From the NCBI GenBank assembly GCA_002919235.1, contig PKEX01000029.1:48583-112582 (forward strand): a stretch of 64,000 bases of DNA. The letters are read 5' to 3'. Position numbers and translations under genes: made by a program. The stretch is from Clostridia bacterium (lineage in GTDB: Bacteria; Bacillota; Limnochordia; DTU080; RSA5). Of the stretch, positions 1 to 64,000 are shown in pieces. Every line of letters starts with the position of its first letter. Position 1 is the stretch's first letter. The notes below the pieces were generated by a model. The model had not been told where the DNA came from. It saw only the letters and a program-made list of their open reading frames with translations, and did no database searches.

Positions 1-956
1 TGGCCGGTCAAGACGCAGACCGCCCGGCTGCCTTTCGCGACGATTCCCTGCCGGTGAGCTTTGATCAAGCCTGCCAGGGACGCGGCGGAAGCCGGCTCGC
101 AGAAGATCCCTTCGATCGCGGCCAGCGCTTCGTAGGCCGCCAGGATCTCCTCGTCGGTCACGGCGTCGATCACGCCGCCCGACTCGTCGCGCGCCGCCAC
201 CGCCCCCTGCCAGCTGGCGGGATTTCCGATGCGGATCGCCGTCGCGACCGTTTCGGGATATGGGATCGGGTGGCCCCGTACGATGGGCGCCGCGCCGGCG
301 GCCTGGTAGCCCATCATCTTGGGCAGTTGCCTTGCCCGGCCGGCGCTCCGGTACTCCTTGAATCCCTTCCAGTACGCCGTGATGTTGCCGGCGTTGCCTA
401 CGGGGATGAAGAGGTAGTCGGGGGCTTCGCCCAGCTGGTCGACGATCTCGAAGGCGGCGCTTTTCTGCCCTTCGATGCGGTAGGGATTGATGGAGTTGAC
501 CAGCGTAATCGGGTACTTCTCCGTGAGGCTGCGGACCAGCCGGAGAGCGTCGTCAAAGTTGCCCCGGATGGCCACCACCTGGGCGCCGTGGGCGATGGCC
601 TGGCTCAGCTTGCCGAATGCGATGTTTCCTTCAGGGATCAAGACGATGGCCGCGAGGCCTGCCCGCGCGGCGTACGCCGCGGCCGAGGCGGAGGTGTTCC
701 CCGTCGACGCGCACATGACCGCCTGGGAGCCCGCTTCTTTCGCCTTGGTCAGCGCCACCGTCATCCCGCGGTCTTTGAAGGAGCCGGTGGGGTTGAGCCC
801 CTCGTACTTCACGTACACCTCGGCCTCGATGCCGAAGGCCTGGGCAAACCGGGAGACCGGGATGAGAGGCGTCGCCCCCTCCAGCAGGGTGACGATCTCC
901 GTGTCAGGGCCCACAGGCATGAACGGACGGTACGCTTCGATGATCCCGCGGTACAT
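1..956 (-). CDS. thrC: threonine synthase (partial; C-terminal ~35 aa lie beyond window start)
   Basis: Minus-strand translation from ATG 956-954 reads [18 protein letters not shown]...GSFKDRGM...[10 protein letters not shown] (PLP-dependent ThrC motifs) and stays open to position 1. It is absent from the ORF track because it runs off the edge. RBS GAAGGAGAG sits 7 nt upstream, and the gene lies 4 nt after the hom stop. Confidence 0.9.
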
Positions 957-960
957 CCCG

Positions 961-2259
961 TTACTCTCCTTCAACCCGGATGACGTTGGCGACGCTGCGC
1001 ACCACGGGCAGGGCGGCGATTTGCTTCAGCGCCGCCTGCATGTTCCTCTCCAGCACCTTGTGGGTGACGAACACCAGGCTGACCGGGTCTTCTCCCCTGC
1101 CCTTTTGAATGACGGAACTGATGCTCACTTCGTGGTCGCCGAAGGCCTTCGCAATCTGGGCTAGGACGCCGGGGCTGTCCACCACTTTGGCGTGCACGTA
1201 ATAGGACGAAACCACTTCCAAGGGCGACAGGACCCGCTTCTCCCGAACCGCCCCGCCGAGCCGGCCGTCCACCCCGCGGCGGATGTTCTGAGCCGCCTCC
1301 ACGATGTCGGCCACCACGGCGCTTCCCGTGGGAAGCTTGCCGGCGCCCCGGCCGTAAAACATCAGCTCGCCCACGGCGTCGCCCTCGATAAAGATGGCGT
1401 TGAACACGTCGTTGACGGCGGCCAGCGGGTGCTCTTTGGGCACCATGGTCGGGTGCACTCGGGCCTCGATGGTCTCCTCGTGGGCCTTGGCGATGGCGAG
1501 GAGCTTGATCACGTAGCCCAGCTCGTCCGCGTACGCCATATCTTCCGGCGTCACCCGGGTGATCCCCTCACGGTACACGTCGTCCACGGCCACGGGGGTC
1601 TCAAAAGCCAGCGACGCGAGGATGGCCAGCTTGTACGCGGCGTCGTGCCCTTCCACGTCCGACGTGGGATCCGCCTCGGCGTACCCCATCTCCTGGGCCT
1701 CTCTCAGGACCTCTTCGAACGGCCGTCCCTCGTGCGCCATCTTGGTCAGCATGTAGTTGGTAGTCCCGTTGATGATCCCCATGATCGCCTGGACCTCGTT
1801 GGCGACCAGGGCTTCCTTGATGGACTTGATGATGGGGATGCCGCCGGCGACGGCCGCCTCGAAATAGAGCCCTACCCGGTGTTCCCGGGCCAGCTGGATC
1901 AGCTCGCGGCCGTGCTTGGCGATGACGTCCTTGTTGGCCGTCACCACGTGCTTGCCCCGCTCCAGCGCCCCCGCGATGTAGCTCCTGGCCGGCTCGACCC
2001 GGCCGCCGGGGCAGCCGATGAGCTCGACGACGATGTCGATCGAAGGATCGTCCAGGATCTCCCCGGCGTCGGTGGTGATCCGTTCCAAAGCCACGGGGAC
2101 GCTGCGGGTCTTCGACGCATCCCGCACCAGGATCCGGCTGATCTCGATGGGGCCGCCGGAGCGGTGGGCAAGCTGCTCCGCGTGCTTTGCCATGATTTCG
2201 ACGACGCCGGAACCGACGGTGCCGAGGCCCATCAGCCCGACGCGGACCGGTGAGTGCAA
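961..2259 (-). CDS. hom: homoserine dehydrogenase
   Basis: 432 aa: [17 protein letters not shown]-binding N-terminus, a Hom catalytic core and a C-terminal ACT domain. TTG start with RBS GAAAGGAAG 6 nt upstream. Confidence 0.93.
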
Positions 2260-2294
2260 AGCGGACTTCCTTTCGGCAGTGACATCGAATATTA

Positions 2295-2323
2295 ATTATA
2301 GCATTCTTGGAGAGGGCTTGAAA
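2295..2323 (-). promoter_or_regulatory. sigma-A-type promoter for hom-thrC: -35 TTTCAA (2318-2323), 17-nt spacer, extended -10 TGcTATAAT (2295-2303)
   Basis: Read on the minus strand directly. An AT-rich patch, and the only promoter-like element in the 67-nt gap upstream of hom. The -35 lies 4 nt after the upstream gene's stop. Confidence 0.5.
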
Positions 2324-2326
2324 ACC

Positions 2327-3229
2327 TCACTCCACCAGATTGAAGGGGGGATCCGCCTCTCCCTCGACGCCGTGCAGCAGCTGGGAGAGGGGGACAAATT
2401 CCAGGCCTTTGGCGCGGACGCCGAGGATGATCCCCTCCAGCGCCTGGACGGTGGCTTCCCGGTTGCCCCCCTCCCGGCCGATCAGCGCGCCGCTGTCGTG
2501 AAAGAGCAAGATGTCGCCGGGCCTGGCTTCATTCACGATGCGCCGGACGATGGCTTGGGGCGAAAGGCTCCCCTGCCAATCGAAGCTGGAGCGGTTCCAA
2601 AGGACCACTTCCTGGCCGAGAAGGGCCGCCATCCGCCGGAACCGGCCGTCGTACAGGCCGCGCGGGGGCCGGACGTACCTCGGGTACTGGCCGGTCACCT
2701 CCAGGATGACGGCGGTCGTCCCCAGCATCTCTTCGTACAAGCGCTGGGTGGAGGCGGTGGGAACGTTGATGTGGGAGTAGGTGTGGTTCCCCACTTCGTG
2801 GCCGGCCTCGACCACCGCGGCCGCGATGTCGGGATACGCTTCCACGTGCGCACCGACCATAAAAAAGGTCGCGGGAACGCCGTGTTTTTCCAGGATCTCC
2901 AAGATCCTCGGGGTGTACTGGGGGCTGGGGCCGTCGTCGAACGTGAGCGCGACCCACGGCCGCGCGGGGTCACCCCGCCGGTAGATGTCGGGCTGGTGGC
3001 CGAAGCCGTGGTAGACGTAGAAGTTGGCCAAGAGGACGGTGACGCCCACCGCGCAGAGAAACAGGAATCCGTGCTTCAGAAGGGTCAGCAGCCGCCCGGG
3101 CCAGCGGGACGGGGCCCTGCGGCCTCGCCGCACCGCGGCGACCCGGTTCCAGAGCCACCCGAAGACGAGGTGCCACGCTCCTACGAAGAGCAGGGCCAAC
3201 GCCACTCTTAACGCAGTCTCCCACGGCAT
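2327..3229 (-). CDS. polysaccharide deacetylase family protein (NodB homology domain, N-terminal TM helix)
   Basis: 300 aa. Contains TFDDGP, HEVGNHTYSH and LLFHD motifs typical of CE4 deacetylases. Confidence 0.85.
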   Translation of the reverse strand: MPWETALRVALALLFVGAWHLVFGWLWNRVAAVRRGRRAPSRWPGRLLTLLKHGFLFLCAVGVTVLLANFYVYHGFGHQPDIYRRGDPARPWVALTFDDGPSPQYTPRILEILEKHGVPATFFMVGAHVEAYPDIAAAVVEAGHEVGNHTYSHINVPTASTQRLYEEMLGTTAVILEVTGQYPRYVRPPRGLYDGRFRRMAALLGQEVVLWNRSSFDWQGSLSPQAIVRRIVNEARPGDILLFHDSGALIGREGGNREATVQALEGIILGVRAKGLEFVPLSQLLHGVEGEADPPFNLVE

Positions 3230-3357
3230 ATCCCGACGGCTCCCCAGCGCCTGCGCGGCGATTCAAGGCTTCGAATACGGACCGTAATAGCGTGATATGT
3301 TTGGCGAGCCCGGCGGCTTCTCCTCTCGGCCTTGGCCGGGGAAGACTCTCCCGTCCT

Positions 3358-3403
3358 GGAAAAAGAGAGGCGGCCGCGCAGCGCATGGCGCGGCGCGGCC
3401 GCC
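3358..3403 (-). terminator. rho-independent terminator after hbs
   Basis: Minus-strand RNA: perfect 11-bp stem GGCGGCCGCGC/GCGCGGCCGCC with a 13-nt loop, followed by CUCUCUUUUUC. It begins 26 nt after the hbs stop. Confidence 0.6.
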
Positions 3404-3428
3404 GGCGACGTGCGGCGAACCGTGGCGC

Positions 3429-3707
3429 TTACTGCTGGAGGATCGCGTCCTTCAACGCTTTGCCAGGGCGGAAAACCGGCACCCGGCGCGCCCCAATCTC
3501 GATGGTCCTCCCCGTCTGGGGGTTCCGGCCGACGCGAGGCGCCCGCTCGCGCACCTCAAAGCTGCCAAAACCGACCAGCTGCACCTTATCTCCTTGGGCC
3601 AGCGCCGCCTGGATCGATTCGAACATCGCGTCGACCGCGGACGCCGCTTCCTTCTTGGAAAGGTTTCCCCTGGCCGCGACCTGGTCGATGAGCTCCGCCT
3701 TGTTCAT
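3429..3707 (-). CDS. hup: DNA-binding protein HU
   Basis: Internal ATG gives a 92-aa protein, [32 protein letters not shown]...[28 protein letters not shown], preceded by RBS GAGGAGGGTG. The track ORF 3429..3950 has a spurious N-terminal extension. Confidence 0.93.
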
Positions 3708-3787
3708 CTGCACCCTCCTCATGCGACGGTGGTCGGGCGTAGGGTGCCACGCTTCCAGGCTTTGTATGCGGCGCCGGCGGAACCGCT

Positions 3788-5266
3788 TCAAAGGATAATG
3801 CAGATGAGGCCGCCGCTGCCCTCGTTTAGGATCTTGGTGAGCGTCTCCTGCAGTTTCTTCTGGGCGTTGGCCGGCATGCGGGTGAGTTTGCTCTGGATCC
3901 CTTCTCTCACCAGGTCCTGCAGCGACTTGCCGAGGAAATCCGAGTTCCACACTTTGCTGGGATCCTTTTCAAACTCCTCCGACAGGTACCGCGCGAGCTC
4001 TTCTCCCTGCTTTTCGGTGCCCACGAAGGGGGTCACCTCGGTGACGATGTTCGCGCGCACCATGTGGATCGACGGGGCGCTGGCCTGCAGCTTGATGCCG
4101 AACTGGCCCCCGCGGCGGACGATCTCAGGCTCGTTGAAGCTGATATCTTCCAGCCGCGGCGTCACGATGCCGTACCCCGTCTCTTCCACCTGCGCCAGGG
4201 CCTCGGCGAACTTGTCGTACTCCGCCTTGGCATGGGCGAGATCTCGCATGAGACGGATCAAGTGGTGATCGCCTTGGATCTCGAAGCCGGTGAGCTCCTG
4301 GAGCACCTGGTAGAAGAGGTTTTCCCTCACGCCCAGCTGGATGGTGGCGGACCCGGAGCCCAGCGACATCCCCGCCAGCGACACCCGGTCGATGAACTCG
4401 TACTCGGCGAAGCGCTGCACCGCCCGGTCGACGTCCCGCAGGCGCTCCACCGGAGCGATGGTCTCTTCGATGGCCTCCAGGTACCGCCGGGTGAGCCAGT
4501 GGTCGGCGTCCAGCTCCTCCACCCACGCGGGGAGGCGGACGCCGATCTCCCGCACCGGGAACTCGAACAGCACCTCGTGAAGGAGCTCGAGGATCTCCGT
4601 CTCGGTCATCTCCAGGCAGTTGACGGGGCACACCGCGACGCCGTGGCGCTCCTCAAGCTCCTGGGCCAGCGCCCGGGCGGCCGGGCTTTCGGGCCGGGTG
4701 GAATTGAGAAGGACCAGGAAGGGCTTGCCGATCTCTTTGAGCTCCCGGATCACTCGCTCTTCCGCGTCGAGGTAGGCGGAGCGCGGCAAGTCGGTGATGG
4801 AGCCGTCGGTCACCACCACCAGGCCGATGGTGGAATGCTCCTCGATCACTTTCCGGGTGCCGATCTCGGCCGCCTCTTCGAACGGGATCTCCCGGTCGAA
4901 CCACGGCGTGCGCACCATGCGGGGCCCGCCTTCTTCGTGGAAGCCCAACGCCCCTTGGACGGCGTAGCCCACGCAGTCGACCAGCCGCACTTTGAAGCTG
5001 ATGTTTTCCTGGAAGGTGATCTCTACGGGTTCATCCGGGACGAAATGAGGCTGGGTGGTCATCACCGTCCTGCCCGCGCCGCTCTGGGGCAGCTCGTCGC
5101 GGGCTCGCTCCCGGGCGTGCTCGTCCTGGATGTTGGGAAGCACCAGGAGATCCATGAACCTCTTGATGAAGGTGGACTTTCCGGTGCGAACCGGACCCAC
5201 CACTCCGATATAGATGCTGCCGCCGGTGCGTTCGGAGATGTCTCGGAAGATGTCGAAGCGCTCCAC
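3788..5266 (-). CDS. spoIVA: stage IV sporulation protein A (coat-basement ATPase)
   Basis: 492 aa, near-collinear with B. subtilis SpoIVA ([15 protein letters not shown] Walker A ... [12 protein letters not shown]-terminus). GTG start with RBS GAAGGAGGGA. Confidence 0.95.
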
Positions 5267-5325
5267 GTCCGCCAGGTCCCTCCTTCGCGGGTCTCACGGC
5301 ACCGAATGCCGGCACACGACAGTAG

Positions 5326-5356
5326 ATCTATATGGACCCGGGGGACGGGGTATGAC
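5326..5356 (-). promoter_or_regulatory. candidate sigma-E-like promoter for spoIVA: -35 TCATACC-like (approx 5349-5356), 15-nt spacer, -10 CATATAGAT (5326-5334)
   Basis: A local AT-rich island about 60 nt upstream of spoIVA. It only partly matches kmATATT-N14-CATACAmT. spoIVA is sigma-E dependent in B. subtilis. Confidence 0.25.
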
Positions 5357-5387
5357 GCGCTTTGGGACGCGCCGGGCGGGCCTTTGG

Positions 5388-6404
5388 CTAGGAGAACAAG
5401 TCGAGGAGCTCGCTCTTGGGGTCCCTCCCCATGAGCTCCCACACGGCGGTCTCCGGCCTCTTGCCGCCGAAGAGGACGTCGCTGACGGCCTTGGTAATCG
5501 GCATCTCGACGCCCATGCGCTCTGCGAGGACCAGTGCCGCCCGGCACGTGGGAATGCCTTCGATGACCATCGGGGTCGAGCGGATCACGTCCTCCACGGG
5601 CACGCCCTGACCGATGAGGCGGCCTGCCCGGGCGTTCCGGCTATGCGTGCTGCTGCACGTGGCTACCAGATCTCCGACTCCCGACAGGCCGCTGAAGGTG
5701 ATGGGATGGGCCCCCATGGCGATGCCCAGGCGGGCGATCTCCACCAGGCCCCGGGTGATGATGGCGGCCTTCGTGTTGTCGCCGAACCCCAGGCCGTCCG
5801 CGATGCCGGCGGCCAAGGCGATGACGTTCTTCAACGCGCCGCCCAGTTCCACCCCGACCACGTCGTCGCTGGTGTAGACGCGGAACATGGGGGCCATCAA
5901 GAGCTCCTGCCACGCGCCGGCGGTCTCGGCTTGGTAGGCGGCCACGACGGTGGCGGTCGGCAGGCCTTTGGCCACCTCCTCGGCATGGTTTGGGCCGGAG
6001 AGGACGGCCAGCTGCCGCTTATCCAGTTTGCCGCCGTCGAGCAGCACTTCGGAGAGCCGCCGGCCGGTGGCGATCTCGATCCCTTTGGCCGTGTTGACCA
6101 CGGAATGCATCGGGGTGATATACGGCGACAGCCGCTCCCACACGCTGCGCAGCCCTTGGGAGGGGACGGCCAGGATCAAGAAGGGGAGCCGGGCCACTTC
6201 CTCCAGTTCCGAGGTGACCTCCACCGCCTCGGGCAAGCGGTGGCCAGGAAGATAGGTCTCGTTCACCCGGGTGGTGCGGAGCCGCTCCGCCTTGGCCGGG
6301 TCGCGCGCCCAGAGGGCGACGCGGCGGCCCCGGCGGGCGAGAAGAATAGACAGGGCGCTTCCCCACCCGCCTGCGCCCACAATCCCGACGGCCGCGTCCT
6401 TCAC
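5388..6404 (-). CDS. gpsA: NAD(P)H-dependent glycerol-3-phosphate dehydrogenase
   Basis: GIVGAGGWGSAL Rossmann motif and GpsA core. GTG start overlaps the plsY stop (GTGA). The track's upstream extension is rejected. Confidence 0.9.
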   Translation of the reverse strand: MKDAAVGIVGAGGWGSALSILLARRGRRVALWARDPAKAERLRTTRVNETYLPGHRLPEAVEVTSELEEVARLPFLILAVPSQGLRSVWERLSPYITPMHSVVNTAKGIEIATGRRLSEVLLDGGKLDKRQLAVLSGPNHAEEVAKGLPTATVVAAYQAETAGAWQELLMAPMFRVYTSDDVVGVELGGALKNVIALAAGIADGLGFGDNTKAAIITRGLVEIARLGIAMGAHPITFSGLSGVGDLVATCSSTHSRNARAGRLIGQGVPVEDVIRSTPMVIEGIPTCRAALVLAERMGVEMPITKAVSDVLFGGKRPETAVWELMGRDPKSELLDLFS

Positions 6405-7012
6405 CGGCGTTCCATCCTCTCCGTGGCCCGCTCGCCGAACCGGTACTCCGTCCCTGCCAGCAGGCGGCTCAGATTGGACCGGTGCCGCCAAAAGGCGAGA
6501 AGACTGATGAGAGCGGCGCTGGCCACGTACTGGGGGCCGTGCCCCAGCGCCCACAAGAGCACCGGCATGGCCACCGCTCCCGTAAGCGACGCGACCGAAA
6601 TGTAGCGGGTGGCGAACACCACCAGCGCCCACACGGCGAGAAGCGCCGCCGCCACCCTAAGGTCCAGGGCGAGGGCGACCCCCAGCGCCGTCGCGATGCC
6701 TTTTCCGCCGTTGAACTTCAAGAACACGGACCAGACGTGTCCCGCGACGGCACCGAACCCCGCAGCCGCGACGGTCCAGTCGGAAAGGCCCAGGCCCTGC
6801 GCGGCCGCCACCGGGACCGCCCCTTTGAGGACGTCCAGGACCAGGACGACGGTGGCCGCCGCCTTGCCCACCGTGCGCATCACGTTGGACGTGCCGATGT
6901 TGCCGCTGCCGTGCTCCCGCACGTCCACCGATCCCCAAAGCTTTCCGACGATCAAGCCGAAGGGGATCGAACCCAAAAGGTAACTTCCAAGAAGCAAGAC
7001 AAACCCGGTCAT
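6401..7012 (-). CDS. plsY: glycerol-3-phosphate acyltransferase PlsY
   Basis: 203 aa multi-TM protein with GSGNIGTSNVMR, an FKFNGGKG-like stretch and other PlsY signature regions. Confidence 0.92.
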   Translation of the reverse strand: MTGFVLLLGSYLLGSIPFGLIVGKLWGSVDVREHGSGNIGTSNVMRTVGKAAATVVLVLDVLKGAVPVAAAQGLGLSDWTVAAAGFGAVAGHVWSVFLKFNGGKGIATALGVALALDLRVAAALLAVWALVVFATRYISVASLTGAVAMPVLLWALGHGPQYVASAALISLLAFWRHRSNLSRLLAGTEYRFGERATERMERR

Positions 7013-7045
7013 ATCCTTCCCTCGCCCCCGGTCCGCCGGTCCGTC

Positions 7046-8359
7046 CTACTCCCGCTTGCGCAGGCGGAATCGGATCGGCGTTCCGACGAACCCGAAGTTC
7101 TCCCTCAGCTGGTTTTCGAGATACCGCAAGTAAGAGTAGTGCATCAGTTTCGGCTCGTTGACGAACAAGACGAAGGTGGGCGGTTTGACGCCCGACTGAG
7201 TGCCGTAGTAGATCCGCAGGCGCTCTCCTTTGTCCGTAGGCGGCTCAAGCCGCATGGTCGCCTGGTGAAGCACCTCGTTGAGCCGTCCCGTCGAGATCCT
7301 CAAGGCGTGCTGGTTCGCAACGTAATGCGCCAGCTCGAAGACCCGGTGAACCCGCTGGCCGGTCTTGGCGGAGAGGAAGAGGATCGGCGCGTACTGGAGA
7401 AAGCCCAGCTGCTCACGGATCTGCTCTTCAAAGCGGTCTGCCGTCTTGTCGTCCTTTTCGACGAGGTCCCACTTGTTGACGCCGATGATCATGCCCTTGC
7501 CGGCCTCATGGGCGTAGCCCGCGATCCGCTTGTCCTGCTCGGTGACGAGTTCGGTGGCGTCCAGGAGCAGGACGCAGACGTCGGCCCGGTCGACGGCCCG
7601 CAGCGCCCGGATGACGCTGTAGCGCTCCACCGGCTCTTCGATCCGGCTGCGCCGCCGGATGCCCGCCGTATCGATCAGCGTGTAGCGGATCCCGTCCCGG
7701 GTCACGTGGGAGTCCAGCGCGTCCCGCGTAGTGCCCGGGATCTCCGTGACGATGCTGCGCTCTTCTCCCAGCATCCGGTTGACCAGCGACGACTTGCCCA
7801 CGTTGGGCCGGCCGATGACGGCGACGCGCACCTCGTCTTCCGCCTCGTCCTCCTCCCCACCGGCCGGCAGCAGCTGGATCATCCGGTCCAAAAGATCGGC
7901 GATCCCAAGGCCGTGCTCGGCCGAGACCGGCAGAGGGTCGCCCAACCCCAGGGCGTAAAACTCCGCGGCCTGAGGGACCAGCCGCCGGTGGTCCACCTTG
8001 TTGGCTACCACCAGCACCGGCTTCTGCGAGCGGCGAAGGGCGCCGGCCACCTCCTGGTCAGGGGCGACCAGCCCGTCCCGGGCGTCGACCACGAACAGGA
8101 TGACGTCGGCCTCCTCGACGGCCAGCTCCGCCTGGCGCCGCGCGAGGGCGGCGAAGCCTTCCCTTGCCCCGAAGTCGATTCCGCCGGTGTCCACCAGGAT
8201 GAAGCGGCGCCCCTGCCACTGGCACTCGGCGTAGATCCGGTCGCGCGTCACTCCCGGCTCGCCTTCGACGATGGCCAGCCGGCGGCCGGCGATGCGGTTG
8301 AAGAGGGCCGACTTTCCTACGTTCGGACGTCCGACGATGGCGACGATTCCTTTGGCCAC
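7046..8359 (-). CDS. der: ribosome-biogenesis GTPase Der (EngA)
   Basis: 437 aa with two tandem GTPase domains (GRPNVGKS twice) and a KH-like C-terminal domain. GTG start with RBS GAAGGTG. Confidence 0.95.
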   Translation of the reverse strand: MAKGIVAIVGRPNVGKSALFNRIAGRRLAIVEGEPGVTRDRIYAECQWQGRRFILVDTGGIDFGAREGFAALARRQAELAVEEADVILFVVDARDGLVAPDQEVAGALRRSQKPVLVVANKVDHRRLVPQAAEFYALGLGDPLPVSAEHGLGIADLLDRMIQLLPAGGEEDEAEDEVRVAVIGRPNVGKSSLVNRMLGEERSIVTEIPGTTRDALDSHVTRDGIRYTLIDTAGIRRRSRIEEPVERYSVIRALRAVDRADVCVLLLDATELVTEQDKRIAGYAHEAGKGMIIGVNKWDLVEKDDKTADRFEEQIREQLGFLQYAPILFLSAKTGQRVHRVFELAHYVANQHALRISTGRLNEVLHQATMRLEPPTDKGERLRIYYGTQSGVKPPTFVLFVNEPKLMHYSYLRYLENQLRENFGFVGTPIRFRLRKRE

Positions 8360-8454
8360 GGCGACACACCTTCAGCTTTGCGGCAAAGTGGCGGCGTCCA
8401 AAGTACGCCGCCGCCGAGCGCTGTACTCTTCGGGACACTGGCACGGGTTTCCTC

Positions 8455-8919
8455 TCACGCCCGCGCAGGCAGCTTTCGCTTGACCTCCTCCACCAGGCGG
8501 ACAAGGCGCGGGAAGGCCTTGGCCGTGCCGTACGCCGCCAAGGGCCGGCCCAGCGCGACCCAACCGAGCCGCCGCGAGAGGAAGCCCCCCACTCGCATGA
8601 TGAGGTTCACTTCGGCCAGCGTGTCGACGAAGAGAATCTCGTCGGGCGAGCCCCCTGCCAAGGCGAAGCCGCTCTTGAGGGCGCGTTCGGCCACTTCGCG
8701 CGCCGCGCCCCGGCCCAAGACGTACACTTCGTGACCTTGGACGTCGCTTCCCATGAAGTCGAGGATGCCCATGTCGCCGGCGCCGACGTCGTCGAATCGG
8801 GGAATGGAAAGCAGGTCCCGAGGGCGCGGGGCCCTGTCCGCCGGGAGCAGGCCCAGGTGGATGGCCGCGGCGGCCCGGGAAGAGTGAGCCCCGCCGTAGC
8901 AGCTGTAAACTACCTTCAT
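8455..8919 (-). CDS. DUF3189-like hypothetical protein
   Basis: 154 aa beginning MKVVYSCYGGAHSS, the characteristic start of the DUF3189 family (from memory). Its ATG overlaps the stop of the upstream mini-ORF (ATGA). Confidence 0.55.
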   Translation of the reverse strand: MKVVYSCYGGAHSSRAAAAIHLGLLPADRAPRPRDLLSIPRFDDVGAGDMGILDFMGSDVQGHEVYVLGRGAAREVAERALKSGFALAGGSPDEILFVDTLAEVNLIMRVGGFLSRRLGWVALGRPLAAYGTAKAFPRLVRLVEEVKRKLPARA

Positions 8920-9113
8920 CCGTGCTTGACCACGATGTAGGTGCCGTTTCGAAGGTCGTGGACCATGCCCAGGGTGATAGCGCCGATGTATTTTGCCACC
9001 CGCTCCCGCTCTTTCTCGTCGCGGATGCGAAAGACCACTGCGCTCCCGCTGGGCGCGGGCTCTTCATCCGACGTGATCACGGCCAGGATGGAGTGGGTGA
9101 TGCTGACGTGCAA
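8916..9113 (-). CDS. small hypothetical protein (65 aa)
   Basis: TTG start. Its stop overlaps the start of the DUF3189-like gene, so translational coupling supports that it is real. I recognise no family. Confidence 0.4.
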   Translation of the reverse strand: MHVSITHSILAVITSDEEPAPSGSAVVFRIRDEKERERVAKYIGAITLGMVHDLRNGTYIVVKHG

Positions 9114-9139
9114 CGGGAAAGCCCCCTTCTTGCGCGCGT

Positions 9140-10060
9140 TCAGTCGACCATCCGCCCCGCCACCGACGCCGTGGGCCGGCGCACCGCCGCCTCCAGCACT
9201 GGAACCCTGCGGATCGCCTCCAGGAGGGCTTCGGGATTGCGCTCTGCGGGCACGATGGCCATCACCACTTTGCCGGTCTTGCCGTCCCGGCGGACCAGGG
9301 GCGTAAAGTACGGCTCGTCTACCTCTTTGGTGATGCCGACCACGGTGGAGGCGTCGTGCGCGATGGCCTGCCTCTGGCCGATGTTGGCCAGCGTCGCCTT
9401 GGCGCTAGGGTCTTTGGGTGTCAGCACCACCCCGATCCCCTCCCTCAGGTAGCGCTGGCGCGCCTCCTCTAATCCGATATTCATCAAGACGACGCCGCAG
9501 ACCGTGAGCAGCGGCCCGTCGAACTCGATGGGGGCCAGCTCAAGGTCGGCCAGGTCGCCCACGACGTGCTGCCCACGGACGGCGCGCTTGATGGCGAGCC
9601 ACACCAGCGCGCCAGCGGCCGTGCCGGCAGCCAGGGCGGCAGCCAGGTTCTCCAGCAGCTCGCCCGCGACCACCACCGCCCCGCTGGAGACGAAGGCGGT
9701 GAGCATCGCGAGGTAGTTCCGGGCCTCAAACACCCGGGCGATCCCTTCGATATATGCCTTTCCCCGCGGCACCAGTTCCGAGTCTTCCAGGTTGAGCAGG
9801 GTCTCCCGCTCGATGGCGCGCACCTCGCGAAACTGCGTGGCGGCCAAGGCGAGGAAGCTGGCCGCGGCGAAGTCTTTCACCGCCAGCGCCGGGATGGCGA
9901 CGGCGCCCAGGAACGCCGCGATGACCGCCAGCGTCATGTGGATGGTGTACCCTTGCGGGTAGCTGGGGTACTGCCGGTAGTCGACGATCAGCGTGTCGAG
10001 GCGGGCCAGCGCCCCGGCGCACGTGCCCAAGATCACCGCGCCCACCAGATGCGACGACAT
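9140..10060 (-). CDS. YIEGIA-family sporulation-associated membrane protein
   Basis: Contains the literal motif YIEGIARVFEAR and several TM segments. Internal ATG (MSSHLVGAVILG...) with RBS GAGGGGTG 9 nt upstream. The GTG start at 10072 is rejected. Confidence 0.65.
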   Translation of the reverse strand: MSSHLVGAVILGTCAGALARLDTLIVDYRQYPSYPQGYTIHMTLAVIAAFLGAVAIPALAVKDFAAASFLALAATQFREVRAIERETLLNLEDSELVPRGKAYIEGIARVFEARNYLAMLTAFVSSGAVVVAGELLENLAAALAAGTAAGALVWLAIKRAVRGQHVVGDLADLELAPIEFDGPLLTVCGVVLMNIGLEEARQRYLREGIGVVLTPKDPSAKATLANIGQRQAIAHDASTVVGITKEVDEPYFTPLVRRDGKTGKVVMAIVPAERNPEALLEAIRRVPVLEAAVRRPTASVAGRMVD

Positions 10061-10075
10061 GGTCACCGGCACCCC

Positions 10076-11254
10076 TCACGGCGCCGAGCCGCCGCGGTCA
10101 TCCCCCCGGTCCTCCGGATCCGGCCGGAGGCGGGAGATCCGGGCCGCAAGGCCTCTCCATCCCTCTTTGTTGAGGACGAGCCAGCCGGCTCCGGCGGCGA
10201 GAACCAGGAGCAAGAGCCATCCGGCGGTGCCCAGGCCGGCCCGCCCCACCCGGCCCGAACCGGCCCCGGGGGTGAGGCCGGCGGCGGCCGCGACCACTTC
10301 CGCCGTGGGCCGTACCGACCGCAGGGCCTCCTCCAGGGAGGTGACGTGCGTGCCGAATTCGATCAAGATCATGCGGGGGCCCAGGTCTTGGTTGTAGTTG
10401 CCGCGGGCGTGAAAGATCCCTTTCACCAGCCCGGGGTACTTCTCGTCCGCGATGGCCTTGATCCGCTTGGCGTACTCCAAGTTGGCCTCCCGGTTCTGGT
10501 TCTGCCTGCCGACCACCAGGCGGATCTGGCTCATGGTCGTGCCGTTGACGTCGGCGATGTACTCCGCCCGGCGGGGAATGGCATCCCGGTGGACGTCGAT
10601 CATGGTCACCGGGCGCTCCCGGCTGATCTCGGCGGCCGTCCTGCGCGACCTGAGATAGGCTTGACCGTCGTGGGGCAGGTGGCTGTCGTCCTTCCAGATC
10701 ACCCGGTAGCCCATTTCTTCAAAGGCTTCTTTCAAGGCTTGGCCGACCCGGTGGATGTCCCCGTACTCTTTGGACTCGGTGCCGCTGGAAGGGACGTACG
10801 ACTCCGCATTGTGCGTGTGATAGATTCCGATCACGCCTTGGGAGGCCTGTCCCGCCTGGGCACCGAAGAGTCGACCCCAGATGCCGGCCAGTCCCCGTCC
10901 CGCCTGCGCCCGGGCCTCCAAGGCGCTCAGGGCGTCGGAGACGTCGGGCATCTCCGCGATGCCCTTGGCCTGCACCTCCACCCGGTCCCCGTCGACGGAG
11001 ACCACTTCGAAAAGGCGGTTCTGCTCGTCGATGTACTGATCTCCCACGTCGACGATGACCGCGGACTGGGCCACGATCTCCCCGTCCGGGGTGACAAACG
11101 TGTAAAAGCCACCGTCGTTCCGTTCGCCCAGCTCCCACTGGGGCGGCTCAAAGATGCTCTCTTGCGAGGAGGCGGGCGCGGCCCATGCGGCCGCCAGGAG
11201 AGCGCCCCAGAGAGCGGCCGCCCACATACCCCGCCGCCGGCTGGCCCTACTCAT
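10076..11254 (-). CDS. spoIIP: stage II sporulation protein P
   Basis: Internal ATG (MSRASRRRGMWAAALWG, signal/TM) with RBS GGGAGGGGGAG. IYHTHNAESY motif and a SpoIIP amidase/peptidase core. The track's N-terminal extension is rejected. Confidence 0.88.
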   Translation of the reverse strand: MSRASRRRGMWAAALWGALLAAAWAAPASSQESIFEPPQWELGERNDGGFYTFVTPDGEIVAQSAVIVDVGDQYIDEQNRLFEVVSVDGDRVEVQAKGIAEMPDVSDALSALEARAQAGRGLAGIWGRLFGAQAGQASQGVIGIYHTHNAESYVPSSGTESKEYGDIHRVGQALKEAFEEMGYRVIWKDDSHLPHDGQAYLRSRRTAAEISRERPVTMIDVHRDAIPRRAEYIADVNGTTMSQIRLVVGRQNQNREANLEYAKRIKAIADEKYPGLVKGIFHARGNYNQDLGPRMILIEFGTHVTSLEEALRSVRPTAEVVAAAAGLTPGAGSGRVGRAGLGTAGWLLLLVLAAGAGWLVLNKEGWRGLAARISRLRPDPEDRGDDRGGSAP

Positions 11255-11966
11255 CGTGTTCTCCCCCTCCCGCCCGTTGGGTTTCGCCTCCGGGGTCGCT
11301 TTCAGGAGGTCCACCGTCCGTGTAGAGCGCGGCGGGCCGCTCTCCGGAAACGTCCGGCCCGCCCTGCAGCCGTTCCCGGAGCTCGCCGAAGATTTCCGCA
11401 AAGCCCACCGAGATCACGCCGGCCAGGACCACGGCGTCGAATACGCCCGCGCCCCCGATGGAGACGTCGCTCCGGATTCCCTGCGCGAAGACCTGCACTG
11501 CGTGCACCACGTCCGCCAGGACGACGCCCAACGTCCCGGCGACGAAGGCGGCTCTCCGGGAACGCCCGGCAAGGTAGCCCATGACGCCGCCCACCAGGGC
11601 GAAGAGCCAGACGGGATCGATCACGTTGGTCCGGGGAGGGTCAAAGGAAGCAAGGGAACCGACCGCGTGGATCACGGCAGCCGTAGCGGCCGCGGCGACG
11701 ACGGCTCGCACCCGCTCCCGGGTGGTGTCGGCCCGGGCGATCAAGTAGGCGGCCACGGCCAATGGAACCAGCGCCCCGCCCACGTTGACGGAGAGGCTGC
11801 TCCTGCCCCCCACCAAGGGGAGGTCCAAGAAGCTTCCCGCGACCATCAGGCCGAGAAAGAGGAGAGCCTGGCCGTCGGTGAGCCGCATGCGGTCCAGCAC
11901 CCGGTGCGCGGCGCCGAAGTAGACCAGGAGGGCTGCGGCGAAGAGGATGACCAGTCCGGTGGGCAC
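11247..11966 (-). CDS. polytopic membrane protein of unknown function (possibly DUF1614-like)
   Basis: 239 aa, 5-6 predicted TM helices and an acidic C-terminal tail. Its stop overlaps the spoIIP start by 8 nt. Confidence 0.5.
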   Translation of the reverse strand: MPTGLVILFAAALLVYFGAAHRVLDRMRLTDGQALLFLGLMVAGSFLDLPLVGGRSSLSVNVGGALVPLAVAAYLIARADTTRERVRAVVAAAATAAVIHAVGSLASFDPPRTNVIDPVWLFALVGGVMGYLAGRSRRAAFVAGTLGVVLADVVHAVQVFAQGIRSDVSIGGAGVFDAVVLAGVISVGFAEIFGELRERLQGGPDVSGERPAALYTDGGPPESDPGGETQRAGGGEHDE

Positions 11967-12039
11967 GGCACTCCCTCGCTTTCCACGAACGCTTGCGCCT
12001 TGCGCGGAAAGTAGACTGCCCTTCCCCTTCGCGCGGTAT

Positions 12040-12073
12040 ACAAAAAGGGGTAAGGCGCCGTGCGCCTTACCCC
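12040..12073 (-). terminator. rho-independent terminator after rpsA
   Basis: Minus-strand RNA: GGGGUAAGGCGC-ACG-GCGCCUUACCCC (12-bp perfect stem), followed by UUUUUGU. It lies 52 nt after the rpsA stop. Confidence 0.7.
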
Positions 12074-12124
12074 ACTGTGCATCTGCTCATGCCCGGTGCC
12101 CGCTCCGGGGCTCCGGGCTGCCCG

Positions 12125-13516
12125 TCACTGGTCTTTGAAGAGGTTGCCCAAGTCTTCAAAGACCTCGCCCAGTGTCACCGGGGGCGCCTCCCCGCTGGTG
12201 GTGCGAGGCTCGGGGCGCGAGCCCCCGCGCCGGCCGCGCGGCCGCTCCGGCTGAGGCGAGCGCATGGAGAGGCCGATGCGGCGCCGTTCGGGGTCGACGC
12301 TGACCACCCGCACCTCCACCTCGTCGCCGGGACGCACCACTTCGGCCGGATCGTTGACGTGATAATCGGCGAGCTGCGAGATGTGGACGAGGCCCTCGAT
12401 CCCGTCCTCCAGCTTGACAAAGGCGCCGAAGTCGACGACCCGGGTGACTGTTCCCTGGACCGTGGCGCCCACGGGATACCGCTCGGCCGCGGCCAGCCAG
12501 GGGTCGGGGAGGGTCTCTCGCAGGCTCAAGGAGATCCGCTCGCTTTCGGGATCCACCTTGAGGACCATCACCTCGATGGTCTGGCCTTCCTTCACCACGT
12601 CCGACGGGTGAGCCACACGGCTCCAGGCCATCTCCGACACGTGCAGCAGGCCTTCGACGCCGCCGCCCACGTCGACGAAGGCGCCGAAATCGGTGATCCG
12701 GCGGACGACGCCGGTGACGATGGTCCCTTCCTTAAGCTTGGCGAAGGCCTCCGCCTTGGCCCGCTCGTACTCCTCCTCCAGCACCTGCTTGTGGGAGAGA
12801 ACCACGTTGTTGCGCTGGCGGTCGAGCTCGATCACCTTCAGCCTCAGCGTCTGCCCGACGTACTCCTCGAGGTTTTCCACGTAGTTGCGGCCCACGTGCG
12901 ACGCCGGGATGAATCCCCGCACGCCGACGTCCACCAAGAGGCCGCCCTTCACCCGTTCGATGACGGGGGCCTCGATCACCTCGCCGTTGGCCATGGCCCG
13001 CTCCAGCCGCTGCCAGGCCATGCGGCTGTCGGCTCGCCTCTTGGAGAGAAGCACGTTGCCTTCGGCATCCTCGATTTTAAGAACGAAGACGTCGATTTCG
13101 TCGCCGACGGAGACCACGTCGTGCGGTGTCTGACCCGATCGCAGGCCGAGCTCGTAGAGGGGAATCCTGCCCTCGAACTTGTACCCGACGTCTACCATGA
13201 CCTCGCCGTCCCCGACCTGGACCACTTTGCCCTTGACGATCTGTCCAGGCTCCAGGGTGACGAAGCTTGCGTCGTACTCGGCCATTTTGTCGGAAGGCGA
13301 GTCCACGGGGGTTTCGCCGTCCGCTGCGCTCTCCTCAGCGGCGCCTGCCGCCTCGGCCGCCTCGCCGGCGGAGGGTTCGCTCCCCGCCCCGGCCTCCGGC
13401 TCCCGGTGAAGCCCGGCCTCACCGGTCCCGGCGTCCTGGCCGAGATCCTGCTTTTGCTCTTCGTCCATGGCAGCCACTTCCGTCTCGAAGGCGCCGCCGT
13501 CTTGCCGTTCGATCAT
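12125..13516 (-). CDS. rpsA: 30S ribosomal protein S1 homolog (four S1 domains, acidic N-terminal extension)
   Basis: 463 aa with repeated S1 motifs (GxV.G.V..I..FGAFV). RBS AGGGGGGA 8 nt upstream of the ATG. Confidence 0.9.
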   Translation of the reverse strand: MIERQDGGAFETEVAAMDEEQKQDLGQDAGTGEAGLHREPEAGAGSEPSAGEAAEAAGAAEESAADGETPVDSPSDKMAEYDASFVTLEPGQIVKGKVVQVGDGEVMVDVGYKFEGRIPLYELGLRSGQTPHDVVSVGDEIDVFVLKIEDAEGNVLLSKRRADSRMAWQRLERAMANGEVIEAPVIERVKGGLLVDVGVRGFIPASHVGRNYVENLEEYVGQTLRLKVIELDRQRNNVVLSHKQVLEEEYERAKAEAFAKLKEGTIVTGVVRRITDFGAFVDVGGGVEGLLHVSEMAWSRVAHPSDVVKEGQTIEVMVLKVDPESERISLSLRETLPDPWLAAAERYPVGATVQGTVTRVVDFGAFVKLEDGIEGLVHISQLADYHVNDPAEVVRPGDEVEVRVVSVDPERRRIGLSMRSPQPERPRGRRGGSRPEPRTTSGEAPPVTLGEVFEDLGNLFKDQ

Positions 13517-13548
13517 TCAGGAAGTCCCCCCTAACGCGTGCCTGACAA

Positions 13549-13588
13549 CCAGCGCTCAGCCTGTCGATGGAGTCTATTTGAGCGCTGG
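13549..13588 (-). promoter_or_regulatory. stable hairpin in the rpsA 5' leader (10-bp stem CCAGCGCUCA/UGAGCGCUGG, ~20-nt loop)
   Basis: Seen in sequence 30-70 nt upstream of the rpsA start. It is followed upstream by a second hairpin, GGCUCCC-N10-GGGAGCC (13598-13625). The 310-nt intergenic region is unusually long for this locus. Confidence 0.4.
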
Positions 13589-13826
13589 AAAGCGCCGCGG
13601 CTCCCCGGCAAGGGCGGGAGCCCCGCGCTTCCATGATGAATTGAGATCAAAGCGTCACCAGCGACGGCGGTCCCCCCTAGTATTCGCAGGCGTGTTTCCC
13701 ATTGCTCACGGGCAATGCGCTTAGTCATTCTTGCTCGTCTAGAGGATTCCTTCCCGCTCGGCTGGGCAAATCCCTCTTGCGGGAACGCTGTCCGGGGAGA
13801 AGACGGCCCTTTCCCCGGTCCGCCCG

Positions 13827-14438
13827 TCACCTCTCCCCCCGGACGAGCTTTTCGATTTCCTGCATCATCCGCTGGTTGATCCGTTCCACGGCCTCCTTCG
13901 ATTCGCCGTCCCGGTGTTCCGACAGGTCGATGGGCTCGCCGAACCGGACGATGAACCGGTTGATCCTGGGGATGCCCCGTTCGAAGCGAAGCGGCCGGAA
14001 CGTGCCAATGAGGGCTACAGGCACCACCGGGACGCCGGCCCGCAGGGCGATGAGCCCGGCCCCGCGCTGCGGGGGCAGGAGCTCGCCGGTCTGGGTCCGG
14101 GTTCCTTCGGGGAAGATCCCCACCACTTCCCCCCGCTGCAGCACCTCGATGGCGGTCCGGACCGCGCTGCGGTCGGCTGCGCCGCGGCGGACGGGAAAGG
14201 CGTGAAGCCGGGAGATGGCCCACGAGAGGACGGGGATCTCGAACAGTTCCGCCTTGGCCATGAAGTGCACGGGGCGGGGCGAGGCAAACCCCAAGAGCGG
14301 CGGGTCGAGGGCGCTGGCGTGGTTGGCGACCAGCAGGACGCCGCCGGTCTTGGGCACCCGCTCCCGCCCCTCCACGGAGAGGCGGAACACCGTGTAAAAG
14401 AGGATTCCAAAGAGGATCCGGCCGATCAGGTAGAGCAC
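13827..14438 (-). CDS. plsC: 1-acyl-sn-glycerol-3-phosphate acyltransferase
   Basis: 203 aa with the NHASALD (HX4D) and FPEGTR acyltransferase motifs. Confidence 0.9.
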
Positions 14439-15118
14439 ACGGTCCCTCCTTTCCGGGCGCAGAGGGCGAGAATCTCATCGACCACTTGGCCCACGGAGCG
14501 CCCCGTGGTGTCGATTTCCACCGCGTCCTCCGCCTTGACCAGCGGGGAATGCTCCCGTGAGCTGTCGACCCGGTCGCGCCTTTGGATCGCTTCCAGCACC
14601 TCGCCGTAGGTGACCCGGTCGCCGCGAGCCACGAGCTCCCGGTAGCGCCGCCGCGCCCGCTCCTCCGGAGAGGCCGTCAAGAACACCTTCACGTCCGCCT
14701 CCGGCAGCACCACGGTGCCGATGTCGCGGCCGTCCATCACCACGCCGCCGCCTGCGCTCATCTGCCGCTGGAGCCGCACCAGGGCTTCCCGCACCGCCGG
14801 GTGCTTCGCCACGTGGGGGACGGCTTCGCCCACGTCGGCCCGGCGGATGGCGGCGGTGACGTCCTCGCCGTCCAGCAGCACCCGCACGCCCGCCGCGCCG
14901 TCCACCAGGCGCACGTCCGCGGCCGCCGCGGCGCGGCTTACGGCCACCTCGTCCCGCACGTCGATCCCGTCCAAAAGGCAGCGGAGGGCGACGGCGCGGT
15001 ACATGGCGCCCGAGTCGACATAAAGATAGCCCAGCGCCCGGGCGACTTCCCGGGCCACGGTGCTCTTTCCGGCACCTGCTGGACCGTCGATGGCAACGGT
15101 GAGTTTACGGCATCCCAT
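14426..15118 (-). CDS. cmk: cytidylate kinase
   Basis: 230 aa. IDGPAGAGKST P-loop and Cmk core. Confidence 0.93.
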   Translation of the reverse strand: MGCRKLTVAIDGPAGAGKSTVAREVARALGYLYVDSGAMYRAVALRCLLDGIDVRDEVAVSRAAAAADVRLVDGAAGVRVLLDGEDVTAAIRRADVGEAVPHVAKHPAVREALVRLQRQMSAGGGVVMDGRDIGTVVLPEADVKVFLTASPEERARRRYRELVARGDRVTYGEVLEAIQRRDRVDSSREHSPLVKAEDAVEIDTTGRSVGQVVDEILALCARKGGTVCST

Positions 15119-15133
15119 GGAGCGGGTCTCCCT

Positions 15134-16237
15134 TTACGACCTGGACCAGACCCGGTAGCCTTCCCGGGTCAGCAGCCGGGCCGCCTGTTCCCTGTCGGCC
15201 CACCGCTCGAAGCCCAGGCGCAGGGTGCCCCCTTCACCTTCCCTGACCCGCAAGATCTCGATGTCGATGATGTTGATCCCGGCCCCGGCCAGCACTCCCG
15301 TCACTTCGTGGATAGCTCCCGGGCGGTCCACCACATGCACGACGATTTCATGCACGGTGGACAAGATTCCTTTCGACTTCGCGGGCAGCTTCTCCCTCAC
15401 CTGGCGGGAAAATGCCAGCATTTCCTTGAGCCCGGCCTCGTCGCGCCGGGCCAAGGTTTCCCTCAGACTACGCAGCAAAGCTTCGAAACGCTCTAGTCCC
15501 TGGACGATTTGGGAAACGTTGGTCATGCAGATGTCCGTCCACACCGCCTCCGGACCGGAGGCGACCCGGGTGGTGTCGCGAAAACCCCCGGCGGCCAGCT
15601 CCAGGACGCCGGGAATCTCTCCCGCCCGCTCCGCGGCGAGCCGCACCAGGGCGGCCGCCAGGAGGTGCGGGATGTGGCTTACGGTGGCGACGATGGCGTC
15701 GTGCACATCGGGGTTCATCAGCAGCGGGCGGGCGCCGGCGGCCTGCACCAGCTCTGCCAGCAGGTCGACCGCATCCTGGGCCGCCCGCTCGTGGGGGACC
15801 AGGATGTAGGGGGCGTTCTCAAAGAGATAGGGGTCGGCGGCCCGCACCCCGTCCCGCTCCGAGCCGGCCATGGGGTGGCCGCCGACGAACCGCTCCTCGC
15901 CCCCGCTGCTCCAGATGGCGCGGCAGATTTCGCCTTTGGTGCTCCCGACGTCGCTCACCACCGCCCCGGGCTTGAGATAGGGCTGGAGGGCGCGGTAGAC
16001 CGGCACGATGGAGCGCACCGGCGGCGCCAGGATGACCACGTCGGCCTCCCGCACCCCCTCCTCGAGATCCAGCGTCCCGCGGTCGATGGCTCCCAGGGCC
16101 AGCGCTTCGTCGATGGTCTCGGACCGGCGGGCGACCCCTACCACCTCGGAGACGGCGCCCGCCGCCTTCCACGCCATTCCCAGGGAGCCGCCGATGAGTC
16201 CTACGCCGACGATGCTCACGCGAGGTTTGCTGCGCAT
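15134..16237 (-). CDS. tyrA: prephenate dehydrogenase with C-terminal ACT domain
   Basis: 367 aa. [14 protein letters not shown] motif, TyrA core and C-terminal ACT domain. Confidence 0.9.
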
Positions 16238-17259
16238 GGCTGCTCCAGCACGTACCGGCCCACCGCCCGGGCCACTTGATCCACGGCCTTCATCATCTGT
16301 TCAAACACCTCCGGCCGCAGCGACTGCGGGCCGTCGGACAGCGCCTCTTCGGGCCGCGGGTGCACCTCGACGATGAGGCCGTCGGCTCCCGCGGCGACAC
16401 CCGCTTTGGCCATGCCGGTCACGTACTTCCACTTGCCCGTGCCGTGGCTGGGGTCGACGATGACCGGCAGGTGGCTCAGTTCGTGCACCGCCACCACCGC
16501 GCTGAGGTCCAGCGTGTTGCGGGTCTCCGTCTCGAAGGTGCGAATGCCCCGCTCGCAGAGGACCACGTGGGGGTTGCCGGCGGAGATGATGTATTCGGCG
16601 GCCATCAGCCACTCGTTGATGGTCGCGGAGAGTCCCCGTTTGAGCAGGACCGGCTTCTTGGTCCGCCCCACCTCCGTCAGGAGGGTGAAGTTCTGCATGT
16701 TGCGGGCGCCGATCTGGAACATGTCCGCGTACTCGGCCACGGTCTCCACGTCCCGGGGGTTTACCACCTCGGTGACGATGCCCAGGCCGGTCTCCTCCCG
16801 GGCCTCCGCCAAGAGCTTGAGCCCTTCTTCGGCCAGTCCCTGGAACGAATAGGGGGAAGTCCTGGGCTTATAGGCGCCGCCCCGCAGGAGGTGGGCGCCG
16901 GCCGCCTTCACCAGCCTGGCCGTCTCGAGCAGCTGCTCCCTGCTCTCCACCGCACAGGGACCCGCGATGACGGGAACGTGGGCGCCGCCGAAGACGACGC
17001 CGGCCACGTTCACCTGCGTGCGCTCTTGCCTAAACTCTTTGCTGGCCAGCTTGTACGGCTGGAGAATGGGGATGATCCGCTGCACGCCCGGCGTCGCTTC
17101 GATCTGCTGGATCTTTTCGGCCGTCTTCTCCCCGATCGCTCCGATCACGGTCCGCTCCACGCCCTTGGACAGGTGGACGTCGAAGCCGAAGTCCCGGAGC
17201 CGTTTGATCACCTGCTCGATCATTTCGTCGGTCGCGCCCGGCTCCATGACCACGATCAT
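16216..17259 (-). CDS. 3-deoxy-7-phosphoheptulonate (DAHP) synthase with N-terminal regulatory domain
   Basis: 347 aa. The KDO8P/DAHP synthase type I-beta core ([25 protein letters not shown]) follows a ~60-aa ferredoxin-like N-terminal domain. Confidence 0.9.
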
Positions 17260-18383
17260 GCTCCAACCTCTCCCTTCGTCGCCGCCGCTTCGAGGACGGC
17301 GGCCAGCGCGTCGATCAAACGCTGGTTCTGCTCCGGCGTGCCGATGCTGATGCGGAGCGCGGTGGGGCAGCCGAAGGAGCTGCCGGCCCTCACGATGACG
17401 CCGCGCTCCAAGAGGCCCCGGTACACCTCGTCGCTGGGCCGGCCGAGGTCGACCCAGACGAAGTTGGCCTGAGACGGGTAGGGCCGCAGGCCCAGCGCCT
17501 TGAGCTCCTGCGCCAGCCGCTGGCGTTCGGCCCGGTTGATCCGGCGGCTCATCTCGATGTGTTCGGTGTCTTGCAGTGCGGCGACGGCCGCGGCCTGGGC
17601 CACCCGGTTGACGTTGAACGGAGGGCGCACCCGCTCCAGCGTCTCGATGACGTCGACGGGCCCCACGGCGTAGCCGACCCGCAGGCCCGCGAGGCCGTGG
17701 ATCTTGGAGAAGGTGCGGGTCGAGACCACCCTCCTGCCTTCCCGGATGAGCTCCAGCACGTCCGGGAAATCGGGAGCCTCGACATACTCCACGTACGCCT
17801 CGTCGAACACCACCAGCGTCTCCCCGGGGATCGCGTCCAGGAAGCGGAGGACCTCTGCCCGGGTGACGTAGGTGCCGGTGGGGTTGTTGGGATTGCAGAC
17901 GAAGACAAGGCGGGCCCGGTGCTTGCGGGCCCGGTACGCCATCTCCCAGAGGTCGTGGACCCCTTCTTTCAGCGGGACGCTCACTTCTTCCGCGTCCATC
18001 AGGCGGGTGACGAAGGCGTACTGGCTGAAGGTGGTCTGGGCGAAGACGGCGCTCCGTCCCGGTTCCAGGTACGCCTCGGCCAGCATCCGGAAGATCTCGT
18101 CCGAGCCGCAGCCCACCGCAACCTGCCGGGGGTCGACGTCCAGGTGCCGTCCCAGCGCCTCCCGCAGCGCTCGCGAGGCGCCGTCGGGGTACAAGTGGAT
18201 CTCGCCGGCGGCCCTAGCCGCGGCTTCCCGGGCCAGGCGGCCCGCGCCGTAAGGGTTTTCGTTCGACGAAAGCTTAATCGCGTCGTGGACGCCGAAGAGG
18301 CGACGCGCGTCCTCGGCCGATGTCCCGGGGACGTAAGGCTGGATCCTTTCAAGCGCCCGCCGCGCTGGGCTTGCCACTGGCAC
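17256..18383 (-). CDS. hisC: histidinol-phosphate aminotransferase
   Basis: 375 aa. Class II aminotransferase with [10 protein letters not shown], the VCNPNNPTG stretch, and [14 protein letters not shown] carrying the PLP lysine. Confidence 0.92.
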
Positions 18384-18768
18384 TCCCCCCTGAAGCGGCG
18401 CCGGCCCAATCGGGCCTGAGCGCTGCGGCTTCTCTCAAATAGACGTGGCGGACCGGCTGTCCGGCCTTCACGTAGGCGTGGACCAGCGCCCGGATGCAGC
18501 GGGGCTGGCTGCCTGGCACGGGGATCTCCTGCGCGCAGAGGAGCGCCGTGTTGACCAGGCCTGCCTCCCTCGCACCGACGGCGGGAAAGGCCGAGACGAG
18601 ATCCGCGGTGGCCGTGAAGATGGCGCTGACGATGTCGTCGGGCGCCAAGCCGTTTTGCGCCAGGAGCTCCTGGGTCAGCTCCCTGGCCGCCGCGATCACC
18701 TGCTCCGGTTCGTCGGCCTCCACGGTGATGGCCCCCCGTATCGCCTTGAGTTCATGCACCTCATTCAC
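18349..18768 (-). CDS. aroH: chorismate mutase, AroH class
   Basis: About 139 aa from GTG, aligning to B. subtilis AroH (IRGAITV...VSAFPA...RHVYLREAAALRPD). The track ORF 18349..19233 carries a spurious Arg/Gly-rich extension. The exact start is uncertain. Confidence 0.8.
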   Translation of the reverse strand: MNEVHELKAIRGAITVEADEPEQVIAAARELTQELLAQNGLAPDDIVSAIFTATADLVSAFPAVGAREAGLVNTALLCAQEIPVPGSQPRCIRALVHAYVKAGQPVRHVYLREAAALRPDWAGAASGGSASGKPSAAGA

Positions 18769-19211
18769 CCCGCTCTGTCGTTCCCCTCGTGCGTTCCCGG
18801 CACCGCGCGGTGGCCCACGGCCACGGCCACGTCGTCCAGGTGAAGAAGGCCGATGCCGACGTAGAGCGCCACTGCCACGTGGTCGCCTCCCCGGGCGATG
18901 CCGATCTTGCCGCCGATGTTGAGCCCCAGCGCCTTTGGGAGGAGCTGCTGAACCGCTTCGTGGGCGGCGCCGGCCACGGCGCCCTCCTCCGCGTGGCGGT
19001 CGCCGATGACGCCCTCTCGCTTCGCTGCGACCACCGCTCGCTCGACGATCCGCTTCACCATGGACGAAAACTCGCCCCCGTAGTCCACCCCCGCGGTCCG
19101 GATGCCGGCGGCGGAAAAGATCTCCTGGAGCGCCTTCTCCTCGTCGCGGTCCTCGGTGAGGGCGACGCGGATGGCAGCTTTCGCCACCGCTCTGCTGAGC
19201 GACGCAGGCAC
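18765..19211 (-). CDS. HutP-family protein (RNA-binding antiterminator-like)
   Basis: 148 aa from GTG 19211, with GGAGG 8 nt upstream. By recall it aligns to B. subtilis HutP: EGVIGDRHAEEGAVAGAAHEAV vs SGVIQSEGYRESHALYHATMEAL; HVAVALYVGIG vs WIAVSLYGTIG; VAVGHRAV vs GVGINHI. Its stop overlaps the aroH start. Confidence 0.55.
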   Translation of the reverse strand: MPASLSRAVAKAAIRVALTEDRDEEKALQEIFSAAGIRTAGVDYGGEFSSMVKRIVERAVVAAKREGVIGDRHAEEGAVAGAAHEAVQQLLPKALGLNIGGKIGIARGGDHVAVALYVGIGLLHLDDVAVAVGHRAVPGTHEGNDRAG

Positions 19212-19284
19212 GCTCCACACCTCCTCGTGACACCTCTCACGCCGGGCGGCTCCCCGGGGCGGGCGCACCGCACTCGCTTTTCGG

Positions 19285-19317
19285 GAAAACAAAAAAACAC
19301 CCTCCGGCAGGAGAGTG
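19285..19317 (-). terminator. rho-independent terminator after rluB
   Basis: Minus-strand RNA: CACUCUCC-UGCC-GGAGGGUG (8-bp stem with one G-U pair), followed by UUUUUUUGUUUU. Confidence 0.7.
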
Positions 19318-19416
19318 CAGCGAGCGCCGGCCGCGCCCAGCAGCGGCGGGCGACGAGCAGCGCGGCGGATTGTCCACGGCGCCTCACGCGGCTGGGAACC
19401 CTGCTCTCCTACCGTA

Positions 19417-20148
19417 CTACCCTGTCCCAGCGTCCAATTGGACTGATTGTTTCAGCGCCGCAACCTCAGACTCCTTCAAGAATCTGAACTTCCCCGGAGG
19501 AAGATTTCCCAGGCGGAGCGGACCGTAGGCGATGCGGATCAGCCGTCGCACCGAAAGGCCCACCGCCTTGGCCATCCGGCGCACCTGGCGGTTGCGCCCT
19601 TCGTGGATGCCGATCTCAAGCCAAGTCCCGTCTTCTCGCCGGGAGAGGACCTGGACCCGGGCCGGCGCCGTCATGCCGTCGTCCAGCATGACCCCCTCCC
19701 GCAAGCGCTTGAGCGCTGCGCCGGTCACCTTCCCTGCCACGCACACCCGGTACACCTTGACCACTTCAAAGGATGGATGCATGAGGCGGTGAGCCAGCTC
19801 CCCGTCGTTGGTGAGCACGAGGAGCCCTTCGGAGTCGTAGTCGAGGCGGCCTACGGGAAAGAGCCGCTCCGGGACGCCGGGGACGAGGTCCAGCACCGTC
19901 GCGCGGCCCTGCGGGTCCCTCAAGGTGGTGACGACGCCCCTGGGCTTGTGCAGCATGAGGTAAACCAAGCGCGGGAAGACCACGGGCCGGCCGTCCACTT
20001 CGACCCGGTCCGTGGCAGGGTCGACGCGGACGCCGAGTTCGGTAACCACCTGGCCGTTCACCCGGACGCGGCCCGAGGCGATCAGCTCTTCGGCCCGCCG
20101 GCGGGACGCGATCCCGGCCCGGGCGATCACCTTTTGAAGCCGTTCCAT
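19417..20148 (-). CDS. rluB: 23S rRNA pseudouridine synthase RluB
   Basis: 243 aa. S4 domain followed by the RsuA/RluB catalytic core (HKPRGVVTT, GRLDYDSEGLL). Confidence 0.92.
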   Translation of the reverse strand: MERLQKVIARAGIASRRRAEELIASGRVRVNGQVVTELGVRVDPATDRVEVDGRPVVFPRLVYLMLHKPRGVVTTLRDPQGRATVLDLVPGVPERLFPVGRLDYDSEGLLVLTNDGELAHRLMHPSFEVVKVYRVCVAGKVTGAALKRLREGVMLDDGMTAPARVQVLSRREDGTWLEIGIHEGRNRQVRRMAKAVGLSVRRLIRIAYGPLRLGNLPPGKFRFLKESEVAALKQSVQLDAGTG

Positions 20149-20233
20149 ACCAATCCCTTCGCACAGGCACGCGGGCTAGCGCCATTATAGCACAGCGCCC
20201 GCCGGCGCTGGCAAGGAACGGCCCGGGCGAGGA

Positions 20234-20653
20234 TCACTCAAGGTCCGGGTGCTGGCGGTAGCTGCCGTTGCCCCCCCGCGCCCCCACCATCGAGCGCACC
20301 TGGTCCAGAACGTGCGGGGCGAGGTCGATCAGCCGGTCGAGGACGACGTTGCTGTCGACGGGAAGGAGGCGCACCTCCCCTTGCCCGACGACGAGGAACG
20401 CCACGGGATTCACGGAGATGCCGGCGCCGCTGCCCCCGCCGAAGGGAAACTCGGCGCCTCCCGCCTTGCCCCCGGCCTCGTACTCCGTGCCGCCCGCGGC
20501 AAAGCCCAGGCTGACCCGGGAGACGGGGACCACCACCGTGCCGTCGGGGGTCTCCACCGGGTCGCCCAGGATGGTGTTGACGTCGACGATGGCTTTGATG
20601 CTCTCCATGGCGGTCTGCATCAAGCCCTCGATGGGGTGGCGCATCTCCTCCAC
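20234..20653 (-). CDS. ytfJ: spore protein YtfJ (GerW family)
   Basis: 139 aa with a Gly-rich central region and the conserved IEGLMQTAMESIKAIVDVNTILG N-terminus. Confidence 0.85.
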   Translation of the reverse strand: MEEMRHPIEGLMQTAMESIKAIVDVNTILGDPVETPDGTVVVPVSRVSLGFAAGGTEYEAGGKAGGAEFPFGGGSGAGISVNPVAFLVVGQGEVRLLPVDSNVVLDRLIDLAPHVLDQVRSMVGARGGNGSYRQHPDLE

Positions 20654-20659
20654 GGCCTG

Positions 20660-21244
20660 TCACTCCCTCTGTGCGATGGCCCGCGCGGCGCGGGCGCCAC
20701 GGATAATGTCACCGAGGGTGAACCGGAATATGCAGGAGATTTCGAAGGCCAGCACCGTGCGGCGGTAGTCGGGGAGCACCCGGATCTCCGGCCGCCGCAA
20801 GAAGGCGCGCTCCCGGGCGAGGAAACCCACCAAGGCGGATTTGAGGGCCCACAGCACACCGGTGAGAACGGCGGTCGCGGCGGCGTCCCCCGTGCCCAGC
20901 TCCGTCCGCCATTCAAGCCTTTCGATCACCCGGAGAGCCGGCCGCAGCCGCCGGAGAATGCGCCGCACCCGCTGGATCGGGGCGGCGGGCCCGGAAGGCG
21001 GCGCCGTGCCCGGGCGGGCCCGGGCGCTGCCCGGAGCGCGCGCCGCCGGCCTGCCGTCGCGCCCGCCCAGGGGGATGCGGGCCGTGAGCGGACCCGCGCC
21101 CAGCACCAGCACGAGACGGGCCGCTTCCTCCCCGCGTGCGCTGCGGTAGCTGAAGCCGAGGCGGAGCGGCAGCCACAGCGCCGCGGCGGCCAGCAGGAGA
21201 AACGAGACGGCCAGCGCCGGCCACTGCCAGGACGTGGCAGCCAC
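20660..21244 (-). CDS. ytfI: DUF2953 (YtfI-like) membrane protein
   Basis: 194 aa with an N-terminal TM segment, sitting immediately upstream of ytfJ as in the conserved ytfI-ytfJ pair. Family assignment is from synteny and composition. Confidence 0.6.
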   Translation of the reverse strand: MAATSWQWPALAVSFLLLAAAALWLPLRLGFSYRSARGEEAARLVLVLGAGPLTARIPLGGRDGRPAARAPGSARARPGTAPPSGPAAPIQRVRRILRRLRPALRVIERLEWRTELGTGDAAATAVLTGVLWALKSALVGFLARERAFLRRPEIRVLPDYRRTVLAFEISCIFRFTLGDIIRGARAARAIAQRE

Positions 21245-21301
21245 CTCCCAACCTTGTCCAAGACTTTCGCGATTATCCTTTCCTGCCGGCTGCGGCAGTT
21301 C

Positions 21302-21871
21302 TCACTCGCCGGCAAATTCAAGTTTGGGCTGGGGGTCCTCGTCTTGGGGAGACGAATTCAAGGGGGGCAAGTCGGCCAGGCTTCGAAGGCCGAAGCGGAC
21401 GAGAAATTCCTGGGTGGTGCCGTAGAGGATGGGCCGGCCCGGGCCGTCGGAGCGCCCCTTCTCCTCCACCAGGCCCCGCTCGATGAGAGAGGCGATGGCT
21501 GACTCTGCCCGGACGCCGCGGATGGCTTCGATCTCCGGACGGGTGATGGGCTGCCGGTACGCGATGATGGCCAAAGTTTCGAGAGCCGCCTGGCTCAGCG
21601 CGCCCGACCGGGTAGTCCGGCCGAGGGCTTCGACGAAGGAGGCGTACTGCGGCTTGCTGCACAGCCGCACTCCCCCGCCGACTCGTTCCAAGAAGAAGCC
21701 TCGCTCCTCGTGAGCGTACTCCTCCTCGAGCTGAAGGAGGAGGCTTTGCACCTGCGCTTCGGAGATCGCGAGGATGACGGCGAGCTCTTCTACGGGGACG
21801 GGATCCGGGGCGCAGAACAGGACCGCTTCAAGCGCCGCCTTCTTGGAGCCCGTGGACGCCTTCGCTTTCAC
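21302..21871 (-). CDS. scpB: segregation and condensation protein B
   Basis: Two winged-helix repeats (ALEAVLF..., LETLAIIAYRQPITRPEIEAIRGV). GTG start preferred with RBS GAGGAG. The start is uncertain (track 21916) and overlaps the scpA 3' end. Confidence 0.85.
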   Translation of the reverse strand: MKAKASTGSKKAALEAVLFCAPDPVPVEELAVILAISEAQVQSLLLQLEEEYAHEERGFFLERVGGGVRLCSKPQYASFVEALGRTTRSGALSQAALETLAIIAYRQPITRPEIEAIRGVRAESAIASLIERGLVEEKGRSDGPGRPILYGTTQEFLVRFGLRSLADLPPLNSSPQDEDPQPKLEFAGE

Positions 21872-22607
21872 GTTCAAGCAGCTCCTCGCTTCGGGTTTCG
21901 ATGACGATGGGAGCAAAGGGCCGCTCCTGGCGGGCGACGACCACTCGCTGGCGCACCAGTTCCAGCAGTGCGAGGAAGGTCGCGATCACCTCGGCGCGGC
22001 TGGCCGCGCCGCGAAAGAGCTGGTCGAAGCGGACTTTCCGCCGGCGGGCAAAAAAGCGTCGGAGCTCAGCGACGCGCTGGGCCACGTCCACCTTGGCCCG
22101 GGGAATCGGAATGGGCTTGGGGGGCTTGTACCCGTCGAGAAGCTTTTGAAAGGCCCGCGCGAGATCGGCTACCGTGAGCCCGCCGGTGGGATCGGTGTAA
22201 TACACTCTCGCCGCTTGAGGCCGGAACACCTCGGGCCGCGGGAAAAGCGCCCAGCGGCCCTCCCCCCTCCGGGCCAGTTCCTCCGCGGCCTCTTTGAAGA
22301 GCTTGTACTCGAAAAGCGCCGTGGCCAGGTCCAGCCGGGGGTCTTCCTCGTCCTCGTCCCCGGCGGCTTCGGGGCGGGGGAGCAGCATCTTGGCCTTGAT
22401 GTAGAGCAGCCGGGCCGCCATGACCAGAAACTCGGCGGCCACGTCGATGTTCAGCTGCTGCAGCGTATCCAGGTACGCGAGGTACTGATCCGTGAGCCGC
22501 GCGATGGGGATGTCCCAAATGTCGATCTGCTCTTTCTCGACCAGTTGGTAGAGGAGCTCGAGAGGCCCCTCGTACACCTCGAGCTGGACGCGGTAAGCCG
22601 GTTCCAT
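21828..22607 (-). CDS. scpA: segregation and condensation protein A
   Basis: 259 aa. VYEGPLELLYQLVEKEQIDIWDIPIA N-terminus and ScpA kleisin core. Confidence 0.9.
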   Translation of the reverse strand: MEPAYRVQLEVYEGPLELLYQLVEKEQIDIWDIPIARLTDQYLAYLDTLQQLNIDVAAEFLVMAARLLYIKAKMLLPRPEAAGDEDEEDPRLDLATALFEYKLFKEAAEELARRGEGRWALFPRPEVFRPQAARVYYTDPTGGLTVADLARAFQKLLDGYKPPKPIPIPRAKVDVAQRVAELRRFFARRRKVRFDQLFRGAASRAEVIATFLALLELVRQRVVVARQERPFAPIVIETRSEELLERESEGVHGLQEGGA

Positions 22608-22635
22608 CGTCGCCGTTCCTCCCCGCGGCGCCGCT

Positions 22636-23190
22636 TTACCGGTCCGCTTTGACGAACGCCTCGAGCAGGCGCCCGCCTCCCTGCGGGCGGTGATGGCAGC
22701 GGATCAGCTCGACCACTGCCTCCTCGACGCCGAGGAGCTTCGCCATGGCGGCGCCCCGTTCGGCGTGCACGGCGTGGGCGTACAGCGCCCGGCGGAGCCC
22801 GGTGCCGATCCCGCGCCGCGTCCCGTGGACCAGCTCTTGCCGGCCTCGCACCGCCAGCGCGTCGGCCAGGCGCGGGGCAAAGCGCTTCAACAACACGACG
22901 GCGACCCGGTCGAAAAGACCGATGTCGCCGTTGACTTTGCCGATGTCGTGCAGGAGGCCCGCCCGGACCAGGGCGCGCACACTGGCTTCGTCCCGGATCC
23001 CCTCCTCGCGGGCGATCTGGGCCGCCTTCATGGATACCCGGACAGCGTGCACCTGGTCGATCCGGGACATCTGCCAAAAGAGCGCCTCTTCCCAGGGGGA
23101 AAGATGCGCCTTCACCCATTGGATCTCGTCGCCGCGCAGCCCCCGCAAGAGGGCGGCGACGGCCCGGAAAAACTGAGCGACACGGTTCAC
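22636..23190 (-). CDS. HD-domain (HDIG) phosphohydrolase-like protein
   Basis: 184 aa with LLHDIGK and H...HH motifs. GTG start overlaps the lysA stop (GTGA). Confidence 0.7.
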   Translation of the reverse strand: MNRVAQFFRAVAALLRGLRGDEIQWVKAHLSPWEEALFWQMSRIDQVHAVRVSMKAAQIAREEGIRDEASVRALVRAGLLHDIGKVNGDIGLFDRVAVVLLKRFAPRLADALAVRGRQELVHGTRRGIGTGLRRALYAHAVHAERGAAMAKLLGVEEAVVELIRCHHRPQGGGRLLEAFVKADR

Positions 23191-24566
23191 GGCCGACGCT
23201 CCCGGTCTGAGGACGCCACGGCGCGGTCGCGGGCCGCCGCCGCCTCGTCCCGGGCGTCCCGCAGGCGGGCGGGAATGCGGTCGAGGCGGACCAAGTCGGC
23301 GTACGTCTCCCTTTCGACGATGACGTCGGCGGCCCCGTCGGCCACGAGGACCATCGCCGGCCGCGGGATCCTGTTGTAGTTGCTGGCCATGGAGTAGTTG
23401 TACGCGCCCGTGGCAAGCACCGCGAGGATGTCGCCGGGCTCAAGGGGCGGCACCTTGAGGTCCCAGATGAGCATGTCGCCCGATTCGCAGTACTTGCCGG
23501 CGACGCTCACCACTTGGCTGGGCGGCTCGGCCGCCTTGTTGGCCACCACCGCCTCGTAGGAGGCTTGGTACAGCGCCACCCGGGGGTTGTCGGCCATGCC
23601 GCCGTCCACTGCGACATAGGTCCGCAGGCCCGGGATCTCCTTGACGCTGCCCACGGTGTACAGCGTGGTCCCCGCCTCGCCCACGATCGACCGGCCCGGC
23701 TCCACCATCAGCGTCGGCAGCGGAAAGCCGAGCCTTTCCGCCTCCCGCCTCACGGCGGCGGCCAGCTGCTCCGCGAAGAATTTCGGGTCGACGCTGACGT
23801 CTCCTTCGACGTAGCGAATGCCAAGGCCGCCGCCCAAGTCGAGCTCCCGGGGGACAAAGCCGAGGCCCCGGCGGACCTCGTCGAAAAAGCCGAACATCAC
23901 CTGGACGGCCGCCTCAAAAGGCCGCAGGTCGAAAATCTGCGAACCGATGTGACAGTGAAAGCCGGCGAGCTCCACCCGCTCCAGGGCGAGAGCCCTGCGG
24001 GTGGCCTCGTAGGCTTGGCCGCCGGCGAGGCCGAAGCCGAACTTCGAATCGATCTGCCCGGTTTGGATGTACGAGTGGGTGTGGGCTTCGACGCCAGGGG
24101 TGACCCGGAGGAGGATCGAGGCCCGGGCGCCGGAGCGCCGGGTGAACGCGTCCAAAAGCTCCAGTTCGTACAGGTTGTCGACGACGATCCGGTGCACCCC
24201 GTGCTCGAGGGCCATCTGCAGCTCTTCGGGAGATTTGTTGTTCCCGTGGAAGACGATGCGGTCCGCCGGAAAGCCCGCGAAAAGCGCCGTGTAGAGCTCG
24301 CCGCCGGAGACGACGTCGAGGTAGAGGCCTTCTTCTTCGATGATGCGGCAGATGGCGGCGGTGAGCAGCGCTTTACCCGCGTAGACCACTTTGAAGTCGG
24401 GATAGGCGCGGGAAAACCCCTCGATGTACGCCCGGGCCTGCGAGCGCAGGTGCGCCTCGTCCAAGACGTAAAGGGGCGTGCCGAAGCGCCGGGCGAGCTC
24501 CACCGCGTCGCATCCCCCGATGAAGAGGTGGTTTTCCTTCACCGTCATGGTGCCCCGGAGCTTCAA
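23187..24566 (-). CDS. lysA: diaminopimelate decarboxylase
   Basis: 459 aa. Fold-III PLP decarboxylase (YAGKA, EPGR, CESGD motifs). TTG start with RBS GAGGGAGG 10 nt upstream. Confidence 0.93.
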   Translation of the reverse strand: MKLRGTMTVKENHLFIGGCDAVELARRFGTPLYVLDEAHLRSQARAYIEGFSRAYPDFKVVYAGKALLTAAICRIIEEEGLYLDVVSGGELYTALFAGFPADRIVFHGNNKSPEELQMALEHGVHRIVVDNLYELELLDAFTRRSGARASILLRVTPGVEAHTHSYIQTGQIDSKFGFGLAGGQAYEATRRALALERVELAGFHCHIGSQIFDLRPFEAAVQVMFGFFDEVRRGLGFVPRELDLGGGLGIRYVEGDVSVDPKFFAEQLAAAVRREAERLGFPLPTLMVEPGRSIVGEAGTTLYTVGSVKEIPGLRTYVAVDGGMADNPRVALYQASYEAVVANKAAEPPSQVVSVAGKYCESGDMLIWDLKVPPLEPGDILAVLATGAYNYSMASNYNRIPRPAMVLVADGAADVIVERETYADLVRLDRIPARLRDARDEAAAARDRAVASSDRERRP

Positions 24567-24634
24567 AGCACGCGAGCCTCCCTCATCCCGCTGCGCGCCG
24601 GCCGGCTTGCGGCCCGGTCAGCAATTTATGCATT

Positions 24635-24664
24635 ATGTTAGCACAGCGGGCAAACGAGGGTCAA
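24635..24664 (-). promoter_or_regulatory. candidate sigma-A promoter for lysA: -35 TTGACC (24659-24664), 18-nt spacer, -10 TAACAT (24635-24640)
   Basis: An AT-rich patch in the 126-nt gap between spoVAF and lysA. The -10 is imperfect. Confidence 0.3.
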
Positions 24665-24692
24665 CGCGGCGGGAAAAATGCGGACCCGGGGG

Positions 24693-26240
24693 CTAGGCGC
24701 GCCCGTTCCGCCCGCTGCGCCCGTTCTCGGAGCCGTCTGCGGCCGCGCCGCCGTCCGGGCCGGCGCCTTGCCGGCGCGTGGGATCGCTCTTCTTGCCGCC
24801 GAAGAGCGGAGGCCTCTGCCCTACCGCGGGAACGGGAAGACGCAAGAGCACTTTCACCAGGCTGGGGCCGTGAAACGGGACCAGGGGCCAAAGGTACGGA
24901 GCGCCCGCGGAACGGGTGCGGGCCAGGAGCACGAACCCGGCGGCACACCCTGCCAGAAACCCGGGAAGGCCCCCCAGGACCACCAGCCCCAGCAGGAAGT
25001 AGCGGAACAGCCGGATCGCGTATCCGAACTCGATGCTGGGAACGGCGAAGTAGCCGATGGCCGCGACCGACATGTAGAGGATGGTCTCAGGGACGAACAG
25101 CCCCACTTGCACCGCCAGGTCCCCGAGGAGGATGGCGCCGACGATGCCCAGCGACGTGGCCAGGGCGCTGGGCGTGTGGATCAAGGCCATGCGGATCAGG
25201 TCGATCCCGACTTCCAGGAGGACGAACTGCAACGCCAGGGGGACTGGAGGCGCCGCCTCCTTAGGCCCGATAAAGCTGAGCGCCGGCGGCAGGAATTCTT
25301 TCGACCGCACCAGAGCGAGCCAAAGCGGGGGCAGCGCCGCCGCCACGGCAAAGCCCAGGAGCCGGATCCAGCGCAAGTACGTGCCGATGGAGGGGGTCTG
25401 GAAGAACTCTTCCGCATGCTCGAGGAAGTGGAAGAAGGTCACGGGCACCAGCATCGCCATGGGCGTGGTATCCACCAGCAGGACCACGTGGCCTTCCAGG
25501 AGGTGAGCGGCCACCACGTCGGGCCGTTCGGTGTAGCGCACCTTGGGCAGGGGGTTCCAAGGGTTGTCCACCAGGATTTCCTCGAGGTTCTTGGCCCCCA
25601 TGGGCAGGGCGTCCAGGTTGGCTCGCTTGATCCGTCCCTTGATCTCTTCCACCAGCCGGGGATCGGCCAAGTCGGCCAGGTAGCCGATGACCACGTCGGT
25701 CTTGGATCGGCGGCCCACCTTGAGCGCTTCGAACCGGAGCGAGGGGTCCCGCAGGCGGCGGCGGATCATCGCCGTATTGAAGACGATGGTCTCCACCAGC
25801 CCCTCGTGGGAGCCCCGGGTCACCCGCTCGAGGTCGGGCTCTTCGATGCTCCGCACCGGGTACTCCCGCACGTCGATGGCGATGGCCTGCCGCTCCCCCT
25901 CGATGAAGAGCACGGCGGGGCCCGAGAGGATCTCGATGACGGCCTGGTCGACGCTGTCGACCACGTCCACCTCGAAGTACGGAATCACCCGCTCCAGCAG
26001 TTTCCCCACGGTCCCGGGGACGGTGTCGCCCCGCTCTACCCACTGGAGCGCCTGGATGACGTCGGCGGTCACCTTGTCCTTGAGGAAGCCGTCGACAAAG
26101 AAGAGGACGGCCCGTTTCCCGCCGACCTCGATCTCCCGCTCCAGGATGTCGAAGGTGATGCCGACTCCCAGGCGCCGGCGCACTTCCTCCAGGGTTTCGT
26201 CGAACTTCTTTCCTATAGGCGTTTCGGTGGTCCGGTTCAC
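24693..26240 (-). CDS. spoVAF: stage V sporulation protein AF (GerA-family)
   Basis: 515 aa. GerA-type N-terminal soluble domain plus a C-terminal multi-TM domain, sitting directly upstream of lysA as in B. subtilis. Confidence 0.85.
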   Translation of the reverse strand: MNRTTETPIGKKFDETLEEVRRRLGVGITFDILEREIEVGGKRAVLFFVDGFLKDKVTADVIQALQWVERGDTVPGTVGKLLERVIPYFEVDVVDSVDQAVIEILSGPAVLFIEGERQAIAIDVREYPVRSIEEPDLERVTRGSHEGLVETIVFNTAMIRRRLRDPSLRFEALKVGRRSKTDVVIGYLADLADPRLVEEIKGRIKRANLDALPMGAKNLEEILVDNPWNPLPKVRYTERPDVVAAHLLEGHVVLLVDTTPMAMLVPVTFFHFLEHAEEFFQTPSIGTYLRWIRLLGFAVAAALPPLWLALVRSKEFLPPALSFIGPKEAAPPVPLALQFVLLEVGIDLIRMALIHTPSALATSLGIVGAILLGDLAVQVGLFVPETILYMSVAAIGYFAVPSIEFGYAIRLFRYFLLGLVVLGGLPGFLAGCAAGFVLLARTRSAGAPYLWPLVPFHGPSLVKVLLRLPVPAVGQRPPLFGGKKSDPTRRQGAGPDGGAAADGSENGRSGRNGRA

Positions 26241-26309
26241 CGGCTGCCCCTCCCGGCCCGAAAAAGGACCCAGGCCGGCGGCCTGGGCCGAAGGTTTGCC
26301 GGGCTGCTC

Positions 26310-26651
26310 TCAGCGGACCGCCGTCGGTACGAAGAGGTCGATGATCCCGATGACGAACGCCGCGAGCAGCGCCCCGAAGACGGTGACGTGCATGCCCGGC
26401 ACGATGAACTGGGCCGCCCAGATCACCACCGCCGAGACGATGAACCCGACAAGCCCCCGCCGGAAGGGGGAGACTCCTTTGCCCAACGTGGACTCGGCCA
26501 CCCAGCCCAGCGCCGCGATGACGACGGCCGCCAGCAGCGCGTTGAAGAAGTTCATCGTGCTAAATCCCGGAAGGAGGAAGCCGACGAACATCAGCACCAG
26601 GGCGGATACGATGAAACGGACGATAGTCCCGAGCCAGTCCAACCCCATCAC
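26310..26651 (-). CDS. DUF360 / phage-holin-4_2-like small membrane protein
   Basis: 113 aa with four TM segments. Two repeated LLPGF / IVPGMHV motifs match the PGxxV pattern of the YvlD/DUF360 family. Confidence 0.6.
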   Translation of the reverse strand: MMGLDWLGTIVRFIVSALVLMFVGFLLPGFSTMNFFNALLAAVVIAALGWVAESTLGKGVSPFRRGLVGFIVSAVVIWAAQFIVPGMHVTVFGALLAAFVIGIIDLFVPTAVR

Positions 26652-26742
26652 CTCCCGTCTGCCGGTTTCAAGCCCACCCGTAGTGTGGCGGGCGGGGGAA
26701 ATACCTATCCCTGCGCCGGGCTGACAGATTTGGGCGGCCGGC

Positions 26743-27093
26743 TCACCCTTTGGGATGGAACAAGAGGCCCATGAGAAATCCGAGGATAATGGCGGCGGCC
26801 ACGGCCGCGCCCGCCTGCGAGAAGATGCCGTTGAGGAGCCCGAAAAGGCCCATTTGCTCCAGGTGCATGATGGCGCCCCGGGTAAGGACGAAGCCGAAGT
26901 TGGAGACGGGGATGGTCGCTCCCGCGCCGCCGATGCGGATGAGCGGCTCGTAGAGGCCCAGCGCGGTGAGGACGGCTCCCAGCACGACGAAGATCACCAT
27001 CACGTGGCCCATGGTAAGCCGCGTCCGGTCGTAGAGGGTCTGTCCCAGCGCGCACAGGGAGCCGCCGACGAGAAATGCCAGAAGGTAATCCAC
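26743..27093 (-). CDS. spoVAE: stage V sporulation protein AE (SpoVAEB-type)
   Basis: 116 aa: MDYLLAFLVGGSLCALGQ...GAGATIPVSNFGF..., a paralog of SpoVAC. Confidence 0.88.
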   Translation of the reverse strand: MDYLLAFLVGGSLCALGQTLYDRTRLTMGHVMVIFVVLGAVLTALGLYEPLIRIGGAGATIPVSNFGFVLTRGAIMHLEQMGLFGLLNGIFSQAGAAVAAAIILGFLMGLLFHPKG

Positions 27094-27120
27094 CGCCTGT
27101 TCCCTCCTGTCCCTCGCGCT

Positions 27121-28191
27121 CTAAACCGCTTCCAGCGCGACCGCATGGCAGATGGCCGGGATCGCTTCGCCTTGCTTGCTGCTGACCGGGCTGTGCAAGG
27201 CACCGGTCGGCGCGAACAGGATCCGCCGCCAGCTGCCGTTCATCATGCCCCGGTAGAAGTGCGCGCAGAACACCCCGGCGGAGCACGCCGCGCCGCTCCC
27301 GCCCGCGTGGACGTCTTGCCGGGCCCGGTCGTAAAGCAGCAGCCCGCAGTCTTGAAACCGGTCCTTCACGGCGAGGCCCTTGGACTCGAGGAGGTCCGCA
27401 GCGATGCGCTGCCCCACCGCTCCCAGGTCGCCCGTGACGATGACGTCGTAGTAGGAAGGGGGGACGCCGAAGTCCTTGAAATGCGTGGCCAGCGTGTCAA
27501 CCGCCGCCGGCGCCATGGCTGTCCCCATGTCGTAGGGATCCTTCACCCCGACGTCGATCACTTCCCCGAGGGTGGCCCCGGTGATCCGGACCCGGCCGGC
27601 GCCCCCGGCGAAGGGACTGCCGGGATACCCCAGCATTACCGCAGCCGCCAGGGTGGCCGTCCACTGGGCGGTGGGAGGACGCTGTACCCCTAGTTCCGTG
27701 GGAAAGCGGAACTGCCGTTCGGCAGCATCATGGTGTGACGAGACCGCGACCACCGCGTGCGCGGCAAAGCCGCCTTCGAGGAAGGCGCTGGCGGCGATCA
27801 GGCCCTCGGCGAAACTGGCACACGCCGAATAGAGGCCGAAGTGGGGCACGGCGAGATCGCGGGCGGCGTAGCTGCCGGCGATGCACTGGGCGAGGAGGTC
27901 GCCGGTGAAGAGGACGTCGACGTCGGATTCGGCGGCGCCGGCGGCCTGGATGCAGTGGACGATGGCCTCCCTCAGCATCTTGCTTTCGGTCTGTTCCCAG
28001 CACCGCTCGCCGTAAAACGTATCAGGGATGACGGTATCGAAGGCCCGGCCCAAGGGGCCTTGCCCTTCCATCGGCCCAGCTACGGTAAAAGTGGACAGGA
28101 CGGAGGGGCGGCCTGGGAAGACGAGGCTCCGCCGGCCTACCCGGTGCTTGGCGTGGATCGCGCGCATGGCGGTTCCGGACGCTTGGCCCAA
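27121..28191 (-). CDS. spoVAD: stage V sporulation protein AD (thiolase-fold, DPA-binding)
   Basis: 356 aa, collinear with B. subtilis SpoVAD (AGPMEGQGPLG, ERQFRFPTE, GGSGAACSA). The start is uncertain: TTG at 28191 or ATG at 28167. Confidence 0.9.
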   Translation of the reverse strand: MGQASGTAMRAIHAKHRVGRRSLVFPGRPSVLSTFTVAGPMEGQGPLGRAFDTVIPDTFYGERCWEQTESKMLREAIVHCIQAAGAAESDVDVLFTGDLLAQCIAGSYAARDLAVPHFGLYSACASFAEGLIAASAFLEGGFAAHAVVAVSSHHDAAERQFRFPTELGVQRPPTAQWTATLAAAVMLGYPGSPFAGGAGRVRITGATLGEVIDVGVKDPYDMGTAMAPAAVDTLATHFKDFGVPPSYYDVIVTGDLGAVGQRIAADLLESKGLAVKDRFQDCGLLLYDRARQDVHAGGSGAACSAGVFCAHFYRGMMNGSWRRILFAPTGALHSPVSSKQGEAIPAICHAVALEAV

Positions 28192-28193
28192 GG

Positions 28194-28658
28194 TCAGCCC
28201 CCCGTCCCGAGCACGAGATAGCGCACGGCCGCCGAGAGGAACGCCGCCAGCACGCCGTACACGATGACCGGCCCGGCTACCACGAACATCTGGGCGGCCA
28301 TGCCCAGGACGTACCCTTCACGTGCGAACTCCATCGCCGGGGCGACGATGGAGTTGGCAAAGCCCGAAATGGGGATGGCCGAGCCCGCCCCGGCGAACCT
28401 GCCCAAGGAGTCGTACACGCCGAGGCCGGTCAAGAGGGCTCCGACGGCGATGAGCGCCGCCGCCATGCGCGCCCCGGCCTCCACGTCGTCAAGCCCTTGG
28501 GCGACAAAGGCGGAGTGCAGCACCTGGCCTGCGGCGCAGATGGCCCCGCCGACGAAGAACGCCGCCAGGAAGTTGCGCAGGTACGGCGGGCGCGGCCGGT
28601 ACCGGGCAGCGTCCCGCGCATAGCGGCTCTTCGCGTCGTCTGGCACCTTGGAGCTCAC
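28194..28658 (-). CDS. spoVAC: stage V sporulation protein AC
   Basis: 154 aa. FLAAFFVGGAICAAGQ...GAGSAIPISGFANSIV conserved SpoVAC core. Confidence 0.9.
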   Translation of the reverse strand: MSSKVPDDAKSRYARDAARYRPRPPYLRNFLAAFFVGGAICAAGQVLHSAFVAQGLDDVEAGARMAAALIAVGALLTGLGVYDSLGRFAGAGSAIPISGFANSIVAPAMEFAREGYVLGMAAQMFVVAGPVIVYGVLAAFLSAAVRYLVLGTGG

Positions 28659-28689
28659 GGGCGGCCCCTCCCCTAGCGGCGCTCTCCGG

Positions 28690-28893
28690 TCAGTTTTCCA
28701 CCACGAAGGCCACGTGCACGTCGGCCCTGTAGGTCTGGATCGAGTCGCCCTTCACTTCGCCGGTCCAGTTTTTCACTTCGACGCCCGTGATGTTGCGCAC
28801 CGTCTTGGCGGCCTCTGCCACGGCGCTCCTCACCGCGTCCTCCCAGGAGTGTTCGGACTGGCCCACCAGTTCGATCACCTTGACCACCGGCAT
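28690..28893 (-). CDS. dodecin-family flavin-binding protein
   Basis: 67 aa from the internal ATG. MPVVKVIELVGQSEHSWEDAVRSAV...VEVKNWTGEVKGDSIQTYRADVHVAFVVEN aligns residue-by-residue with bacterial and archaeal dodecins. RBS GGAGG 10 nt upstream. It lies 31 nt upstream of spoVAC. Confidence 0.8.
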   Translation of the reverse strand: MPVVKVIELVGQSEHSWEDAVRSAVAEAAKTVRNITGVEVKNWTGEVKGDSIQTYRADVHVAFVVEN

Positions 28894-28943
28894 CGCGCTC
28901 ATTCCTCCCTAGAAGCGTGGTTCGCTGCGGGACTGTCCTGAGG

Positions 28944-28974
28944 TAGTATGCCCCGCTCCCCGCCCTGTATGATG
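28944..28974 (-). promoter_or_regulatory. forespore-type (sigma-G/F-like) promoter candidate: perfect -10 CATACTA (28944-28950) with a weak -35 TCATA/GCATC region (~28968-28974)
   Basis: In the 81-nt gap upstream of dodecin-spoVAC. CATACTA fits the sigma-G -10 consensus CATxhTA. The B. subtilis spoVA operon is sigma-G dependent. Confidence 0.35.
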
Positions 28975-28983
28975 CCAGCGGCG

Positions 28984-29931
28984 CTATTCCGGCAAGGCCC
29001 GCTCGAGCAGCCGGGCCCAGTTTTCCCCCATGATCATGGCCACCTCATCCGGAGTGAACCCCCGCGCCCGCAGGGCATCGGCCAAAGCGGAGAGCCCCGT
29101 GACGTCCTCAAGGCCGGGGACAGTCCCGTCAAAGCCGTCGAAATCGCTGCCCAAACCGACCGCGCCGGCCCCCGCGACGGCGACGGCGTGCTCGATGTGG
29201 TCGACCACCCGTTCAATCCCGGCCTTGCCGCCGGCGGAGAGAAAGGCCGGGCAAAAGGTGATCCCAACCACGCCCCCGGTGTCGGCCAGGGCCCGCAGCT
29301 GCGGGTCGGTGAGGTTTCGGGGATGGTCGCAAAGAGCCCGGGCGTTGGAGTGGGAGGCGATGACGGGGGCCCGGCTGACCCGGATGACGTCCCAAAATCC
29401 TCGCTCTGAAAGATGGGAGACGTCGACGATCATGCCGACCTCTTGCATGACCCGGACCACTTCTTTCCCGAAGGGCGTCAGGCCCCCGCCCGCGTCGTCC
29501 CATACCCCGTCGGCGAGGGGGTTCCGGTGGTTCCAGACCAGGCCCATGGCCCGCACGCCCAGGCGGAAGAAGGCGAGGAGCGCTTCGATGCTGCGGCCGA
29601 CGGCTTCGCCCCCTTCGATGGAGAGAAGCCCCCAAAAGCCTCCGCGGGCCCGGCGGACGTCGCTCCGGCGCAGCACCACGCCGGTGGCGGCCAGCCCTTC
29701 GCGGCTTGCCCGCTCGATCCCCGAGTAAAAGCGCTCGATCATTTCCAGCGCTTTCAGCGCGTAGCCCGGGCCCTGGTGCGCCGGGTCCGAGAAAATCGCC
29801 ATGAACTGGATGTTTACACCCGCTTCAAGAAAGCGCGGCAGATCAGCATGGCCCCGGCAGCCGCGCTGGATCCAGTCCCTCCCTTCCCTGGCCGCAGCCC
29901 ACAGGGTGTCGCAGTGCCCGTCCACGATCAT
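28984..29931 (-). CDS. membrane dipeptidase (peptidase family M19)
   Basis: Internal ATG, MIVDGHCDTLW (the track's N-terminal extension rejected). Renal-dipeptidase motifs HSNARALCDHPRN and GSDFDG. Confidence 0.85.
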   Translation of the reverse strand: MIVDGHCDTLWAAAREGRDWIQRGCRGHADLPRFLEAGVNIQFMAIFSDPAHQGPGYALKALEMIERFYSGIERASREGLAATGVVLRRSDVRRARGGFWGLLSIEGGEAVGRSIEALLAFFRLGVRAMGLVWNHRNPLADGVWDDAGGGLTPFGKEVVRVMQEVGMIVDVSHLSERGFWDVIRVSRAPVIASHSNARALCDHPRNLTDPQLRALADTGGVVGITFCPAFLSAGGKAGIERVVDHIEHAVAVAGAGAVGLGSDFDGFDGTVPGLEDVTGLSALADALRARGFTPDEVAMIMGENWARLLERALPE

Positions 29932-30075
29932 GGGTCCACCTCCTGGCGGGAGATAAAAAACAAGCCCGCTGCGGCGGTCCGCAGCAGGCTTGTCTCTTTC
30001 CTTGTGGGACGAAGCGCACGCCCCGCCCGGGGGGCGTACGCCCGCCGGCGAGAGGCGCATCGCCGAAACGCGCCC

Positions 30076-30336
30076 TCACCGGGGTTCGACGATGAGTTTG
30101 ATCGCAGTCCTTTCCTGTCCATCGATCTCGATGTCCGTGAACGCGGGGATGCAGATGAGGTCGAGACCGCTGGGCGCCACGAAGCCCCTGGCGATCGCCA
30201 CGGCCTTCACCGCCTGGTTGAGCGCCCCGGCGCCGATGGCCTGGATCTCGGCGCCTCCCCGCTCCCGGATGACGCCGGCCAGCGCCCCGGCCACGGCGTT
30301 AGGGTTGGATTTCGAAGAGACCTTGAGCACTTCCAT
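30076..30336 (-). CDS. spoVS: stage V sporulation protein S
   Basis: 86 aa, MEVLKVSSKSNPNAVAGALAGVIRE..., almost identical in pattern to B. subtilis SpoVS. Confidence 0.95.
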   Translation of the reverse strand: MEVLKVSSKSNPNAVAGALAGVIRERGGAEIQAIGAGALNQAVKAVAIARGFVAPSGLDLICIPAFTDIEIDGQERTAIKLIVEPR

Positions 30337-30406
30337 GGTGGATTTCAGCTCCTACTTGGGGTCTGGTGCGATGTCGGCAATTTGCGAATTTACCGTCCGA
30401 CTCGAT

Positions 30407-30442
30407 AGTATAAGTTAGCCGCCCTGGGAATGAAATCCTTTC
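30407..30442 (-). promoter_or_regulatory. candidate spoVS promoter: sigma-A-like -35 TTCATT / 16 nt / -10 TATACT, overlapping a sigma-H-like -35 AAAGGATTT
   Basis: Seen in the 187-nt gap upstream of spoVS. There is no sigma-H -10 (GAAT), so the assignment is weak. Confidence 0.25.
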
Positions 30443-30459
30443 GACGCGAACCGCCCGGT

Positions 30460-30496
30460 GAAAAAAGCTCCTGGCAGCACGGGTCTGCCAGGAGCT
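30460..30496 (-). terminator. rho-independent terminator after rny
   Basis: Minus-strand RNA: AGCUCCUGGCAG-ACCCGUG-CUGCCAGGAGCU (12-bp perfect stem), followed by UUUUUUC. It begins 28 nt after the rny stop. Confidence 0.75.
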
Positions 30497-30523
30497 GGAC
30501 CTCTTCCTGCACCGGCGAGCGGT

Positions 30524-32056
<1,533 letters not shown>

Positions 32057-32299
32057 GGAAAGCCACCCCCCTTCCCCAGTCTCTTCTCGTCATGGACAGT
32101 TGGCGTACGACGGGGCTGTCCCAGGGGGCGCTACGTGCAAAGAGAGCCGAGTTGCTTGGACTCGGCTCCTCACATTCGCACCGGTCGTTCAGATCCGCCT
32201 TCCCGCCCGCCTCGCCGCCTTCAAGGCGCCGGAGCGAGCGGTCTCATGTCCTACAGGAAAGGCGCATCCGCCGCACGTACACGCCAAAAACTACGATTC

Positions 32300-32329
32300 A
32301 TTCTACCTCTCGCCAAGAAGTGTTGTCAA
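32300..32329 (-). promoter_or_regulatory. sigma-A promoter for rny: -35 TTGACA (32324-32329), 18-nt spacer, -10 TAGAAT (32300-32305)
   Basis: Consensus -35 and near-consensus -10, read on the minus strand 34 nt after the recX stop. Predicts a ~235-nt 5' leader containing an 8-bp hairpin (32145-32167). Confidence 0.55.
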
Positions 32330-32362
32330 GGAGAGCCGCCCCTCCCAAGGGGTCGAGTCCCT

Positions 32363-32995
32363 CTACGGGAAAAGCCGGCCCATCACCCTGGAGATCACCC
32401 GGGGCGCGAACCCTCGCCGCTCCAACAGGCCGTAGATGCGCCGCATCGCCTTTTCCCGCGGCAGGTGACCGAGCCGCGCAAGCCGCTCTTTCGCCAGGGC
32501 GAAAGCCCACTCGGTCTCCTGCGCCTCGGTGACGCCGCCGGCGGCCTCGTCGGCGATGGCCGGGGGAACGCCTTGGCGGCGAAGCTCCAGCGCGAGCCGC
32601 CGGGCCCCCATCGGCCGGTGTTCGACCCGAGAGCGCACCCACTGCCGGGCAAACGCCTCGTCGTCCAGGTACCCCAGGGACCGGAGCCACGCGACGGCGG
32701 CGCCTGCGATCTCCGGGTCAAAGCCCAGCTGCAGCAGGCGCTCCTTCACCTGCGCCTCGGTGCGGGCCCGCGCCGCGAGCATGCGGAGCGCCCTGGCCTT
32801 GGCCCGGCTCAGCGCCACGTGGGCGCGCACACGGGCCACCTGCTCTTCGTCGAAGAGATCGCCCTCCCGCAGCGGGAGCCGGAGATACGCTTCCTCGTCC
32901 AGGTCCGCCGCGTGCTCGCCGTCGACGTAGATGGCGTACTCCCCTTTTCCGGGCCGCTTGTGGACCGCGGTGACGATCCGGGGCAACGGGTTCAT
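32363..32995 (-). CDS. recX: recombination regulator RecX
   Basis: 210 aa with three helical RecX repeats, downstream of recA. Confidence 0.88.
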   Translation of the reverse strand: MNPLPRIVTAVHKRPGKGEYAIYVDGEHAADLDEEAYLRLPLREGDLFDEEQVARVRAHVALSRAKARALRMLAARARTEAQVKERLLQLGFDPEIAGAAVAWLRSLGYLDDEAFARQWVRSRVEHRPMGARRLALELRRQGVPPAIADEAAGGVTEAQETEWAFALAKERLARLGHLPREKAMRRIYGLLERRGFAPRVISRVMGRLFP

Positions 32996-33006
32996 CTCCC
33001 GGCGCC

Positions 33007-34053
33007 TCAGTTATCCTGCGGCTCCGCCGAGCCGTTCGGGACATTGCCCTCGCCGGGCACCGGCAGGCCGGCGGCCTTCCGCACCAGCGCCTCGATCTCG
33101 TCAGCCAAATCCGGGTTCTCCTTGAGGAATTCCCGTGCGTTCTCCCGGCCCTGCCCCAGCCGGATGTCGCCGTAGGAGTACCATGCGCCGCTCTTGGTGA
33201 CGATGTCCAGCTCGCTGGCGAGATCCAGGATGTTGCCCTCCCGGGAGATGCCCTCGCCGTAAAGGATGTCAAATTCGGCTTCCCGGAACGGCGGCGCGAC
33301 CTTGTTCTTGATCACCTTCACCCGGGTGCGGCTGCCCACGGTCTCGTTCCCCTGTTTGAGCGTCTCGACCCGCCGGATGTCCATGCGGATCGAGGCGTAG
33401 AATTTGAGAGCTCGCCCGCCCGGCGTCACTTCGGGCGAGCCGAACATGACGCCGACCTTCTCCCGGATCTGGTTGGTGAAGATGACGGCCGTGCGGGAAC
33501 GGCTGATGGCTCCGGTCAGCTTCCTGAGGGCCTGCGACATCAGCCGGGCCTGCAGGCCTACGTGCTGGTCGCCCATCTCGCCTTCGATCTCCGCCCGGGG
33601 CACCAGGGCGGCCACCGAGTCGATGACGATCACGTCCACCGCGCCGCTTCGCACCAGCGCTTCGGCGATCTCCAGCGCGCTCTCGGCGTTGTCGGGCTGG
33701 GAAATCAGGAGGCTGTCGACGTCGACGCCCACTTTTGCGGCGTAAGTCGGGTCGAGAGCGTGCTCCACGTCGATCACCGCCGCGATGCCGCCCCGCTTTT
33801 GCGCCTCGGCGATGACGTGCAAGCACAGCGTGGTCTTGCCCGAAGACTCCGGCCCGTACACTTCCACCACGCGGCCCCTGGGGATGCCGCCGACGCCCAA
33901 GGCGATGTCGAGGGACAAGGCCCCGGTGGGAATCACCTCCACCTGCAGCTTGGCCGTGGCCTCGCCCAGCCTCATGATGGAACCCTTGCCGTGCTGCTTT
34001 TCGATCTGGAGCAGCGCCAGCTCCAGCGCCTTTTCCTTCTCGCTCAGGCTCAT
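33007..34053 (-). CDS. recA: recombinase RecA
   Basis: 348 aa from the internal ATG ([25 protein letters not shown]...), RBS GGAAGGAGA. Walker [10 protein letters not shown]. The track's 51-aa N-terminal extension is rejected. Confidence 0.97.
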
Positions 34054-34072
34054 CCTGCGCGTCTCCTTCCTC

Positions 34073-34663
34073 TCACTCTCCCGGCTCAACTTCCGGTAGC
34101 GGCAGCGAGTACCGTTCCGTGTAGACGGGTCCCGCCGGGGTGAGCCGGCTCTCGTATACGACGACCCGCCCCACCCGCTCCGGCCCCGCCGCGAACGCCG
34201 CGGCACCGGGCGGGCCCGCCGGACCGGCGGAAAGCTCGTTCCATTGCGGGATGCGTCCCAGTGTCACGTGGGGCGTGAACGGGCGCGCTTCCCCGGGAAA
34301 CCCCCGGCGGGCCAGAGCCTCTTCGATCCGGGCCGCCAGGACCGAAAGCTCCTCGCGCCCGGCGGCCACCCCCGCCCAGAGCACCCGGGGCCGGTGCCAA
34401 CCGGGAAAGGCCCCGATGCCCTCGAACGACAGGGTGAACGGCCCGAGTCCCTGAATCGCGGCTCCGGTGGCTTCCGCGACGCCCGGCAGCGCTTCCCGGG
34501 GGATCTCCCCCAAGAACTTCAGGGTGATGTGAAACTGCGCAGGGCGGGTCCATCGCGCCGCGATCCCTCCCGCCTTCAGCAGCTCCTGCGCGGCCTCAAG
34601 CGAAGCTGCCGTCCCGGCGGAGAGGGGCACGGCGATGAACACCCGGAGCGTGGACGACGTCAT
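34073..34663 (-). CDS. thpR: RNA 2',3'-cyclic phosphodiesterase (2H phosphoesterase, ThpR/LigT)
   Basis: 196 aa with two HxT/S motifs ([15 protein letters not shown]). Confidence 0.85.
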
Positions 34664-34732
34664 ACGGAAAGGTTCGACTCTTGACCGCGGGTTTCCTTGT
34701 GCCGCCCGACCAGATGTTCGCCCTTGCGAGCG

Positions 34733-36190
34733 CTACGGAGCGGGGGCCAGGTGCCGTTCGAGGACGAACCCCTCGGCGATGGGCGAAAGGCGGATCACAT
34801 CCACGGCCAAGGGCCGCACCCCGCCGTCCAGCGAGAGGTAGATCACCGCGAGGCTGATGCGCACCGGCTCCTCCCCTTGGAAGCCTCGCACGCCCGCTCC
34901 TCCCGTGGTGCCGGCGTTGACGTAGGCGGTTCCCCCGCGGAACGAGACGCCCGGCGCGTGGCTGTGGCCGAAAAGGACCAAAGGCACCAGTCCGGGGCGG
35001 ATCGCGGACGCCACCCGGTGGTTGTGGAGCGCGAGGATGTCCGGGCGCTCCGTCATACCGGCCAGGGCCCCGTTGATCTCCTCTGCCAGCATCTTGGCCT
35101 CGGCGGGGGTCAGGGCGGACGCACTGGGCCCCGCGGCCGCGGGATCGCCGATGCCCAGGATCCTGACGCCCGACGCCTCCACCATCTGCCCGTCGATGAG
35201 ACGGACCGGCTCGATCAGGGACAGCGCGGCAGCCACCTCGGGCGTCTCGTGGTTTCCCGTGACAAAAAGGTGCGGGACGGGAAACTCGCGCAGCCCTCTG
35301 AGGAGCTCGGCTTCAAGGCGCGTGCCCAGGTCGGTGAGATCGCCGGTGTTGACGGCGAAGTCCACAGAAAACGCGCGCGCGATCTCCCGGGCCACGTCCA
35401 TGGCGGCCGGATGGTTGTGGATGTCGGTGATGTGCAGGATGGTGACGTCGGCCTCCTCCAGCGCCAGGGGCGGGGGGAGCGCTTCGATGCGCTGGTACAT
35501 CTGGTACACGCTGCGAGCCAGCGTGCGAAGGCGCTCTCCCACTTCTTCCACCTGGCCCACCGCCTGTTGGACCGCGTCGACCACCCAGGGGAGCGATGCG
35601 AGGGCCCCGCGGTACGTCGGCGACCGGAAGGCCGAGGGATCGAACGTAGCCCACGCCCAGGCGGCCAAAAGCCCCAAGGCCAGGGCGCCCGACAAGCCCG
35701 CAAGCCCCGCGGCGCGCGCCACGGCCGCGAGGCGGGGCTTGAGCAAAGCCAGCAGCACGGCCCCTCCTGCCGCGCCGCCGGCAAGCCCCAGCCCGATGAG
35801 GCGCAGGGCGAAGGCGCGCGCCCGGCGAGCCGCCTCAAACGCCATGCCGCGGAACGCCTCGACCGTGCCGTCCCCGGCCGGCTGGGCCAGGATGTCCGCC
35901 AGGGCGTCGAAGTCGATTTCCTCCAGCGAGACCACCAGCCGCCCCGGACCCCTGTGGGTCGCGGCGGCAGCCGCCCCCAACGGGGGAAAGCGAAGCTCCG
36001 TGGTCCCGGAAAGAGACGGGCTCCAGCGGGCCCGCACTCCAAAAGGTCCAATCCGGTACGGCTGCTCTCCGAGGAGGCCTGCCGCGGCGACGCCCGCCCC
36101 GATCCCTACCACTACCAGCAGCGCGGCCAGCCGCAGGCCCCGGCCGCTCCGGGGGAAGCGCCCCTCCCGCCGGCCGTCATGCCACGCCAT
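34733..36190 (-). CDS. membrane-associated calcineurin-like metallophosphoesterase
   Basis: Internal ATG with GGGAG 9 nt upstream. N-terminal TM segments followed by an MPE core (HITDIHN, GDLTD, GNHE, GHSH). Confidence 0.75.
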   Translation of the reverse strand: MAWHDGRREGRFPRSGRGLRLAALLVVVGIGAGVAAAGLLGEQPYRIGPFGVRARWSPSLSGTTELRFPPLGAAAAATHRGPGRLVVSLEEIDFDALADILAQPAGDGTVEAFRGMAFEAARRARAFALRLIGLGLAGGAAGGAVLLALLKPRLAAVARAAGLAGLSGALALGLLAAWAWATFDPSAFRSPTYRGALASLPWVVDAVQQAVGQVEEVGERLRTLARSVYQMYQRIEALPPPLALEEADVTILHITDIHNHPAAMDVAREIARAFSVDFAVNTGDLTDLGTRLEAELLRGLREFPVPHLFVTGNHETPEVAAALSLIEPVRLIDGQMVEASGVRILGIGDPAAAGPSASALTPAEAKMLAEEINGALAGMTERPDILALHNHRVASAIRPGLVPLVLFGHSHAPGVSFRGGTAYVNAGTTGGAGVRGFQGEEPVRISLAVIYLSLDGGVRPLAVDVIRLSPIAEGFVLERHLAPAP

Positions 36191-36246
36191 GGAGATCATC
36201 TCCCACGGTGTGAGGGTGTCCGCGCTGCAGGAGTGCCACACGCGCC

Positions 36247-37497
36247 CTAGGGCGTTTCCCTCTCCTCCAGAAGGGCGAGCCTGACGAGGTTCAGCGCTTC
36301 GCTGGCACTGCGCCACTTGATCTCTTCCCGGCTGCCCGCGAAGCGCGCCGTCCACGTGCGGGTTCCCCCGGGGGTGGCCAAGGCAAAACAGACGGTGCCG
36401 ACCGGCTTCTCTTCCGTTCCGCCTCCCGGGCCTGCGATTCCGGTGACGGCCACCGCCAGGTCCGCTCCGGACCGCTGAAGGGCGCCTTGGGCCATCTCAG
36501 CCGCCACCGGCTCGCTCACGGCACCGTGGCGAGCCAGCGTCTCGGGACGTACGCCCAGCTGCTCCACTTTAGCCTCGTTCGAATAGACTACCCAGCCCTG
36601 GCGCAGATAGTCAGAGCTTCCCGGCACGTTGGTGATCCGGTGCGTGATGAGCCCGCCGGTGCACGATTCCGCAACCGCCAGCTTCTTGCCCCGCTCCCGC
36701 AGGAGCCGGCCCGCCACCCGCTCCAGGGTGTCGTCGCCTTCGCCGTAGAGAAACCGGCCGGCCCGGGAGCGGATCTCCCGCTCCACCGGCTCGATGATCC
36801 GGGCCGCTTCCCCGGGGCTGTCCGCTTTGGCCGTGATGCGAAGCCGTACCTCCCCGACGCTGGCGTACGGCGCTACGGTGGGATTTTCCCCGTGCAGCAG
36901 GTCCTTGACTCGTTCCTCCAGGGCCGATTCGCCGATGCCGTAGAAGCGGAGGGTCTTGGAAAGGATCACCGAAGGGCCGCCGGCCAGCCGGGAAAGCCGC
37001 GGCGCGACCTCCTCCTTCCACATGGCTCGCATTTCGCCGGGCACTCCCGGAAGGCAGAAGACGTGGGCGCCGTGGACCTTGAGGTACACCCCGGGCGCCG
37101 TGCCCACCCGGTTGGGAAGGATCTCGGCCCCCTCGGGAATCATGGCCTGGCGCAAGTTGTTCTCAGGCATCTCCCGCCCGAGGCGCTCGAAGTACCCGCG
37201 CACCTGGGCCAGTGCTTCCGGGTGAAGCTGCAGCCGCTTTCCGGCCACGGCCGCCAGGGCCTCTTTCGTCAGGTCGTCCTCGGTGGGGCCCAGGCCGCCC
37301 GTGACGATGACCACGTCTGAACGGACCAGGGCTTGGCCGAGCACGGCAGCCAGCCGGAGCGGGTTGTCTCCCACGTGGGTCTGGAAGTAGCAGTCGATGC
37401 CCAGTTCCGCGAGGCCTTGCGCGATTTCGGCGGAGTTGGTGTCCACCACCTGGCCCAAGAGCAGCTCGGTCCCGACGGCGACGATCTCCGCTTTCAC
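36247..37497 (-). CDS. cinA: competence/damage-inducible protein CinA (MoaB/MogA-like plus CinA C-terminal domain)
   Basis: GTG start (VKAEIVAVGTELLLGQVVDTNS) with RBS GGAAAGGGTG 9 nt upstream. Lies upstream of recA as in Bacillus. Confidence 0.9.
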   Translation of the reverse strand: MKAEIVAVGTELLLGQVVDTNSAEIAQGLAELGIDCYFQTHVGDNPLRLAAVLGQALVRSDVVIVTGGLGPTEDDLTKEALAAVAGKRLQLHPEALAQVRGYFERLGREMPENNLRQAMIPEGAEILPNRVGTAPGVYLKVHGAHVFCLPGVPGEMRAMWKEEVAPRLSRLAGGPSVILSKTLRFYGIGESALEERVKDLLHGENPTVAPYASVGEVRLRITAKADSPGEAARIIEPVEREIRSRAGRFLYGEGDDTLERVAGRLLRERGKKLAVAESCTGGLITHRITNVPGSSDYLRQGWVVYSNEAKVEQLGVRPETLARHGAVSEPVAAEMAQGALQRSGADLAVAVTGIAGPGGGTEEKPVGTVCFALATPGGTRTWTARFAGSREEIKWRSASEALNLVRLALLEERETP

Positions 37498-37640
37498 GTT
37501 GGTCCACACCCTTTCCCAGCGGCCGCTCTCGCGAGACGGGCGAGAGGCCGCGCAGACTGAAAAGGAAAAGCGGCGCCCGGGGACGAACTCCCCGGCGGCT
37601 TGGCAAGGCTACGCCGATTTCAACTGCGAGGGGCGACACC

Positions 37641-38495
37641 GTGACCGCCGATTCCGTCGGCCGGCAAAAGCTGAGAATGGGCGCGGCCGGGGTAGGCGTC
37701 AGCCTCGTCCTCTTCGGCCTCAAGACGTGGGCCGCAGTCCGCACGGCCAGCGCCGCCGTCCTCTCCGACGCCCTCAACGCCTTTCTCGACGTGCTCACCT
37801 ATTCCGTGGCCTACGTGAGCATCCGGGTGCACGACCGCCAGCCCGACGAGGATCACCCCTTCGGCCACCGCCGGGCCGAACCGCTGGCGGGCATGCTCTT
37901 TGCCGTGTTCGCTTCAGCCCTGGGCGCCACGGTGGTGCGGGACGCCGTCGGCAGCGTGTTCCAGCCCGCCGAGCTCCGCCAGGATCCTCTTTCCGCAGGG
38001 CTGCTCGTCCTCGGCATCGCCCTGAAAAGCGCCATGGCCGCCTGGTACCGCCGGGGAGCGAGAAGCACCGGAAGCCCCATCCTCAGGGCCAGCTTCGTCG
38101 ACTCCCGCAACGACGTGCTGGCCAGCGTGGTGGCCTTGGCCGGCTTCGGCCTGGGAGGCTATTGGGACGCCGCCGCCGCCCTGGCCATCGGGTGTTGGAT
38201 CGTGGGCTCCGGCGTCCGGGTCGGCCTGGAAAACGCGGGGTATCTCATGGGCAAGGCCCCGTCCAAAGACGTTCAGGCCGCGATTCTCGCCGCCGCGAAG
38301 GCCGTCCCGGGCGTGCGGGGCCTGCACGACTTGCGGGCCCATTACGTGGGCGACCGAGTGCACGTGGAGCTCCACGTCGAACTGGACAAGAACCTCTCTC
38401 TGGCCGAGGCCCACGCGATCGGCGACCGCGTCCGGCGCACCCTGGAGGAAATGGAGCTGGTCCAGGAAGCCTTTATCCACATCGACCCTGTGTGA
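37641..38495 (+). CDS. cation diffusion facilitator (CDF) family metal efflux transporter
   Basis: 284 aa, six TM helices plus the C-terminal cytoplasmic domain (HVELHVELD). GTG start with RBS GAGGGG. Confidence 0.85.
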   Translation: MTADSVGRQKLRMGAAGVGVSLVLFGLKTWAAVRTASAAVLSDALNAFLDVLTYSVAYVSIRVHDRQPDEDHPFGHRRAEPLAGMLFAVFASALGATVVRDAVGSVFQPAELRQDPLSAGLLVLGIALKSAMAAWYRRGARSTGSPILRASFVDSRNDVLASVVALAGFGLGGYWDAAAALAIGCWIVGSGVRVGLENAGYLMGKAPSKDVQAAILAAAKAVPGVRGLHDLRAHYVGDRVHVELHVELDKNLSLAEAHAIGDRVRRTLEEMELVQEAFIHIDPV

Positions 38496-38531
38496 CGACC
38501 GGCCGGCCCTGTACGGGGCAGCCTTGGCCGC

Positions 38532-38990
38532 CTATTCCTCCAGCAGCTCCGCCTTCTCCAGGCGCACGTTCCCCGCCTTCAAGATCTCGATAGAGTTGGG
38601 ATCGGGATAGTCCGTCAGGTAGACCACGCGCTCCACTCCCGCCTGGACCATGGCTTTGGCGCAGGCGACGCAAGGAAAGTCGGTGCAGTACATGGTGGAG
38701 CCCCGGGACGAGACCCCGTTGATCGCGCACTGGAGGATGGCGTTCAGCTCGGCGTGAACGGTGCGCTCGCAGGATTCCCGCCCGTCCCGCACGACGATGA
38801 GGCAGCCCACGTCGTCGCAGTGGGGTGCGCCCTTTACAGAGCCGTTGTACCCCGTGGCCAGCACCCGCTGGTCGCGCACCAGGACGGCGCCCACCCGCCT
38901 CCGGGGGCACGTGGCCCGCGTGGCCGCCAGTTTGGCCATTCTCAGGAAGTACTGGTCCCAGTCGGGCCGCTGGTGGGTTCGCACCGTCAC
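38532..38990 (-). CDS. dCMP (deoxycytidylate) deaminase, ComEB-like
   Basis: 152 aa with zinc motifs HAELNAI and PCVACA. Confidence 0.88.
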   Translation of the reverse strand: MTVRTHQRPDWDQYFLRMAKLAATRATCPRRRVGAVLVRDQRVLATGYNGSVKGAPHCDDVGCLIVVRDGRESCERTVHAELNAILQCAINGVSSRGSTMYCTDFPCVACAKAMVQAGVERVVYLTDYPDPNSIEILKAGNVRLEKAELLEE

Positions 38991-39000
38991 GTTTCGTCCC

Positions 39001-39354
39001 TCATTTCCCGGGGGCCGCGGGGTAGCGGGCCGCGTTGTGGTCGATCTTCAGGTCGATGGCCCGGGCCAGGTCGAAGCCCAGGACGTTGGCGAGGCTCATG
39101 CAGTAGATCACCACGTCGGCCACCTCCTGCTGCAGGTGGTGCAGGCGCTCCGGGGATTCGAGGCAGTAGGCCGCCGCCTGGTCCGACTCCACCCACTGCA
39201 GGATCTCCATCAGCTCCGCAGCCTCGATGCTGATGGACATGGCCAGGTTCTTGGGAGAATGGAAGGCCTGCCACCCGCGCTCCTGGACAAAGCGGCCGAC
39301 GGCCTCTTTCACCTCCCGGAAGGTGGTCGCATCATCCCGCCATCCTCTCGGCAT
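39001..39354 (-). CDS. MazG-like nucleotide pyrophosphohydrolase (small single-domain NTP-PPase)
   Basis: About 117 aa from the internal ATG. EAAELMEILQW...EVADVVIYCMSLANVLGFDL is the MazG EExxE/D helix pattern. Confidence 0.75.
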   Translation of the reverse strand: MPRGWRDDATTFREVKEAVGRFVQERGWQAFHSPKNLAMSISIEAAELMEILQWVESDQAAAYCLESPERLHHLQQEVADVVIYCMSLANVLGFDLARAIDLKIDHNAARYPAAPGK

Positions 39355-39374
39355 CCCCATCGCTCCCTCGTCTC

Positions 39375-40598
39375 TCAATCCGCCGCGCGAAAGGCGAAGC
39401 GCACGTCCAGCGAATCGAAGACCCACACGTCGCGGGCCGCCACGGCCTGTACGATCACGTTCCCGTCGTGCTGGGCGATGCGCTCCACCACCTCGTAGGC
39501 CTCCGCGACGCTGACGCTGCCGTAGTCGCCGTCCGGGGGAAGGAGACTGGCCCGGGCCACGCCGCTGATCTCCACCTCGAGAAACGTCCAGAGCTGCTCG
39601 TAAAGCTCCGCCTTGGGAAGGGATGGATCAAAGACGGCTTCGCCCAAGACGTCGCCTTCCCGAAAAACCCTCTCGTTGACGACGAAGCGGAAGTTTCCGA
39701 ACACCGGGTCGCCCTCGCGGGCGTTGGTGGCCGCGATCACCTGCACGATGACGCTCTGGTAGCCCTGCGCCGCACCTTCCAAGAGGCTTTGCACGGCGGC
39801 CGTCACGATCTCCTCGGCAGTGAACGTGATCATTTGGCCCTCCACCAGTTCGATCACCCGGTCGAGGCGGAGGACATCCCCGGTCTCCGGATCTCCCAGT
39901 CCTCGTTCCACAAGGCGCCGCGCCGTCTCGTCCAACCCCTGGCGCAGCGCCTCCAGGGTGGCCGCGCGACCTTGGGTGACGTCCACCAGGAACGTGTGGA
40001 GCACGTCACCCTTGTGCACGACGAAGTGGGCGTCGAAGAGGTTGGCCGCCACGTTGAAGAACTGCTCGCCCAAGAACCGGAGGACTTCCAGGTTTTGCTC
40101 CAGCGCTCTCAGCTCCTCGCGGGCCAGCGACAGCTGCTCCCGGGTGGAGTTCAGCGCGCTCTGGAGCGAGGCCAGCTCGCCGGCGAGCTCGGCGCGCTCT
40201 TGCTCCAGCCGGGCCCGCTCCGCCTCCAGCGCTTGGTTGGTGGTCTCCAGCTCCAAGTTTCTCCCTTCGAGCTCCAGGCGCTTGAGCTCGAAGGCGGCCA
40301 CTTCGGTCGAGAGCTGCTCGACGCTGGCCTGGAGCTCTTCAATGCCGAACAGCGCGGTGCGCACGCTGTTGGAGACGATCAACAGCGTCGTGAGGGTGAA
40401 CAAGACGATGAGGACGCCGGTGGCGACCGCGACCACCCGGGACGTGTACTTGGGCCGCAGGCCAAAGACGGAGAGGCGCTTTTTCCCCACGGCCTGGCCC
40501 ACCCGGTCGCCCCAGTAGGCCGCGACACCCCCGGCGAGCATCAGCAGGAAAATGAAGCCGATCCCAAAGGGCACGCGCGCGCCGACCTCCTCCAGCAC
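39375..40598 (-). CDS. DUF3084-like membrane-anchored coiled-coil protein
   Basis: 407 aa. N-terminal TM helices with GDRVGQAVGKKRLSVFGLRPKYTS, then a long Leu/Glu-rich coiled coil. Confidence 0.6.
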   Translation of the reverse strand: MLEEVGARVPFGIGFIFLLMLAGGVAAYWGDRVGQAVGKKRLSVFGLRPKYTSRVVAVATGVLIVLFTLTTLLIVSNSVRTALFGIEELQASVEQLSTEVAAFELKRLELEGRNLELETTNQALEAERARLEQERAELAGELASLQSALNSTREQLSLAREELRALEQNLEVLRFLGEQFFNVAANLFDAHFVVHKGDVLHTFLVDVTQGRAATLEALRQGLDETARRLVERGLGDPETGDVLRLDRVIELVEGQMITFTAEEIVTAAVQSLLEGAAQGYQSVIVQVIAATNAREGDPVFGNFRFVVNERVFREGDVLGEAVFDPSLPKAELYEQLWTFLEVEISGVARASLLPPDGDYGSVSVAEAYEVVERIAQHDGNVIVQAVAARDVWVFDSLDVRFAFRAAD

Positions 40599-40719
40599 TG
40601 GCCAGCGGCGGCCAATGCGGCACGCGGTACCTATTCTATCCTGGGACGGGGCATCCTCCAGAATTAGGGGAACCCGTCAGACTTATCCTGCCAGGCAGTC
40701 CCTGGAAAAACCGCCGGCC

Positions 40720-41340
40720 TTACGCCCCGAGGTGGGACGATTCGTTGAGGGCGATGGCCCGCCATCCCGCTTGCGTGTGGGCCACCGTGGTCAGGCTGCA
40801 GTTGACCAGAGGTGTCCTCGGGCTCTCCGGGTCCACCGCGCCGCTGGCGCGCAGGAAGGCGTTGATGAAGGCGCCGTGGGAGATGACGATGATGGCCTTC
40901 CCCCGGTGCGCCCGCGCGAGGCGCTCCACCGCCTGCACGGCCCGGGCCCTCAGCGCCTCGGCGTCTTCCAGGCCGGGGATCAGGTGCGGGCGCTGCCACC
41001 ACTGGGGATAGGCCTTTTCCGCCTCTTCGCGGGTGAGGCCCTCAAGGACGCCGAAAGCCCGCTCGATCAAGCCGGGGTCGACGTGGGGCGTCAGGCCGAC
41101 CCAGCGGCCCACCGCCCAGGCCGTCTCCATCGCCCGCTGAAGCGGGCTGGAGTAGAGCGCGTCCCAGCGGGCATGCCCCAGCTCCGCGATCTTGCGGGCC
41201 AGGGCTTGGCCGGCCTTCTCCGCCTGGAGCGCCCCTTCCGGGCTCAAGGGGATGTCGCTGCGCCCTTGGAGGCGCCCCGCGGCGTTCCAGGAGGTGGCGC
41301 CGTGGCGGACCAGGCAGACGATGCTCTCCTCCCGGCTCAT
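40720..41340 (-). CDS. histidine phosphatase (phosphoglycerate mutase) family protein
   Basis: 206 aa with the RHGATSWN catalytic motif. Confidence 0.85.
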   Translation of the reverse strand: MSREESIVCLVRHGATSWNAAGRLQGRSDIPLSPEGALQAEKAGQALARKIAELGHARWDALYSSPLQRAMETAWAVGRWVGLTPHVDPGLIERAFGVLEGLTREEAEKAYPQWWQRPHLIPGLEDAEALRARAVQAVERLARAHRGKAIIVISHGAFINAFLRASGAVDPESPRTPLVNCSLTTVAHTQAGWRAIALNESSHLGA

Positions 41341-41358
41341 GACGGCGTTCTCACGGCC

Positions 41359-43071
41359 TCACATGGCCTCCGGCGCCTCGATGCCCAGGAGGTAAAGCCC
41401 GTTCTTGATCACCTGCTTCACGGCGGCCACCAGGGCGAGCCTGGCCCGGGCGTTGGGGCTGCCCACGATGCGGTGCGCATGGTAAAAGCTGTTGAAGTCG
41501 CGGCACAAATCCAGGAGATAGCGGGCGATTTCCGAGGGCTCCCGCTCCTCGGCCGCTCTTTGGACCGCGTCGGGGTACTGGGCCAGCGCCTTGGCCAGCT
41601 GGAATTCCTCTTCGCCGGCGAGATCGCCCCGGCCGACGGAAAACGCTCCCGCCGGTGCGACGCCCTCCTCGACGCCGCGCCGGAGCACGCTGGCCGCCCG
41701 GGCGTGAGTGTACTGGACGTACGGCCCGGTGTCTCCTTCGAAGTTGAGCGCGGTCTCCCAGTCGAAGACCACGTCTTTGATGCGGTTGTGAGCCAGGTCG
41801 TTAAAGATGACGGCACCGACGCCCACCGCCTCGGCGACGCGATCCTTCTCCTCCAGCTCCGGGTTGCGCTCCTCGATGATGGCCCGCACCCTGGCCACGG
41901 CCTGGTCCAGGAGCTCCTCCAGAAAAATCACGTTCCCCTTCCGGGTGGAGAACGCCTCGTCGCCGAAGCGCACGTGCCCGAAGGCGATGTGCTCGCACGC
42001 CTCGACCCACGGGTAGCCCATCCGCTTCAGCACGCCGAAGACCTGCGCGAAGTGAAGCTGCTGCGGGGCTCCCACCACGTAGAACATATGGTCAAAGCGG
42101 TAGGTCTCATACCGGTGGACGGCGGCCGCGAGGTCCCGGGTGGCATAGAGCGTCGCCCCGTCCTTCTTCTTGATGAGGCACGGCGGCATGCCTTCCAGCT
42201 CCACCACCAGCGCGCCCTCGCTCTCTTTGAGCAGTCCCTTAGCCTCCAGCTCGGCGACGGTCCGCTCAATCGCTTCATTATAGGCGCTCTCGCCCAGGTA
42301 GCTGTCGAAGTGAACGCCCAGGCGGCGGTACGTCCGTTCAAATTCCTCCAGGGAAAGGTCGCGAAACTCCTGCCAGAGGCGGGTCTCCTCCACGCCCCCG
42401 TCCTCCAGCGCCTTGAACGCCGCCCGCGCCTCGTCCTCCAGGGACGGGTCGTTCTCGGCCTCCTGGTGAAAGCGCACGTAGAGGTCGAGCAGCTCCCGGA
42501 TGGGCTCGGCCTCAAGGCGCGCCCGGTCGCCCCAGCGGCGGTACGCCACGATCAGCTTGCCGAACTGGGTGCCCCAGTCGCCGAGGTGGTTGATCCGCAC
42601 CGTCTTGAACCCCAGGCTTTCGAAGATCCGGGCCAGGGAGTGGCCGATGATGGTCGAGCGCAAGTGCCCCACGTGGAACGGCTTGGCGATGTTGGGCGAC
42701 GAGAAATCCAGGACCACCGTCTTGCCGTTTCCGACGTCCGACTTGCCGTAGTCGTCGCCGCGAGCCAGGACCGCTTCCACCACCCGCCGGCTGCTCTCGT
42801 CGCGGTTCAAGAAGATGTTGACGTAGGCCTTCACCACCTCGACCCGCTCGATCAGCTCCGTCGGGCCGATGCGCTGGCCCAGCTCCTCCGCGATGCGGTC
42901 GGGCGCCTTCCGGAGGACCCGCGCCAGCTGGAAGCAGGGGAAAGCGTAGTCTCCCAGCTCCCTGCCGGGCGGGATCTCGATCACCTCCCGCACGTCAAAG
43001 CCTTGGACTCCCAGCGCGGCGAGAGCCTCTTCTACCTTGGCTGCCACGTGGTCGAGAAGGACGTTTGCCAT
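41359..43071 (-). CDS. argS: arginine--tRNA ligase
   Basis: 570 aa from the internal ATG (MANVLLDHVAAKVEEAL...), RBS GGAAAGGTGG. HIGH-type motif (PNIAKPFHVGHLRST) and the C-terminal DALR domain. The track's 147-aa N-terminal extension is rejected. Confidence 0.95.
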   Translation of the reverse strand: MANVLLDHVAAKVEEALAALGVQGFDVREVIEIPPGRELGDYAFPCFQLARVLRKAPDRIAEELGQRIGPTELIERVEVVKAYVNIFLNRDESSRRVVEAVLARGDDYGKSDVGNGKTVVLDFSSPNIAKPFHVGHLRSTIIGHSLARIFESLGFKTVRINHLGDWGTQFGKLIVAYRRWGDRARLEAEPIRELLDLYVRFHQEAENDPSLEDEARAAFKALEDGGVEETRLWQEFRDLSLEEFERTYRRLGVHFDSYLGESAYNEAIERTVAELEAKGLLKESEGALVVELEGMPPCLIKKKDGATLYATRDLAAAVHRYETYRFDHMFYVVGAPQQLHFAQVFGVLKRMGYPWVEACEHIAFGHVRFGDEAFSTRKGNVIFLEELLDQAVARVRAIIEERNPELEEKDRVAEAVGVGAVIFNDLAHNRIKDVVFDWETALNFEGDTGPYVQYTHARAASVLRRGVEEGVAPAGAFSVGRGDLAGEEEFQLAKALAQYPDAVQRAAEEREPSEIARYLLDLCRDFNSFYHAHRIVGSPNARARLALVAAVKQVIKNGLYLLGIEAPEAM

Positions 43072-43139
43072 GTCGATGAACCACCTTTCCTGCAGAAAAA
43101 GCGCCCGCCCCCGGGCGCGGGAGCACGTGCAGACGGTTC

Positions 43140-43514
43140 TCAGCCGGCCACCCACGCCTGCCGGTCGGCGGGATACAGGGCGATAGAGCTTCGCCCGCAG
43201 CCGTCGCCGCAGAAGCGGACGACGACGCCCCCGTCCTCGTGGACGATTCCCTCGACGTGCCGCATGTGGATGATGATGCGCACGCCGTTGGCGAAGAGCA
43301 GTCCCACCTGCTGCGGCACCACGCCGAAGCGCCTGGCCGCGTCGGCGTTGCATGCCTTGGGGCGGTCCACCTGTACCAGCCGCGAGCGGAAGCGGACAAA
43401 GGCGCCCCTGCACTCCAGGTCGACGCTGGCCTCGCTGCCCTCCCTCTGCTCGAGGTCCGTCAGGAATTCGGGCCAGGCCAGCTGCACACGCCATCCCCCT
43501 TTGTACACCCACAT
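43140..43514 (-). CDS. small hypothetical protein (position consistent with DUF1934/YwiB-like gene preceding argS)
   Basis: 124 aa. Its ATG lies 3 nt after the beta-clamp paralog stop. The family call rests on synteny only; sequence similarity is not convincing. Confidence 0.4.
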   Translation of the reverse strand: MWVYKGGWRVQLAWPEFLTDLEQREGSEASVDLECRGAFVRFRSRLVQVDRPKACNADAARRFGVVPQQVGLLFANGVRIIIHMRHVEGIVHEDGGVVVRFCGDGCGRSSIALYPADRQAWVAG

Positions 43515-43516
43515 GG

Positions 43517-44662
43517 CTACACCGCCTCCGATTCCGAAACCGACTGGCGCAAAGGCATGAGGATGGTGCGAAACGCGACGCTCTCGTCGGCCGGAGCCAG
43601 CGCGACCGGGGCCAAAGGCTCGGAGAGGTAGAGCGCTACCTGCTCCACAGGCTGGGCCCGCAGCGCGCTGGTGAGCCTCTTGGCATCCAGCCAGACCCTC
43701 CTTCGGGGATGATAGGCCGAGAGCGGGATGACGGTCTGCGCCTCTCCTAGCTCTTGCTCGGCGGTGAAAAGGTGCAGGCGGTCGCCGTCCACCGTCAGGC
43801 AGAGACTCCTGCGGGACGCGTCATCCGCGATGCTGGAGACCTGGCGGACCGCTTCCAGCAGCCGGTCCCGGTCCACCTCCACCCTCACCCCGGAAAGAGG
43901 GCCCGTAAAGCGGGAAAGATCAGGGTATTGGATGTCGAGCCGGCGGATGGCCCACGCCACGTCGCCGGACGCGATATGCACCGCCCTCGGGCCCCAGGAG
44001 ACCGCTGCCCGGTCGCCCCCGAACGCCTGGAGCGCCTTGGCGAACGTGTTCAGCGCCGACGTGGGCAGGACCGCCTGGAGCGCGGCGCCCTCCGGCGCGC
44101 CCTCGACCCGGTCCGCGGGCAGGCGATAGTGCGCCAGTTGGTAGCTGTCGGTGGCCGCCATCTCCAGCCCGCCTGCGCCCGCCGCCACCAGCACCCCCGC
44201 GAAGGGCGAAAGCTCTTCCGAGTCCACGGCGCAGAAGGTCGTGCGCCCGATGAGGTCGATGAGGTGCCCGGCTTCCACGTGGAGATCGGCCCGCCCGGGA
44301 GGCGCCAGCCGGGGAAAGTCGCCGGCGTCCAGGGTCTGCAGGCGGAAGGCCGACGGGCCCGACGTCAGGCGGAGCGATTCGCCCGTGCCGCTGCTGGAGA
44401 GGACGACGTCCCCGCCGGGCAGCGTCGAGACGATGCTGGCCAGCGTCCGCGCGGCGACCGCGACGGTGCCCGCGGCGTGCACCTGGGCCGGGAGCACGAT
44501 CTCCGCCGTGCTTTGGAGATCCGTCGCGCGCAGCGTGACGCGGCCCGGTTCCGCCTCGACGACGACGGCGCTGACGATCGGCGCCACCGGCCGGCGGGGC
44601 GCCACGCGGCCGACGATCTGAAGCGCCTTGGCCAACCGGTGCTGGTCGATCAGTAGCTGCAC
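43517..44662 (-). CDS. DNA polymerase III beta-subunit (sliding clamp) paralog
   Basis: 381 aa from GTG 44662, with strong RBS GAAAGGAG 10 nt upstream. VQLLIDQHRLAKALQIVGRVAP...LRATDLQSTAE...FRLQTLDAGDFP aligns position-by-position with E. coli DnaN domain I. The track's 195-aa N-terminal extension is rejected. Confidence 0.75.
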   Translation of the reverse strand: MQLLIDQHRLAKALQIVGRVAPRRPVAPIVSAVVVEAEPGRVTLRATDLQSTAEIVLPAQVHAAGTVAVAARTLASIVSTLPGGDVVLSSSGTGESLRLTSGPSAFRLQTLDAGDFPRLAPPGRADLHVEAGHLIDLIGRTTFCAVDSEELSPFAGVLVAAGAGGLEMAATDSYQLAHYRLPADRVEGAPEGAALQAVLPTSALNTFAKALQAFGGDRAAVSWGPRAVHIASGDVAWAIRRLDIQYPDLSRFTGPLSGVRVEVDRDRLLEAVRQVSSIADDASRRSLCLTVDGDRLHLFTAEQELGEAQTVIPLSAYHPRRRVWLDAKRLTSALRAQPVEQVALYLSEPLAPVALAPADESVAFRTILMPLRQSVSESEAV

Positions 44663-44882
44663 GGACCCTGGGCTCCTTTCTCCCTTGCCATTCATCATAT
44701 CACAGGCCTCTTGGGCCGCGCCACACCGGGGTTGCCCGTCCCTCGCCCCGGAGCCTGCACCGGGCCGCCGTTGTACGGGGGCCTGCCGCTGTGGTACGCT
44801 TTTCTTGCACCTGGGCGAGCGGCGCCTTGCGAGATCCGCAGGCGGCGGCATCGCGCTGGTGCTCAGGGGAGGGTTTGGCGTG

Positions 44883-45410
44883 ATGCAGTCCATCGCCCAG
44901 TATCTGCGAGACCGGCTCGATCCCGGGCAGTACCAGCTGCTGCAAAAGGTGAGCCGCGGCTTTACCCGGCCGCTGTTCGCCCTGGATCCTGAGACCGGCC
45001 GGTTCGAGTGCGCCGCCGAGCTGGACGACGAGGAGGTGGAGGATCCCTCCGTCCTCGACGCCCTCTGTGTCGCCTGCGAGCTGCTGGAGGCGTCCGGCGT
45101 CTCCTTCGACCCGCAGGACCCGGCGCTGGAGCCGTCGGCATCCTCCGGGACGGTGGAGCTCACTTTCGACTTTCCCGATGAGGATGAAGACGCGCTCGTG
45201 CGGTTCAAGGCGATGCTGGCCGAAAACGCCTCGGCCGATGCAGGCATTCATGCGGATTACCAGAAATATCCCGGGGGCGTCCAGGCCCGGATCCGCCTGG
45301 CCTACTCCAGCGACTTCGACTACCAGAGGAAAAAAGATCTCATCGATTTTGTGCTCCAGGTCGCAAAGCGGCGGGCCAAAGACGATCCCCTCTCCGGCAG
45401 CCGGTTGTAG
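44883..45410 (+). CDS. acidic hypothetical protein
   Basis: 175 aa from the internal ATG with RBS GGGGAGGG 9 nt upstream. Asp/Glu-rich centre, no recognisable family. Lies 31 nt upstream of the CNNM gene. Confidence 0.5.
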   Translation: MQSIAQYLRDRLDPGQYQLLQKVSRGFTRPLFALDPETGRFECAAELDDEEVEDPSVLDALCVACELLEASGVSFDPQDPALEPSASSGTVELTFDFPDEDEDALVRFKAMLAENASADAGIHADYQKYPGGVQARIRLAYSSDFDYQRKKDLIDFVLQVAKRRAKDDPLSGSRL

Positions 45411-45440
45411 TGAGTTCTTGAACCAGAAAGCGGTGGAGTC

Positions 45441-46778
45441 ATGGAAGCGGGACACGCGCCGGTGATCCTGACGGCTCTTCTCGTCCTCATCGTGATCAAC
45501 GCCGCCTTCGTCGCCGCGAAAGCAGGCGGGGCGCTCCGGCGGGACAAACACCTGGAGGAGCTGGTCGCGCGGGGCCTGTCGAGAGCCGAGGCCGCGCTGG
45601 CCGCGGCCCGGGAGGTCCAGCGGCTCCACGAGGCGGCAAACCTCGTGACGACGCTGGTCCTGGCACTGGTGGGCTGGTGGGGCGTTCCCCTTCTCTACCG
45701 GAGCTTCTCCGGCCTTTTTGACCCGCTGCTGCCCGCTCCCGCCCGGGCGGCGGCGGCGGGAGCCCTCGCGGTGCTGGTCGCCGCCGGGGTTCACCTGGTC
45801 TTCGTCCAGATTCTCCCGGAACGGTGGGCGGCGCGCTTTGGGCCGGCTCCATTCCTTAGAGGCGCGGTGTCCGTCGTTCACAAGCTGGCCCAGCCCTTTC
45901 TTTGGCTGGTCTACCGGACGGCGGCCGGCATCGGCCGGCTCACCGGCGCCCGCCGCCCAGGCGGCGAAGGCCTAGAGATGCCCCCAGGGTCCCCGGGGAT
46001 GATCGCCTTGGCCAGCCGCGGCCGCGGTTCGCTGGGAGCCACGCAGCGGGAGATCCTCCAAGCGTACTTCGACTACCGTGAGCGGCCCGTGGAAGAGGTG
46101 ATGATTCCCCTAAAGGACGTGGCGTCCGTCGCGTCCACGATGAGAATCCGGGAAGTGCGGGATGCGGTGCGCCACTTCGGGTTCACCCGCTACCCGGTGT
46201 ACGACGCCGAGCCGGACCGGATCATCGGCTTCGTCCACTTCCGGGAGCTGGTGGAAGCGGCGGAGGTGACGCCGCGGGCGCCGGTGACCGACGTGATGCA
46301 CTCCACCGTCACCGTCTCCTCGCGAGCGCCCGTCTCCGAGGCGCTGCAGGCGATGCAGTCCCGGGGTTGCCCGCTGGCCGTGGTGGCGGACGAGCGCGGC
46401 GCGACTCTGGGCATCGTCACCGTCGAGGATCTCTTGATCGAGCTGCTGGCGGGGGACGGCCGGCCCCCGGGCCAGCTTCCCCCCAGCGTGGAGGTGGCCG
46501 CGGGAGTCTACGAAGTGGACGCCGCGCTGCCCGTCGAGGAAGTGGAAGATCTCTTGGATGTCGACCTCGATCACGTGGGCTTTGAGACCCTCGGCGGCTT
46601 CGTTTCGCAGCGTCTGGGAAGAAAGCCCAAGATCGGCGACGCCGTCCGGGTGAGCGGGTTGGTCTTTGAGGTGATCGGGGTGCGCGGAGCCCGGGTCACC
46701 CGGATCCGGGTGCAGCGGACCCGGCAGGCCCCGCGCCCCTGGCTCGCGGCGCGCCGGCCGGCGGGCGATCAGAGCTGA
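45441..46778 (+). CDS. CNNM/HlyC-CorC family transporter-associated protein (DUF21 TM domain, CBS pair, CorC_HlyC domain)
   Basis: 445 aa with an N-terminal 4-TM DUF21 region, tandem CBS domains and a C-terminal transporter-associated domain. Confidence 0.85.
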   Translation: MEAGHAPVILTALLVLIVINAAFVAAKAGGALRRDKHLEELVARGLSRAEAALAAAREVQRLHEAANLVTTLVLALVGWWGVPLLYRSFSGLFDPLLPAPARAAAAGALAVLVAAGVHLVFVQILPERWAARFGPAPFLRGAVSVVHKLAQPFLWLVYRTAAGIGRLTGARRPGGEGLEMPPGSPGMIALASRGRGSLGATQREILQAYFDYRERPVEEVMIPLKDVASVASTMRIREVRDAVRHFGFTRYPVYDAEPDRIIGFVHFRELVEAAEVTPRAPVTDVMHSTVTVSSRAPVSEALQAMQSRGCPLAVVADERGATLGIVTVEDLLIELLAGDGRPPGQLPPSVEVAAGVYEVDAALPVEEVEDLLDVDLDHVGFETLGGFVSQRLGRKPKIGDAVRVSGLVFEVIGVRGARVTRIRVQRTRQAPRPWLAARRPAGDQS

Positions 46779-47758
46779 AGACCCATCCGTTCCCGCACCT
46801 CACGCATGGTCTCCTGCGCGATGCGGCGCGCGCACCGGGCACCCTCGTTCAGCAGTTCCCGCAGCTGCTCCCGGCGGGCCAGGAGTTCCGCCCGCCGCTC
46901 CCGGATGGGGGCGAGCCCGGCGATCATCGCCTCGGCCACCGCGTCTTTCAGCTCCACGTACCGCAGCTCTCCCCGGTCGTAGTCCTCCTTAAACTTCTGC
47001 ACCACGTCGGGGGCGGCGAACGACTCCAGCAGCAGGAAGAGGTTTTTCACGCCGGGGCTCATCTCACCCGCCGGTTGCGGCCCCGCGTCGGTCACCGCCC
47101 GCCGCACCAGCTTGCGGATGACCTCGGGTTCCTCCGCCAAAGCGACCGCGCCCCCGGGGATGCTTTTCGACATCTTGCTGGTGGGGTCGCTCAACGCTTT
47201 GACCCGGGCGGCCTGGGTCACGTGGGGCTGCGGTTCCGGGAAGGTCTCGCCGAAGAGCCGGTTGAACTTGCGCACGATCTCCCGGGTGAGCTCGAGGTGC
47301 TGGATCTGGTCCTCGCCCACGGGCACGAGGTCCGCCTTGTAGAGCATGATGTCGGCCGCCATCAGCACCGGGTAGCACAAGAGCCCGGCGCCCACGCTCT
47401 CTCGCTGCTGCCGGGCGGCCTTCTCCTTGTACTGGGTCATCCGTTCCAGCATCCCCACCGGCGTCAGGCACGTCAACAGCCACGAGAGCTCGGTGTGTTC
47501 GGGGACCATGGACTGGACGAAGAGGGTCGCCCGCTCGGGGTCGATCCCTGCGGCGATCAGCGTCGCCGCGAGATCGATGACCCGCTCCGGAAGCTCGCGC
47601 GGGTCGTACGGCACGGTGATCGCGTGCAGGTCGACGATGCAGAAGATGCTCTCATATTCGTACTGAAGCTGCGTCCAGTTCTTGATGGCCCCCAGGTAGT
47701 TTCCCACGTGGATGCTGCCGCTGGGCTGGATTCCGGAGAAAATCCTTCGCGCCACCAA
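46769..47758 (-). CDS. trpS: tryptophan--tRNA ligase
   Basis: 329 aa with FSGIQPSGSIHVGNYLGA (HIGH-like) and KMSKS motifs. TTG/GTG start with RBS AAGGAGG. Confidence 0.95.
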   Translation of the reverse strand: MVARRIFSGIQPSGSIHVGNYLGAIKNWTQLQYEYESIFCIVDLHAITVPYDPRELPERVIDLAATLIAAGIDPERATLFVQSMVPEHTELSWLLTCLTPVGMLERMTQYKEKAARQQRESVGAGLLCYPVLMAADIMLYKADLVPVGEDQIQHLELTREIVRKFNRLFGETFPEPQPHVTQAARVKALSDPTSKMSKSIPGGAVALAEEPEVIRKLVRRAVTDAGPQPAGEMSPGVKNLFLLLESFAAPDVVQKFKEDYDRGELRYVELKDAVAEAMIAGLAPIRERRAELLARREQLRELLNEGARCARRIAQETMREVRERMGLQL

Positions 47759-48064
47759 ACAAACCTCCTTGTCCGATTAAAAAGGCTCCCCGTCCCGGTC
47801 AAGGGACGAGGAGCCTCGCGGTGCCACCCTTGTTGGCAGGCGCGCCGTTGCCCGGCCGCGCCCTGCCCACCTCGATGCGCCTCGATAACGGGAGGCGTCC
47901 GGAAAAGGCCTACTGGGCCAGGACTCTCCTGCCGTTCGGACCCCCGGCTTGCGGGCCCACTTCCCCGTGGCTGCGCCGCCGGCTCGCACCGCCCGCCGGC
48001 TCTCTTCAGGCCGCCCGCCAGGGTACTCCCCCGCGCATCGCCTGTGCTCGGCTATCGTATATGT
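47759..48064 (-). promoter_or_regulatory. T-box riboswitch leader (predicted tRNA-Trp responsive) for trpS
   Basis: Conserved T-box sequence AACAAGGGTGGCACCGCGAGG (minus strand, ~47815-47835) immediately 5' of and overlapping the terminator. The leader is ~305 nt, typical for T-box leaders. The specifier loop was not mapped. Confidence 0.75.
47777..47815 (-). terminator. T-box leader terminator (attenuator) upstream of trpS
   Basis: Minus-strand RNA: GGCUCCUCGUCCC-UUGACC-GGGACGGGGAGCC (13-bp stem), followed by UUUUUAAUC. Its 5' arm overlaps the T-box sequence. Confidence 0.7.
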
Positions 48065-48071
48065 GGCATCA

Positions 48072-48100
48072 ATGATATAATACAGGTCACGGGCCGTCAA
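48072..48100 (-). promoter_or_regulatory. sigma-A promoter for the trpS T-box leader: -35 TTGACG (48095-48100), 17-nt spacer, -10 TATCAT (48072-48077)
   Basis: Read on the minus strand. It places the TSS ~305 nt upstream of trpS. Confidence 0.5.
48073..48081 (+). promoter_or_regulatory. extended -10 promoter element TGaTATAAT for infC (no clear -35)
   Basis: Plus-strand TGATATAAT overlaps the minus-strand -10 of the trpS promoter. This is a back-to-back overlapping divergent promoter arrangement. Confidence 0.4.
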
Positions 48101-48134
48101 GACAGGCCCAGCATCCTTTGCGGAGGTGGTTTTG

Positions 48135-48680
48135 ATTCGTAGAAGACCCATGGCGGCTGTTCCCCGCGAGCGGGGTCCCCGCGTGAACCACGAGATCCGG
48201 GCCCGGCGCGTGCGGGTCATCGATCCGGAAGGCAACCAGCTGGGGGTGCTCACTCCCGACGAAGCCCTCGAAGCGGCGGCCCGGTTCAACCTGGACCTGG
48301 TGGAAGTTGCCCCTCACTCTGATCCTCCCGTCTGCCGCATCATGGACTACGGCAAGTTCAAATACGAGCAGAGCAAGAGGGAGCGGGACGCCCGGAAGAA
48401 GCAGCGGGGCGCCGAGTTGAAAGAGCTCCGCCTTCGCCCCAAGATCGACGTTCATGACTTTGCGGTAAAGATGAAGAGCGCCAGGAAGTTCCTGCAGGAC
48501 GGGAACAAGGTCAAAGTGGCGATCCGCTTCCGCGGCAGGGAGATCGTCCACCAGGAACTGGCCCAAGAGAAGCTCATGAGCATGGCGCGAGATCTCGCGG
48601 ACGTAGGCTCGGTCGAGCGCCAGCCGGTGATGGAAGGGCGCCAAATGGTGATGATCCTCGCGCCCCACAAGACCACGTAG
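48135..48680 (+). CDS. infC: translation initiation factor IF-3
   Basis: C-terminal IF3 core (PPVCRIMDYGKFKYEQ...). Proposed start is ATT at 48135, 8 nt after the GGAGG core of GGAGGTGG. The in-frame ATG at 48150 is 23 nt from the SD. The track starts at GTG 48126, inside the SD. Confidence 0.85.
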   Translation: MRRRPMAAVPRERGPRVNHEIRARRVRVIDPEGNQLGVLTPDEALEAAARFNLDLVEVAPHSDPPVCRIMDYGKFKYEQSKRERDARKKQRGAELKELRLRPKIDVHDFAVKMKSARKFLQDGNKVKVAIRFRGREIVHQELAQEKLMSMARDLADVGSVERQPVMEGRQMVMILAPHKTT

Positions 48681-48737
48681 GGCGTGCGGGCCGGCGGGAG
48701 CGAGCGGCCCCGGTCGCGGGGCCGGCGAGGCGCCGGA

Positions 48738-50249
48738 TCATCCGGCGGAGGTGACCGGCGCCGGCGGCCCGATGAGGGACCGGAACGTGTCGCCGTCCAG
48801 CTTTTCCCGCTCCAGCAGCAGGAGCGCCGCCTCGTGAATCCGGTCGCGGTGCGCTTCGATCTGCTGGCGCGCGAAGGCCTCCTGTTCCTTCACGATGGCT
48901 TGCATTTCGGCGTGCAGCGCCTCACTGGGCAGCACTTCCATGTCCACCACCCCCAGCCGCGACATGCCGGCGGCCACCAGCTGCTGGGCCAAGGTCATGG
49001 CCTGGCGGATGTCTCCGGCACAGCCGGTGCTGCGGCTGCCGAAGAACACCTCCTCGGCGCAGGCACCCGCCACGCAGACCGCGATCTGGTCGAGCAGGTC
49101 CTGCCGGGTGTGAAGGTACGGGTCGTCCTCCGGCGCTTGGCGCATGTAACCCAGGGCTTTCCCCCTCGAGGTGACGGTGACGGACGAGACCGATCCCGGC
49201 CGCACCAGCTCGCTGATGAAGGCGTGACCCGCTTCGTGGTGCGCGATGCGCGCCTGCTCTTCGGGGCGGGGCTTGCGCTCGAGCCGCTCGCCCATCATCA
49301 CCTTTTCGATGGCTTCCTTGAAATCTTCGCGGCGGATCTCGCTTCTGCCCGCTCGCAGCGCGTGAATGGCGGCCTCGTTCACGGCGCTCTCGATCTGCGC
49401 GCCCGAAAAGCCGTACATCTCCCGGGCCAGTTCCTCCAGGTCCACGTCGGCGGCCAAGGGCCGGTTCCGGGTGTGGATCCGCAGGATGTGCAGGCGTCCC
49501 TCCCGGTCCGGCATCTCCACGTGGACCGTACGGTCGAAGCGGCCCGGACGGAGCAGCGCCGGGTCCAGGAGGTCCGGCCGGTTGGTGGCCGCCATCACCA
49601 GCACCCGGACGCCGTCATCTTCCGTCAGCCCGTCCATCTGCACCAGGAGTTCGTTGAGGGTCTGGTCGTACTCCATGTGGCTGGCGCTGCGGCCTCGCTT
49701 GGCCCCCAGCACCTCGATCTCGTCGATGAAGATCACGGCGCAGGACTTCCCTTCCTTCTGCGCCGCGGCGCGGGCCTTCTGGAACAGGCGGCGCACCCGC
49801 TGCGCGCCCACGCCGGCGTACACTTCCACAAACTCCGAGCCGCTGGCGGCCACGAACGCGGCGCCGGCGTAGCTGGCCGCCGCCTTCGCCATCAGCGTCT
49901 TGCCGTTTCCCGGCGGGCCCGCCAGCAGGATCCCCTTGAGCGGCCGGATCCCCAGGCGCTTGGCAGCCTCGCTCTCCTTTATGAACTGAAGCGCCTCGAG
50001 AAGCTCCCTCTTGGCCACCTCCTGTCCCCCGATATCTTCGAAGCGGACTTTGGGGACGGAGCGCGCGCTGACGGCGAAACCGGGACCGGCCGGACCGCGC
50101 GCGAGCCCCTTGCTCTCCCAGGCGTACCAGAAAAAGAGGAGAAGGCCGCCCAACAGGAGGAACGGGGTGACGTCCACGCCCCAGAGGGCCAGGAGGACCA
50201 GCATGCCCGCGGCCGAGCCCAGCACCACTTCCTTCACCATTCCGTCCAC
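48738..50249 (-). CDS. FtsH-like ATP-dependent zinc metalloprotease lacking the extracytoplasmic domain
   Basis: 503 aa. Two closely spaced N-terminal TM helices, an AAA+ module (GPPGNGKT, Walker B DEID, SRH), and an M41 peptidase with HEAGH. About 100 aa shorter than canonical FtsH. Confidence 0.85.
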   Translation of the reverse strand: MDGMVKEVVLGSAAGMLVLLALWGVDVTPFLLLGGLLLFFWYAWESKGLARGPAGPGFAVSARSVPKVRFEDIGGQEVAKRELLEALQFIKESEAAKRLGIRPLKGILLAGPPGNGKTLMAKAAASYAGAAFVAASGSEFVEVYAGVGAQRVRRLFQKARAAAQKEGKSCAVIFIDEIEVLGAKRGRSASHMEYDQTLNELLVQMDGLTEDDGVRVLVMAATNRPDLLDPALLRPGRFDRTVHVEMPDREGRLHILRIHTRNRPLAADVDLEELAREMYGFSGAQIESAVNEAAIHALRAGRSEIRREDFKEAIEKVMMGERLERKPRPEEQARIAHHEAGHAFISELVRPGSVSSVTVTSRGKALGYMRQAPEDDPYLHTRQDLLDQIAVCVAGACAEEVFFGSRSTGCAGDIRQAMTLAQQLVAAGMSRLGVVDMEVLPSEALHAEMQAIVKEQEAFARQQIEAHRDRIHEAALLLLEREKLDGDTFRSLIGPPAPVTSAG

Positions 50250-50788
50250 CCCTTCGAAGCGAAAGCCGCCTCCAGGAGCGCGATCCGGGGAATCACCCGC
50301 ACCAGCTCCGCCCCTTCCTCACGCAGGTGGACGAAGAGGTGCTCGTCGCCGACCGCAACCCGGTACTCGAGGCCTTCCTCGTCCCGCAGGGCCTCGTCGA
50401 TTTCCCGGGCCATGGCCGCGAAGCGGCCCGTGGCGGCCGCCTCGTACAGGGTGAAGTGGATCCGGTGATACGCAGCCTCCAGGCGAGGGCTGGGATCATC
50501 GACGATGACGATGCCCCCGAGCCGCGCGCCGAGGCGCGCCTTGGCCACCGCTTCGAGCCCCGGATACACCTCTTCTACCCGGGCGTCCCGGGCGAGGACT
50601 GCCCGGACTTCCACCCGGCCGTCCCGCCCCGTTCCGATTTCGACCGCCGCGACGCCCGGCAGGGCGGCCGCGTCCGAGGAAAGAGGATCGAGGATGCGCG
50701 CGGCGACATACGCCTGGCGCAGGCCCACGCCCAAGGCGACGACGGCGGCAAACGTGGCGACGATGACGGGAATCTTCAGCTGCCGCAT
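50234..50788 (-). CDS. hypothetical membrane-anchored protein (N-terminal TM helix, soluble C-terminal domain)
   Basis: 184 aa. Its 3' end overlaps the start of the FtsH-like gene by 16 nt. No recognisable family. Confidence 0.5.
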   Translation of the reverse strand: MRQLKIPVIVATFAAVVALGVGLRQAYVAARILDPLSSDAAALPGVAAVEIGTGRDGRVEVRAVLARDARVEEVYPGLEAVAKARLGARLGGIVIVDDPSPRLEAAYHRIHFTLYEAAATGRFAAMAREIDEALRDEEGLEYRVAVGDEHLFVHLREEGAELVRVIPRIALLEAAFASKGWTEW

Positions 50789-51043
50789 GCAGGCGATCCT
50801 CCTTCACCCGGATGTATCATCCCAGCTAGAGTGCCTAAATTATATCACAGGCTGCTCCTTGAGGCCCCGGCCAGGACGTGGAAAAGGAAGAGCCGCCTGC
50901 CTTCCCGCCGCTGGGACGGGGCGAGCCGCACCGGTGCGGGCGGCATGCGGGCGGCAACGGCGGGTCTAACACAAACTTCCTGCTAGAGGCGGCATAATCC
51001 AGTTCAGCTCTGTAAAAAACTAGGAGCAGGAGGTGTCCGGCCC

Positions 51044-51571
51044 ATGAAGGCGACAGGCATTGTACGACGCATCGACGACCTCGGCCGCATCGTGATACCC
51101 AAGGAGATCCGCAGAACCCTCCGGATCCGCGAGCGGGACGCCTTGGAGATCTTTACGGACCGCGACGGCGAGGTGATCCTCAAGAAGTACTCGCCCATCG
51201 CCGATCTGGAGGACTTCGCCCAGGAATACGCGGACAGCCTCTTCGAATCCACCGGTCACGTCGCGCTCATCACCGACCGCGATGCCTACATCGCCGTGGC
51301 CGGCACCGGCCGAAAGGCGTTCCTGGGAAAGAGCCTCCCGGAGGAGTTGGCGGAGGCCATGGAAGCGAGGCGGCCGTTCCTCTCCCAGACCGCCGGTTAC
51401 CAGCTGCCCATCCAGGGGTTCGAGGAAGCCAGCCAGGTGCTGGTGCCCATCGTCCACGACGGCGAGGTGGTGGGCTCGGTGATCCTTCTCTCCAAGGAGA
51501 AGACCCTCGGCGATCTCGAGACGACCCTCTGCCAGACGGCGGCCGACTTCCTCGCCAAACAGCTGGGATAG
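51044..51571 (+). CDS. spoVT: stage V sporulation protein T (AbrB-type swapped-hairpin N-domain plus GAF domain)
   Basis: 175 aa: MKATGIVRRIDDLGRIVIPKEIRRTLRIRERDALEIF..., then a GAF domain. RBS GGAGCAGGAGGTG. Confidence 0.95.
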   Translation: MKATGIVRRIDDLGRIVIPKEIRRTLRIRERDALEIFTDRDGEVILKKYSPIADLEDFAQEYADSLFESTGHVALITDRDAYIAVAGTGRKAFLGKSLPEELAEAMEARRPFLSQTAGYQLPIQGFEEASQVLVPIVHDGEVVGSVILLSKEKTLGDLETTLCQTAADFLAKQLG

Positions 51572-51595
51572 GCGGGGCCGGCCACTGGACACCGC

Positions 51596-51638
51596 GGGGC
51601 GGCGGGACGGCCACTGGGGCCCGCCGCCCCTTTCTCTT
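51596..51638 (+). terminator. rho-independent terminator after spoVT
   Basis: GGGGCGGCGGG-13 nt loop-CCCGCCGCCCC (11-bp perfect stem), followed by UUUCUCUU. Lies 25 nt after the stop. Confidence 0.7.
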
Positions 51639-51775
51639 GCCCGTCTGCCGCTTCCCCGGATTCCCGCCGGGCTTCGAGTTCACACAGAGCTGAAATTCGT
51701 GCATAACTTGAACCTGATTTGAACACACAAATAGTGTGCGGGGATCGCAACTTTAGAAGGAAAGGGGCGTCGCCA

Positions 51776-52489
51776 ATGAACCAAAAGGATAGCTACTATG
51801 CCGCGCTGGAGCGCCAGCGGGCCGGCGAGTCCACCATCCGGGACCGCTTTCAAAGGACGGCCCAAACCCGGGACGAGTCGGAGATCCTGGAAGGCCTCTA
51901 CGCCGAGCTGGGCATGAAGGCGTATCTCGCCTTCACCAACTGCCTGGATTGGATGAGCCACTTGGGAGGCGGCGGCGGGCTCTCAGCCGAGCGGGTGGAG
52001 GACGCAGTCAAGCGGGCCGTCGCTTCGTCGCTGGAGACCATGGCCCGGGATGTGGCCGCCCTGCGGGAGCGCATCGATCGCATGGAACAGAACCTGGCCG
52101 CCGTCGAGGCCGGGATGCGGCGGATCGACAAGTTTACACTCGAAGCCTTCCGGAACATCCAGGAAATCGAGGAGCGAATCCGCCAGCGGCCCGCGGCCGC
52201 GGCGCCGGAAGAGGAAGCCGCGGGCCGGGGGCGGCTGGCGAAGGAGGACGCCGCCCGGCTGGCCCTGGATGCGGCACGCCGGATGAAACAGGACGGCCGC
52301 CGCTTGACCCTGGCATCGGTGGCGCGGGAGGCGGGCTTGAAATACGGTCAGATCGTCTATGCGTTCGGCAACAAGGAGGGCTTTCTCAAAGCCCTGGGGG
52401 AGCTGGATGCCCAGGAGCGTGAGAGCGCACCCGAGCCCGCCGCCGAGCGGCCGGCCGGGGGCCGGTTCAGCGAAACCGCCACCGCGTAA
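51776..52489 (+). CDS. hypothetical protein with central coiled-coil and C-terminal TetR-like helix-turn-helix motif
   Basis: 237 aa from the internal ATG with RBS GAAAGGGG 8 nt upstream. The C-terminal LTLASVAREAGLKYGQIVYAFGNKEGFLKAL resembles the TetR N-terminal HTH signature, but at the C-terminus. Confidence 0.55.
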   Translation: MNQKDSYYAALERQRAGESTIRDRFQRTAQTRDESEILEGLYAELGMKAYLAFTNCLDWMSHLGGGGGLSAERVEDAVKRAVASSLETMARDVAALRERIDRMEQNLAAVEAGMRRIDKFTLEAFRNIQEIEERIRQRPAAAAPEEEAAGRGRLAKEDAARLALDAARRMKQDGRRLTLASVAREAGLKYGQIVYAFGNKEGFLKALGELDAQERESAPEPAAERPAGGRFSETATA

Positions 52490-52538
52490 CATGCGGAGGC
52501 GCCGTGGTGATGGCGGTGCCCTCGGGAGGCGGCCGCCA

Positions 52539-53042
52539 TCACCACAGGTGCTTCTGCGCCTTGAAGAAGTAATCAATACCCGACACGATGGTGATCCCCA
52601 CGGCGATCCACAGCAGGACCGGCGCCCCCGGTACGTCCAGCAGGAGCGCCACGATGGCCACGATCTGCGTGAACGTCTTCAGCTTGCCCAGGAAAAACGC
52701 GGGAAGCACCACGCCTTCCGTCGCGACCACCATCCGCAGGCCGGAGACGGCGAACTCCCGGCCCAGGATGATCATGACCACCCAGGATGAGATGGTGCCC
52801 AGCTCCACCAGGGCGATCAGGGCCGACGAGACCAACAGCTTGTCCGCGATGGGATCCAGCAGCTGGCCGAACTTGGTGATCTCCTTGCGCGCCCGGGCCA
52901 CGTAGCCGTCGAGGCCGTCCGTGAGGGCCGCGACGATGAAGACGGCCACCGCCCACATCTCTCCCGTGCGGGTCAGCACCAGCGCCATAAAGACGGGGAT
53001 GAGGAAGATCCTGCTGAGAGTGATCAAGGTGGCCAGGGTCAT
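52539..53042 (-). CDS. pgsA: CDP-diacylglycerol--glycerol-3-phosphate 3-phosphatidyltransferase
   Basis: 167 aa with the CDP-alcohol phosphatidyltransferase motif DGLDGYVAR...G...DPIADK. Confidence 0.93.
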   Translation of the reverse strand: MTLATLITLSRIFLIPVFMALVLTRTGEMWAVAVFIVAALTDGLDGYVARARKEITKFGQLLDPIADKLLVSSALIALVELGTISSWVVMIILGREFAVSGLRMVVATEGVVLPAFFLGKLKTFTQIVAIVALLLDVPGAPVLLWIAVGITIVSGIDYFFKAQKHLW

Positions 53043-53082
53043 GCCGAGCCATCTCTCCGGCTCGCGGAAAGGCCCGTGAGGC

Positions 53083-54444
53083 TCATGAGACGACCTCTCC
53101 TACCAGATCGTAGTCGTGCGCCTCGACGATGCGCACGTCCACCATTTGCCCCGGATCGACCCATTTGTTCGCGATGTAGGTCACACCGTCGATCTCGGGC
53201 GCGTGACGCTGGCCGCGCGCCACCAAGACCAGGTCGCTTTCGGACGACGGCCCGTCCACCAGCATGGGGAACACCTTCCCCACCAGCGAGCGGTTGATCG
53301 CGCGCGAGATGGCGCGCTGTGCCTCCATCGCCGCCTCCCGCCGCTGGAGCTTGACCTCCTCGGGAAGCTGGCCGTCCAGTTCGGCCGCGGGCGTCCCCTC
53401 TTCCCGGGAGTACGTAAAGACGCCTACATGGTCAAAGCGGACCTGCTGGATGAAGGACAGCAGCTCCTCGAAATCCTCGTCGGTCTCTCCTGGAAAGCCG
53501 ACGATGAACGAGCTCCTCAAGGTGACCCCGGGGATCCGGGCGCGGATCTTTTCGATGAGCCTGTCGATCAAGGCCCTGTCTCCCTTGCGCCGCATCCGCC
53601 GCAAGACGCGGTCGGACGCGTGCTGCAGCGGGAGCTCGATGTACTTGCAGATCTTCGGCTCGTCCGCGATGACGTCGATAATCTCATCGCTCAAGTGGGT
53701 CGGATACGCGTAGAACACCCGCAGCCAGTCGATCCCCTCGACCTTTGCCAGGCGCCGCAAGAGCTCGGCCAGCTTGTACTCGCCGTAAAGGTCCCGTCCG
53801 TACCAGGTGGTGTCCTGGGCGACGAGAACCACCTCCCGCACGCCCTCGTCCGCCAGCCGCTTCACCTCGTCGACGATGGACTCCATGGGACGGCTGCGGT
53901 GGCGGCCGCGCACCGCCGGGATGATGCAGAAGGCGCAAGGGTGGTTGCACCCTTCGGAAATCTTCACGAAGGCCGTGTGCGGAAGGGTCGCCCGGACGCG
54001 CGGCGCGGTGTGGTCGTAGATGTAGCTGGGCGTCCCTACCTGGACCAGCTTTTCTCCTCCCAGCACTCTCTGGACCACGGCGGGGATCTGGTCCACCTCG
54101 CCGGTGCCGATCACCGCGTCGATCTCGGGCATGGCCTCCATGAGCTGTTCCTTATAGCGCGTCCCCATGCAGCCGGCGACGATCAGCGCCTTACATTTCC
54201 CTTCCTCTTTATAACGTGCCATCTCTAGGATGGTGTCGACCGACTCCTCTTTCGCCGGTCCGATGAACGTGCAGGTATTGACCACGAGGACGTCAGCCTC
54301 GCTGGGATCGTGGGTCAGCTCACACCCCGCCCGCCCCAGCAGGCCCATCATCACCTCGGAGTCGATCAGGTTCTTGGCGCATCCCAGGGAGACCATCCCC
54401 ACCTTAATCGGTGAAGCGGAGAGAGAGCCGACTGGCGTGGACAT
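53083..54444 (-). CDS. rimO: ribosomal protein S12 methylthiotransferase RimO
   Basis: UPF0004/MTTase N-domain, radical-SAM CxxxCxxC (CNHPCAFC) and TRAM domain. Preferred start is ATG 54444 with GAGGTGG 6 nt upstream; the track starts at GTG 54453. Confidence 0.9.
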   Translation of the reverse strand: MSTPVGSLSASPIKVGMVSLGCAKNLIDSEVMMGLLGRAGCELTHDPSEADVLVVNTCTFIGPAKEESVDTILEMARYKEEGKCKALIVAGCMGTRYKEQLMEAMPEIDAVIGTGEVDQIPAVVQRVLGGEKLVQVGTPSYIYDHTAPRVRATLPHTAFVKISEGCNHPCAFCIIPAVRGRHRSRPMESIVDEVKRLADEGVREVVLVAQDTTWYGRDLYGEYKLAELLRRLAKVEGIDWLRVFYAYPTHLSDEIIDVIADEPKICKYIELPLQHASDRVLRRMRRKGDRALIDRLIEKIRARIPGVTLRSSFIVGFPGETDEDFEELLSFIQQVRFDHVGVFTYSREEGTPAAELDGQLPEEVKLQRREAAMEAQRAISRAINRSLVGKVFPMLVDGPSSESDLVLVARGQRHAPEIDGVTYIANKWVDPGQMVDVRIVEAHDYDLVGEVVS

Positions 54445-54508
54445 AAAGGCCACCTCTATTCGTAGAGATGTACCGGGCGCCCGCGGCGCGCGAAAACCTC
54501 AATGTTTC

Positions 54509-54517
54509 ACTATAACA
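54509..54517 (-). promoter_or_regulatory. extended -10 element TGTTATAGT, candidate rimO promoter
   Basis: Read on the minus strand ~55 nt upstream of rimO. No good -35. Confidence 0.3.
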
Positions 54518-54668
54518 CATGGACTGCCGGCGAACCAGAAGCGGCGCCGCACCGATCGACATTTTCCCCGGCCAGGGGAGGATTCCAATCCCCGGCAGCG
54601 AATGAGGCCATGTATCGGTTGCACCCGTTTGACCTGGGCAATTCGGGCTTTTGCGCCATCTGCTGGCG

Positions 54669-54697
54669 TTGACAGCCATCAGGGCAGACATTATAAT
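54669..54697 (+). promoter_or_regulatory. consensus sigma-A promoter for the nuo operon: -35 TTGACA (54669-54674), 17-nt spacer, -10 TATAAT (54692-54697)
   Basis: Perfect hexamers and spacing. Predicts a TSS near 54704 and a ~134-nt leader before nuoA. Confidence 0.65.
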
Positions 54698-54730
54698 TAG
54701 CCCTGGCGTCAAAGGGCAAAAGTCCTGCTC

Positions 54731-54768
54731 CGGCCTGACAATTGTCCCCATCGGCCGTTTTTTTGGGG
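54731..54768 (+). promoter_or_regulatory. structured nuo leader: terminator-like hairpin CGGCC-N17-GGCCG followed by U7, an alternative CCCCA...UGGGG pairing that buries the U-run, and a perfect palindrome GACAATTGTC (54737-54746)
   Basis: Seen in sequence ~70-105 nt upstream of the nuoA ATG. The two hairpins are mutually exclusive, which suggests an attenuation-type switch. Confidence 0.35.
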
Positions 54769-54837
54769 CAGGATTGTGAAAACGGTAATAATCCGGGAAG
54801 GGCGCCGTGCGCCCACGAGGCACGAGGAGGCGGCTGC

Positions 54838-55194
54838 ATGCTTGACCAGTACACCGGTGTGGGAGTCTTCCTGGCGGTGGGTGCCCTCTTTGTCGCCGTC
54901 ACGCTGCTGGCCGGAAAGCTCCTGCGGCCGCACAATCCCTATCCGGAGAAGCTCGCGACGTACGAATGCGGCGAGATCCCCGTCGGCGAGGGTCAGATCA
55001 AGTTCCACATCCGCTACTACATCTTTTCTCTCATTTTCGTGGTCTTTGACGTGGAGACCGTCTTTCTGTATCCCTGGGCGGTCGTCTTCGAGGAGATGGG
55101 CCTGTTCGGCTTCGTCGTCATGATGCTCTTCATCGGCACGTTGGTGGAGGGGCTCGTCTACGCGTGGAAGAAGGGGGCATTGCGATGGGTTTGA
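54838..55194 (+). CDS. nuoA: NADH-quinone oxidoreductase subunit A
   Basis: 118 aa from ATG 54838 with RBS GAGGAGG 7 nt upstream. The NuoA pattern [20 protein letters not shown] and three TM helices. Confidence 0.93.
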
Positions 55195-55679
55195 TCGACC
55201 ACGAGGAGCTGCCGGGCATCGTCACGGTTCCCCTGCGCCGCCTCGTCAACTGGAGCCGTAAGTCGTCCCTCTGGTACCTCCTCTTCGGGATCGCTTGCTG
55301 CGCGATCGAGATGATGGCGACCGGAGCGTCCCGGTACGACTTCGACCGGTTCGGGATGATCTTCCGGGCCTCTCCCCGGCAGTCGGACCTGATGATCGTC
55401 CCCGGCACCATCAACGAGAAGATTGCGGACCGGGTCAAGGTGCTCTACGACCAGATGGCCGAGCCGCGCTGGGTGATCGCCATGGGCGGCTGCGCCATCA
55501 ACGGCGGGCCCTACCACGGCGAGTACAACATCGTCGACGGCGTGGACCGGGTGATCCCGGTGGACGTGTACGTGCCCGGATGTCCTCCCAGGCCGGAGGC
55601 CCTGATGCACGGCGTGCTGCTGCTCCAGGAGAAAATCGCCCGCGAGGGGCTGGAGTCCAGGGCCGCCGCCCGGGCGTGA
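55185..55679 (+). CDS. nuoB: NADH-quinone oxidoreductase subunit B
   Basis: The N2 Fe-S motifs ([13 protein letters not shown]...G..Y, VPGCPP). Internal ATG. Overlaps the nuoA end by 10 nt. Confidence 0.93.
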
Positions 55680-55793
55680 CCGCGAGAAGGCGTGAATCTT
55701 TGGCAGCATACGGCGGGCTTCTCCACGAAAGCCCGCCGCTACACTGTGTGCCGGCGGGGCCGGCCGGTGTAGCTAGGGGGTGCACTTTCGCCG

Positions 55794-56372
55794 ATGTCAG
55801 AGGAACGCAACACCGAGCACATGGAGGAACAGGGCGCGCCCAAGGCTGCTGCGCCCTCTCCCGCGCAGCAGCAGCTGGTGGACGATCTTCGGGCGGCGCT
55901 GCCCGGCCTGGAGCCGGCGGTGCGCAGCGACGGCTGGGTCGAGCTGAACGTCCCCCGGGAGCGATGGCTGGACGTCGCCCAGACGCTGCGGGACGACCCG
56001 CGCCTCGGGTTTGACTACCTGAGCATGGTCTCGGCGGTAGACTACATGGAAAAGGGCTTTCAAGTGGTCTACCACCTCCTGGCTCTCTTGGCCAATAAGA
56101 AGCTGGTGGTCAAGGTGGATGCCCCCGAGAGGGACAACCCGGTGGTGCCCTCCGTGGTCTCCATTTGGCCCACGGCCAATTTTCACGAGCGCGAAGCGTG
56201 GGACTTGATGGGGGTCCGCTTCGAAGGGCATCCCAACCTCAAGCGCATCTTGATGCGGGAGGACTGGGTGGGGCACCCCTTGCGCAAGGATTACGTGGAT
56301 GAGCGGCCCCCGCGGGAGCGGGTCACGCGGGAGACGTACTACGAAGACCTGCGCCGCAGCAGAGAACGGTGA
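55794..56372 (+). CDS. nuoC: NADH-quinone oxidoreductase subunit C
   Basis: 192 aa, NuoC/30-kDa subunit core (ANFHEREAWDLMGVRFEGHPNL). The start is uncertain (ATG 55794 or 55821). Confidence 0.88.
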   Translation: MSEERNTEHMEEQGAPKAAAPSPAQQQLVDDLRAALPGLEPAVRSDGWVELNVPRERWLDVAQTLRDDPRLGFDYLSMVSAVDYMEKGFQVVYHLLALLANKKLVVKVDAPERDNPVVPSVVSIWPTANFHEREAWDLMGVRFEGHPNLKRILMREDWVGHPLRKDYVDERPPRERVTRETYYEDLRRSRER

Positions 56373-56392
56373 CCAGGAGGTGGAGGTCGACG

Positions 56393-57520
56393 ATGGCTGA
56401 GATTGCCACCCGCGACGAGCAGCTCGGCGTCCGTTCGGAAGAGCTTTTCGTCAACATGGGCCCTCAACACCCCAGCACGCACGGGGTGCTGCGCGTCCTC
56501 ACCCGCCTCGACGGCGAGAAGGTGCTCGAGGCCGAAGCGGACATCGGCTACCTGCACCGGTGCTTCGAGAAGATCGCCGAGAAGCGCAAGCTCTTCCAGG
56601 TGATCCCCTATACCGACCGCACCGACTACCTTGCCGCCATCACCAACGAACTGGTCTTCGTGATGGCCGTCGAAAAGCTCTTGGAGATCGAGGTGCCGCC
56701 GAGGGCCCAGTACATCCGGTTTATCATGTCCGAGCTTCAGAGGATCGCGAGCCACCTCCTCTGGTTCGGCACCTTCGCCATGGACCTGGGCGCCACCACC
56801 GCCTTCCTCTACGCGTGGCGTGAACGGGAGCGCCTCCTCGACATTTTCGAGGCGGTGACCGGAGCGCGCATGCTCTACAACTACTTGAGGATCGGCGGCG
56901 TCCGCAACGACGTATTCGACGGGTTCGAGGCCACGGTGGAAAAGTACTTGCGGGACTTTGAGAAGCGCCTGAAAGAGTACCATGACCTGGTGACCGGAAA
57001 CCGCATCTTCGAGGTGCGCACGCAAGGTGTAGGCGTCGTCACCGCGGAGGAGGCCATCGCCTACGGGGCCAGCGGCCCGGTCCTCAGGGCCAGCGGCGTC
57101 AAGTACGACGTCCGCAAGGCCGATCCGTACCTGGTCTACGACAAGTACGATTTCGAAGTGCCCACCGGGCAAAACGGCGACTGCTACGACCGCTACATCG
57201 TCCGCATGAAGGAGATGGAGGAGAGCGTCAAACTGGTCCGCCACGGGCTGGCCGACATGCCGGCGGGCGACGTGATGGGCAAGGTTCCCCGGCGCATCAA
57301 GCTGGAGGGTGACACGTACGCCCGCATCGAGTCGCCCCGCGGGGAAGTCGCCTGCTACCTGGTGGGAGACGGCTCCGATCAAGCGTACCGGCTGAGCTGG
57401 CGCTCCCCGTGCTTCGTGCACCTGCAGCTCCTGAACATCATGGCCAGGGGCGGCCTGGTCGCCGACCTGATCGCCAGCATCGGGAGCATCGACATCGTCA
57501 TGGGCGAGGTGGACCGGTAG
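56393..57520 (+). CDS. nuoD: NADH-quinone oxidoreductase subunit D
   Basis: Internal ATG with RBS GGAGGTGGAGG. The NuoD/49-kDa motifs MGPQHPSTHGVLR and ESPRGE. Confidence 0.93.
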   Translation: MAEIATRDEQLGVRSEELFVNMGPQHPSTHGVLRVLTRLDGEKVLEAEADIGYLHRCFEKIAEKRKLFQVIPYTDRTDYLAAITNELVFVMAVEKLLEIEVPPRAQYIRFIMSELQRIASHLLWFGTFAMDLGATTAFLYAWRERERLLDIFEAVTGARMLYNYLRIGGVRNDVFDGFEATVEKYLRDFEKRLKEYHDLVTGNRIFEVRTQGVGVVTAEEAIAYGASGPVLRASGVKYDVRKADPYLVYDKYDFEVPTGQNGDCYDRYIVRMKEMEESVKLVRHGLADMPAGDVMGKVPRRIKLEGDTYARIESPRGEVACYLVGDGSDQAYRLSWRSPCFVHLQLLNIMARGGLVADLIASIGSIDIVMGEVDR

Positions 57521-58531
57521 ATGGACTTCTTCTCCGCCATGCACAGCGGTCTGGTGAGCGCGGGCTGGCCTCTCTGGCTGGCGAACCTGGTGCCGCCGCT
57601 GGTCAAAGCGCTGATCCTCCTCCTCTTCATCCTGCTGAACTGCACCTTCCTCATCTGGATGGAGCGGAAAGTGGCCGGCCACATGCAGCGCCGGATGGGG
57701 CCGATGCGGCTCGGTCCCCACGGGATCATCCAGACCATCGCCGACGTGGTGAAGCTCATCGCGAAGGAGGACGTCATCCCGGCGGGCGTCGACCGCTGGG
57801 TGTTCGTGCTCGCGCCCATCGTCGCTTTCGCCCCGGCTTTCGCCGTCTTTATGGTGATCCCGTTTGGGCCCAATCTCATCGCTCAGGATCTCAACATCGC
57901 GCTGATCTTTATCGCCGCCCTCACCTCCTTCGTCGTCATCTCCTTCCTGATGGCGGGCTGGAGTTCCAATAATAAGTGGTCGCTCTTGGGTGCCATGCGG
58001 GCCAGCGCGCAGCTCATCAGCTACGAGGTGCCGCTGGTCATTTCGGTGGCCTCCGTTGCCCTGCTGGCGGGCTCGCTCAGCCTGCAGGACATCGTCAGGG
58101 CGCAGTCGCAGAGCTTCTGGTACATCCTCGTCCAGCCCATCGGCTTTCTCGTGTTCCTGACGGCCTCTTTGGCCGAACTCAACCGGTCGCCGTTCGACAT
58201 GTCCGAAGCCGAGCAAGAGCTGGTGGCTGGGTACAACACCGAGTACAGCGGCATGCGCTGGGCCATCTTTTACCTGACCGAATACGCGAACTTGATCACG
58301 TTCGCCGCGATGGCCTCCACCCTCTTCTTCGGGGGTTGGAGCGGGCCCGGCTTGCCGCCGTTCGTCTGGTTCATGATCAAGGTGTACTTCTTCATCTTCC
58401 TGGTGATGTGGATCCGGTGGACGCTGCCCCGGGTCCGTATCGACCAGCTGATGGACATCGGCTGGAAGGGGCTTCTTCCCCTCTCCCTGGTGAACCTGGC
58501 GTTTACCGGGATCTACGTCCTCTTGCGCTGA
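57521..58531 (+). CDS. nuoH: NADH-quinone oxidoreductase subunit H
   Basis: 336 aa, 8 TM helices, with ERKVAGHMQRRMGP and SPFDMSEAE motifs. It follows nuoD directly, so there is no nuoE/F/G. Confidence 0.93.
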   Translation: MDFFSAMHSGLVSAGWPLWLANLVPPLVKALILLLFILLNCTFLIWMERKVAGHMQRRMGPMRLGPHGIIQTIADVVKLIAKEDVIPAGVDRWVFVLAPIVAFAPAFAVFMVIPFGPNLIAQDLNIALIFIAALTSFVVISFLMAGWSSNNKWSLLGAMRASAQLISYEVPLVISVASVALLAGSLSLQDIVRAQSQSFWYILVQPIGFLVFLTASLAELNRSPFDMSEAEQELVAGYNTEYSGMRWAIFYLTEYANLITFAAMASTLFFGGWSGPGLPPFVWFMIKVYFFIFLVMWIRWTLPRVRIDQLMDIGWKGLLPLSLVNLAFTGIYVLLR

Positions 58532-58604
58532 CGGGGGCGTCTTGCGCCGCCGACGTCCGCGCGGCCCGATCCCACCAGGAGAGCTGACAAGGAGCTGATC
58601 GCTC

Positions 58605-59099
58605 ATGGGCAGATTCTTGGCCGAGATCTACAAGGCACTGAAGAGCGCGGCGCTGGGTTTGAAGGTGACGGTGAAAAACCTCTTTTCACCTGCCATCACC
58701 CTCCAGTACCCGGACGAGCGCCTGGATCTTCCCGTGGGATTCCGGGGGATCCCCGTGCTCCTCAGCGACGCCGAGGGGAATCTCAAGTGCACCTCGTGCG
58801 AGCTTTGCGCCCGCGCGTGCCCGGTGCAGTGCATCGAGATCCAGTCGCACAGGGAAGAGGGACGGAAGCTCAAGGTGCTGGACGTCTACAACCTGGACGC
58901 CACGTGGTGCATGTACTGCGGCCTCTGCGTCGAGGCGTGCCCCTTCGACGCCCTGGCGATGTCGGACCAGTTTGAGCTGGCCGATTACGATCTGACCAAC
59001 CTGGTCTTCGACCGCGACCGCCTCGCCGAGATCGGCCGGCGCCAGGTGACGGAGACCATCAACTTCGGCATCAAGACGGGAGGAGCGGCGACGCGATGA
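58605..59099 (+). CDS. nuoI: NADH-quinone oxidoreductase subunit I (2x[4Fe-4S] ferredoxin)
   Basis: 164 aa with two CxxCxxCxxxCP motifs. Confidence 0.92.
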   Translation: MGRFLAEIYKALKSAALGLKVTVKNLFSPAITLQYPDERLDLPVGFRGIPVLLSDAEGNLKCTSCELCARACPVQCIEIQSHREEGRKLKVLDVYNLDATWCMYCGLCVEACPFDALAMSDQFELADYDLTNLVFDRDRLAEIGRRQVTETINFGIKTGGAATR

Positions 59100-59635
59100 C
59101 GGTGACGGATTGGGTGTTCCTCGCCATCGCCCTGGTGACGCTCTTCAGCGCGTACCGGGTCGTCACGACGCACAAGATCATGCACGCGGCCCTCTGGCTC
59201 GGGCTGACGTTCGTCGGGGTCGCCGGGATCTTCCTCCTGTTGGGTGCCGATTTCCTGGCCGCGGCCCAGGTCTTGGTGTACGTCGGTGCCATCACTACCA
59301 TCATCATCTTCGGCATCATGCTGTCGTCGGTGGAAGACCTCCGCGGGGAGTCGTTTGACAACGTGTGGAAGCGGCTCTCTTCCCGGCTCACTTCGAGCCG
59401 GCGGGGAATTTGGCCGCTGCTGGCAGCAGTGGGCCTTGCCGCAGCCATGGTGATCGTGGTCAGCCGGGGGCAGTGGCCGGCCTCGCCCCACGCCCCGGCC
59501 CTGGACACGCCGCGGCTCTTGGGCGAAGCCCTGTTCACCCGCTTTGTCATCCCCTTTGAGGCGGCGTCGATTGTCCTCCTGGTGGCCCTGATCGGCGCGA
59601 TCGCCTTGGCGCTGAAGGAGGAGAGGACCGAATGA
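59096..59635 (+). CDS. nuoJ: NADH-quinone oxidoreductase subunit J
   Basis: 179 aa membrane subunit. Overlaps the nuoI stop. Confidence 0.85.
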   Translation: MTVTDWVFLAIALVTLFSAYRVVTTHKIMHAALWLGLTFVGVAGIFLLLGADFLAAAQVLVYVGAITTIIIFGIMLSSVEDLRGESFDNVWKRLSSRLTSSRRGIWPLLAAVGLAAAMVIVVSRGQWPASPHAPALDTPRLLGEALFTRFVIPFEAASIVLLVALIGAIALALKEERTE

Positions 59636-59940
59636 CGCTTTCGCTGCCGGTGGTGTTAGGGGTCGGGGCGATCATGTTCGGCCTGGGCGTCTACGGCGCG
59701 CTGACCCAGACCAACGCTATCCGGGTGCTGATGTGCATCGAGCTGGTGCTGAACAGCGTCAACATCAACCTGGTCGCCTTCTCCCGCTTCACCGCGGACC
59801 AGGCCCTGGGGCAGATCTTCGCTGTGTTCGTCATGACGGTGGCCGCCGCGGAAGCCGCCGTGGGCCTTGCGATCATCTTGATGATCGCCCGCCGGAAGAC
59901 ACAGATCGACATCGACCAGATCAACCTGTTGAAATGGTAG
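59632..59940 (+). CDS. nuoK: NADH-quinone oxidoreductase subunit K
   Basis: 102 aa, three TM helices, with a conserved Glu in TM2. Confidence 0.88.
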   Translation: MTLSLPVVLGVGAIMFGLGVYGALTQTNAIRVLMCIELVLNSVNINLVAFSRFTADQALGQIFAVFVMTVAAAEAAVGLAIILMIARRKTQIDIDQINLLKW

Positions 59941-59950
59941 GTGGCAGTAG

Positions 59951-61876
59951 ATGGCAGAGCTCGCCTGGCTTATCCCGATCTTGCCGTTAGCCTCCTTCGT
60001 CTTCATCTCGCTGGCGGGCCAGACCGTCAAGGGCGACGGCGACCGGGTCGGCGTCGCGGCCGTGGGCGCGTCCCTCATCCTCTCGATCTTGGTCTTTGTG
60101 GACGTGCTGGACGGCGCCCGGGTGTCGGCGGACTTCGCGTGGGCCTTCTTCGGCGGTACCCAGCTGCGCCTAGGCTACCAGGTGGATCCGCTGACCGCGA
60201 CCATGCTGGTGGTCGTGACGCTGATCAGCTTCTTGGTTCACGTCTACAGCCTCGGCTACATGCACGGCGACGTGCGGTACAAGCGGTACTATGCGATCCT
60301 CTCGCTCTTTACCGCGTCCATGCTGGGGCTGGTGCTGGCCGACAACCTCCTGTTCCTCTTCGCCTTCTGGGAGCTTATCGGCCTGTGCTCGTTCCTGCTC
60401 ATCGGCCACTGGTACGAGAAGCGGGACGTGGGCTTCGCAGCGCTCAAGGCGTTCCTCACCACCCGGGTGGGCGACATCGGCATGCTGGTCGGCATCATGC
60501 TGGTGTTCTTCCACGCCCGCAGCTTCCAGTTTGACGCCATCGCCGAGGTGATCGCCTCCGGGCAGTGGGTGGGGCCCGCCTTGGCGGCCGCCGCGGTGCT
60601 GCTGTTTGCGGGCGCCGTGGGCAAGTCGGCGCAGTTTCCCCTGCACGTCTGGCTGCCGGACGCCATGGCCGGTCCCACGTCGGTCTCGGCCCTGATCCAC
60701 GCGGCGACGCTGGTCGCGGCCGGCGTCTACCTGGTGGCCCGCTCCTATGCCGTCTTTTCGGCCGCGCCGGAGGCGCTGGCCACGGTGGCCTGGGTGGGCG
60801 GGATCACCGCGCTGTTTGCCGCGAGCATCGCCCTGGTGATGGAAGACATCAAGAAGGTGCTGGCCTACTCCACCGTCAGCCAGCTGGGCTTCATGATGGT
60901 GGGGCTCGGCGTCGGCGGGTTTACCGCGGGCGTCTTCCACCTGGTGACGCACGCCGTGTTCAAGGCGCTGCTCTTCCTGGCGTCGGGCAGCGTGATCCAC
61001 GGCGTCGACACCCAGAACATGCACGAGATGGGCGGCCTGCGCAAGAAGATGCCGGTCACTTTCTGGACCTGGGCCATCGGTTCCGCGGCGCTGGCCGGGA
61101 TCTACCCGCTGGCCGGTTTTTGGAGCAAGGACGAGATCCTGCTCTCCGTCTACGAGGGCCAGCACACCGCTCTGTTCTGGATCCTGGTGATCGCTGCGAC
61201 GCTGACGGCGTTCTACATCACCCGGGCCACCCTTCTCACCTTCTTCGGAGAGCCCCGGGACCGCAGGCGCTACGAGCATGCGCACGAGTCGCCGGCCACC
61301 ATGACGGTGCCGCTGGTGATCCTGGCGGCCCTCGCGGTGGTGCTGGGCTTCGCCAACTCGCCCTACAGCGGCTACTGGTTCGCCCGGTTCGTCTACTTCG
61401 ACCACCCGCACGTGCCGGAAGCGGCGGGCTTCGTCCTCTTCTGGGCCACGGCCAGCTGGGTCGTGGGCGTGGGCCTGGCCGTCCTGGTCTACGGGTTCGG
61501 GCTGATCTCGCGGCGGGCGGTCATCGACAACCTGCGGCCCGTTTGGGTCCTGCTCAAGAACAAGTACTACTTTGATGAGCTCTACTACCTGGTCTTCGTG
61601 CGCGGGACGGTGGCTCTGGCTCGCATCGTCGGCTGGTTTGACCGGGTCGTCGTCGACGGCGTCGTCAACCTGGCGGGCTACGGCACGGCCAAGCTCAGCC
61701 GGGCAACGGGCGAATTTGACCGGGACGTGATCGACGGTGCGGTCAACGGCATCGCAGCTCTGTTCAAGGCGGGAGGTGCGGTGCTCAGGAGACTGCAGAC
61801 AGGGTACGTCCAATCGTACGTGCTGGCGCTCTTTTTGACGGTGGTCGTCGGCCTCTTGGTCTTTGCCATCGGCTGA
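59951..61876 (+). CDS. nuoL: NADH-quinone oxidoreductase subunit L
   Basis: 641 aa antiporter-like subunit with a long C-terminal amphipathic helix region. Confidence 0.92.
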   Translation: MAELAWLIPILPLASFVFISLAGQTVKGDGDRVGVAAVGASLILSILVFVDVLDGARVSADFAWAFFGGTQLRLGYQVDPLTATMLVVVTLISFLVHVYSLGYMHGDVRYKRYYAILSLFTASMLGLVLADNLLFLFAFWELIGLCSFLLIGHWYEKRDVGFAALKAFLTTRVGDIGMLVGIMLVFFHARSFQFDAIAEVIASGQWVGPALAAAAVLLFAGAVGKSAQFPLHVWLPDAMAGPTSVSALIHAATLVAAGVYLVARSYAVFSAAPEALATVAWVGGITALFAASIALVMEDIKKVLAYSTVSQLGFMMVGLGVGGFTAGVFHLVTHAVFKALLFLASGSVIHGVDTQNMHEMGGLRKKMPVTFWTWAIGSAALAGIYPLAGFWSKDEILLSVYEGQHTALFWILVIAATLTAFYITRATLLTFFGEPRDRRRYEHAHESPATMTVPLVILAALAVVLGFANSPYSGYWFARFVYFDHPHVPEAAGFVLFWATASWVVGVGLAVLVYGFGLISRRAVIDNLRPVWVLLKNKYYFDELYYLVFVRGTVALARIVGWFDRVVVDGVVNLAGYGTAKLSRATGEFDRDVIDGAVNGIAALFKAGGAVLRRLQTGYVQSYVLALFLTVVVGLLVFAIG

Positions 61877-61973
61877 TGCCCGCCGAGGCCTTCCGGCCGA
61901 AACCTGGTCAACGCTGGTCCTTCGCCGGGCTCGCCCTGGTGACGACAATGGCGAAACAGGGGGTTAAGAACGA

Positions 61974-63500
61974 ATGACATTAACGTTCATCGTGTTCCTC
62001 CCTCTCTTGGGGGCCCTCGTCAGCCTGTTCCTCCCCAAGGAGAACCACGACATCCACCGCAAGTGGGCGCTCATCGTCTCGCTGGTGGCTCTTGCTGTGG
62101 TGCTCGGCATGTGGGGGCCGTTTGACGCCGGCAATCCCGGCATCCAGTTCGAACAGCGAGCGAACTGGATCCCCAGCATCGGCGTGAGCTACCACGTGGG
62201 CGTCGACGGCATCAGCTATCCGATGCTGATCATCACCGGGCTGGTCAGCGTCCTGGCCATCCTGGCGTCGTGGAACATCGACCACCGCCAGAAGGAGTTC
62301 TTCGCCTGGATGCTGGTGCTCCAGACGGCGATGTACGGCGTGTTCGTCGCCCTGGACTACATCCTCTTCTTCCTCTTCTGGGAACTGCTCCTGGTGCCCA
62401 TGTACTTCATCATCGGGATCTGGGGCGGTCCGAAGCGGGAGTACGCGGCCATCAAGTTCTTCATCTACACCTTGGTGGGCAGCGCGATCATGCTGGTGGG
62501 CATCCTCGCCACCTACCTCAAGGCGGGGCTCGGCACCTTCGACATCGTCACCATCGCCCAGCAGGCCAATTTCGATCCGCGCTTTCAGTTCTGGGCGTTC
62601 CTGGCCTTCTTCATCGGCTTTGCCGTAAAGGTGCCCATGTGGCCCTTCCACACGTGGCTTCCGGACGCGCACGTGGAGGCGCCTACGGGCGGCTCGATGC
62701 TGCTGGCCGGCATCCTGCTGAAGACGGGAACCTACGGCTTCTTCCGGATCGCGTTCCCCACGTTCCCTGAGGGAGCCGACGCGTTCAAGTGGCTGATGGC
62801 GCTGCTGTCGGTGATCAGCATCATCTACGGCGCCCTGGCCGCCATGGCCCAGAGGGACCTCAAGAAGATGGTGGCCTACTCCTCCGTCAGCCACATGGGC
62901 TTCGTCACGCTGGGCCTTGCGGCCGCGGCGGGCGCGGTGGCCCAGGCGAAAGGCGTCGGCGACGCCACAGTCATCGGCCAGCTGCTGGCCAACGGCTCGA
63001 TGGCGCTGAACGGCGCCATGTACGTCATGATCTCTCACGGGCTCATCTCGCCCCTCCTCTTCTTCCTGGTGGGCAGCGTCCTCTACGACCGGGCTCATAC
63101 CCGCATGATGGACGAGATGGGCGGCTACTTCTCCAAGATCCCGGTGGCCGGCACCATCCTGGCCTTCGCGGCCTTTGCCAACCTGGGGCTTCCGGGGCTT
63201 TCGGGCTTCGTCGGCGAGTTCTTCACCTTCGTGGGCAGCTTCCCCGCCTTTAGGACGCTGGTGATCATCGCCGCGCTGGGCCTGGCCGTCACCGCCGGGT
63301 ATCACCTGTGGATGATGCAGCGGGTGTTGATGGGCGAAGGCAAGAAGGAGGAGAGCTTCCCCGACATCAACGGGCGGGAGCTTGCCGTCAGCGTGCCGCT
63401 GATGGTCCTCATCGTCCTCCTGGGCGTGTATCCGGCGCTGGCGTTGAGCATCCTGGACCCGGCCGTGAGCCAGCTCATGCTTAAGCTGGGAGGGATGTAA
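61974..63500 (+). CDS. nuoM: NADH-quinone oxidoreductase subunit M
   Basis: 508 aa antiporter-like subunit (WLPDAHVEAPTGGS). Confidence 0.92.
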   Translation: MTLTFIVFLPLLGALVSLFLPKENHDIHRKWALIVSLVALAVVLGMWGPFDAGNPGIQFEQRANWIPSIGVSYHVGVDGISYPMLIITGLVSVLAILASWNIDHRQKEFFAWMLVLQTAMYGVFVALDYILFFLFWELLLVPMYFIIGIWGGPKREYAAIKFFIYTLVGSAIMLVGILATYLKAGLGTFDIVTIAQQANFDPRFQFWAFLAFFIGFAVKVPMWPFHTWLPDAHVEAPTGGSMLLAGILLKTGTYGFFRIAFPTFPEGADAFKWLMALLSVISIIYGALAAMAQRDLKKMVAYSSVSHMGFVTLGLAAAAGAVAQAKGVGDATVIGQLLANGSMALNGAMYVMISHGLISPLLFFLVGSVLYDRAHTRMMDEMGGYFSKIPVAGTILAFAAFANLGLPGLSGFVGEFFTFVGSFPAFRTLVIIAALGLAVTAGYHLWMMQRVLMGEGKKEESFPDINGRELAVSVPLMVLIVLLGVYPALALSILDPAVSQLMLKLGGM

Positions 63501-63502
63501 AC

Positions 63503-64000
63503 GTGCAGCAGTACTCCCTGCTCCTCCCGGAGATCATCCTAGCGGGGCTGGGACTGCTCCTGCTCGCGTTGGATCTGACCGTCTCCTCCAAGAGGACGTT
63601 GGCGGTGGCGGGGGTCATCGGGACCCTCGCCACCTTGGCGGCGGTGGTCGCCAACTTCGGGGCGCCGGCCACTGAGATCTGGAGCGGCACCATCCGGGTG
63701 GATGCCTTTGCCCAGTACTTCAAGCTGATCTTCGCCGTCATCTTGGGGCTGGTCTTCCTGTTCTCCGGCGAGTACCTGGAGCGGCGCGAGGTGAAGGTGG
63801 GCGAGTTTTACATCCTGGTCACCTTCGCCACGCTGGGCGCGTTCCTGATGGCGTCGTCGCTGGAGCTCATCACCATTTACATCGGGCTCGAGCTGATGAC
63901 CATCTCGTCGTACGTCCTCGCCGGCATGCTGCGCAACGACGCGCGGTCCAGCGAAGCGTCCATCAAATTCTTCCTGATGGGCGCGCTGACGTCCGGCGTG
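63503..64000 (+). CDS. nuoN: NADH-quinone oxidoreductase subunit N (partial, 3' end beyond window)
   Basis: GTG start after RBS GGGAGGGATG. N-terminal TM helices of the NuoN family. Runs off the window end. Confidence 0.8.
   Translation, partial: MQQYSLLLPEIILAGLGLLLLALDLTVSSKRTLAVAGVIGTLATLAAVVANFGAPATEIWSGTIRVDAFAQYFKLIFAVILGLVFLFSGEYLERREVKVGEFYILVTFATLGAFLMASSLELITIYIGLELMTISSYVLAGMLRNDARSSEASIKFFLMGALTSGV

What the first reader, a model, noticed from the sequence alone, without database searches (positions are those of the whole stretch)
18765..19292. HutP-family RNA-binding-regulator homolog is the first gene of the aromatic amino-acid biosynthesis operon
A 148-aa ORF with recognisable similarity to the Bacillus histidine-utilisation antiterminator HutP sits between a strong rluB terminator and aroH. 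Start/stop overlaps (GTGA) couple it to aroH, hisC, DAHP synthase and tyrA, and onward to cmk and plsC. HutP is known as a histidine- and Mg-activated hexameric RNA-binding antiterminator of the hut operon. Here there is no hut operon. Instead the family member leads a biosynthetic operon that contains hisC, an aminotransferase shared between His and Tyr/Phe synthesis. That suggests a different RNA-level regulatory role for HutP-like proteins, or a different ligand. The 73-nt space between the terminator and the gene has no sigma-A-like promoter, so transcription initiation here is itself unclear.
Basis: partly seen in the sequence, partly recalled or inferred. Interest (0 to 1): 0.6.

Follow-up and report, generated by a model that had tools for sequence, protein, structure and literature searches.

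The report
HutP-like regulator of aromatic amino-acid operon
The gene is a real but divergent relative of the Bacillus RNA-binding protein HutP, and it, a three-fold GGYAG RNA repeat and a terminator in its leader look like a widespread, undescribed switch that shuts off aromatic amino-acid synthesis in Clostridia-type bacteria.

Summary
Window 18765..19211 (-) encodes a 148-aa protein that matches Pfam HutP over the full model (147 bits). Its predicted fold matches only HutP crystal structures (TM about 0.7). It is tightly packed with aroH-hisC-DAHP synthase-tyrA-cmk-plsC.

It is not a hut regulator. It belongs to a much larger sister clade: more than 5,000 protein clusters and at least 380 species, against 768 clusters for true HutP. 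In at least 73 of 85 loci this clade sits directly upstream of the chorismate mutase gene aroH.

Two of HutP's three Mg-binding histidines (recalled residue roles) are invariant Gly here.

I found a matching RNA element: three GGYAG units at an exact 8-nt period, on the sense strand only. It lies in leaders of the HutP-like gene, over the aroH ribosome-binding site, or before DAHP synthase genes.

In the window it is at 19421..19401, and its first TAG is the rluB stop codon. It is complementary to the 5' arm of the "rluB terminator". In relatives a sigma-A promoter lies upstream of the element, so the terminator is an attenuator.

Best model (inferred, untested): the ligand-bound hexamer binds the repeats, blocks the antiterminator or the ribosome-binding site, and represses the genes, as TRAP and PyrR do. 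No publication was found.

The parts
18765..19211 (-). HutP-like gene (HutPL), 148 aa, GTG start.
   Evidence: PF09021 at 147 bits, full length. AF2 model matches HutP structures only. More than 5,000 homologues at 60-83% identity. The start agrees with relatives.
19220..19224 (-). GGAGG ribosome-binding site of HutPL, 8 nt before the GTG start
   Evidence: Read directly from the sequence.
19401..19421 (-). Putative HutPL operator: three units at an exact 8-nt period. These are GGTAG 19421..19417 (its TAG is the rluB stop codon), GGTAG 19413..19409 and AGCAG 19405..19401. A fourth CAG follows at 19394..19392, one base out of register.
   Evidence: It is the top PWM score in the whole 64-kb window on both strands. 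With a PWM built without this clade it scores 19.6 bits against 11.3 for the next hit, and 1 of 2000 leader shuffles reaches that score. The sequence GGTAG-NAC-GGTAGGAGAGCAG is retained in relatives L005 and L020/L087; L088-L091 carry variant GGYAG repeats, while the rest of the leader diverges. Across 84 loci, period 8 gives 28 sense-strand and 0 antisense hits.
19392..19430 (-). Stem P1 (CUGGGA 19430..19425 pairs with UCCCAG 19397..19392), which holds the repeats in a loop of about 27 nt
   Evidence: The stem appears in the RNAfold structures of six of the seven distinct leaders of the clade (WIN, L005, L088-L091); in L020 the folded segment does not form it. It is 5-9 bp long and longer in L089-L091.
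19404..19413 (-). Antiterminator strand GGUAGGAGAG (unit 2 plus spacer). It is complementary to CUCUCCUGCC at 19315..19306.
   Evidence: Duplex energy is -18.9 to -21.0 kcal/mol against -14.0 for the terminator hairpin. The complementarity is kept in all 7 clade leaders although the terminators differ. The MFE folds of L005, L020 and L007 form this pairing.
19286..19318 (-). Intrinsic terminator, read here as an attenuator. The 5' arm is 19318..19310, the loop UGCC is 19309..19306, the 3' arm is 19305..19297, and the run T7GT4 follows.
   Evidence: Terminator scan. In relatives the homologous hairpin lies between a sigma-A promoter and the HutPL gene.
18349..18768 (-). aroH (AroH-class chorismate mutase). 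Its GTG start overlaps the HutPL stop codon (GTGA).
   Evidence: PF07736 E=5e-41 and TIGR01796. It lies directly downstream of HutPL in at least 73 of 85 loci.
17256..18383 (-). hisC (histidinol-phosphate/aromatic aminotransferase)
   Evidence: TIGR01141 at 355 bits.
16216..17259 (-). DAHP synthase with an N-terminal ferredoxin-like domain
   Evidence: PF00793 plus PF18152, and NF006421 at 520 bits.
15134..16237 (-). tyrA (prephenate dehydrogenase with an ACT domain)
   Evidence: PF02153, PF20463 and PF01842.
13827..15118 (-). cmk (14426..15118) and plsC (13827..14438), the distal genes of the cluster
   Evidence: PF02224 E=6e-74 and PF01553 E=1e-36. cmk-plsC lie downstream of the HutPL/aro genes in most related loci.

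Best explanation
The gene encodes a member of a large, uncharacterised sister clade of HutP, called HutPL here. I propose that it is the RNA-binding feedback regulator of aromatic amino-acid biosynthesis.

Proposed mechanism:
1. The HutPL oligomer is presumed to be a hexamer like HutP, with three RNA sites per face.
2. When loaded with an effector, it binds three GGYAG units spaced 8 nt apart on the nascent mRNA. The effector is most likely Phe, Tyr or a pathway intermediate, not histidine.
3. In this window the units lie at 19421..19401, at the start of the leader.
4. When free, the units pair with the 5' arm of the terminator at 19318..19297. This antiterminator lets RNA polymerase read into HutPL-aroH-hisC-aroF-tyrA(-cmk-plsC).
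5. When bound, the terminator forms and transcription stops. The protein therefore also limits its own synthesis.
6. In other species the same repeats overlap the Shine-Dalgarno sequence of aroH or of the DAHP synthase gene. Binding there would block translation.

Shown here: family and fold, the conserved gene linkage, the existence of the repeat element with its strand and position specificity, the promoter-element-terminator-gene order in relatives, and the alternative pairing.

Inferred, not shown: that HutPL is the binder, that binding represses, and what the effector is.
For: Protein.
- PF09021 at 147 bits.
- Fold search returns only HutP structures.
- The profile-profile match to true HutP is modest: probability 79%, E 1.5e-5.

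Linkage.
- aroH follows HutPL in at least 73 of 85 loci. Six more are followed directly by DAHP synthase or aroA.
- What lies beyond aroH varies: hisC-aroF-tyrA, trpEGDC, or cmk-plsC.
- Five further relatives of the window share its exact gene order.

RNA element.
- Triple GGNAG at period 8 gives 28 sense and 0 antisense hits. 23 of the 28 lie within -350..+700 of HutPL. Periods 5-7 and 9-11 give 2-15 hits, few of them near HutPL.
- The PWM at 14 bits or more gives 67 sense hits in 45 of 84 loci and 0 antisense hits.
- After merging, the hits lie before aroH (17), HutPL (15) and DAHP synthase (13).
- The third unit often is the GGAGG ribosome-binding site of aroH or the DAHP synthase gene.
- The window site is unique within the 64 kb.
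- A motif-first scan of metagenomes kept 120 stretches. Three have the motif 118-250 nt upstream, on the same strand, of DAHP synthase (L103, L203) or HutPL (L132). By my rough estimate fewer than 0.1 would be expected by chance.

Attenuator.
- Sigma-A promoters lie just upstream of the element in L089 and L090. By eye they are also present in L007, L009, L025, L033, L059 and L132.
- A terminator lies between the element and the gene.
- In all 7 leaders of the window's clade, the repeat/5'-arm duplex is -14.6 to -24.2 kcal/mol against -11.8 to -21.5 for the terminator hairpin.

Precedent. HutP binds three XAG triplets per face of its hexamer (PMC2425495).

Ligand. Alignment columns for HutP H73 and H77 are invariant Gly, R88 is Pro and R98 is Leu.
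Against: - Nothing here shows binding, so the protein-RNA pairing rests on co-location and on analogy with HutP.
- All loci in the main analysis were chosen because they carry HutPL. Co-occurrence of the motif with the gene across genomes that have or lack HutPL was therefore not tested.
- Only 45 of 84 loci have a site at 14 bits or more.
- The antiterminator pairing is clear in the window's clade and in L007. It is no better than shuffles in several other leaders, with z from -4.4 to +0.85 and a mean of -1.0.
- The repeat period (8) and the GG prefix differ from the HutP operator (UAG-N4, period 7).
- No convincing promoter upstream of the element was found in the window itself.
- The hexameric state and the RNA-contact residues could not be checked.
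- The effector is a guess.
Confidence: 0.6

Rival explanations
1. HutPL binds the same repeats but acts positively, as HutP does. Binding would promote read-through, for example under aromatic amino-acid starvation or in response to a precursor. The gene would then be under positive autoregulation, like bglG behind its own terminator.
For: The only characterised family member is an antiterminator (PMC2425495, PMC12591593). The order element-then-terminator is the same as in hut. In several leaders the repeat/terminator complementarity is not above shuffles, so the repeats need not be the antiterminator strand there.
Against: In many loci the third repeat is the Shine-Dalgarno sequence of aroH or the DAHP synthase gene. 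A protein bound there should block ribosomes, not help them. In the window's clade the repeats themselves are the strand that competes with the terminator, so occupying them favours termination. No second XAG cluster lies inside the window's terminator, unlike hut site II (read). End-product repression is the usual logic for a biosynthetic operon.
Confidence: 0.12
2. HutPL does not bind RNA here. It would be a protein partner or allosteric subunit of AroH chorismate mutase, or a small-molecule-binding protein. The GGYAG element would then be a riboswitch-like RNA or the site of another factor.
For: The HutPL-aroH pairing is very tight and often translationally coupled, with overlaps of -8 to -1 nt in 7 loci and mostly short gaps. 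That pattern is typical of subunits. The His/Mg pocket of HutP is not conserved. Stem P1 gives the leader some structure.
Against: No HutPL-AroH fusion was seen; the apparent fusions were a scripting error. HutPL also occurs without aroH, directly before DAHP synthase, aroA or cmk. Short identical units at a fixed period on one strand, sometimes with nothing else conserved around them at a ribosome-binding site, are the signature of an oligomeric RNA-binding protein. The only family known to read XAG triplets three at a time is encoded next door. Rfam has no family for these leaders.
Confidence: 0.12
3. Nothing special is present. The gene would be a stray or decaying hutP copy, the hairpin would simply end rluB transcription, and the repeats would be chance.
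For: The window is 67% G+C, so G-rich repeats and long spurious ORFs are common. No promoter was found near the element in the window.
Against: There are more than 5,000 homologues at 60-83% identity across distant Clostridia. Gene order is conserved. The site is unique in 128,000 scanned positions, and 1 of 2000 shuffles reaches its score. The site and the terminator arm are conserved while the 60-150 nt between them diverge.
Confidence: 0.03

Closest known systems
HutP of Bacillus subtilis (PF09021; PDB 1VEA, 1WPV, 1WMQ, 3BOY)
   Same: Same Pfam family and same fold. Similar size (148 aa). First gene of the operon it is proposed to control. The proposed RNA target is made of three purine-AG triplets at a fixed spacing near an intrinsic terminator.
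   Different: No NCBIfam HutP hit. Residues I recall as His/Mg ligands are replaced. The gene sits in a biosynthetic aro operon, not a catabolic hut operon. The operator unit is GGYAG with period 8, not UAG with period 7. The gene lies downstream of the terminator, not upstream. The inferred effect is termination or translation block, not antitermination. The clade is in Clostridia and is about 6-7 times larger than the Bacillaceae HutP clade.
TRAP (MtrB), the trp RNA-binding attenuation protein of Bacillus
   Same: This is what HutPL appears to work like. An amino-acid-loaded ring protein binds evenly spaced (G/U)AG-type triplets in a leader. This prevents an antiterminator so that a terminator forms, and at other genes it covers the ribosome-binding site. 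The pathway is also the aromatic one, and the genomic neighbourhood (aroH) is the same.
   Different: The fold and family are unrelated (PF02081 against PF09021). TRAP uses 9-11 triplets with 2-3 nt spacers. TRAP is not encoded in the operon it controls. TRAP-type repeat arrays are in fact present separately, between aroH and trpE, in 17 of the related loci. The two systems therefore seem to coexist and divide the pathway.
PyrR of Bacillus subtilis (pyr operon attenuation)
   Same: The operon layout is the same. The regulator is the first gene of the biosynthetic operon, sits behind the first attenuator, autoregulates, and has further sites before downstream genes.
   Different: PyrR is a PRTase-fold protein that binds a structured stem-loop (the anti-antiterminator), not single-stranded triplet repeats.

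Membership tests
HutP family (Pfam PF09021) | Significant full-length match to the family HMM | tested here: met
   E=3.9e-43, 147 bits against a cut-off of 25, profile 1-128/128. B. subtilis HutP itself scores 111 bits.
HutP family (Pfam PF09021) | HutP fold: a four-stranded antiparallel sheet flanked by helices | tested here: met
   AF2 model with pLDDT 85.7 and order a1-a2-b1-a3-a4-b2-b3-b4. The top 11 Foldseek PDB hits are all HutP (TM 0.60-0.72, probability 1.00); the next hit has TM 0.33.
HutP family (Pfam PF09021) | Homohexamer (dimer of trimers) with two RNA-binding faces | not testable with these tools
   Only monomer prediction is available.
HutP proper (hut operon antiterminator, as in B. 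subtilis) | L-histidine/Mg2+ site. From my memory of the structural papers: His73, His77 and His138 bind the metal, and Tyr69, Glu81, Arg88 and Arg98 bind the ligand. | tested here: not met
   In the profile-profile alignment H73 maps to G77 and H77 to G81 (both invariant Gly), R88 to P92, R98 to L97 and Y69 to H73. Only E81 is kept, as E85. H138 falls beside invariant H124, one column off in MAFFT, so it is unresolved. These residues are all invariant in true HutPs.
HutP proper (hut operon antiterminator, as in B. subtilis) | Encoded upstream of hutHUIGM with the regulated terminator between hutP and hutH | tested here: not met
   The downstream genes are aroH, hisC, DAHP synthase and tyrA. 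No terminator lies after the gene, because it overlaps aroH. None of the 91 related loci shows hut genes among the proteins searched.
HutP proper (hut operon antiterminator, as in B. subtilis) | Curated equivalog model used by NCBI to name HutP | tested here: not met
   No NCBIfam hit for the window protein. Sources name clade members only 'HutP family protein', whereas the Bacillaceae clade is named 'hut operon transcriptional regulator HutP'.
HutP proper (hut operon antiterminator, as in B. subtilis) | RNA operator UAG-N4-UAG-N4-UAG, in two clusters 12-17 nt apart (PMC2425495) | tested here: inconclusive
   A related but distinct operator-like element is present: three GGYAG units at period 8. 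Some leaders have a second cluster, but the window has only one. Binding was not tested.
TRAP / MtrB (PF02081) | Sequence membership in the TrpBP family | tested here: not met
   The protein hits only PF09021. tblastn with TRAP finds nothing in the window or in the loci.
TRAP / MtrB (PF02081) | Operator of 9-11 (G/U)AG triplets with 2-3 nt spacers | tested here: not met
   The window element has three units with 5-nt spacers. TRAP-type arrays do occur elsewhere, between aroH and trpE, in related loci.

The most novel reading that the evidence does not exclude
The major clade of the HutP family is not a histidine-utilisation antiterminator. It would instead be a TRAP-like attenuation and translation repressor that senses an aromatic amino acid or pathway intermediate. 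It would read GGYAG triplets at an 8-nt period and control a regulon of hutPL, aroH and DAHP synthase genes in hundreds of Clostridia-class species. It would work side by side with TRAP-type control of trpE. The well-studied Bacillus HutP would then be a derived offshoot with inverted logic.
Probability: 0.55. Interest if true: 0.8.

Novelty: new variant of a known kind. Interest (0 to 1): 0.75.

Why it matters
As far as I know, how Clostridia-class bacteria control the common aromatic pathway and the Phe/Tyr branch has not been worked out. T-boxes and TRAP cover only parts of the pathway.

This finding supplies three concrete things:
- a candidate regulator, present in at least 380 species and more than 5,000 protein clusters;
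- its candidate RNA operator;
- a mechanism that can be tested with one purified protein and a 40-nt RNA.

It would also show that one small protein fold has been used for both antitermination (HutP) and attenuation. It would give a second, independent solution to the problem that TRAP solves. It would correct the misleading 'hut operon positive regulator' labels on thousands of genes.

The operator could also serve as a compact, ligand-controlled RNA switch for engineering acetogens and other industrial Clostridia.

Tried and rejected
- Sequence searches of the PDB with the protein and with a subfamily profile did not reach HutP at E<1. The family link rests on the Pfam HMM, the profile-profile alignment and the fold.
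- Rfam found no family in window 12000..21000 at E up to 1, nor in 15 related loci at gathering score apart from an unrelated riboswitch and an intron.
- Apparent HutPL-AroH fusion proteins of 271-289 aa in L029, L031 and L057 came from an error in my stop-codon search. A stop codon is present in each.
- I tested whether all downstream terminators carry the exact complement CYRCC of a repeat unit. Only 5 of 21 do, against 25 of 501 other terminators. That is enriched but not general. Complementarity is strong in the window's clade and in L007 and mixed elsewhere.
- NAG repeats at the HutP spacing (N4), and at N3 or N6, show no clear clustering near HutPL.
- No operator-like site lies at the aroH or DAHP synthase starts in the window; the best score there is 6 bits. 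The single leader site seems to serve the whole operon.
- I looked for a promoter upstream of the element in the window. There is only a weak TGaAACAAT extended -10-like sequence, and it is not conserved in L005 or L020. This stays unresolved.
- The TRAP homologue search listed only Bacillaceae in its top 120 of 4,559 hits. It could not show whether the species with TRAP-type arrays encode TRAP.
- The motif-first metagenome scan was dominated by chance hits and 8-nt tandem arrays. Only 3 of 120 stretches were informative.
- Literature searches for HutP with chorismate mutase, with aromatic, 'HutP family', 'HutP-like', and 'operon positive regulatory protein' with chorismate found nothing relevant. 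A 2025 review treats HutP only as the Bacillus hut regulator. Papers listing the HutP residues that contact RNA were not available, so conservation of the RNA-binding surface was not assessed.
Full report
**1. The observation**

All the genes concerned are on the minus strand. The ORF 18765..19292 is 175 aa if read from the first TTG. A relative with 81% identity has ATG at the same position.

The protein matches Pfam HutP (PF09021) with E=3.9e-43 and 147 bits over the whole 128-position model. It has no NCBIfam hit. An AlphaFold2 model built on 20 homologues has pLDDT 85.7 and pTM 0.82. Its top 11 Foldseek matches in the PDB are all HutP chains (1vea, 1wpv, 1wmq, 4h4l, 4ok9, 1wrn), with E from 6e-8 to 1e-4 and TM 0.60-0.72. 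The next match has TM 0.33. Translation could not be tested directly, but more than 5,000 conserved homologues and a ribosome-binding site argue for it.

The neighbours are as stated:
- rluB lies upstream.
- aroH follows with a GTGA overlap.
- hisC, a DAHP synthase with a ferredoxin-like domain, and tyrA with an ACT domain follow, all overlapping.
- cmk comes after a 15-nt gap, then plsC.

A terminator hairpin lies at 19318..19297 with a T-rich tail. No sigma-70-like promoter was found in 12000..21000.

**2. A sister clade of HutP, not HutP itself**

My recalled B. subtilis HutP sequence is 100% identical to PDB 1VEA. It shares only about 27% identity with the window protein. Neither phmmer nor a subfamily profile reaches the PDB HutP chains at E<1. 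A profile-profile comparison gives probability 79% and E 1.5e-5.

In that alignment, residues that are invariant in true HutPs are replaced. From my memory of the structural papers these residues make the histidine/Mg2+ site.

| B. subtilis HutP | Window protein |
|---|---|
| His73 | invariant Gly77 |
| His77 | invariant Gly81 |
| Arg88 | Pro92 |
| Arg98 | Leu97 |
| Tyr69 | invariant His73 |
| Glu81 | Glu85 (kept) |

True HutP has 768 clusters, and every named hit among the best 120 listed is from a Bacillus-type genus. The window's clade has more than 5,037 clusters at 60-83% identity. It was found in at least 380 of the one-genome-per-species collection, including Moorella, Thermincola, Pelotomaculum, Syntrophomonas, Desulfosporosinus, Petroclostridium and Acetivibrio. 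The studied protein is therefore the minority branch of its family.

**3. Conserved linkage to aromatic amino-acid genes**

I examined 85 loci with enough downstream sequence.
- aroH follows the HutP-like gene (HutPL) directly in at least 73 of them.
- Six more are followed directly by DAHP synthase or aroA.
- Four go straight to cmk-plsC.

The gap to aroH ranges from -8 to 146 nt and is mostly under 40 nt. What follows aroH varies: hisC-DAHP synthase-tyrA(-aroA), trpEGDC, or only cmk-plsC. The constant partners are thus aroH and DAHP synthase, not hisC. Five further close relatives of the window (L087-L091) have the same order as the window: scpA-scpB-DUF2953-ytfJ-rluB-HutPL-aroH-hisC-DAHP synthase-tyrA.

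**4. A matching RNA element**

Reading the HutPL-aroH spacers showed a recurring pattern such as TAGAATGGCAGAATGGAGG. I then tested it in several ways.

- **Period and strand.** A triple GGNAG (at least 11 of 12 fixed bases) at period 8 occurs 28 times on the sense strand and 0 times on the antisense strand in 84 non-redundant loci. 23 of the 28 lie within -350..+700 of HutPL. Periods 5, 6, 7, 9, 10 and 11 give 2-15 sense hits, few of them near HutPL.
- **PWM.** The consensus is GGTAG-nAY-GGTAG-nAY-GGnAG. At 14 bits or more it gives 67 sense hits in 45 loci and no antisense hit.
- **Position.** Merged hits lie before aroH (17), HutPL (15) and DAHP synthase (13). Six lie elsewhere and four inside genes.
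- **Ribosome-binding sites.** At aroH and at several DAHP synthase genes the third unit is the GGAGG ribosome-binding site, 14-31 nt before the start codon.
- **Motif-first scan.** A metagenome scan kept 120 stretches, mostly chance hits or 8-nt tandem arrays. Three have the motif 118-250 nt upstream, on the same strand, of DAHP synthase (L103, L203, with no HutPL in the flank held) or of HutPL (L132). By a rough estimate fewer than 0.1 such cases would be expected by chance.
- **Known families.** Rfam has no family for these leaders.

**5. The window's own site and the terminator**

The window has GGTAG (19421..19417), GGTAG (19413..19409) and AGCAG (19405..19401). The first TAG is the rluB stop codon.

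A PWM built without the window's clade scores this site at 19.6 bits. That is the best of about 128,000 positions on both strands of the window; the next scores 11.3. One of 2000 shuffles of the leader reaches this score.

Among seven distinct leaders of the clade:
- GGTAG-NAC-GGTAGGAGAGCAG is retained in the window, L005 and L020/L087; L088-L091 carry variant GGYAG repeats.
- The motif CUCUCCU is kept in six terminator 5' arms; L091 has the shifted form CCUCUCU.
- The 60-150 nt in between differ in sequence and length.

A short stem, CUGGGA(AG)/(CU)UCCCAG, brackets the repeats in six of the seven folded leaders.

The strand GGUAGGAGAG (19413..19404) can pair with CUCUCCUGCC (19315..19306). 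That sequence is the 5' arm and loop of the terminator. Across the clade, duplex energies are -14.6 to -24.2 kcal/mol, against -11.8 to -21.5 for the terminator hairpins. In L005, L020 and L007 the minimum-energy fold of the whole leader forms this pairing.

Outside the clade the complementarity is uneven, with z from -4.4 to +0.85 against shuffles.

In L089 and L090 a good sigma-A promoter (TTTACA, 17-18 nt, TGnTATACT; 10 of 12 matches) lies just upstream of the element. By eye the same order of promoter, element, terminator and gene is seen in L007, L009, L025, L033, L059 and L132. The hairpin therefore lies inside the operon's 5' untranslated region and is an attenuator.

In the window, L005, L020 and L087 the spacer has shrunk so that the end of rluB overlaps the element. 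I found no convincing promoter there. Read-through from rluB or a weak internal promoter remain open possibilities.

**6. Mechanism**

*Shown:* family, fold, linkage, the element with its strand, period and position specificity, the leader architecture, and the alternative pairing.

*Inferred:* HutPL is presumably a hexamer with three RNA sites per face, as in HutP (PMC2425495). It would bind the three units when loaded with an effector. In leaders this would withhold the antiterminator strand, so the terminator forms. At aroH and DAHP synthase genes it would cover the ribosome-binding site. Both effects repress, which suits end-product control.

The operon layout resembles PyrR: the regulator is the first gene, sits behind the first attenuator and autoregulates. 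The RNA logic resembles TRAP.

The effector is unknown. The replaced His/Mg residues argue against histidine. Separate TRAP-type arrays of (G/U)AG with 2-3 nt spacers lie between aroH and trpE in 17 loci. This suggests tryptophan is sensed separately, so Phe, Tyr or a common intermediate are the best guesses.

**7. Rivals**

- **Positive regulator.** A HutP-like antiterminator role is disfavoured by the overlap with ribosome-binding sites and by the repeats being the antiterminator strand.
- **Protein partner of AroH.** This is not excluded. However, HutPL also occurs without aroH, no fusions exist, and fixed-period triplets are the hallmark of oligomeric RNA binders.
- **Chance or decay.** This is contradicted by the conservation.

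**8. Novelty**

Full-text searches found no paper that links HutP-family proteins to chorismate mutase or aromatic biosynthesis. A 2025 review of RNA-binding antiterminators treats HutP only as the Bacillus hut regulator.

I rate this a new variant of a known kind. The protein family and the class of mechanism are known. The operator, the regulon, the probable ligand and the direction of control are new.

The main weaknesses are these:
- There is no binding evidence.
- The loci were selected through the gene itself.
- Sites are detectable in only about half of the loci.

Noticed in passing
Related loci, between aroH and trpE: e.g. L003 about 460 nt after the HutPL stop, L025 +565, L041 +487, L067 +453, L055 +1966: There are classical TRAP-type operators: 5-11 (G/U)AG triplets with 2-3 nt spacers, such as GAGCTGAGATGAGCTGAGATGAG. 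They occur in 17 loci that carry a trp operon. They are distinct from the period-8 GGYAG element in the same loci. The protein that binds them was not identified; no mtrB lies in the 10-kb loci, and the TRAP homologue list showed only Bacillaceae in its top 120.
   Followed up: partly
window 19417..19421: The rluB stop codon TAG is itself the AG-containing core of the first repeat unit, and the last rluB codons form the 5' strand of stem P1. A ribosome terminating on rluB would therefore sit on the proposed operator. This could couple rluB translation to attenuation, or it could simply reflect spacer shrinkage in this clade.
   Followed up: partly
L091 3477..4997 (GCA_964424335.1): aroH and hisC are called as one 506-aa gene with CM_1 and Aminotran_1_2 domains. 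This is either a chorismate mutase-aminotransferase fusion or a lost stop codon.
   Followed up: no
L001 4041..5844, L003 4164..5950 and many other loci: An HI0933-like flavoprotein and an unannotated protein of 150-166 aa with no Pfam hit lie directly upstream of HutPL in many Clostridia. In the window's clade rluB takes that position instead.
   Followed up: no
L008 2467, L011 2118, L055 4987, L082 4987 (start of HutPL): The conserved N-terminus M-x-Y-G-S-K of HutPL is encoded by ..TAC GGT AGY.., which is one ACGGTAG repeat unit lying over the start codon (weak PWM hits of 14-16 bits). It may be an extra autoregulatory site or a coding coincidence. The window's own N-terminus lacks it.
   Followed up: no
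L036 about 5678..5780, L074 about 5654..5760, L057, L017, L068, L103 (DAHP synthase or HutPL leaders): Several leaders carry two clusters of GGYAG units 20-80 nt apart. This recalls the two XAG sites that wrap both faces of the HutP hexamer. The window has only one cluster.
   Followed up: partly
L159 about 1005..1414, L099, L101, L145, L173, L200 (metagenome contigs): There are long tandem arrays of the 8-mer GGTAGNAY (up to 27 overlapping matches in L159), unrelated to aro genes. They look like simple repeats of unknown origin, and they are a source of false positives for any scan with this motif.
   Followed up: no
L025 3471..3555 (-): A c-di-GMP-I riboswitch (46 bits against a gathering score of 35) lies on the opposite strand immediately upstream of the HutPL promoter region.
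   Followed up: no
L001 6797..7339: The 180-aa gene between aroH and DAHP synthase in Formimonas has no Pfam hit on record. It matches, by tblastn, the gene that follows trpC in trp operons of other loci, so it is probably a TrpF-like isomerase.
   Followed up: no

What the first reader, a model, noticed from the sequence alone, without database searches (positions are those of the whole stretch)
43140..44662. Divergent beta sliding-clamp (DnaN) paralog translationally coupled to a small unknown protein and argS
A 381-aa ORF aligns along its N-terminal domain with E. coli beta clamp and has the expected three-domain length. It is not at an origin locus (no dnaA/recF), so it is presumably a second copy. 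Its stop is 3 nt before a 124-aa ORF in the position of DUF1934/YwiB, which in turn precedes argS. An accessory clamp co-expressed with an aminoacyl-tRNA synthetase is unusual. It could serve a specialised polymerase, or be sporulation or stress specific.
Basis: partly seen in the sequence, partly recalled or inferred. Interest (0 to 1): 0.5.

Follow-up and report, generated by a model that had tools for sequence, protein, structure and literature searches.

The report
Second, divergent sliding-clamp gene beside argS
This uncultured Limnochordia bacterium carries a well-conserved second copy of the DNA sliding-clamp gene with an altered partner-binding pocket, paired with a small unknown protein; its position next to the arginyl-tRNA synthetase gene looks like neighbourhood rather than shared function.

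Summary
The 381-aa ORF (43517..44662, minus strand) is a real, full-length bacterial beta-clamp homologue. It matches TIGR00663 at 141.7 bits (cut-off 137.65). Its AlphaFold2 model has pLDDT 91.5 and TM 0.83-0.90 to solved clamps. It is a second copy. A related MAG (GCA_041686855.1) carries both this paralog and a canonical dnaA-dnaN-recF-gyrBA locus. For the window's own species, a canonical dnaN (P0249) occurs in the same metagenome, at the same G+C and the same prevalence.

The family is narrow: about 25 clusters, 3 GTDB species, and no cultured Limnochordia. It is under purifying selection. Its peptide-binding cleft carries family-invariant changes (R176Q, L155F, Y323R, N320D in E. coli numbering), and it ends in a conserved acidic ESEA[V/I] tail.

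In four relatives argS has its own T-box leader, and a TATAAT-type promoter is read by eye in two (one of them without a detected T-box). Here only a terminator-like remnant is left.

Verdict: a lineage-specific accessory clamp operon of modest interest. The argS link is incidental.

The parts
43517..44662 (-). DnaN-like beta sliding-clamp paralog, 381 aa, GTG start, stop TAG at 43519..43517
   Evidence: PF00712 at 84 bits, PF02767 at 34.5 bits, PF02768 at 19.8 bits. TIGR00663 at 141.7 bits vs cut-off 137.65. AlphaFold2 pLDDT 91.5, pTM 0.88. Foldseek TM 0.83-0.90 to solved beta clamps. The same 381-aa gene call appears in 114 collection blocks.
44694..44702 (-). Conserved extended -10 promoter element TGATATGAT (TGnTATGAT), 31 nt upstream of the GTG start. 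The RBS AAAGGAG lies between them.
   Evidence: The same TG-n-TAT(G/C)AT element sits at the same distance from the start in L007, L008, L009, L010/L012 and L014. This was read directly from the sequences; the consensus scan did not flag it.
43140..43487 (-). Small partner gene, 115 aa (conserved GTG start; an alternative ATG at 43514 would give 124 aa). Orphan family with a YojF-like fold.
43096..43118 (-). Terminator-like hairpin GCGCCCG-GGGG-CGGGCGC followed by TTTTT, 24 nt before the argS ATG. Probably the remnant of a deleted argS T-box terminator.
   Evidence: Terminator scan and sequence. Its 3' half and T-run match the T-box terminators of L009 and L010. No T-box was detected here at E<=10.
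41359..43071 (-). argS, arginyl-tRNA synthetase, 570 aa (neighbour, not part of the module)
   Evidence: PF03485, PF00750 and PF05746. The start at MANVLL with RBS GGAAAGGTGG agrees with the gene calls.
44883..45410 (+). Divergently transcribed 175-aa gene of unknown function that travels with the paralog. Possible third member of the module.
   Evidence: Present next to the paralog in the window/L001, L007, L009, L010/L012 and L014, and absent in L008. No Pfam, PADLOC or PDB hit. Conserved motifs are listed.

Best explanation
This is a lineage-restricted accessory beta sliding clamp (a 'DnaN2') of a subset of uncultured Limnochordia. It is encoded in a two-gene operon with a small YojF-fold protein and is driven by its own conserved extended -10 promoter.

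Shown:
- It has the complete three-domain clamp fold.
- It coexists with a canonical dnaN at the dnaA locus.
- It is under purifying selection about as strong as that on ArgS.
- Its protein-binding cleft carries family-invariant replacements of residues that are conserved in canonical clamps.
- It has a conserved acidic C-terminal tail.

Inferred:
- It still forms a ring on DNA. The DNA-contact residues R24 and R73 and the dimer-interface residues F106 and L108 are kept.
- It recruits a different, dedicated partner instead of competing for the standard clamp-binding motifs of the replicase. Candidate partners are the co-transcribed 115-aa protein, the divergent 175-aa protein, or a polymerase or repair factor encoded elsewhere.
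- The adjacency to argS is inherited gene order, not shared function. In this species a deletion removed the argS promoter and T-box, so argS is probably now transcribed by read-through of a residual hairpin.
For: Fold and family.

Second copy:
- Direct evidence in MAG GCA_041686855.1.
- For the window's species, canonical P0249 lies in an rpmH-rnpA-yidC-jag / dnaA-dnaN-S4-recF-remB-gyrBA locus.
- JGI metagenome 3300000489 holds both that locus (L017) and a contig 99.92% identical to the window (L037).
- G+C is 67.6 vs 67.2%. Prevalence is 117 vs 114 blocks and 94 vs 94 contigs.

Divergence:
- Paralogs score 24-79 bits against B. subtilis and E. coli DnaN. Canonical representatives mostly score about 140-245 bits, apart from a few that are themselves divergent.
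- TIGR00663 gives 142-148 bits for paralogs against 276-309 bits for the canonical copies.
- A paralog is 26-31% identical to the canonical clamp of its own lineage.

Constraint:
- Window vs L009: 83% aa identity, with 160 synonymous and 65 non-synonymous codon changes. ArgS gives 82%, 201 and 101.
- The paralogs of two lineages are 55-56% identical, while their canonical clamps are 41% identical.

Remodelled cleft (E. coli numbering to paralog residue; counts are out of the 23 family sequences):
- R176 to Q175 (23/23)
- L155 to F154 (23/23)
- R152 to L/V/I
- Y153/Y154 to S152/P153 (23/23)
- Y323 to R329 (20/23)
- N320 to D326 (22/23)
- V344 to L350 (23/23)
- R24, R73, F106, L108, P242 and R365 are kept.

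Other features:
- C-terminal ESEA[V/I] tail.
- Operon partner and spacing.
- Promoter.
- T-box leader before argS in four relatives. Promoter-like hexamers were read by eye in L009 and L010.
- Housekeeping context, with no defence or phage signal.
Against: - No experiment or complex prediction shows ring formation, clamp loading or any partner. The functional part is inference from residues and gene order.
- For the window's own species the two genes were not seen in one assembly. P0249 was found in GCA_017577405.1, and the paralog in GCA_017577385.1, GCA_017577665.2 and GCA_047459575.1.
- The direct case rests on a metagenomic bin, and binning errors are possible. The two contigs have G+C of 56.4% and 54.6%.
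- PF02768 falls below its Pfam cut-off.
- One lineage (L008) has the paralog without either small neighbour, so those proteins cannot be obligatory partners.
- Some basic residues that face DNA in canonical clamps are lost: R80 to A/S and K198 to A/S/G.
- The 'slower than the canonical clamp' comparison rests on a single pair of lineages.
Confidence: 0.62

Rival explanations
1. Redundant back-up replicative clamp, like Bacillus DnaN-2. It would bind the same partners as the canonical clamp and could support replication, with little specialised function.
For: Many Bacillus species carry a dnaN-2 that can take part in replication (PMC3290774, read). The fold, the TDxxxLA and YPD motifs, and the MPxR C-terminus are retained.
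Against: Identity to the canonical copy is only 26-31%, against about 40% for Bacillus DnaN-2. Key cleft residues, including the otherwise conserved R176, are replaced in all 23 family sequences. The strong, family-specific conservation exceeds that of the canonical clamp, which argues against a drifting spare.
Confidence: 0.13
2. Clamp-derived regulator or pseudo-clamp. It would not encircle DNA as a homodimer. Instead it would sequester a factor or form heterodimers with the canonical clamp, for example to modulate replication during sporulation or stationary phase.
For: Dimer-interface residues are changed (E. coli I272 to S/T, E304 to T/V), and several DNA-facing basic residues are lost (R80, K198). 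The acidic disordered tail could act as a docking or autoinhibitory element. The organism carries many sporulation genes nearby: SpoVT, SpoVS, SpoVA and GerA.
Against: R24, R73, F106 and L108 are kept. The monomer model superposes on ring-forming clamps at TM 0.83-0.90. The promoter is a housekeeping-type extended -10, not an obvious sporulation-sigma promoter. No test of oligomeric state was possible.
Confidence: 0.15
3. It is the only dnaN of the genome: the housekeeping gene, relocated and fast-evolving.
For: It passes the TIGR00663 equivalog cut-off, and NCBI names it DNA polymerase III subunit beta.
Against: A canonical dnaN with all three Pfam domains and a TIGR00663 score of 276-309 bits sits at the dnaA locus in the same MAG (relative lineage) and in the same metagenome (window species).
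Confidence: 0.02
4. Functional coupling with ArgS or translation: a clamp-like protein acting in tRNA or aminoacylation biology, co-regulated with argS.
For: Adjacency to argS is conserved in every locus seen. In the window only 68 nt with no recognisable promoter separate the small ORF from argS.
Against: Four relatives have a T-box leader between the small ORF and argS, and promoter-like hexamers are visible in L009 and L010. The window keeps a terminator-like hairpin there. The gene order trpS, corC, argS, cinA, recA, recX, rny is general housekeeping synteny.
Confidence: 0.03
5. Inhibitor-insensitive clamp, as with the GriR/MypR self-resistance clamps of actinomycetes, or a decoy against phage or toxin clamp binders.
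For: Second DnaN copies confer self-resistance to clamp-targeting peptides in actinomycete gene clusters (PMC10817943). The cleft, which such inhibitors target, is the remodelled part.
Against: No biosynthetic cluster, transposase or defence gene lies nearby. The locus is stable core synteny whose G+C tracks each host, from 49% to 68%. Phage clamps are no closer than 29% identity.
Confidence: 0.04

Closest known systems
Canonical bacterial beta sliding clamp DnaN (TIGR00663; PF00712/PF02767/PF02768), e.g. E. coli, B. subtilis 4TR6, mycobacterial 8DJ6
   Same: Same length and three-domain fold (TM 0.83-0.90). Shared motifs are ATD..(Q/R)LA, YPD and MP.R. The DNA-contact residues R24 and R73 are kept.
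   Different: Not at the dnaA-recF locus. Only 26-31% identical to the host's own DnaN. Roughly half the TIGR00663 score of the canonical copies. Family-invariant replacements in both subsites of the peptide-binding cleft. An extra acidic tail of 9-10 aa after MPLR.
Bacillus DnaN-2 (second clamp of the B. anthracis/cereus group)
   Same: A second chromosomal dnaN in a Bacillota organism, away from the origin, whose function is still unclear (PMC3290774).
   Different: Bacillus DnaN-2 is about 40% similar to DnaN-1 and can support replication. This family is far more divergent and has a remodelled cleft, a conserved tail and a conserved small partner gene. A direct sequence comparison with Bacillus DnaN-2 was not run.
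GriR/MypR self-resistance clamps in actinomycete biosynthetic gene clusters
   Same: An extra DnaN copy alongside the housekeeping one (PMC10817943).
   Different: Those lie in antibiotic gene clusters next to transposases. This one sits in conserved housekeeping synteny with no cluster.
B. subtilis YojF (PDB 1NJH; DUF1806 by my recollection), compared with the 115-aa partner
   Different: Only 14% identity. No Pfam model is matched by any of six family members at E<=10. The model's confidence is moderate (pLDDT 72). YojF itself has no established function.
DUF1934/YwiB
   Same: A small gene immediately upstream of argS in a Bacillota genome.
   Different: No HMM match at E<=1 or E<=10. The fold search points to YojF, not to a DUF1934 structure.

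Membership tests
Bacterial beta sliding clamp (DnaN) superfamily | Three tandem clamp domains recognised by HMMs (PF00712, PF02767, PF02768; full-length TIGR00663) | tested here: met
   PF00712 at 84 bits and PF02767 at 34.5 bits are above their cut-offs. PF02768 at 19.8 bits is below its cut-off of 27. Full-length TIGR00663 at 141.7 bits exceeds its cut-off of 137.65, covering residues 1-372.
Bacterial beta sliding clamp (DnaN) superfamily | Three-domain beta-clamp fold | tested here: met
   AlphaFold2 pLDDT 91.5, pTM 0.88. Foldseek E about 1e-32 and TM 0.83-0.90 to clamps from Mycobacterium, Caulobacter, Streptococcus, Bacillus and E. coli.
Housekeeping replicative DnaN (orthologue of E. coli/B. 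subtilis dnaN) | Encoded in the dnaA-dnaN-recF origin-proximal locus as the genome's clamp gene | tested here: not met
   The window has no dnaA or recF. A separate canonical dnaN occupies that locus.
Housekeeping replicative DnaN (orthologue of E. coli/B. subtilis dnaN) | Conserved peptide-binding cleft residues (E. coli L155, R176, R152, Y323, N320, V247) | tested here: not met
   All are replaced by family-specific residues: F154, Q175, L/V/I151, R329, D326 and F/Y252. T172, L177, P242, P363 and R365 are kept.
Housekeeping replicative DnaN (orthologue of E. coli/B. subtilis dnaN) | Head-to-tail ring homodimer loaded on DNA by the clamp loader | not testable with these tools
   Only a monomer model could be made. 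The interface residues F106 and L108 are kept, while I272 and E304 are changed.
DUF1934 / YwiB (PF09148), for the small ORF | Match to the family HMM | tested here: not met
   No Pfam hit at E<=1 for the window protein. None of six orthologues hits it at E<=10.
YojF family (DUF1806 by my recollection), for the small ORF | Match to the family HMM | tested here: not met
   No Pfam family of that kind was reported for any of six orthologues at E<=10. A profile search of PDB sequences does not find 1NJH.
YojF family (DUF1806 by my recollection), for the small ORF | YojF-type alpha+beta fold | tested here: inconclusive
T-box-regulated aminoacyl-tRNA synthetase gene (argS) | T-box leader (RF00230) between the promoter and the synthetase gene | tested here: not met
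   None is found upstream of argS in the window at E<=10. T-boxes are present in L007 (94.8 bits), L010 and L012 (86.3 bits) and L014 (75.2 bits). The window's trpS does have one (58.9 bits).
Known accessory clamps (Bacillus DnaN-2; GriR/MypR) | Sequence clustering with those paralog groups | not tested
Only literature descriptions were used.

The most novel reading that the evidence does not exclude
The paralog and its small neighbours may form an orthogonal clamp system: a second ring with a re-specified binding pocket that serves its own adaptor or enzyme. Candidates are the YojF-fold 115-aa protein and/or the 175-aa protein. Such a system would be insulated from the replisome's clamp-binding motifs, and it appears to be kept under tighter constraint than the replicative clamp itself. 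That would be a previously undescribed DNA-transaction pathway in spore-forming Limnochordia.
Probability: 0.2. Interest if true: 0.6.

Novelty: new variant of a known kind. Interest (0 to 1): 0.33.

Why it matters
Second beta clamps are known but poorly understood. Bacillus DnaN-2 has no clear role, and GriR-type copies are antibiotic self-resistance genes.

This family differs in three ways. Its changes concentrate in the partner-binding cleft. It has a conserved acidic tail. In the one pair of lineages compared, it is more conserved than the replicative clamp.

If the cleft has truly changed specificity, this would be a natural example of an insulated clamp-partner pair. That would be useful for understanding how clamp traffic is partitioned, and as a scaffold for orthogonal tethering.

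On the practical side, annotation pipelines currently label it 'DNA polymerase III subunit beta'. That label can mislead single-copy-marker counts and replication-origin inference in Limnochordia MAGs. The argS neighbourhood itself is ordinary.

Tried and rejected
- **Rfam on the window.** At gathering thresholds nothing was found. A relaxed search around the locus gave no T-box or other plausible RNA between the small ORF and argS.
- **Other scans.** ARAGORN found no tRNA. DnaA boxes are not enriched, with 4 matches against 2.5 expected. A weak GC-skew turn near 53 kb coincides with the start of the plus-strand nuo operon, with nothing there to suggest an origin.
- **LexA/Cheo box.** None is present in the paralog's upstream region in any of 7 loci.
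- **Defence and phage origin.** There are no PADLOC hits. Phage clamps are at most 29% identical.
- **Names of the nearest canonical hits.** The first two cluster look-ups returned only anonymous or Actinomycetota entries and were uninformative. Picking P0064 by composition and motif similarity then led to the Limnochorda-type canonical DnaN.
- **The 576-aa maximal ORF.** It is not on record as translated from the window. The NCBI 576-aa call (P0039) is an over-extended start in PITZ01. Its 'ATGATG' is in fact the -10 box.
- **Library availability.** The afdb50 fold library was not available.
- **Failed script.** An all-against-all phmmer run over the ~150 representative DnaN sequences, meant to give the background spread of pairwise bit scores, hit the 60-s limit and returned nothing. 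I reran only the paralog-versus-reference comparison.
- **GTDB genome scan.** It found only 3 species and did not return the window's own species. Absence from that scan is therefore weak evidence on its own.
- **One-assembly proof for the window's species.** I could not obtain this. The look-ups show the paralog and the canonical gene in different sibling MAGs.
- **Clamp-binding-like motifs.** The N-terminal QLAWPDFL of the small protein and the conserved P-[LI]-F of the 175-aa protein were considered as candidates. I do not rely on them. The first lies in a predicted structural helix and its Q is not conserved. The second is too short to be meaningful.
Full report
**What is at the coordinates**

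The window has 67% G+C. Three genes lie head to tail on the minus strand:
- a 381-aa ORF at 43517..44662, with a GTG start;
- a small ORF ending at 43140;
- argS at 41359..43071.

The 381-aa product matches the N-terminal and central beta-clamp Pfam domains above their cut-offs (84 and 34.5 bits). It matches the C-terminal domain below cut-off (19.8 vs 27 bits). It matches the full-length DnaN equivalog model TIGR00663 at 141.7 bits, just over the cut-off of 137.65.

Exactly this protein is called in 114 blocks of public assemblies, always in the same neighbourhood. NCBI names it 'DNA polymerase III subunit beta [Limnochordia bacterium]'. An AlphaFold2 model built on 32 sequences is confident (pLDDT 91.5, pTM 0.88). 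It superposes on solved bacterial clamps at TM 0.83-0.90. The core observation, a full-length divergent beta-clamp homologue away from any dnaA or recF, is therefore correct. A DnaN profile finds no other copy in the 64 kb.

**Is it a second copy?**

The family is small and sharply separated from other clamps.
- The 5.8-billion-protein search returned 25 clusters at 50% identity or more, then nothing until canonical DnaNs at 23-30%.
- An exhaustive HMMER scan of 1.84 billion representatives gave one other full-length family cluster, then canonical clamps at 135 bits or less.
- One of those canonical hits, P0064, looked compositionally and motif-wise closest. I used it as a query and recovered the Limnochorda-type canonical DnaN group, including L. 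pilosa (P0246) and P0249.

P0249 sits in a textbook origin locus: rpmH-rnpA-yidD-yidC-jag-gidB-parB-parA on one side and dnaA-dnaN-S4-recF-remB-gyrB-gyrA on the other. Several lines tie it to the window's species:
- It occurs in 117 blocks and 94 contigs, against 114 blocks and 94 contigs for the paralog.
- Its loci have 67.6% G+C, against 67.2% for the window.
- JGI metagenome 3300000489 contains both this locus (L017) and a contig 99.92% identical to the window (L037).

Direct evidence comes from a relative. MAG GCA_041686855.1 carries the paralog P0013 beside argS on contig JAWLDA010000003.1. It also carries a canonical dnaN (P0260) in a dnaA-dnaN-S4-recF-remB-gyrB-gyrA locus on contig JAWLDA010000013.1. 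The canonical proteins score 276-309 bits on TIGR00663, against 142-148 bits for the paralogs.

Two caveats remain. The direct case is a metagenomic bin. For the window's own species the two genes were seen in sibling assemblies rather than in one.

**How unusual is the protein?**

Family members score 24-79 bits against B. subtilis or E. coli DnaN. Most unrelated canonical clamps score about 140-245 bits, and a few representatives that are themselves divergent score lower.

The gene is not decaying.
- Between the window and L009 it is 83% identical, with 160 synonymous and 65 non-synonymous codon changes. ArgS gives 82%, 201 and 101.
- Between the window lineage and the JAWLDA01 lineage the paralogs are 55-56% identical. 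The canonical clamps are only 41% identical, and ArgS is 65%.

I aligned the family with E. coli, B. subtilis and M. tuberculosis DnaN and with eleven Limnochordia canonical clamps. The family-specific, mostly invariant changes concentrate in the protein-binding cleft (E. coli numbering; counts are out of the 23 family sequences):
- R176 to Q (23/23)
- L155 to F (23/23)
- R152 to L/V/I
- Y153/Y154 to S/P (23/23)
- Y323 to R (20/23)
- N320 to D (22/23)
- V344 to L (23/23)
- V247 to F/Y

Kept residues are T172, L177, P242, P363 and R365, the DNA contacts R24 and R73, and the interface residues F106 and L108. Some other basic or interface residues are lost: R80, K198, I272 and E304.

After the usual MP.R end the family carries 9-10 extra residues ending in ESEA[V/I]. 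This tail is disordered in the model.

My reading is a clamp that still rings DNA but has a re-specified partner site. That reading is inference.

**The small ORF**

The 124-aa ORF with its ATG 2 nt after the clamp's stop codon exists. However, orthologues are 115-119 aa and begin at the conserved MQLAW. In the window this is the GTG at 43487, preceded by AAGGGGGA. The spacer is 26-33 nt in all lineages, which indicates co-transcription with an independent RBS.

It is a real gene. Substitution frequencies of 0.47, 0.17 and 0.11 at codon positions 3, 1 and 2 give the coding signature.

**Regulation and the argS link**

All lineages share a TG-n-TAT(G/C)AT extended -10 element about 31 nt upstream of the clamp's start (window 44702..44694), followed by an AAAGGAG ribosome-binding site. 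There is no LexA/Cheo box.

Downstream of the small ORF, four relatives carry a T-box leader with its terminator directly in front of argS:
- L007, 94.8 bits
- L010 and L012, 86.3 bits
- L014, 75.2 bits

TATAAT-type promoter hexamers are visible by eye in L009 and L010. L009 has such a promoter-like sequence and a terminator but no detectable argS T-box.

The window has only 68 nt there. They contain a hairpin, GCGCCCG-GGGG-CGGGCGC followed by TTTTT, whose 3' half matches those T-box terminators. No T-box or promoter is present. The simplest history is a deletion of the argS promoter and T-box in this species. That would leave argS dependent on read-through from the clamp operon.

Co-expression with argS is therefore plausible in this species but is a derived accident, not a conserved design. 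L008 has the paralog directly followed by argS, with neither the small ORF nor the divergent 175-aa gene. Neither small protein can therefore be an obligatory partner.

**Distribution**

The GTDB species scan found the family in three species, at 76%, 55% and 52% identity. All 25 clusters come from MAGs or metagenomes. None has a UniRef or nr isolate source, whereas the canonical clamps of L. pilosa and Carboxydochorda subterranea do.

The window's canonical clamp is 71% identical to that of L. pilosa but only 41% to that of JAWLDA01. A vertically inherited paralog would therefore imply loss in L. pilosa. The alternative is transfer between lineages into the same locus. I could not resolve this.

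The locus G+C tracks each host, from 49% to 68%. The surroundings are core genes: trpS with a T-box, infC, an ftsH-like gene, corC, argS, a MazG-like gene, dCMP deaminase, cinA, recA, recX and rny. There is no defence or phage signal.

**Comparison with what is known**

Second clamps are already described. Many Bacillus species carry dnaN-2, about 40% similar to DnaN-1, dispensable, and able to support replication (PMC3290774). Actinomycete antibiotic clusters carry GriR/MypR self-resistance clamps (PMC10817943).

This family belongs to the same general kind but differs in several respects:
- its degree of divergence;
- the invariant remodelling of the cleft;
- the acidic tail;
- the conserved small-gene partners;
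- its constraint relative to the canonical clamp, measured in one pair of lineages.

I found no paper on it. I rate it a new variant of a known kind and of modest interest. What remains is a well-supported but functionally untested accessory clamp in an uncultured lineage.

Noticed in passing
window 47799..48047 (-): T-box leader upstream of trpS. It scores 58.9 bits (E 7e-11), well below Rfam's gathering score of 93, so the default scan missed it. Orthologous trpS T-boxes are in L009 5428-5683 and L014 6513-6812.
   Followed up: partly
window 43072..43139 (-), compared with L007 11563-12008, L009 10349-10596 and L010 3758-4128: argS has lost the T-box leader that four relatives have (L007, L010, L012, L014), together with the promoter-like sequence read by eye in L009 and L010. 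Only the terminator-like hairpin and the RBS remain. An essential synthetase would then depend on read-through from the upstream operon. RNAfold also pairs GAACCGUCU with the RBS region AGGUGGUUC.
   Followed up: partly
window 44883..45410 (+): Divergently transcribed 175-aa protein with no Pfam, PADLOC or PDB match. It accompanies the paralog in 5 of 6 lineages. Invariant features are P30-x-F32, C62-x-x-C65 (DALCVACELL), DFDYQRKKD and a C-terminal DPxxG(S/K)R(L/I).
   Followed up: partly
proteins P0158, P0140, P0120 and P0190: Other high-G+C DnaN-like representatives also score poorly against E. coli, B. subtilis and M. tuberculosis DnaN (about 70-120 bits) and have C-terminal extensions. This suggests further, unrelated divergent clamp paralog families in other lineages.
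   Followed up: no
window 43517..45247 (-); L024 (PITZ01000001.1): GenBank annotation of the sibling MAG calls the clamp gene as a 576-aa 'hypothetical protein' from an upstream ATG. That call runs across the promoter and overlaps the divergent gene, so it is an over-extended start. The conserved start gives 381 aa.
   Followed up: yes
window 48738..50249 (-) and 50234..50788 (-): An FtsH-like protein (AAA + peptidase M41, 503 aa) is preceded by a 184-aa ORF with no family match that overlaps its start by 16 nt. The pair is conserved in L001, L007, L008 and L009.
   Followed up: no
window 54000..64000: G+C drops to 63-64%, from 66-71% elsewhere, and GC skew turns slightly positive over the plus-strand nuo (NADH dehydrogenase) operon. 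No DnaA-box cluster is present.
   Followed up: partly
L015 15466..15538 (+): A tRNA gene lies just downstream of gyrA in the canonical origin locus. Most assemblies break this locus at about 5 kb, which may explain why MAGs often miss or mis-bin it.
   Followed up: no
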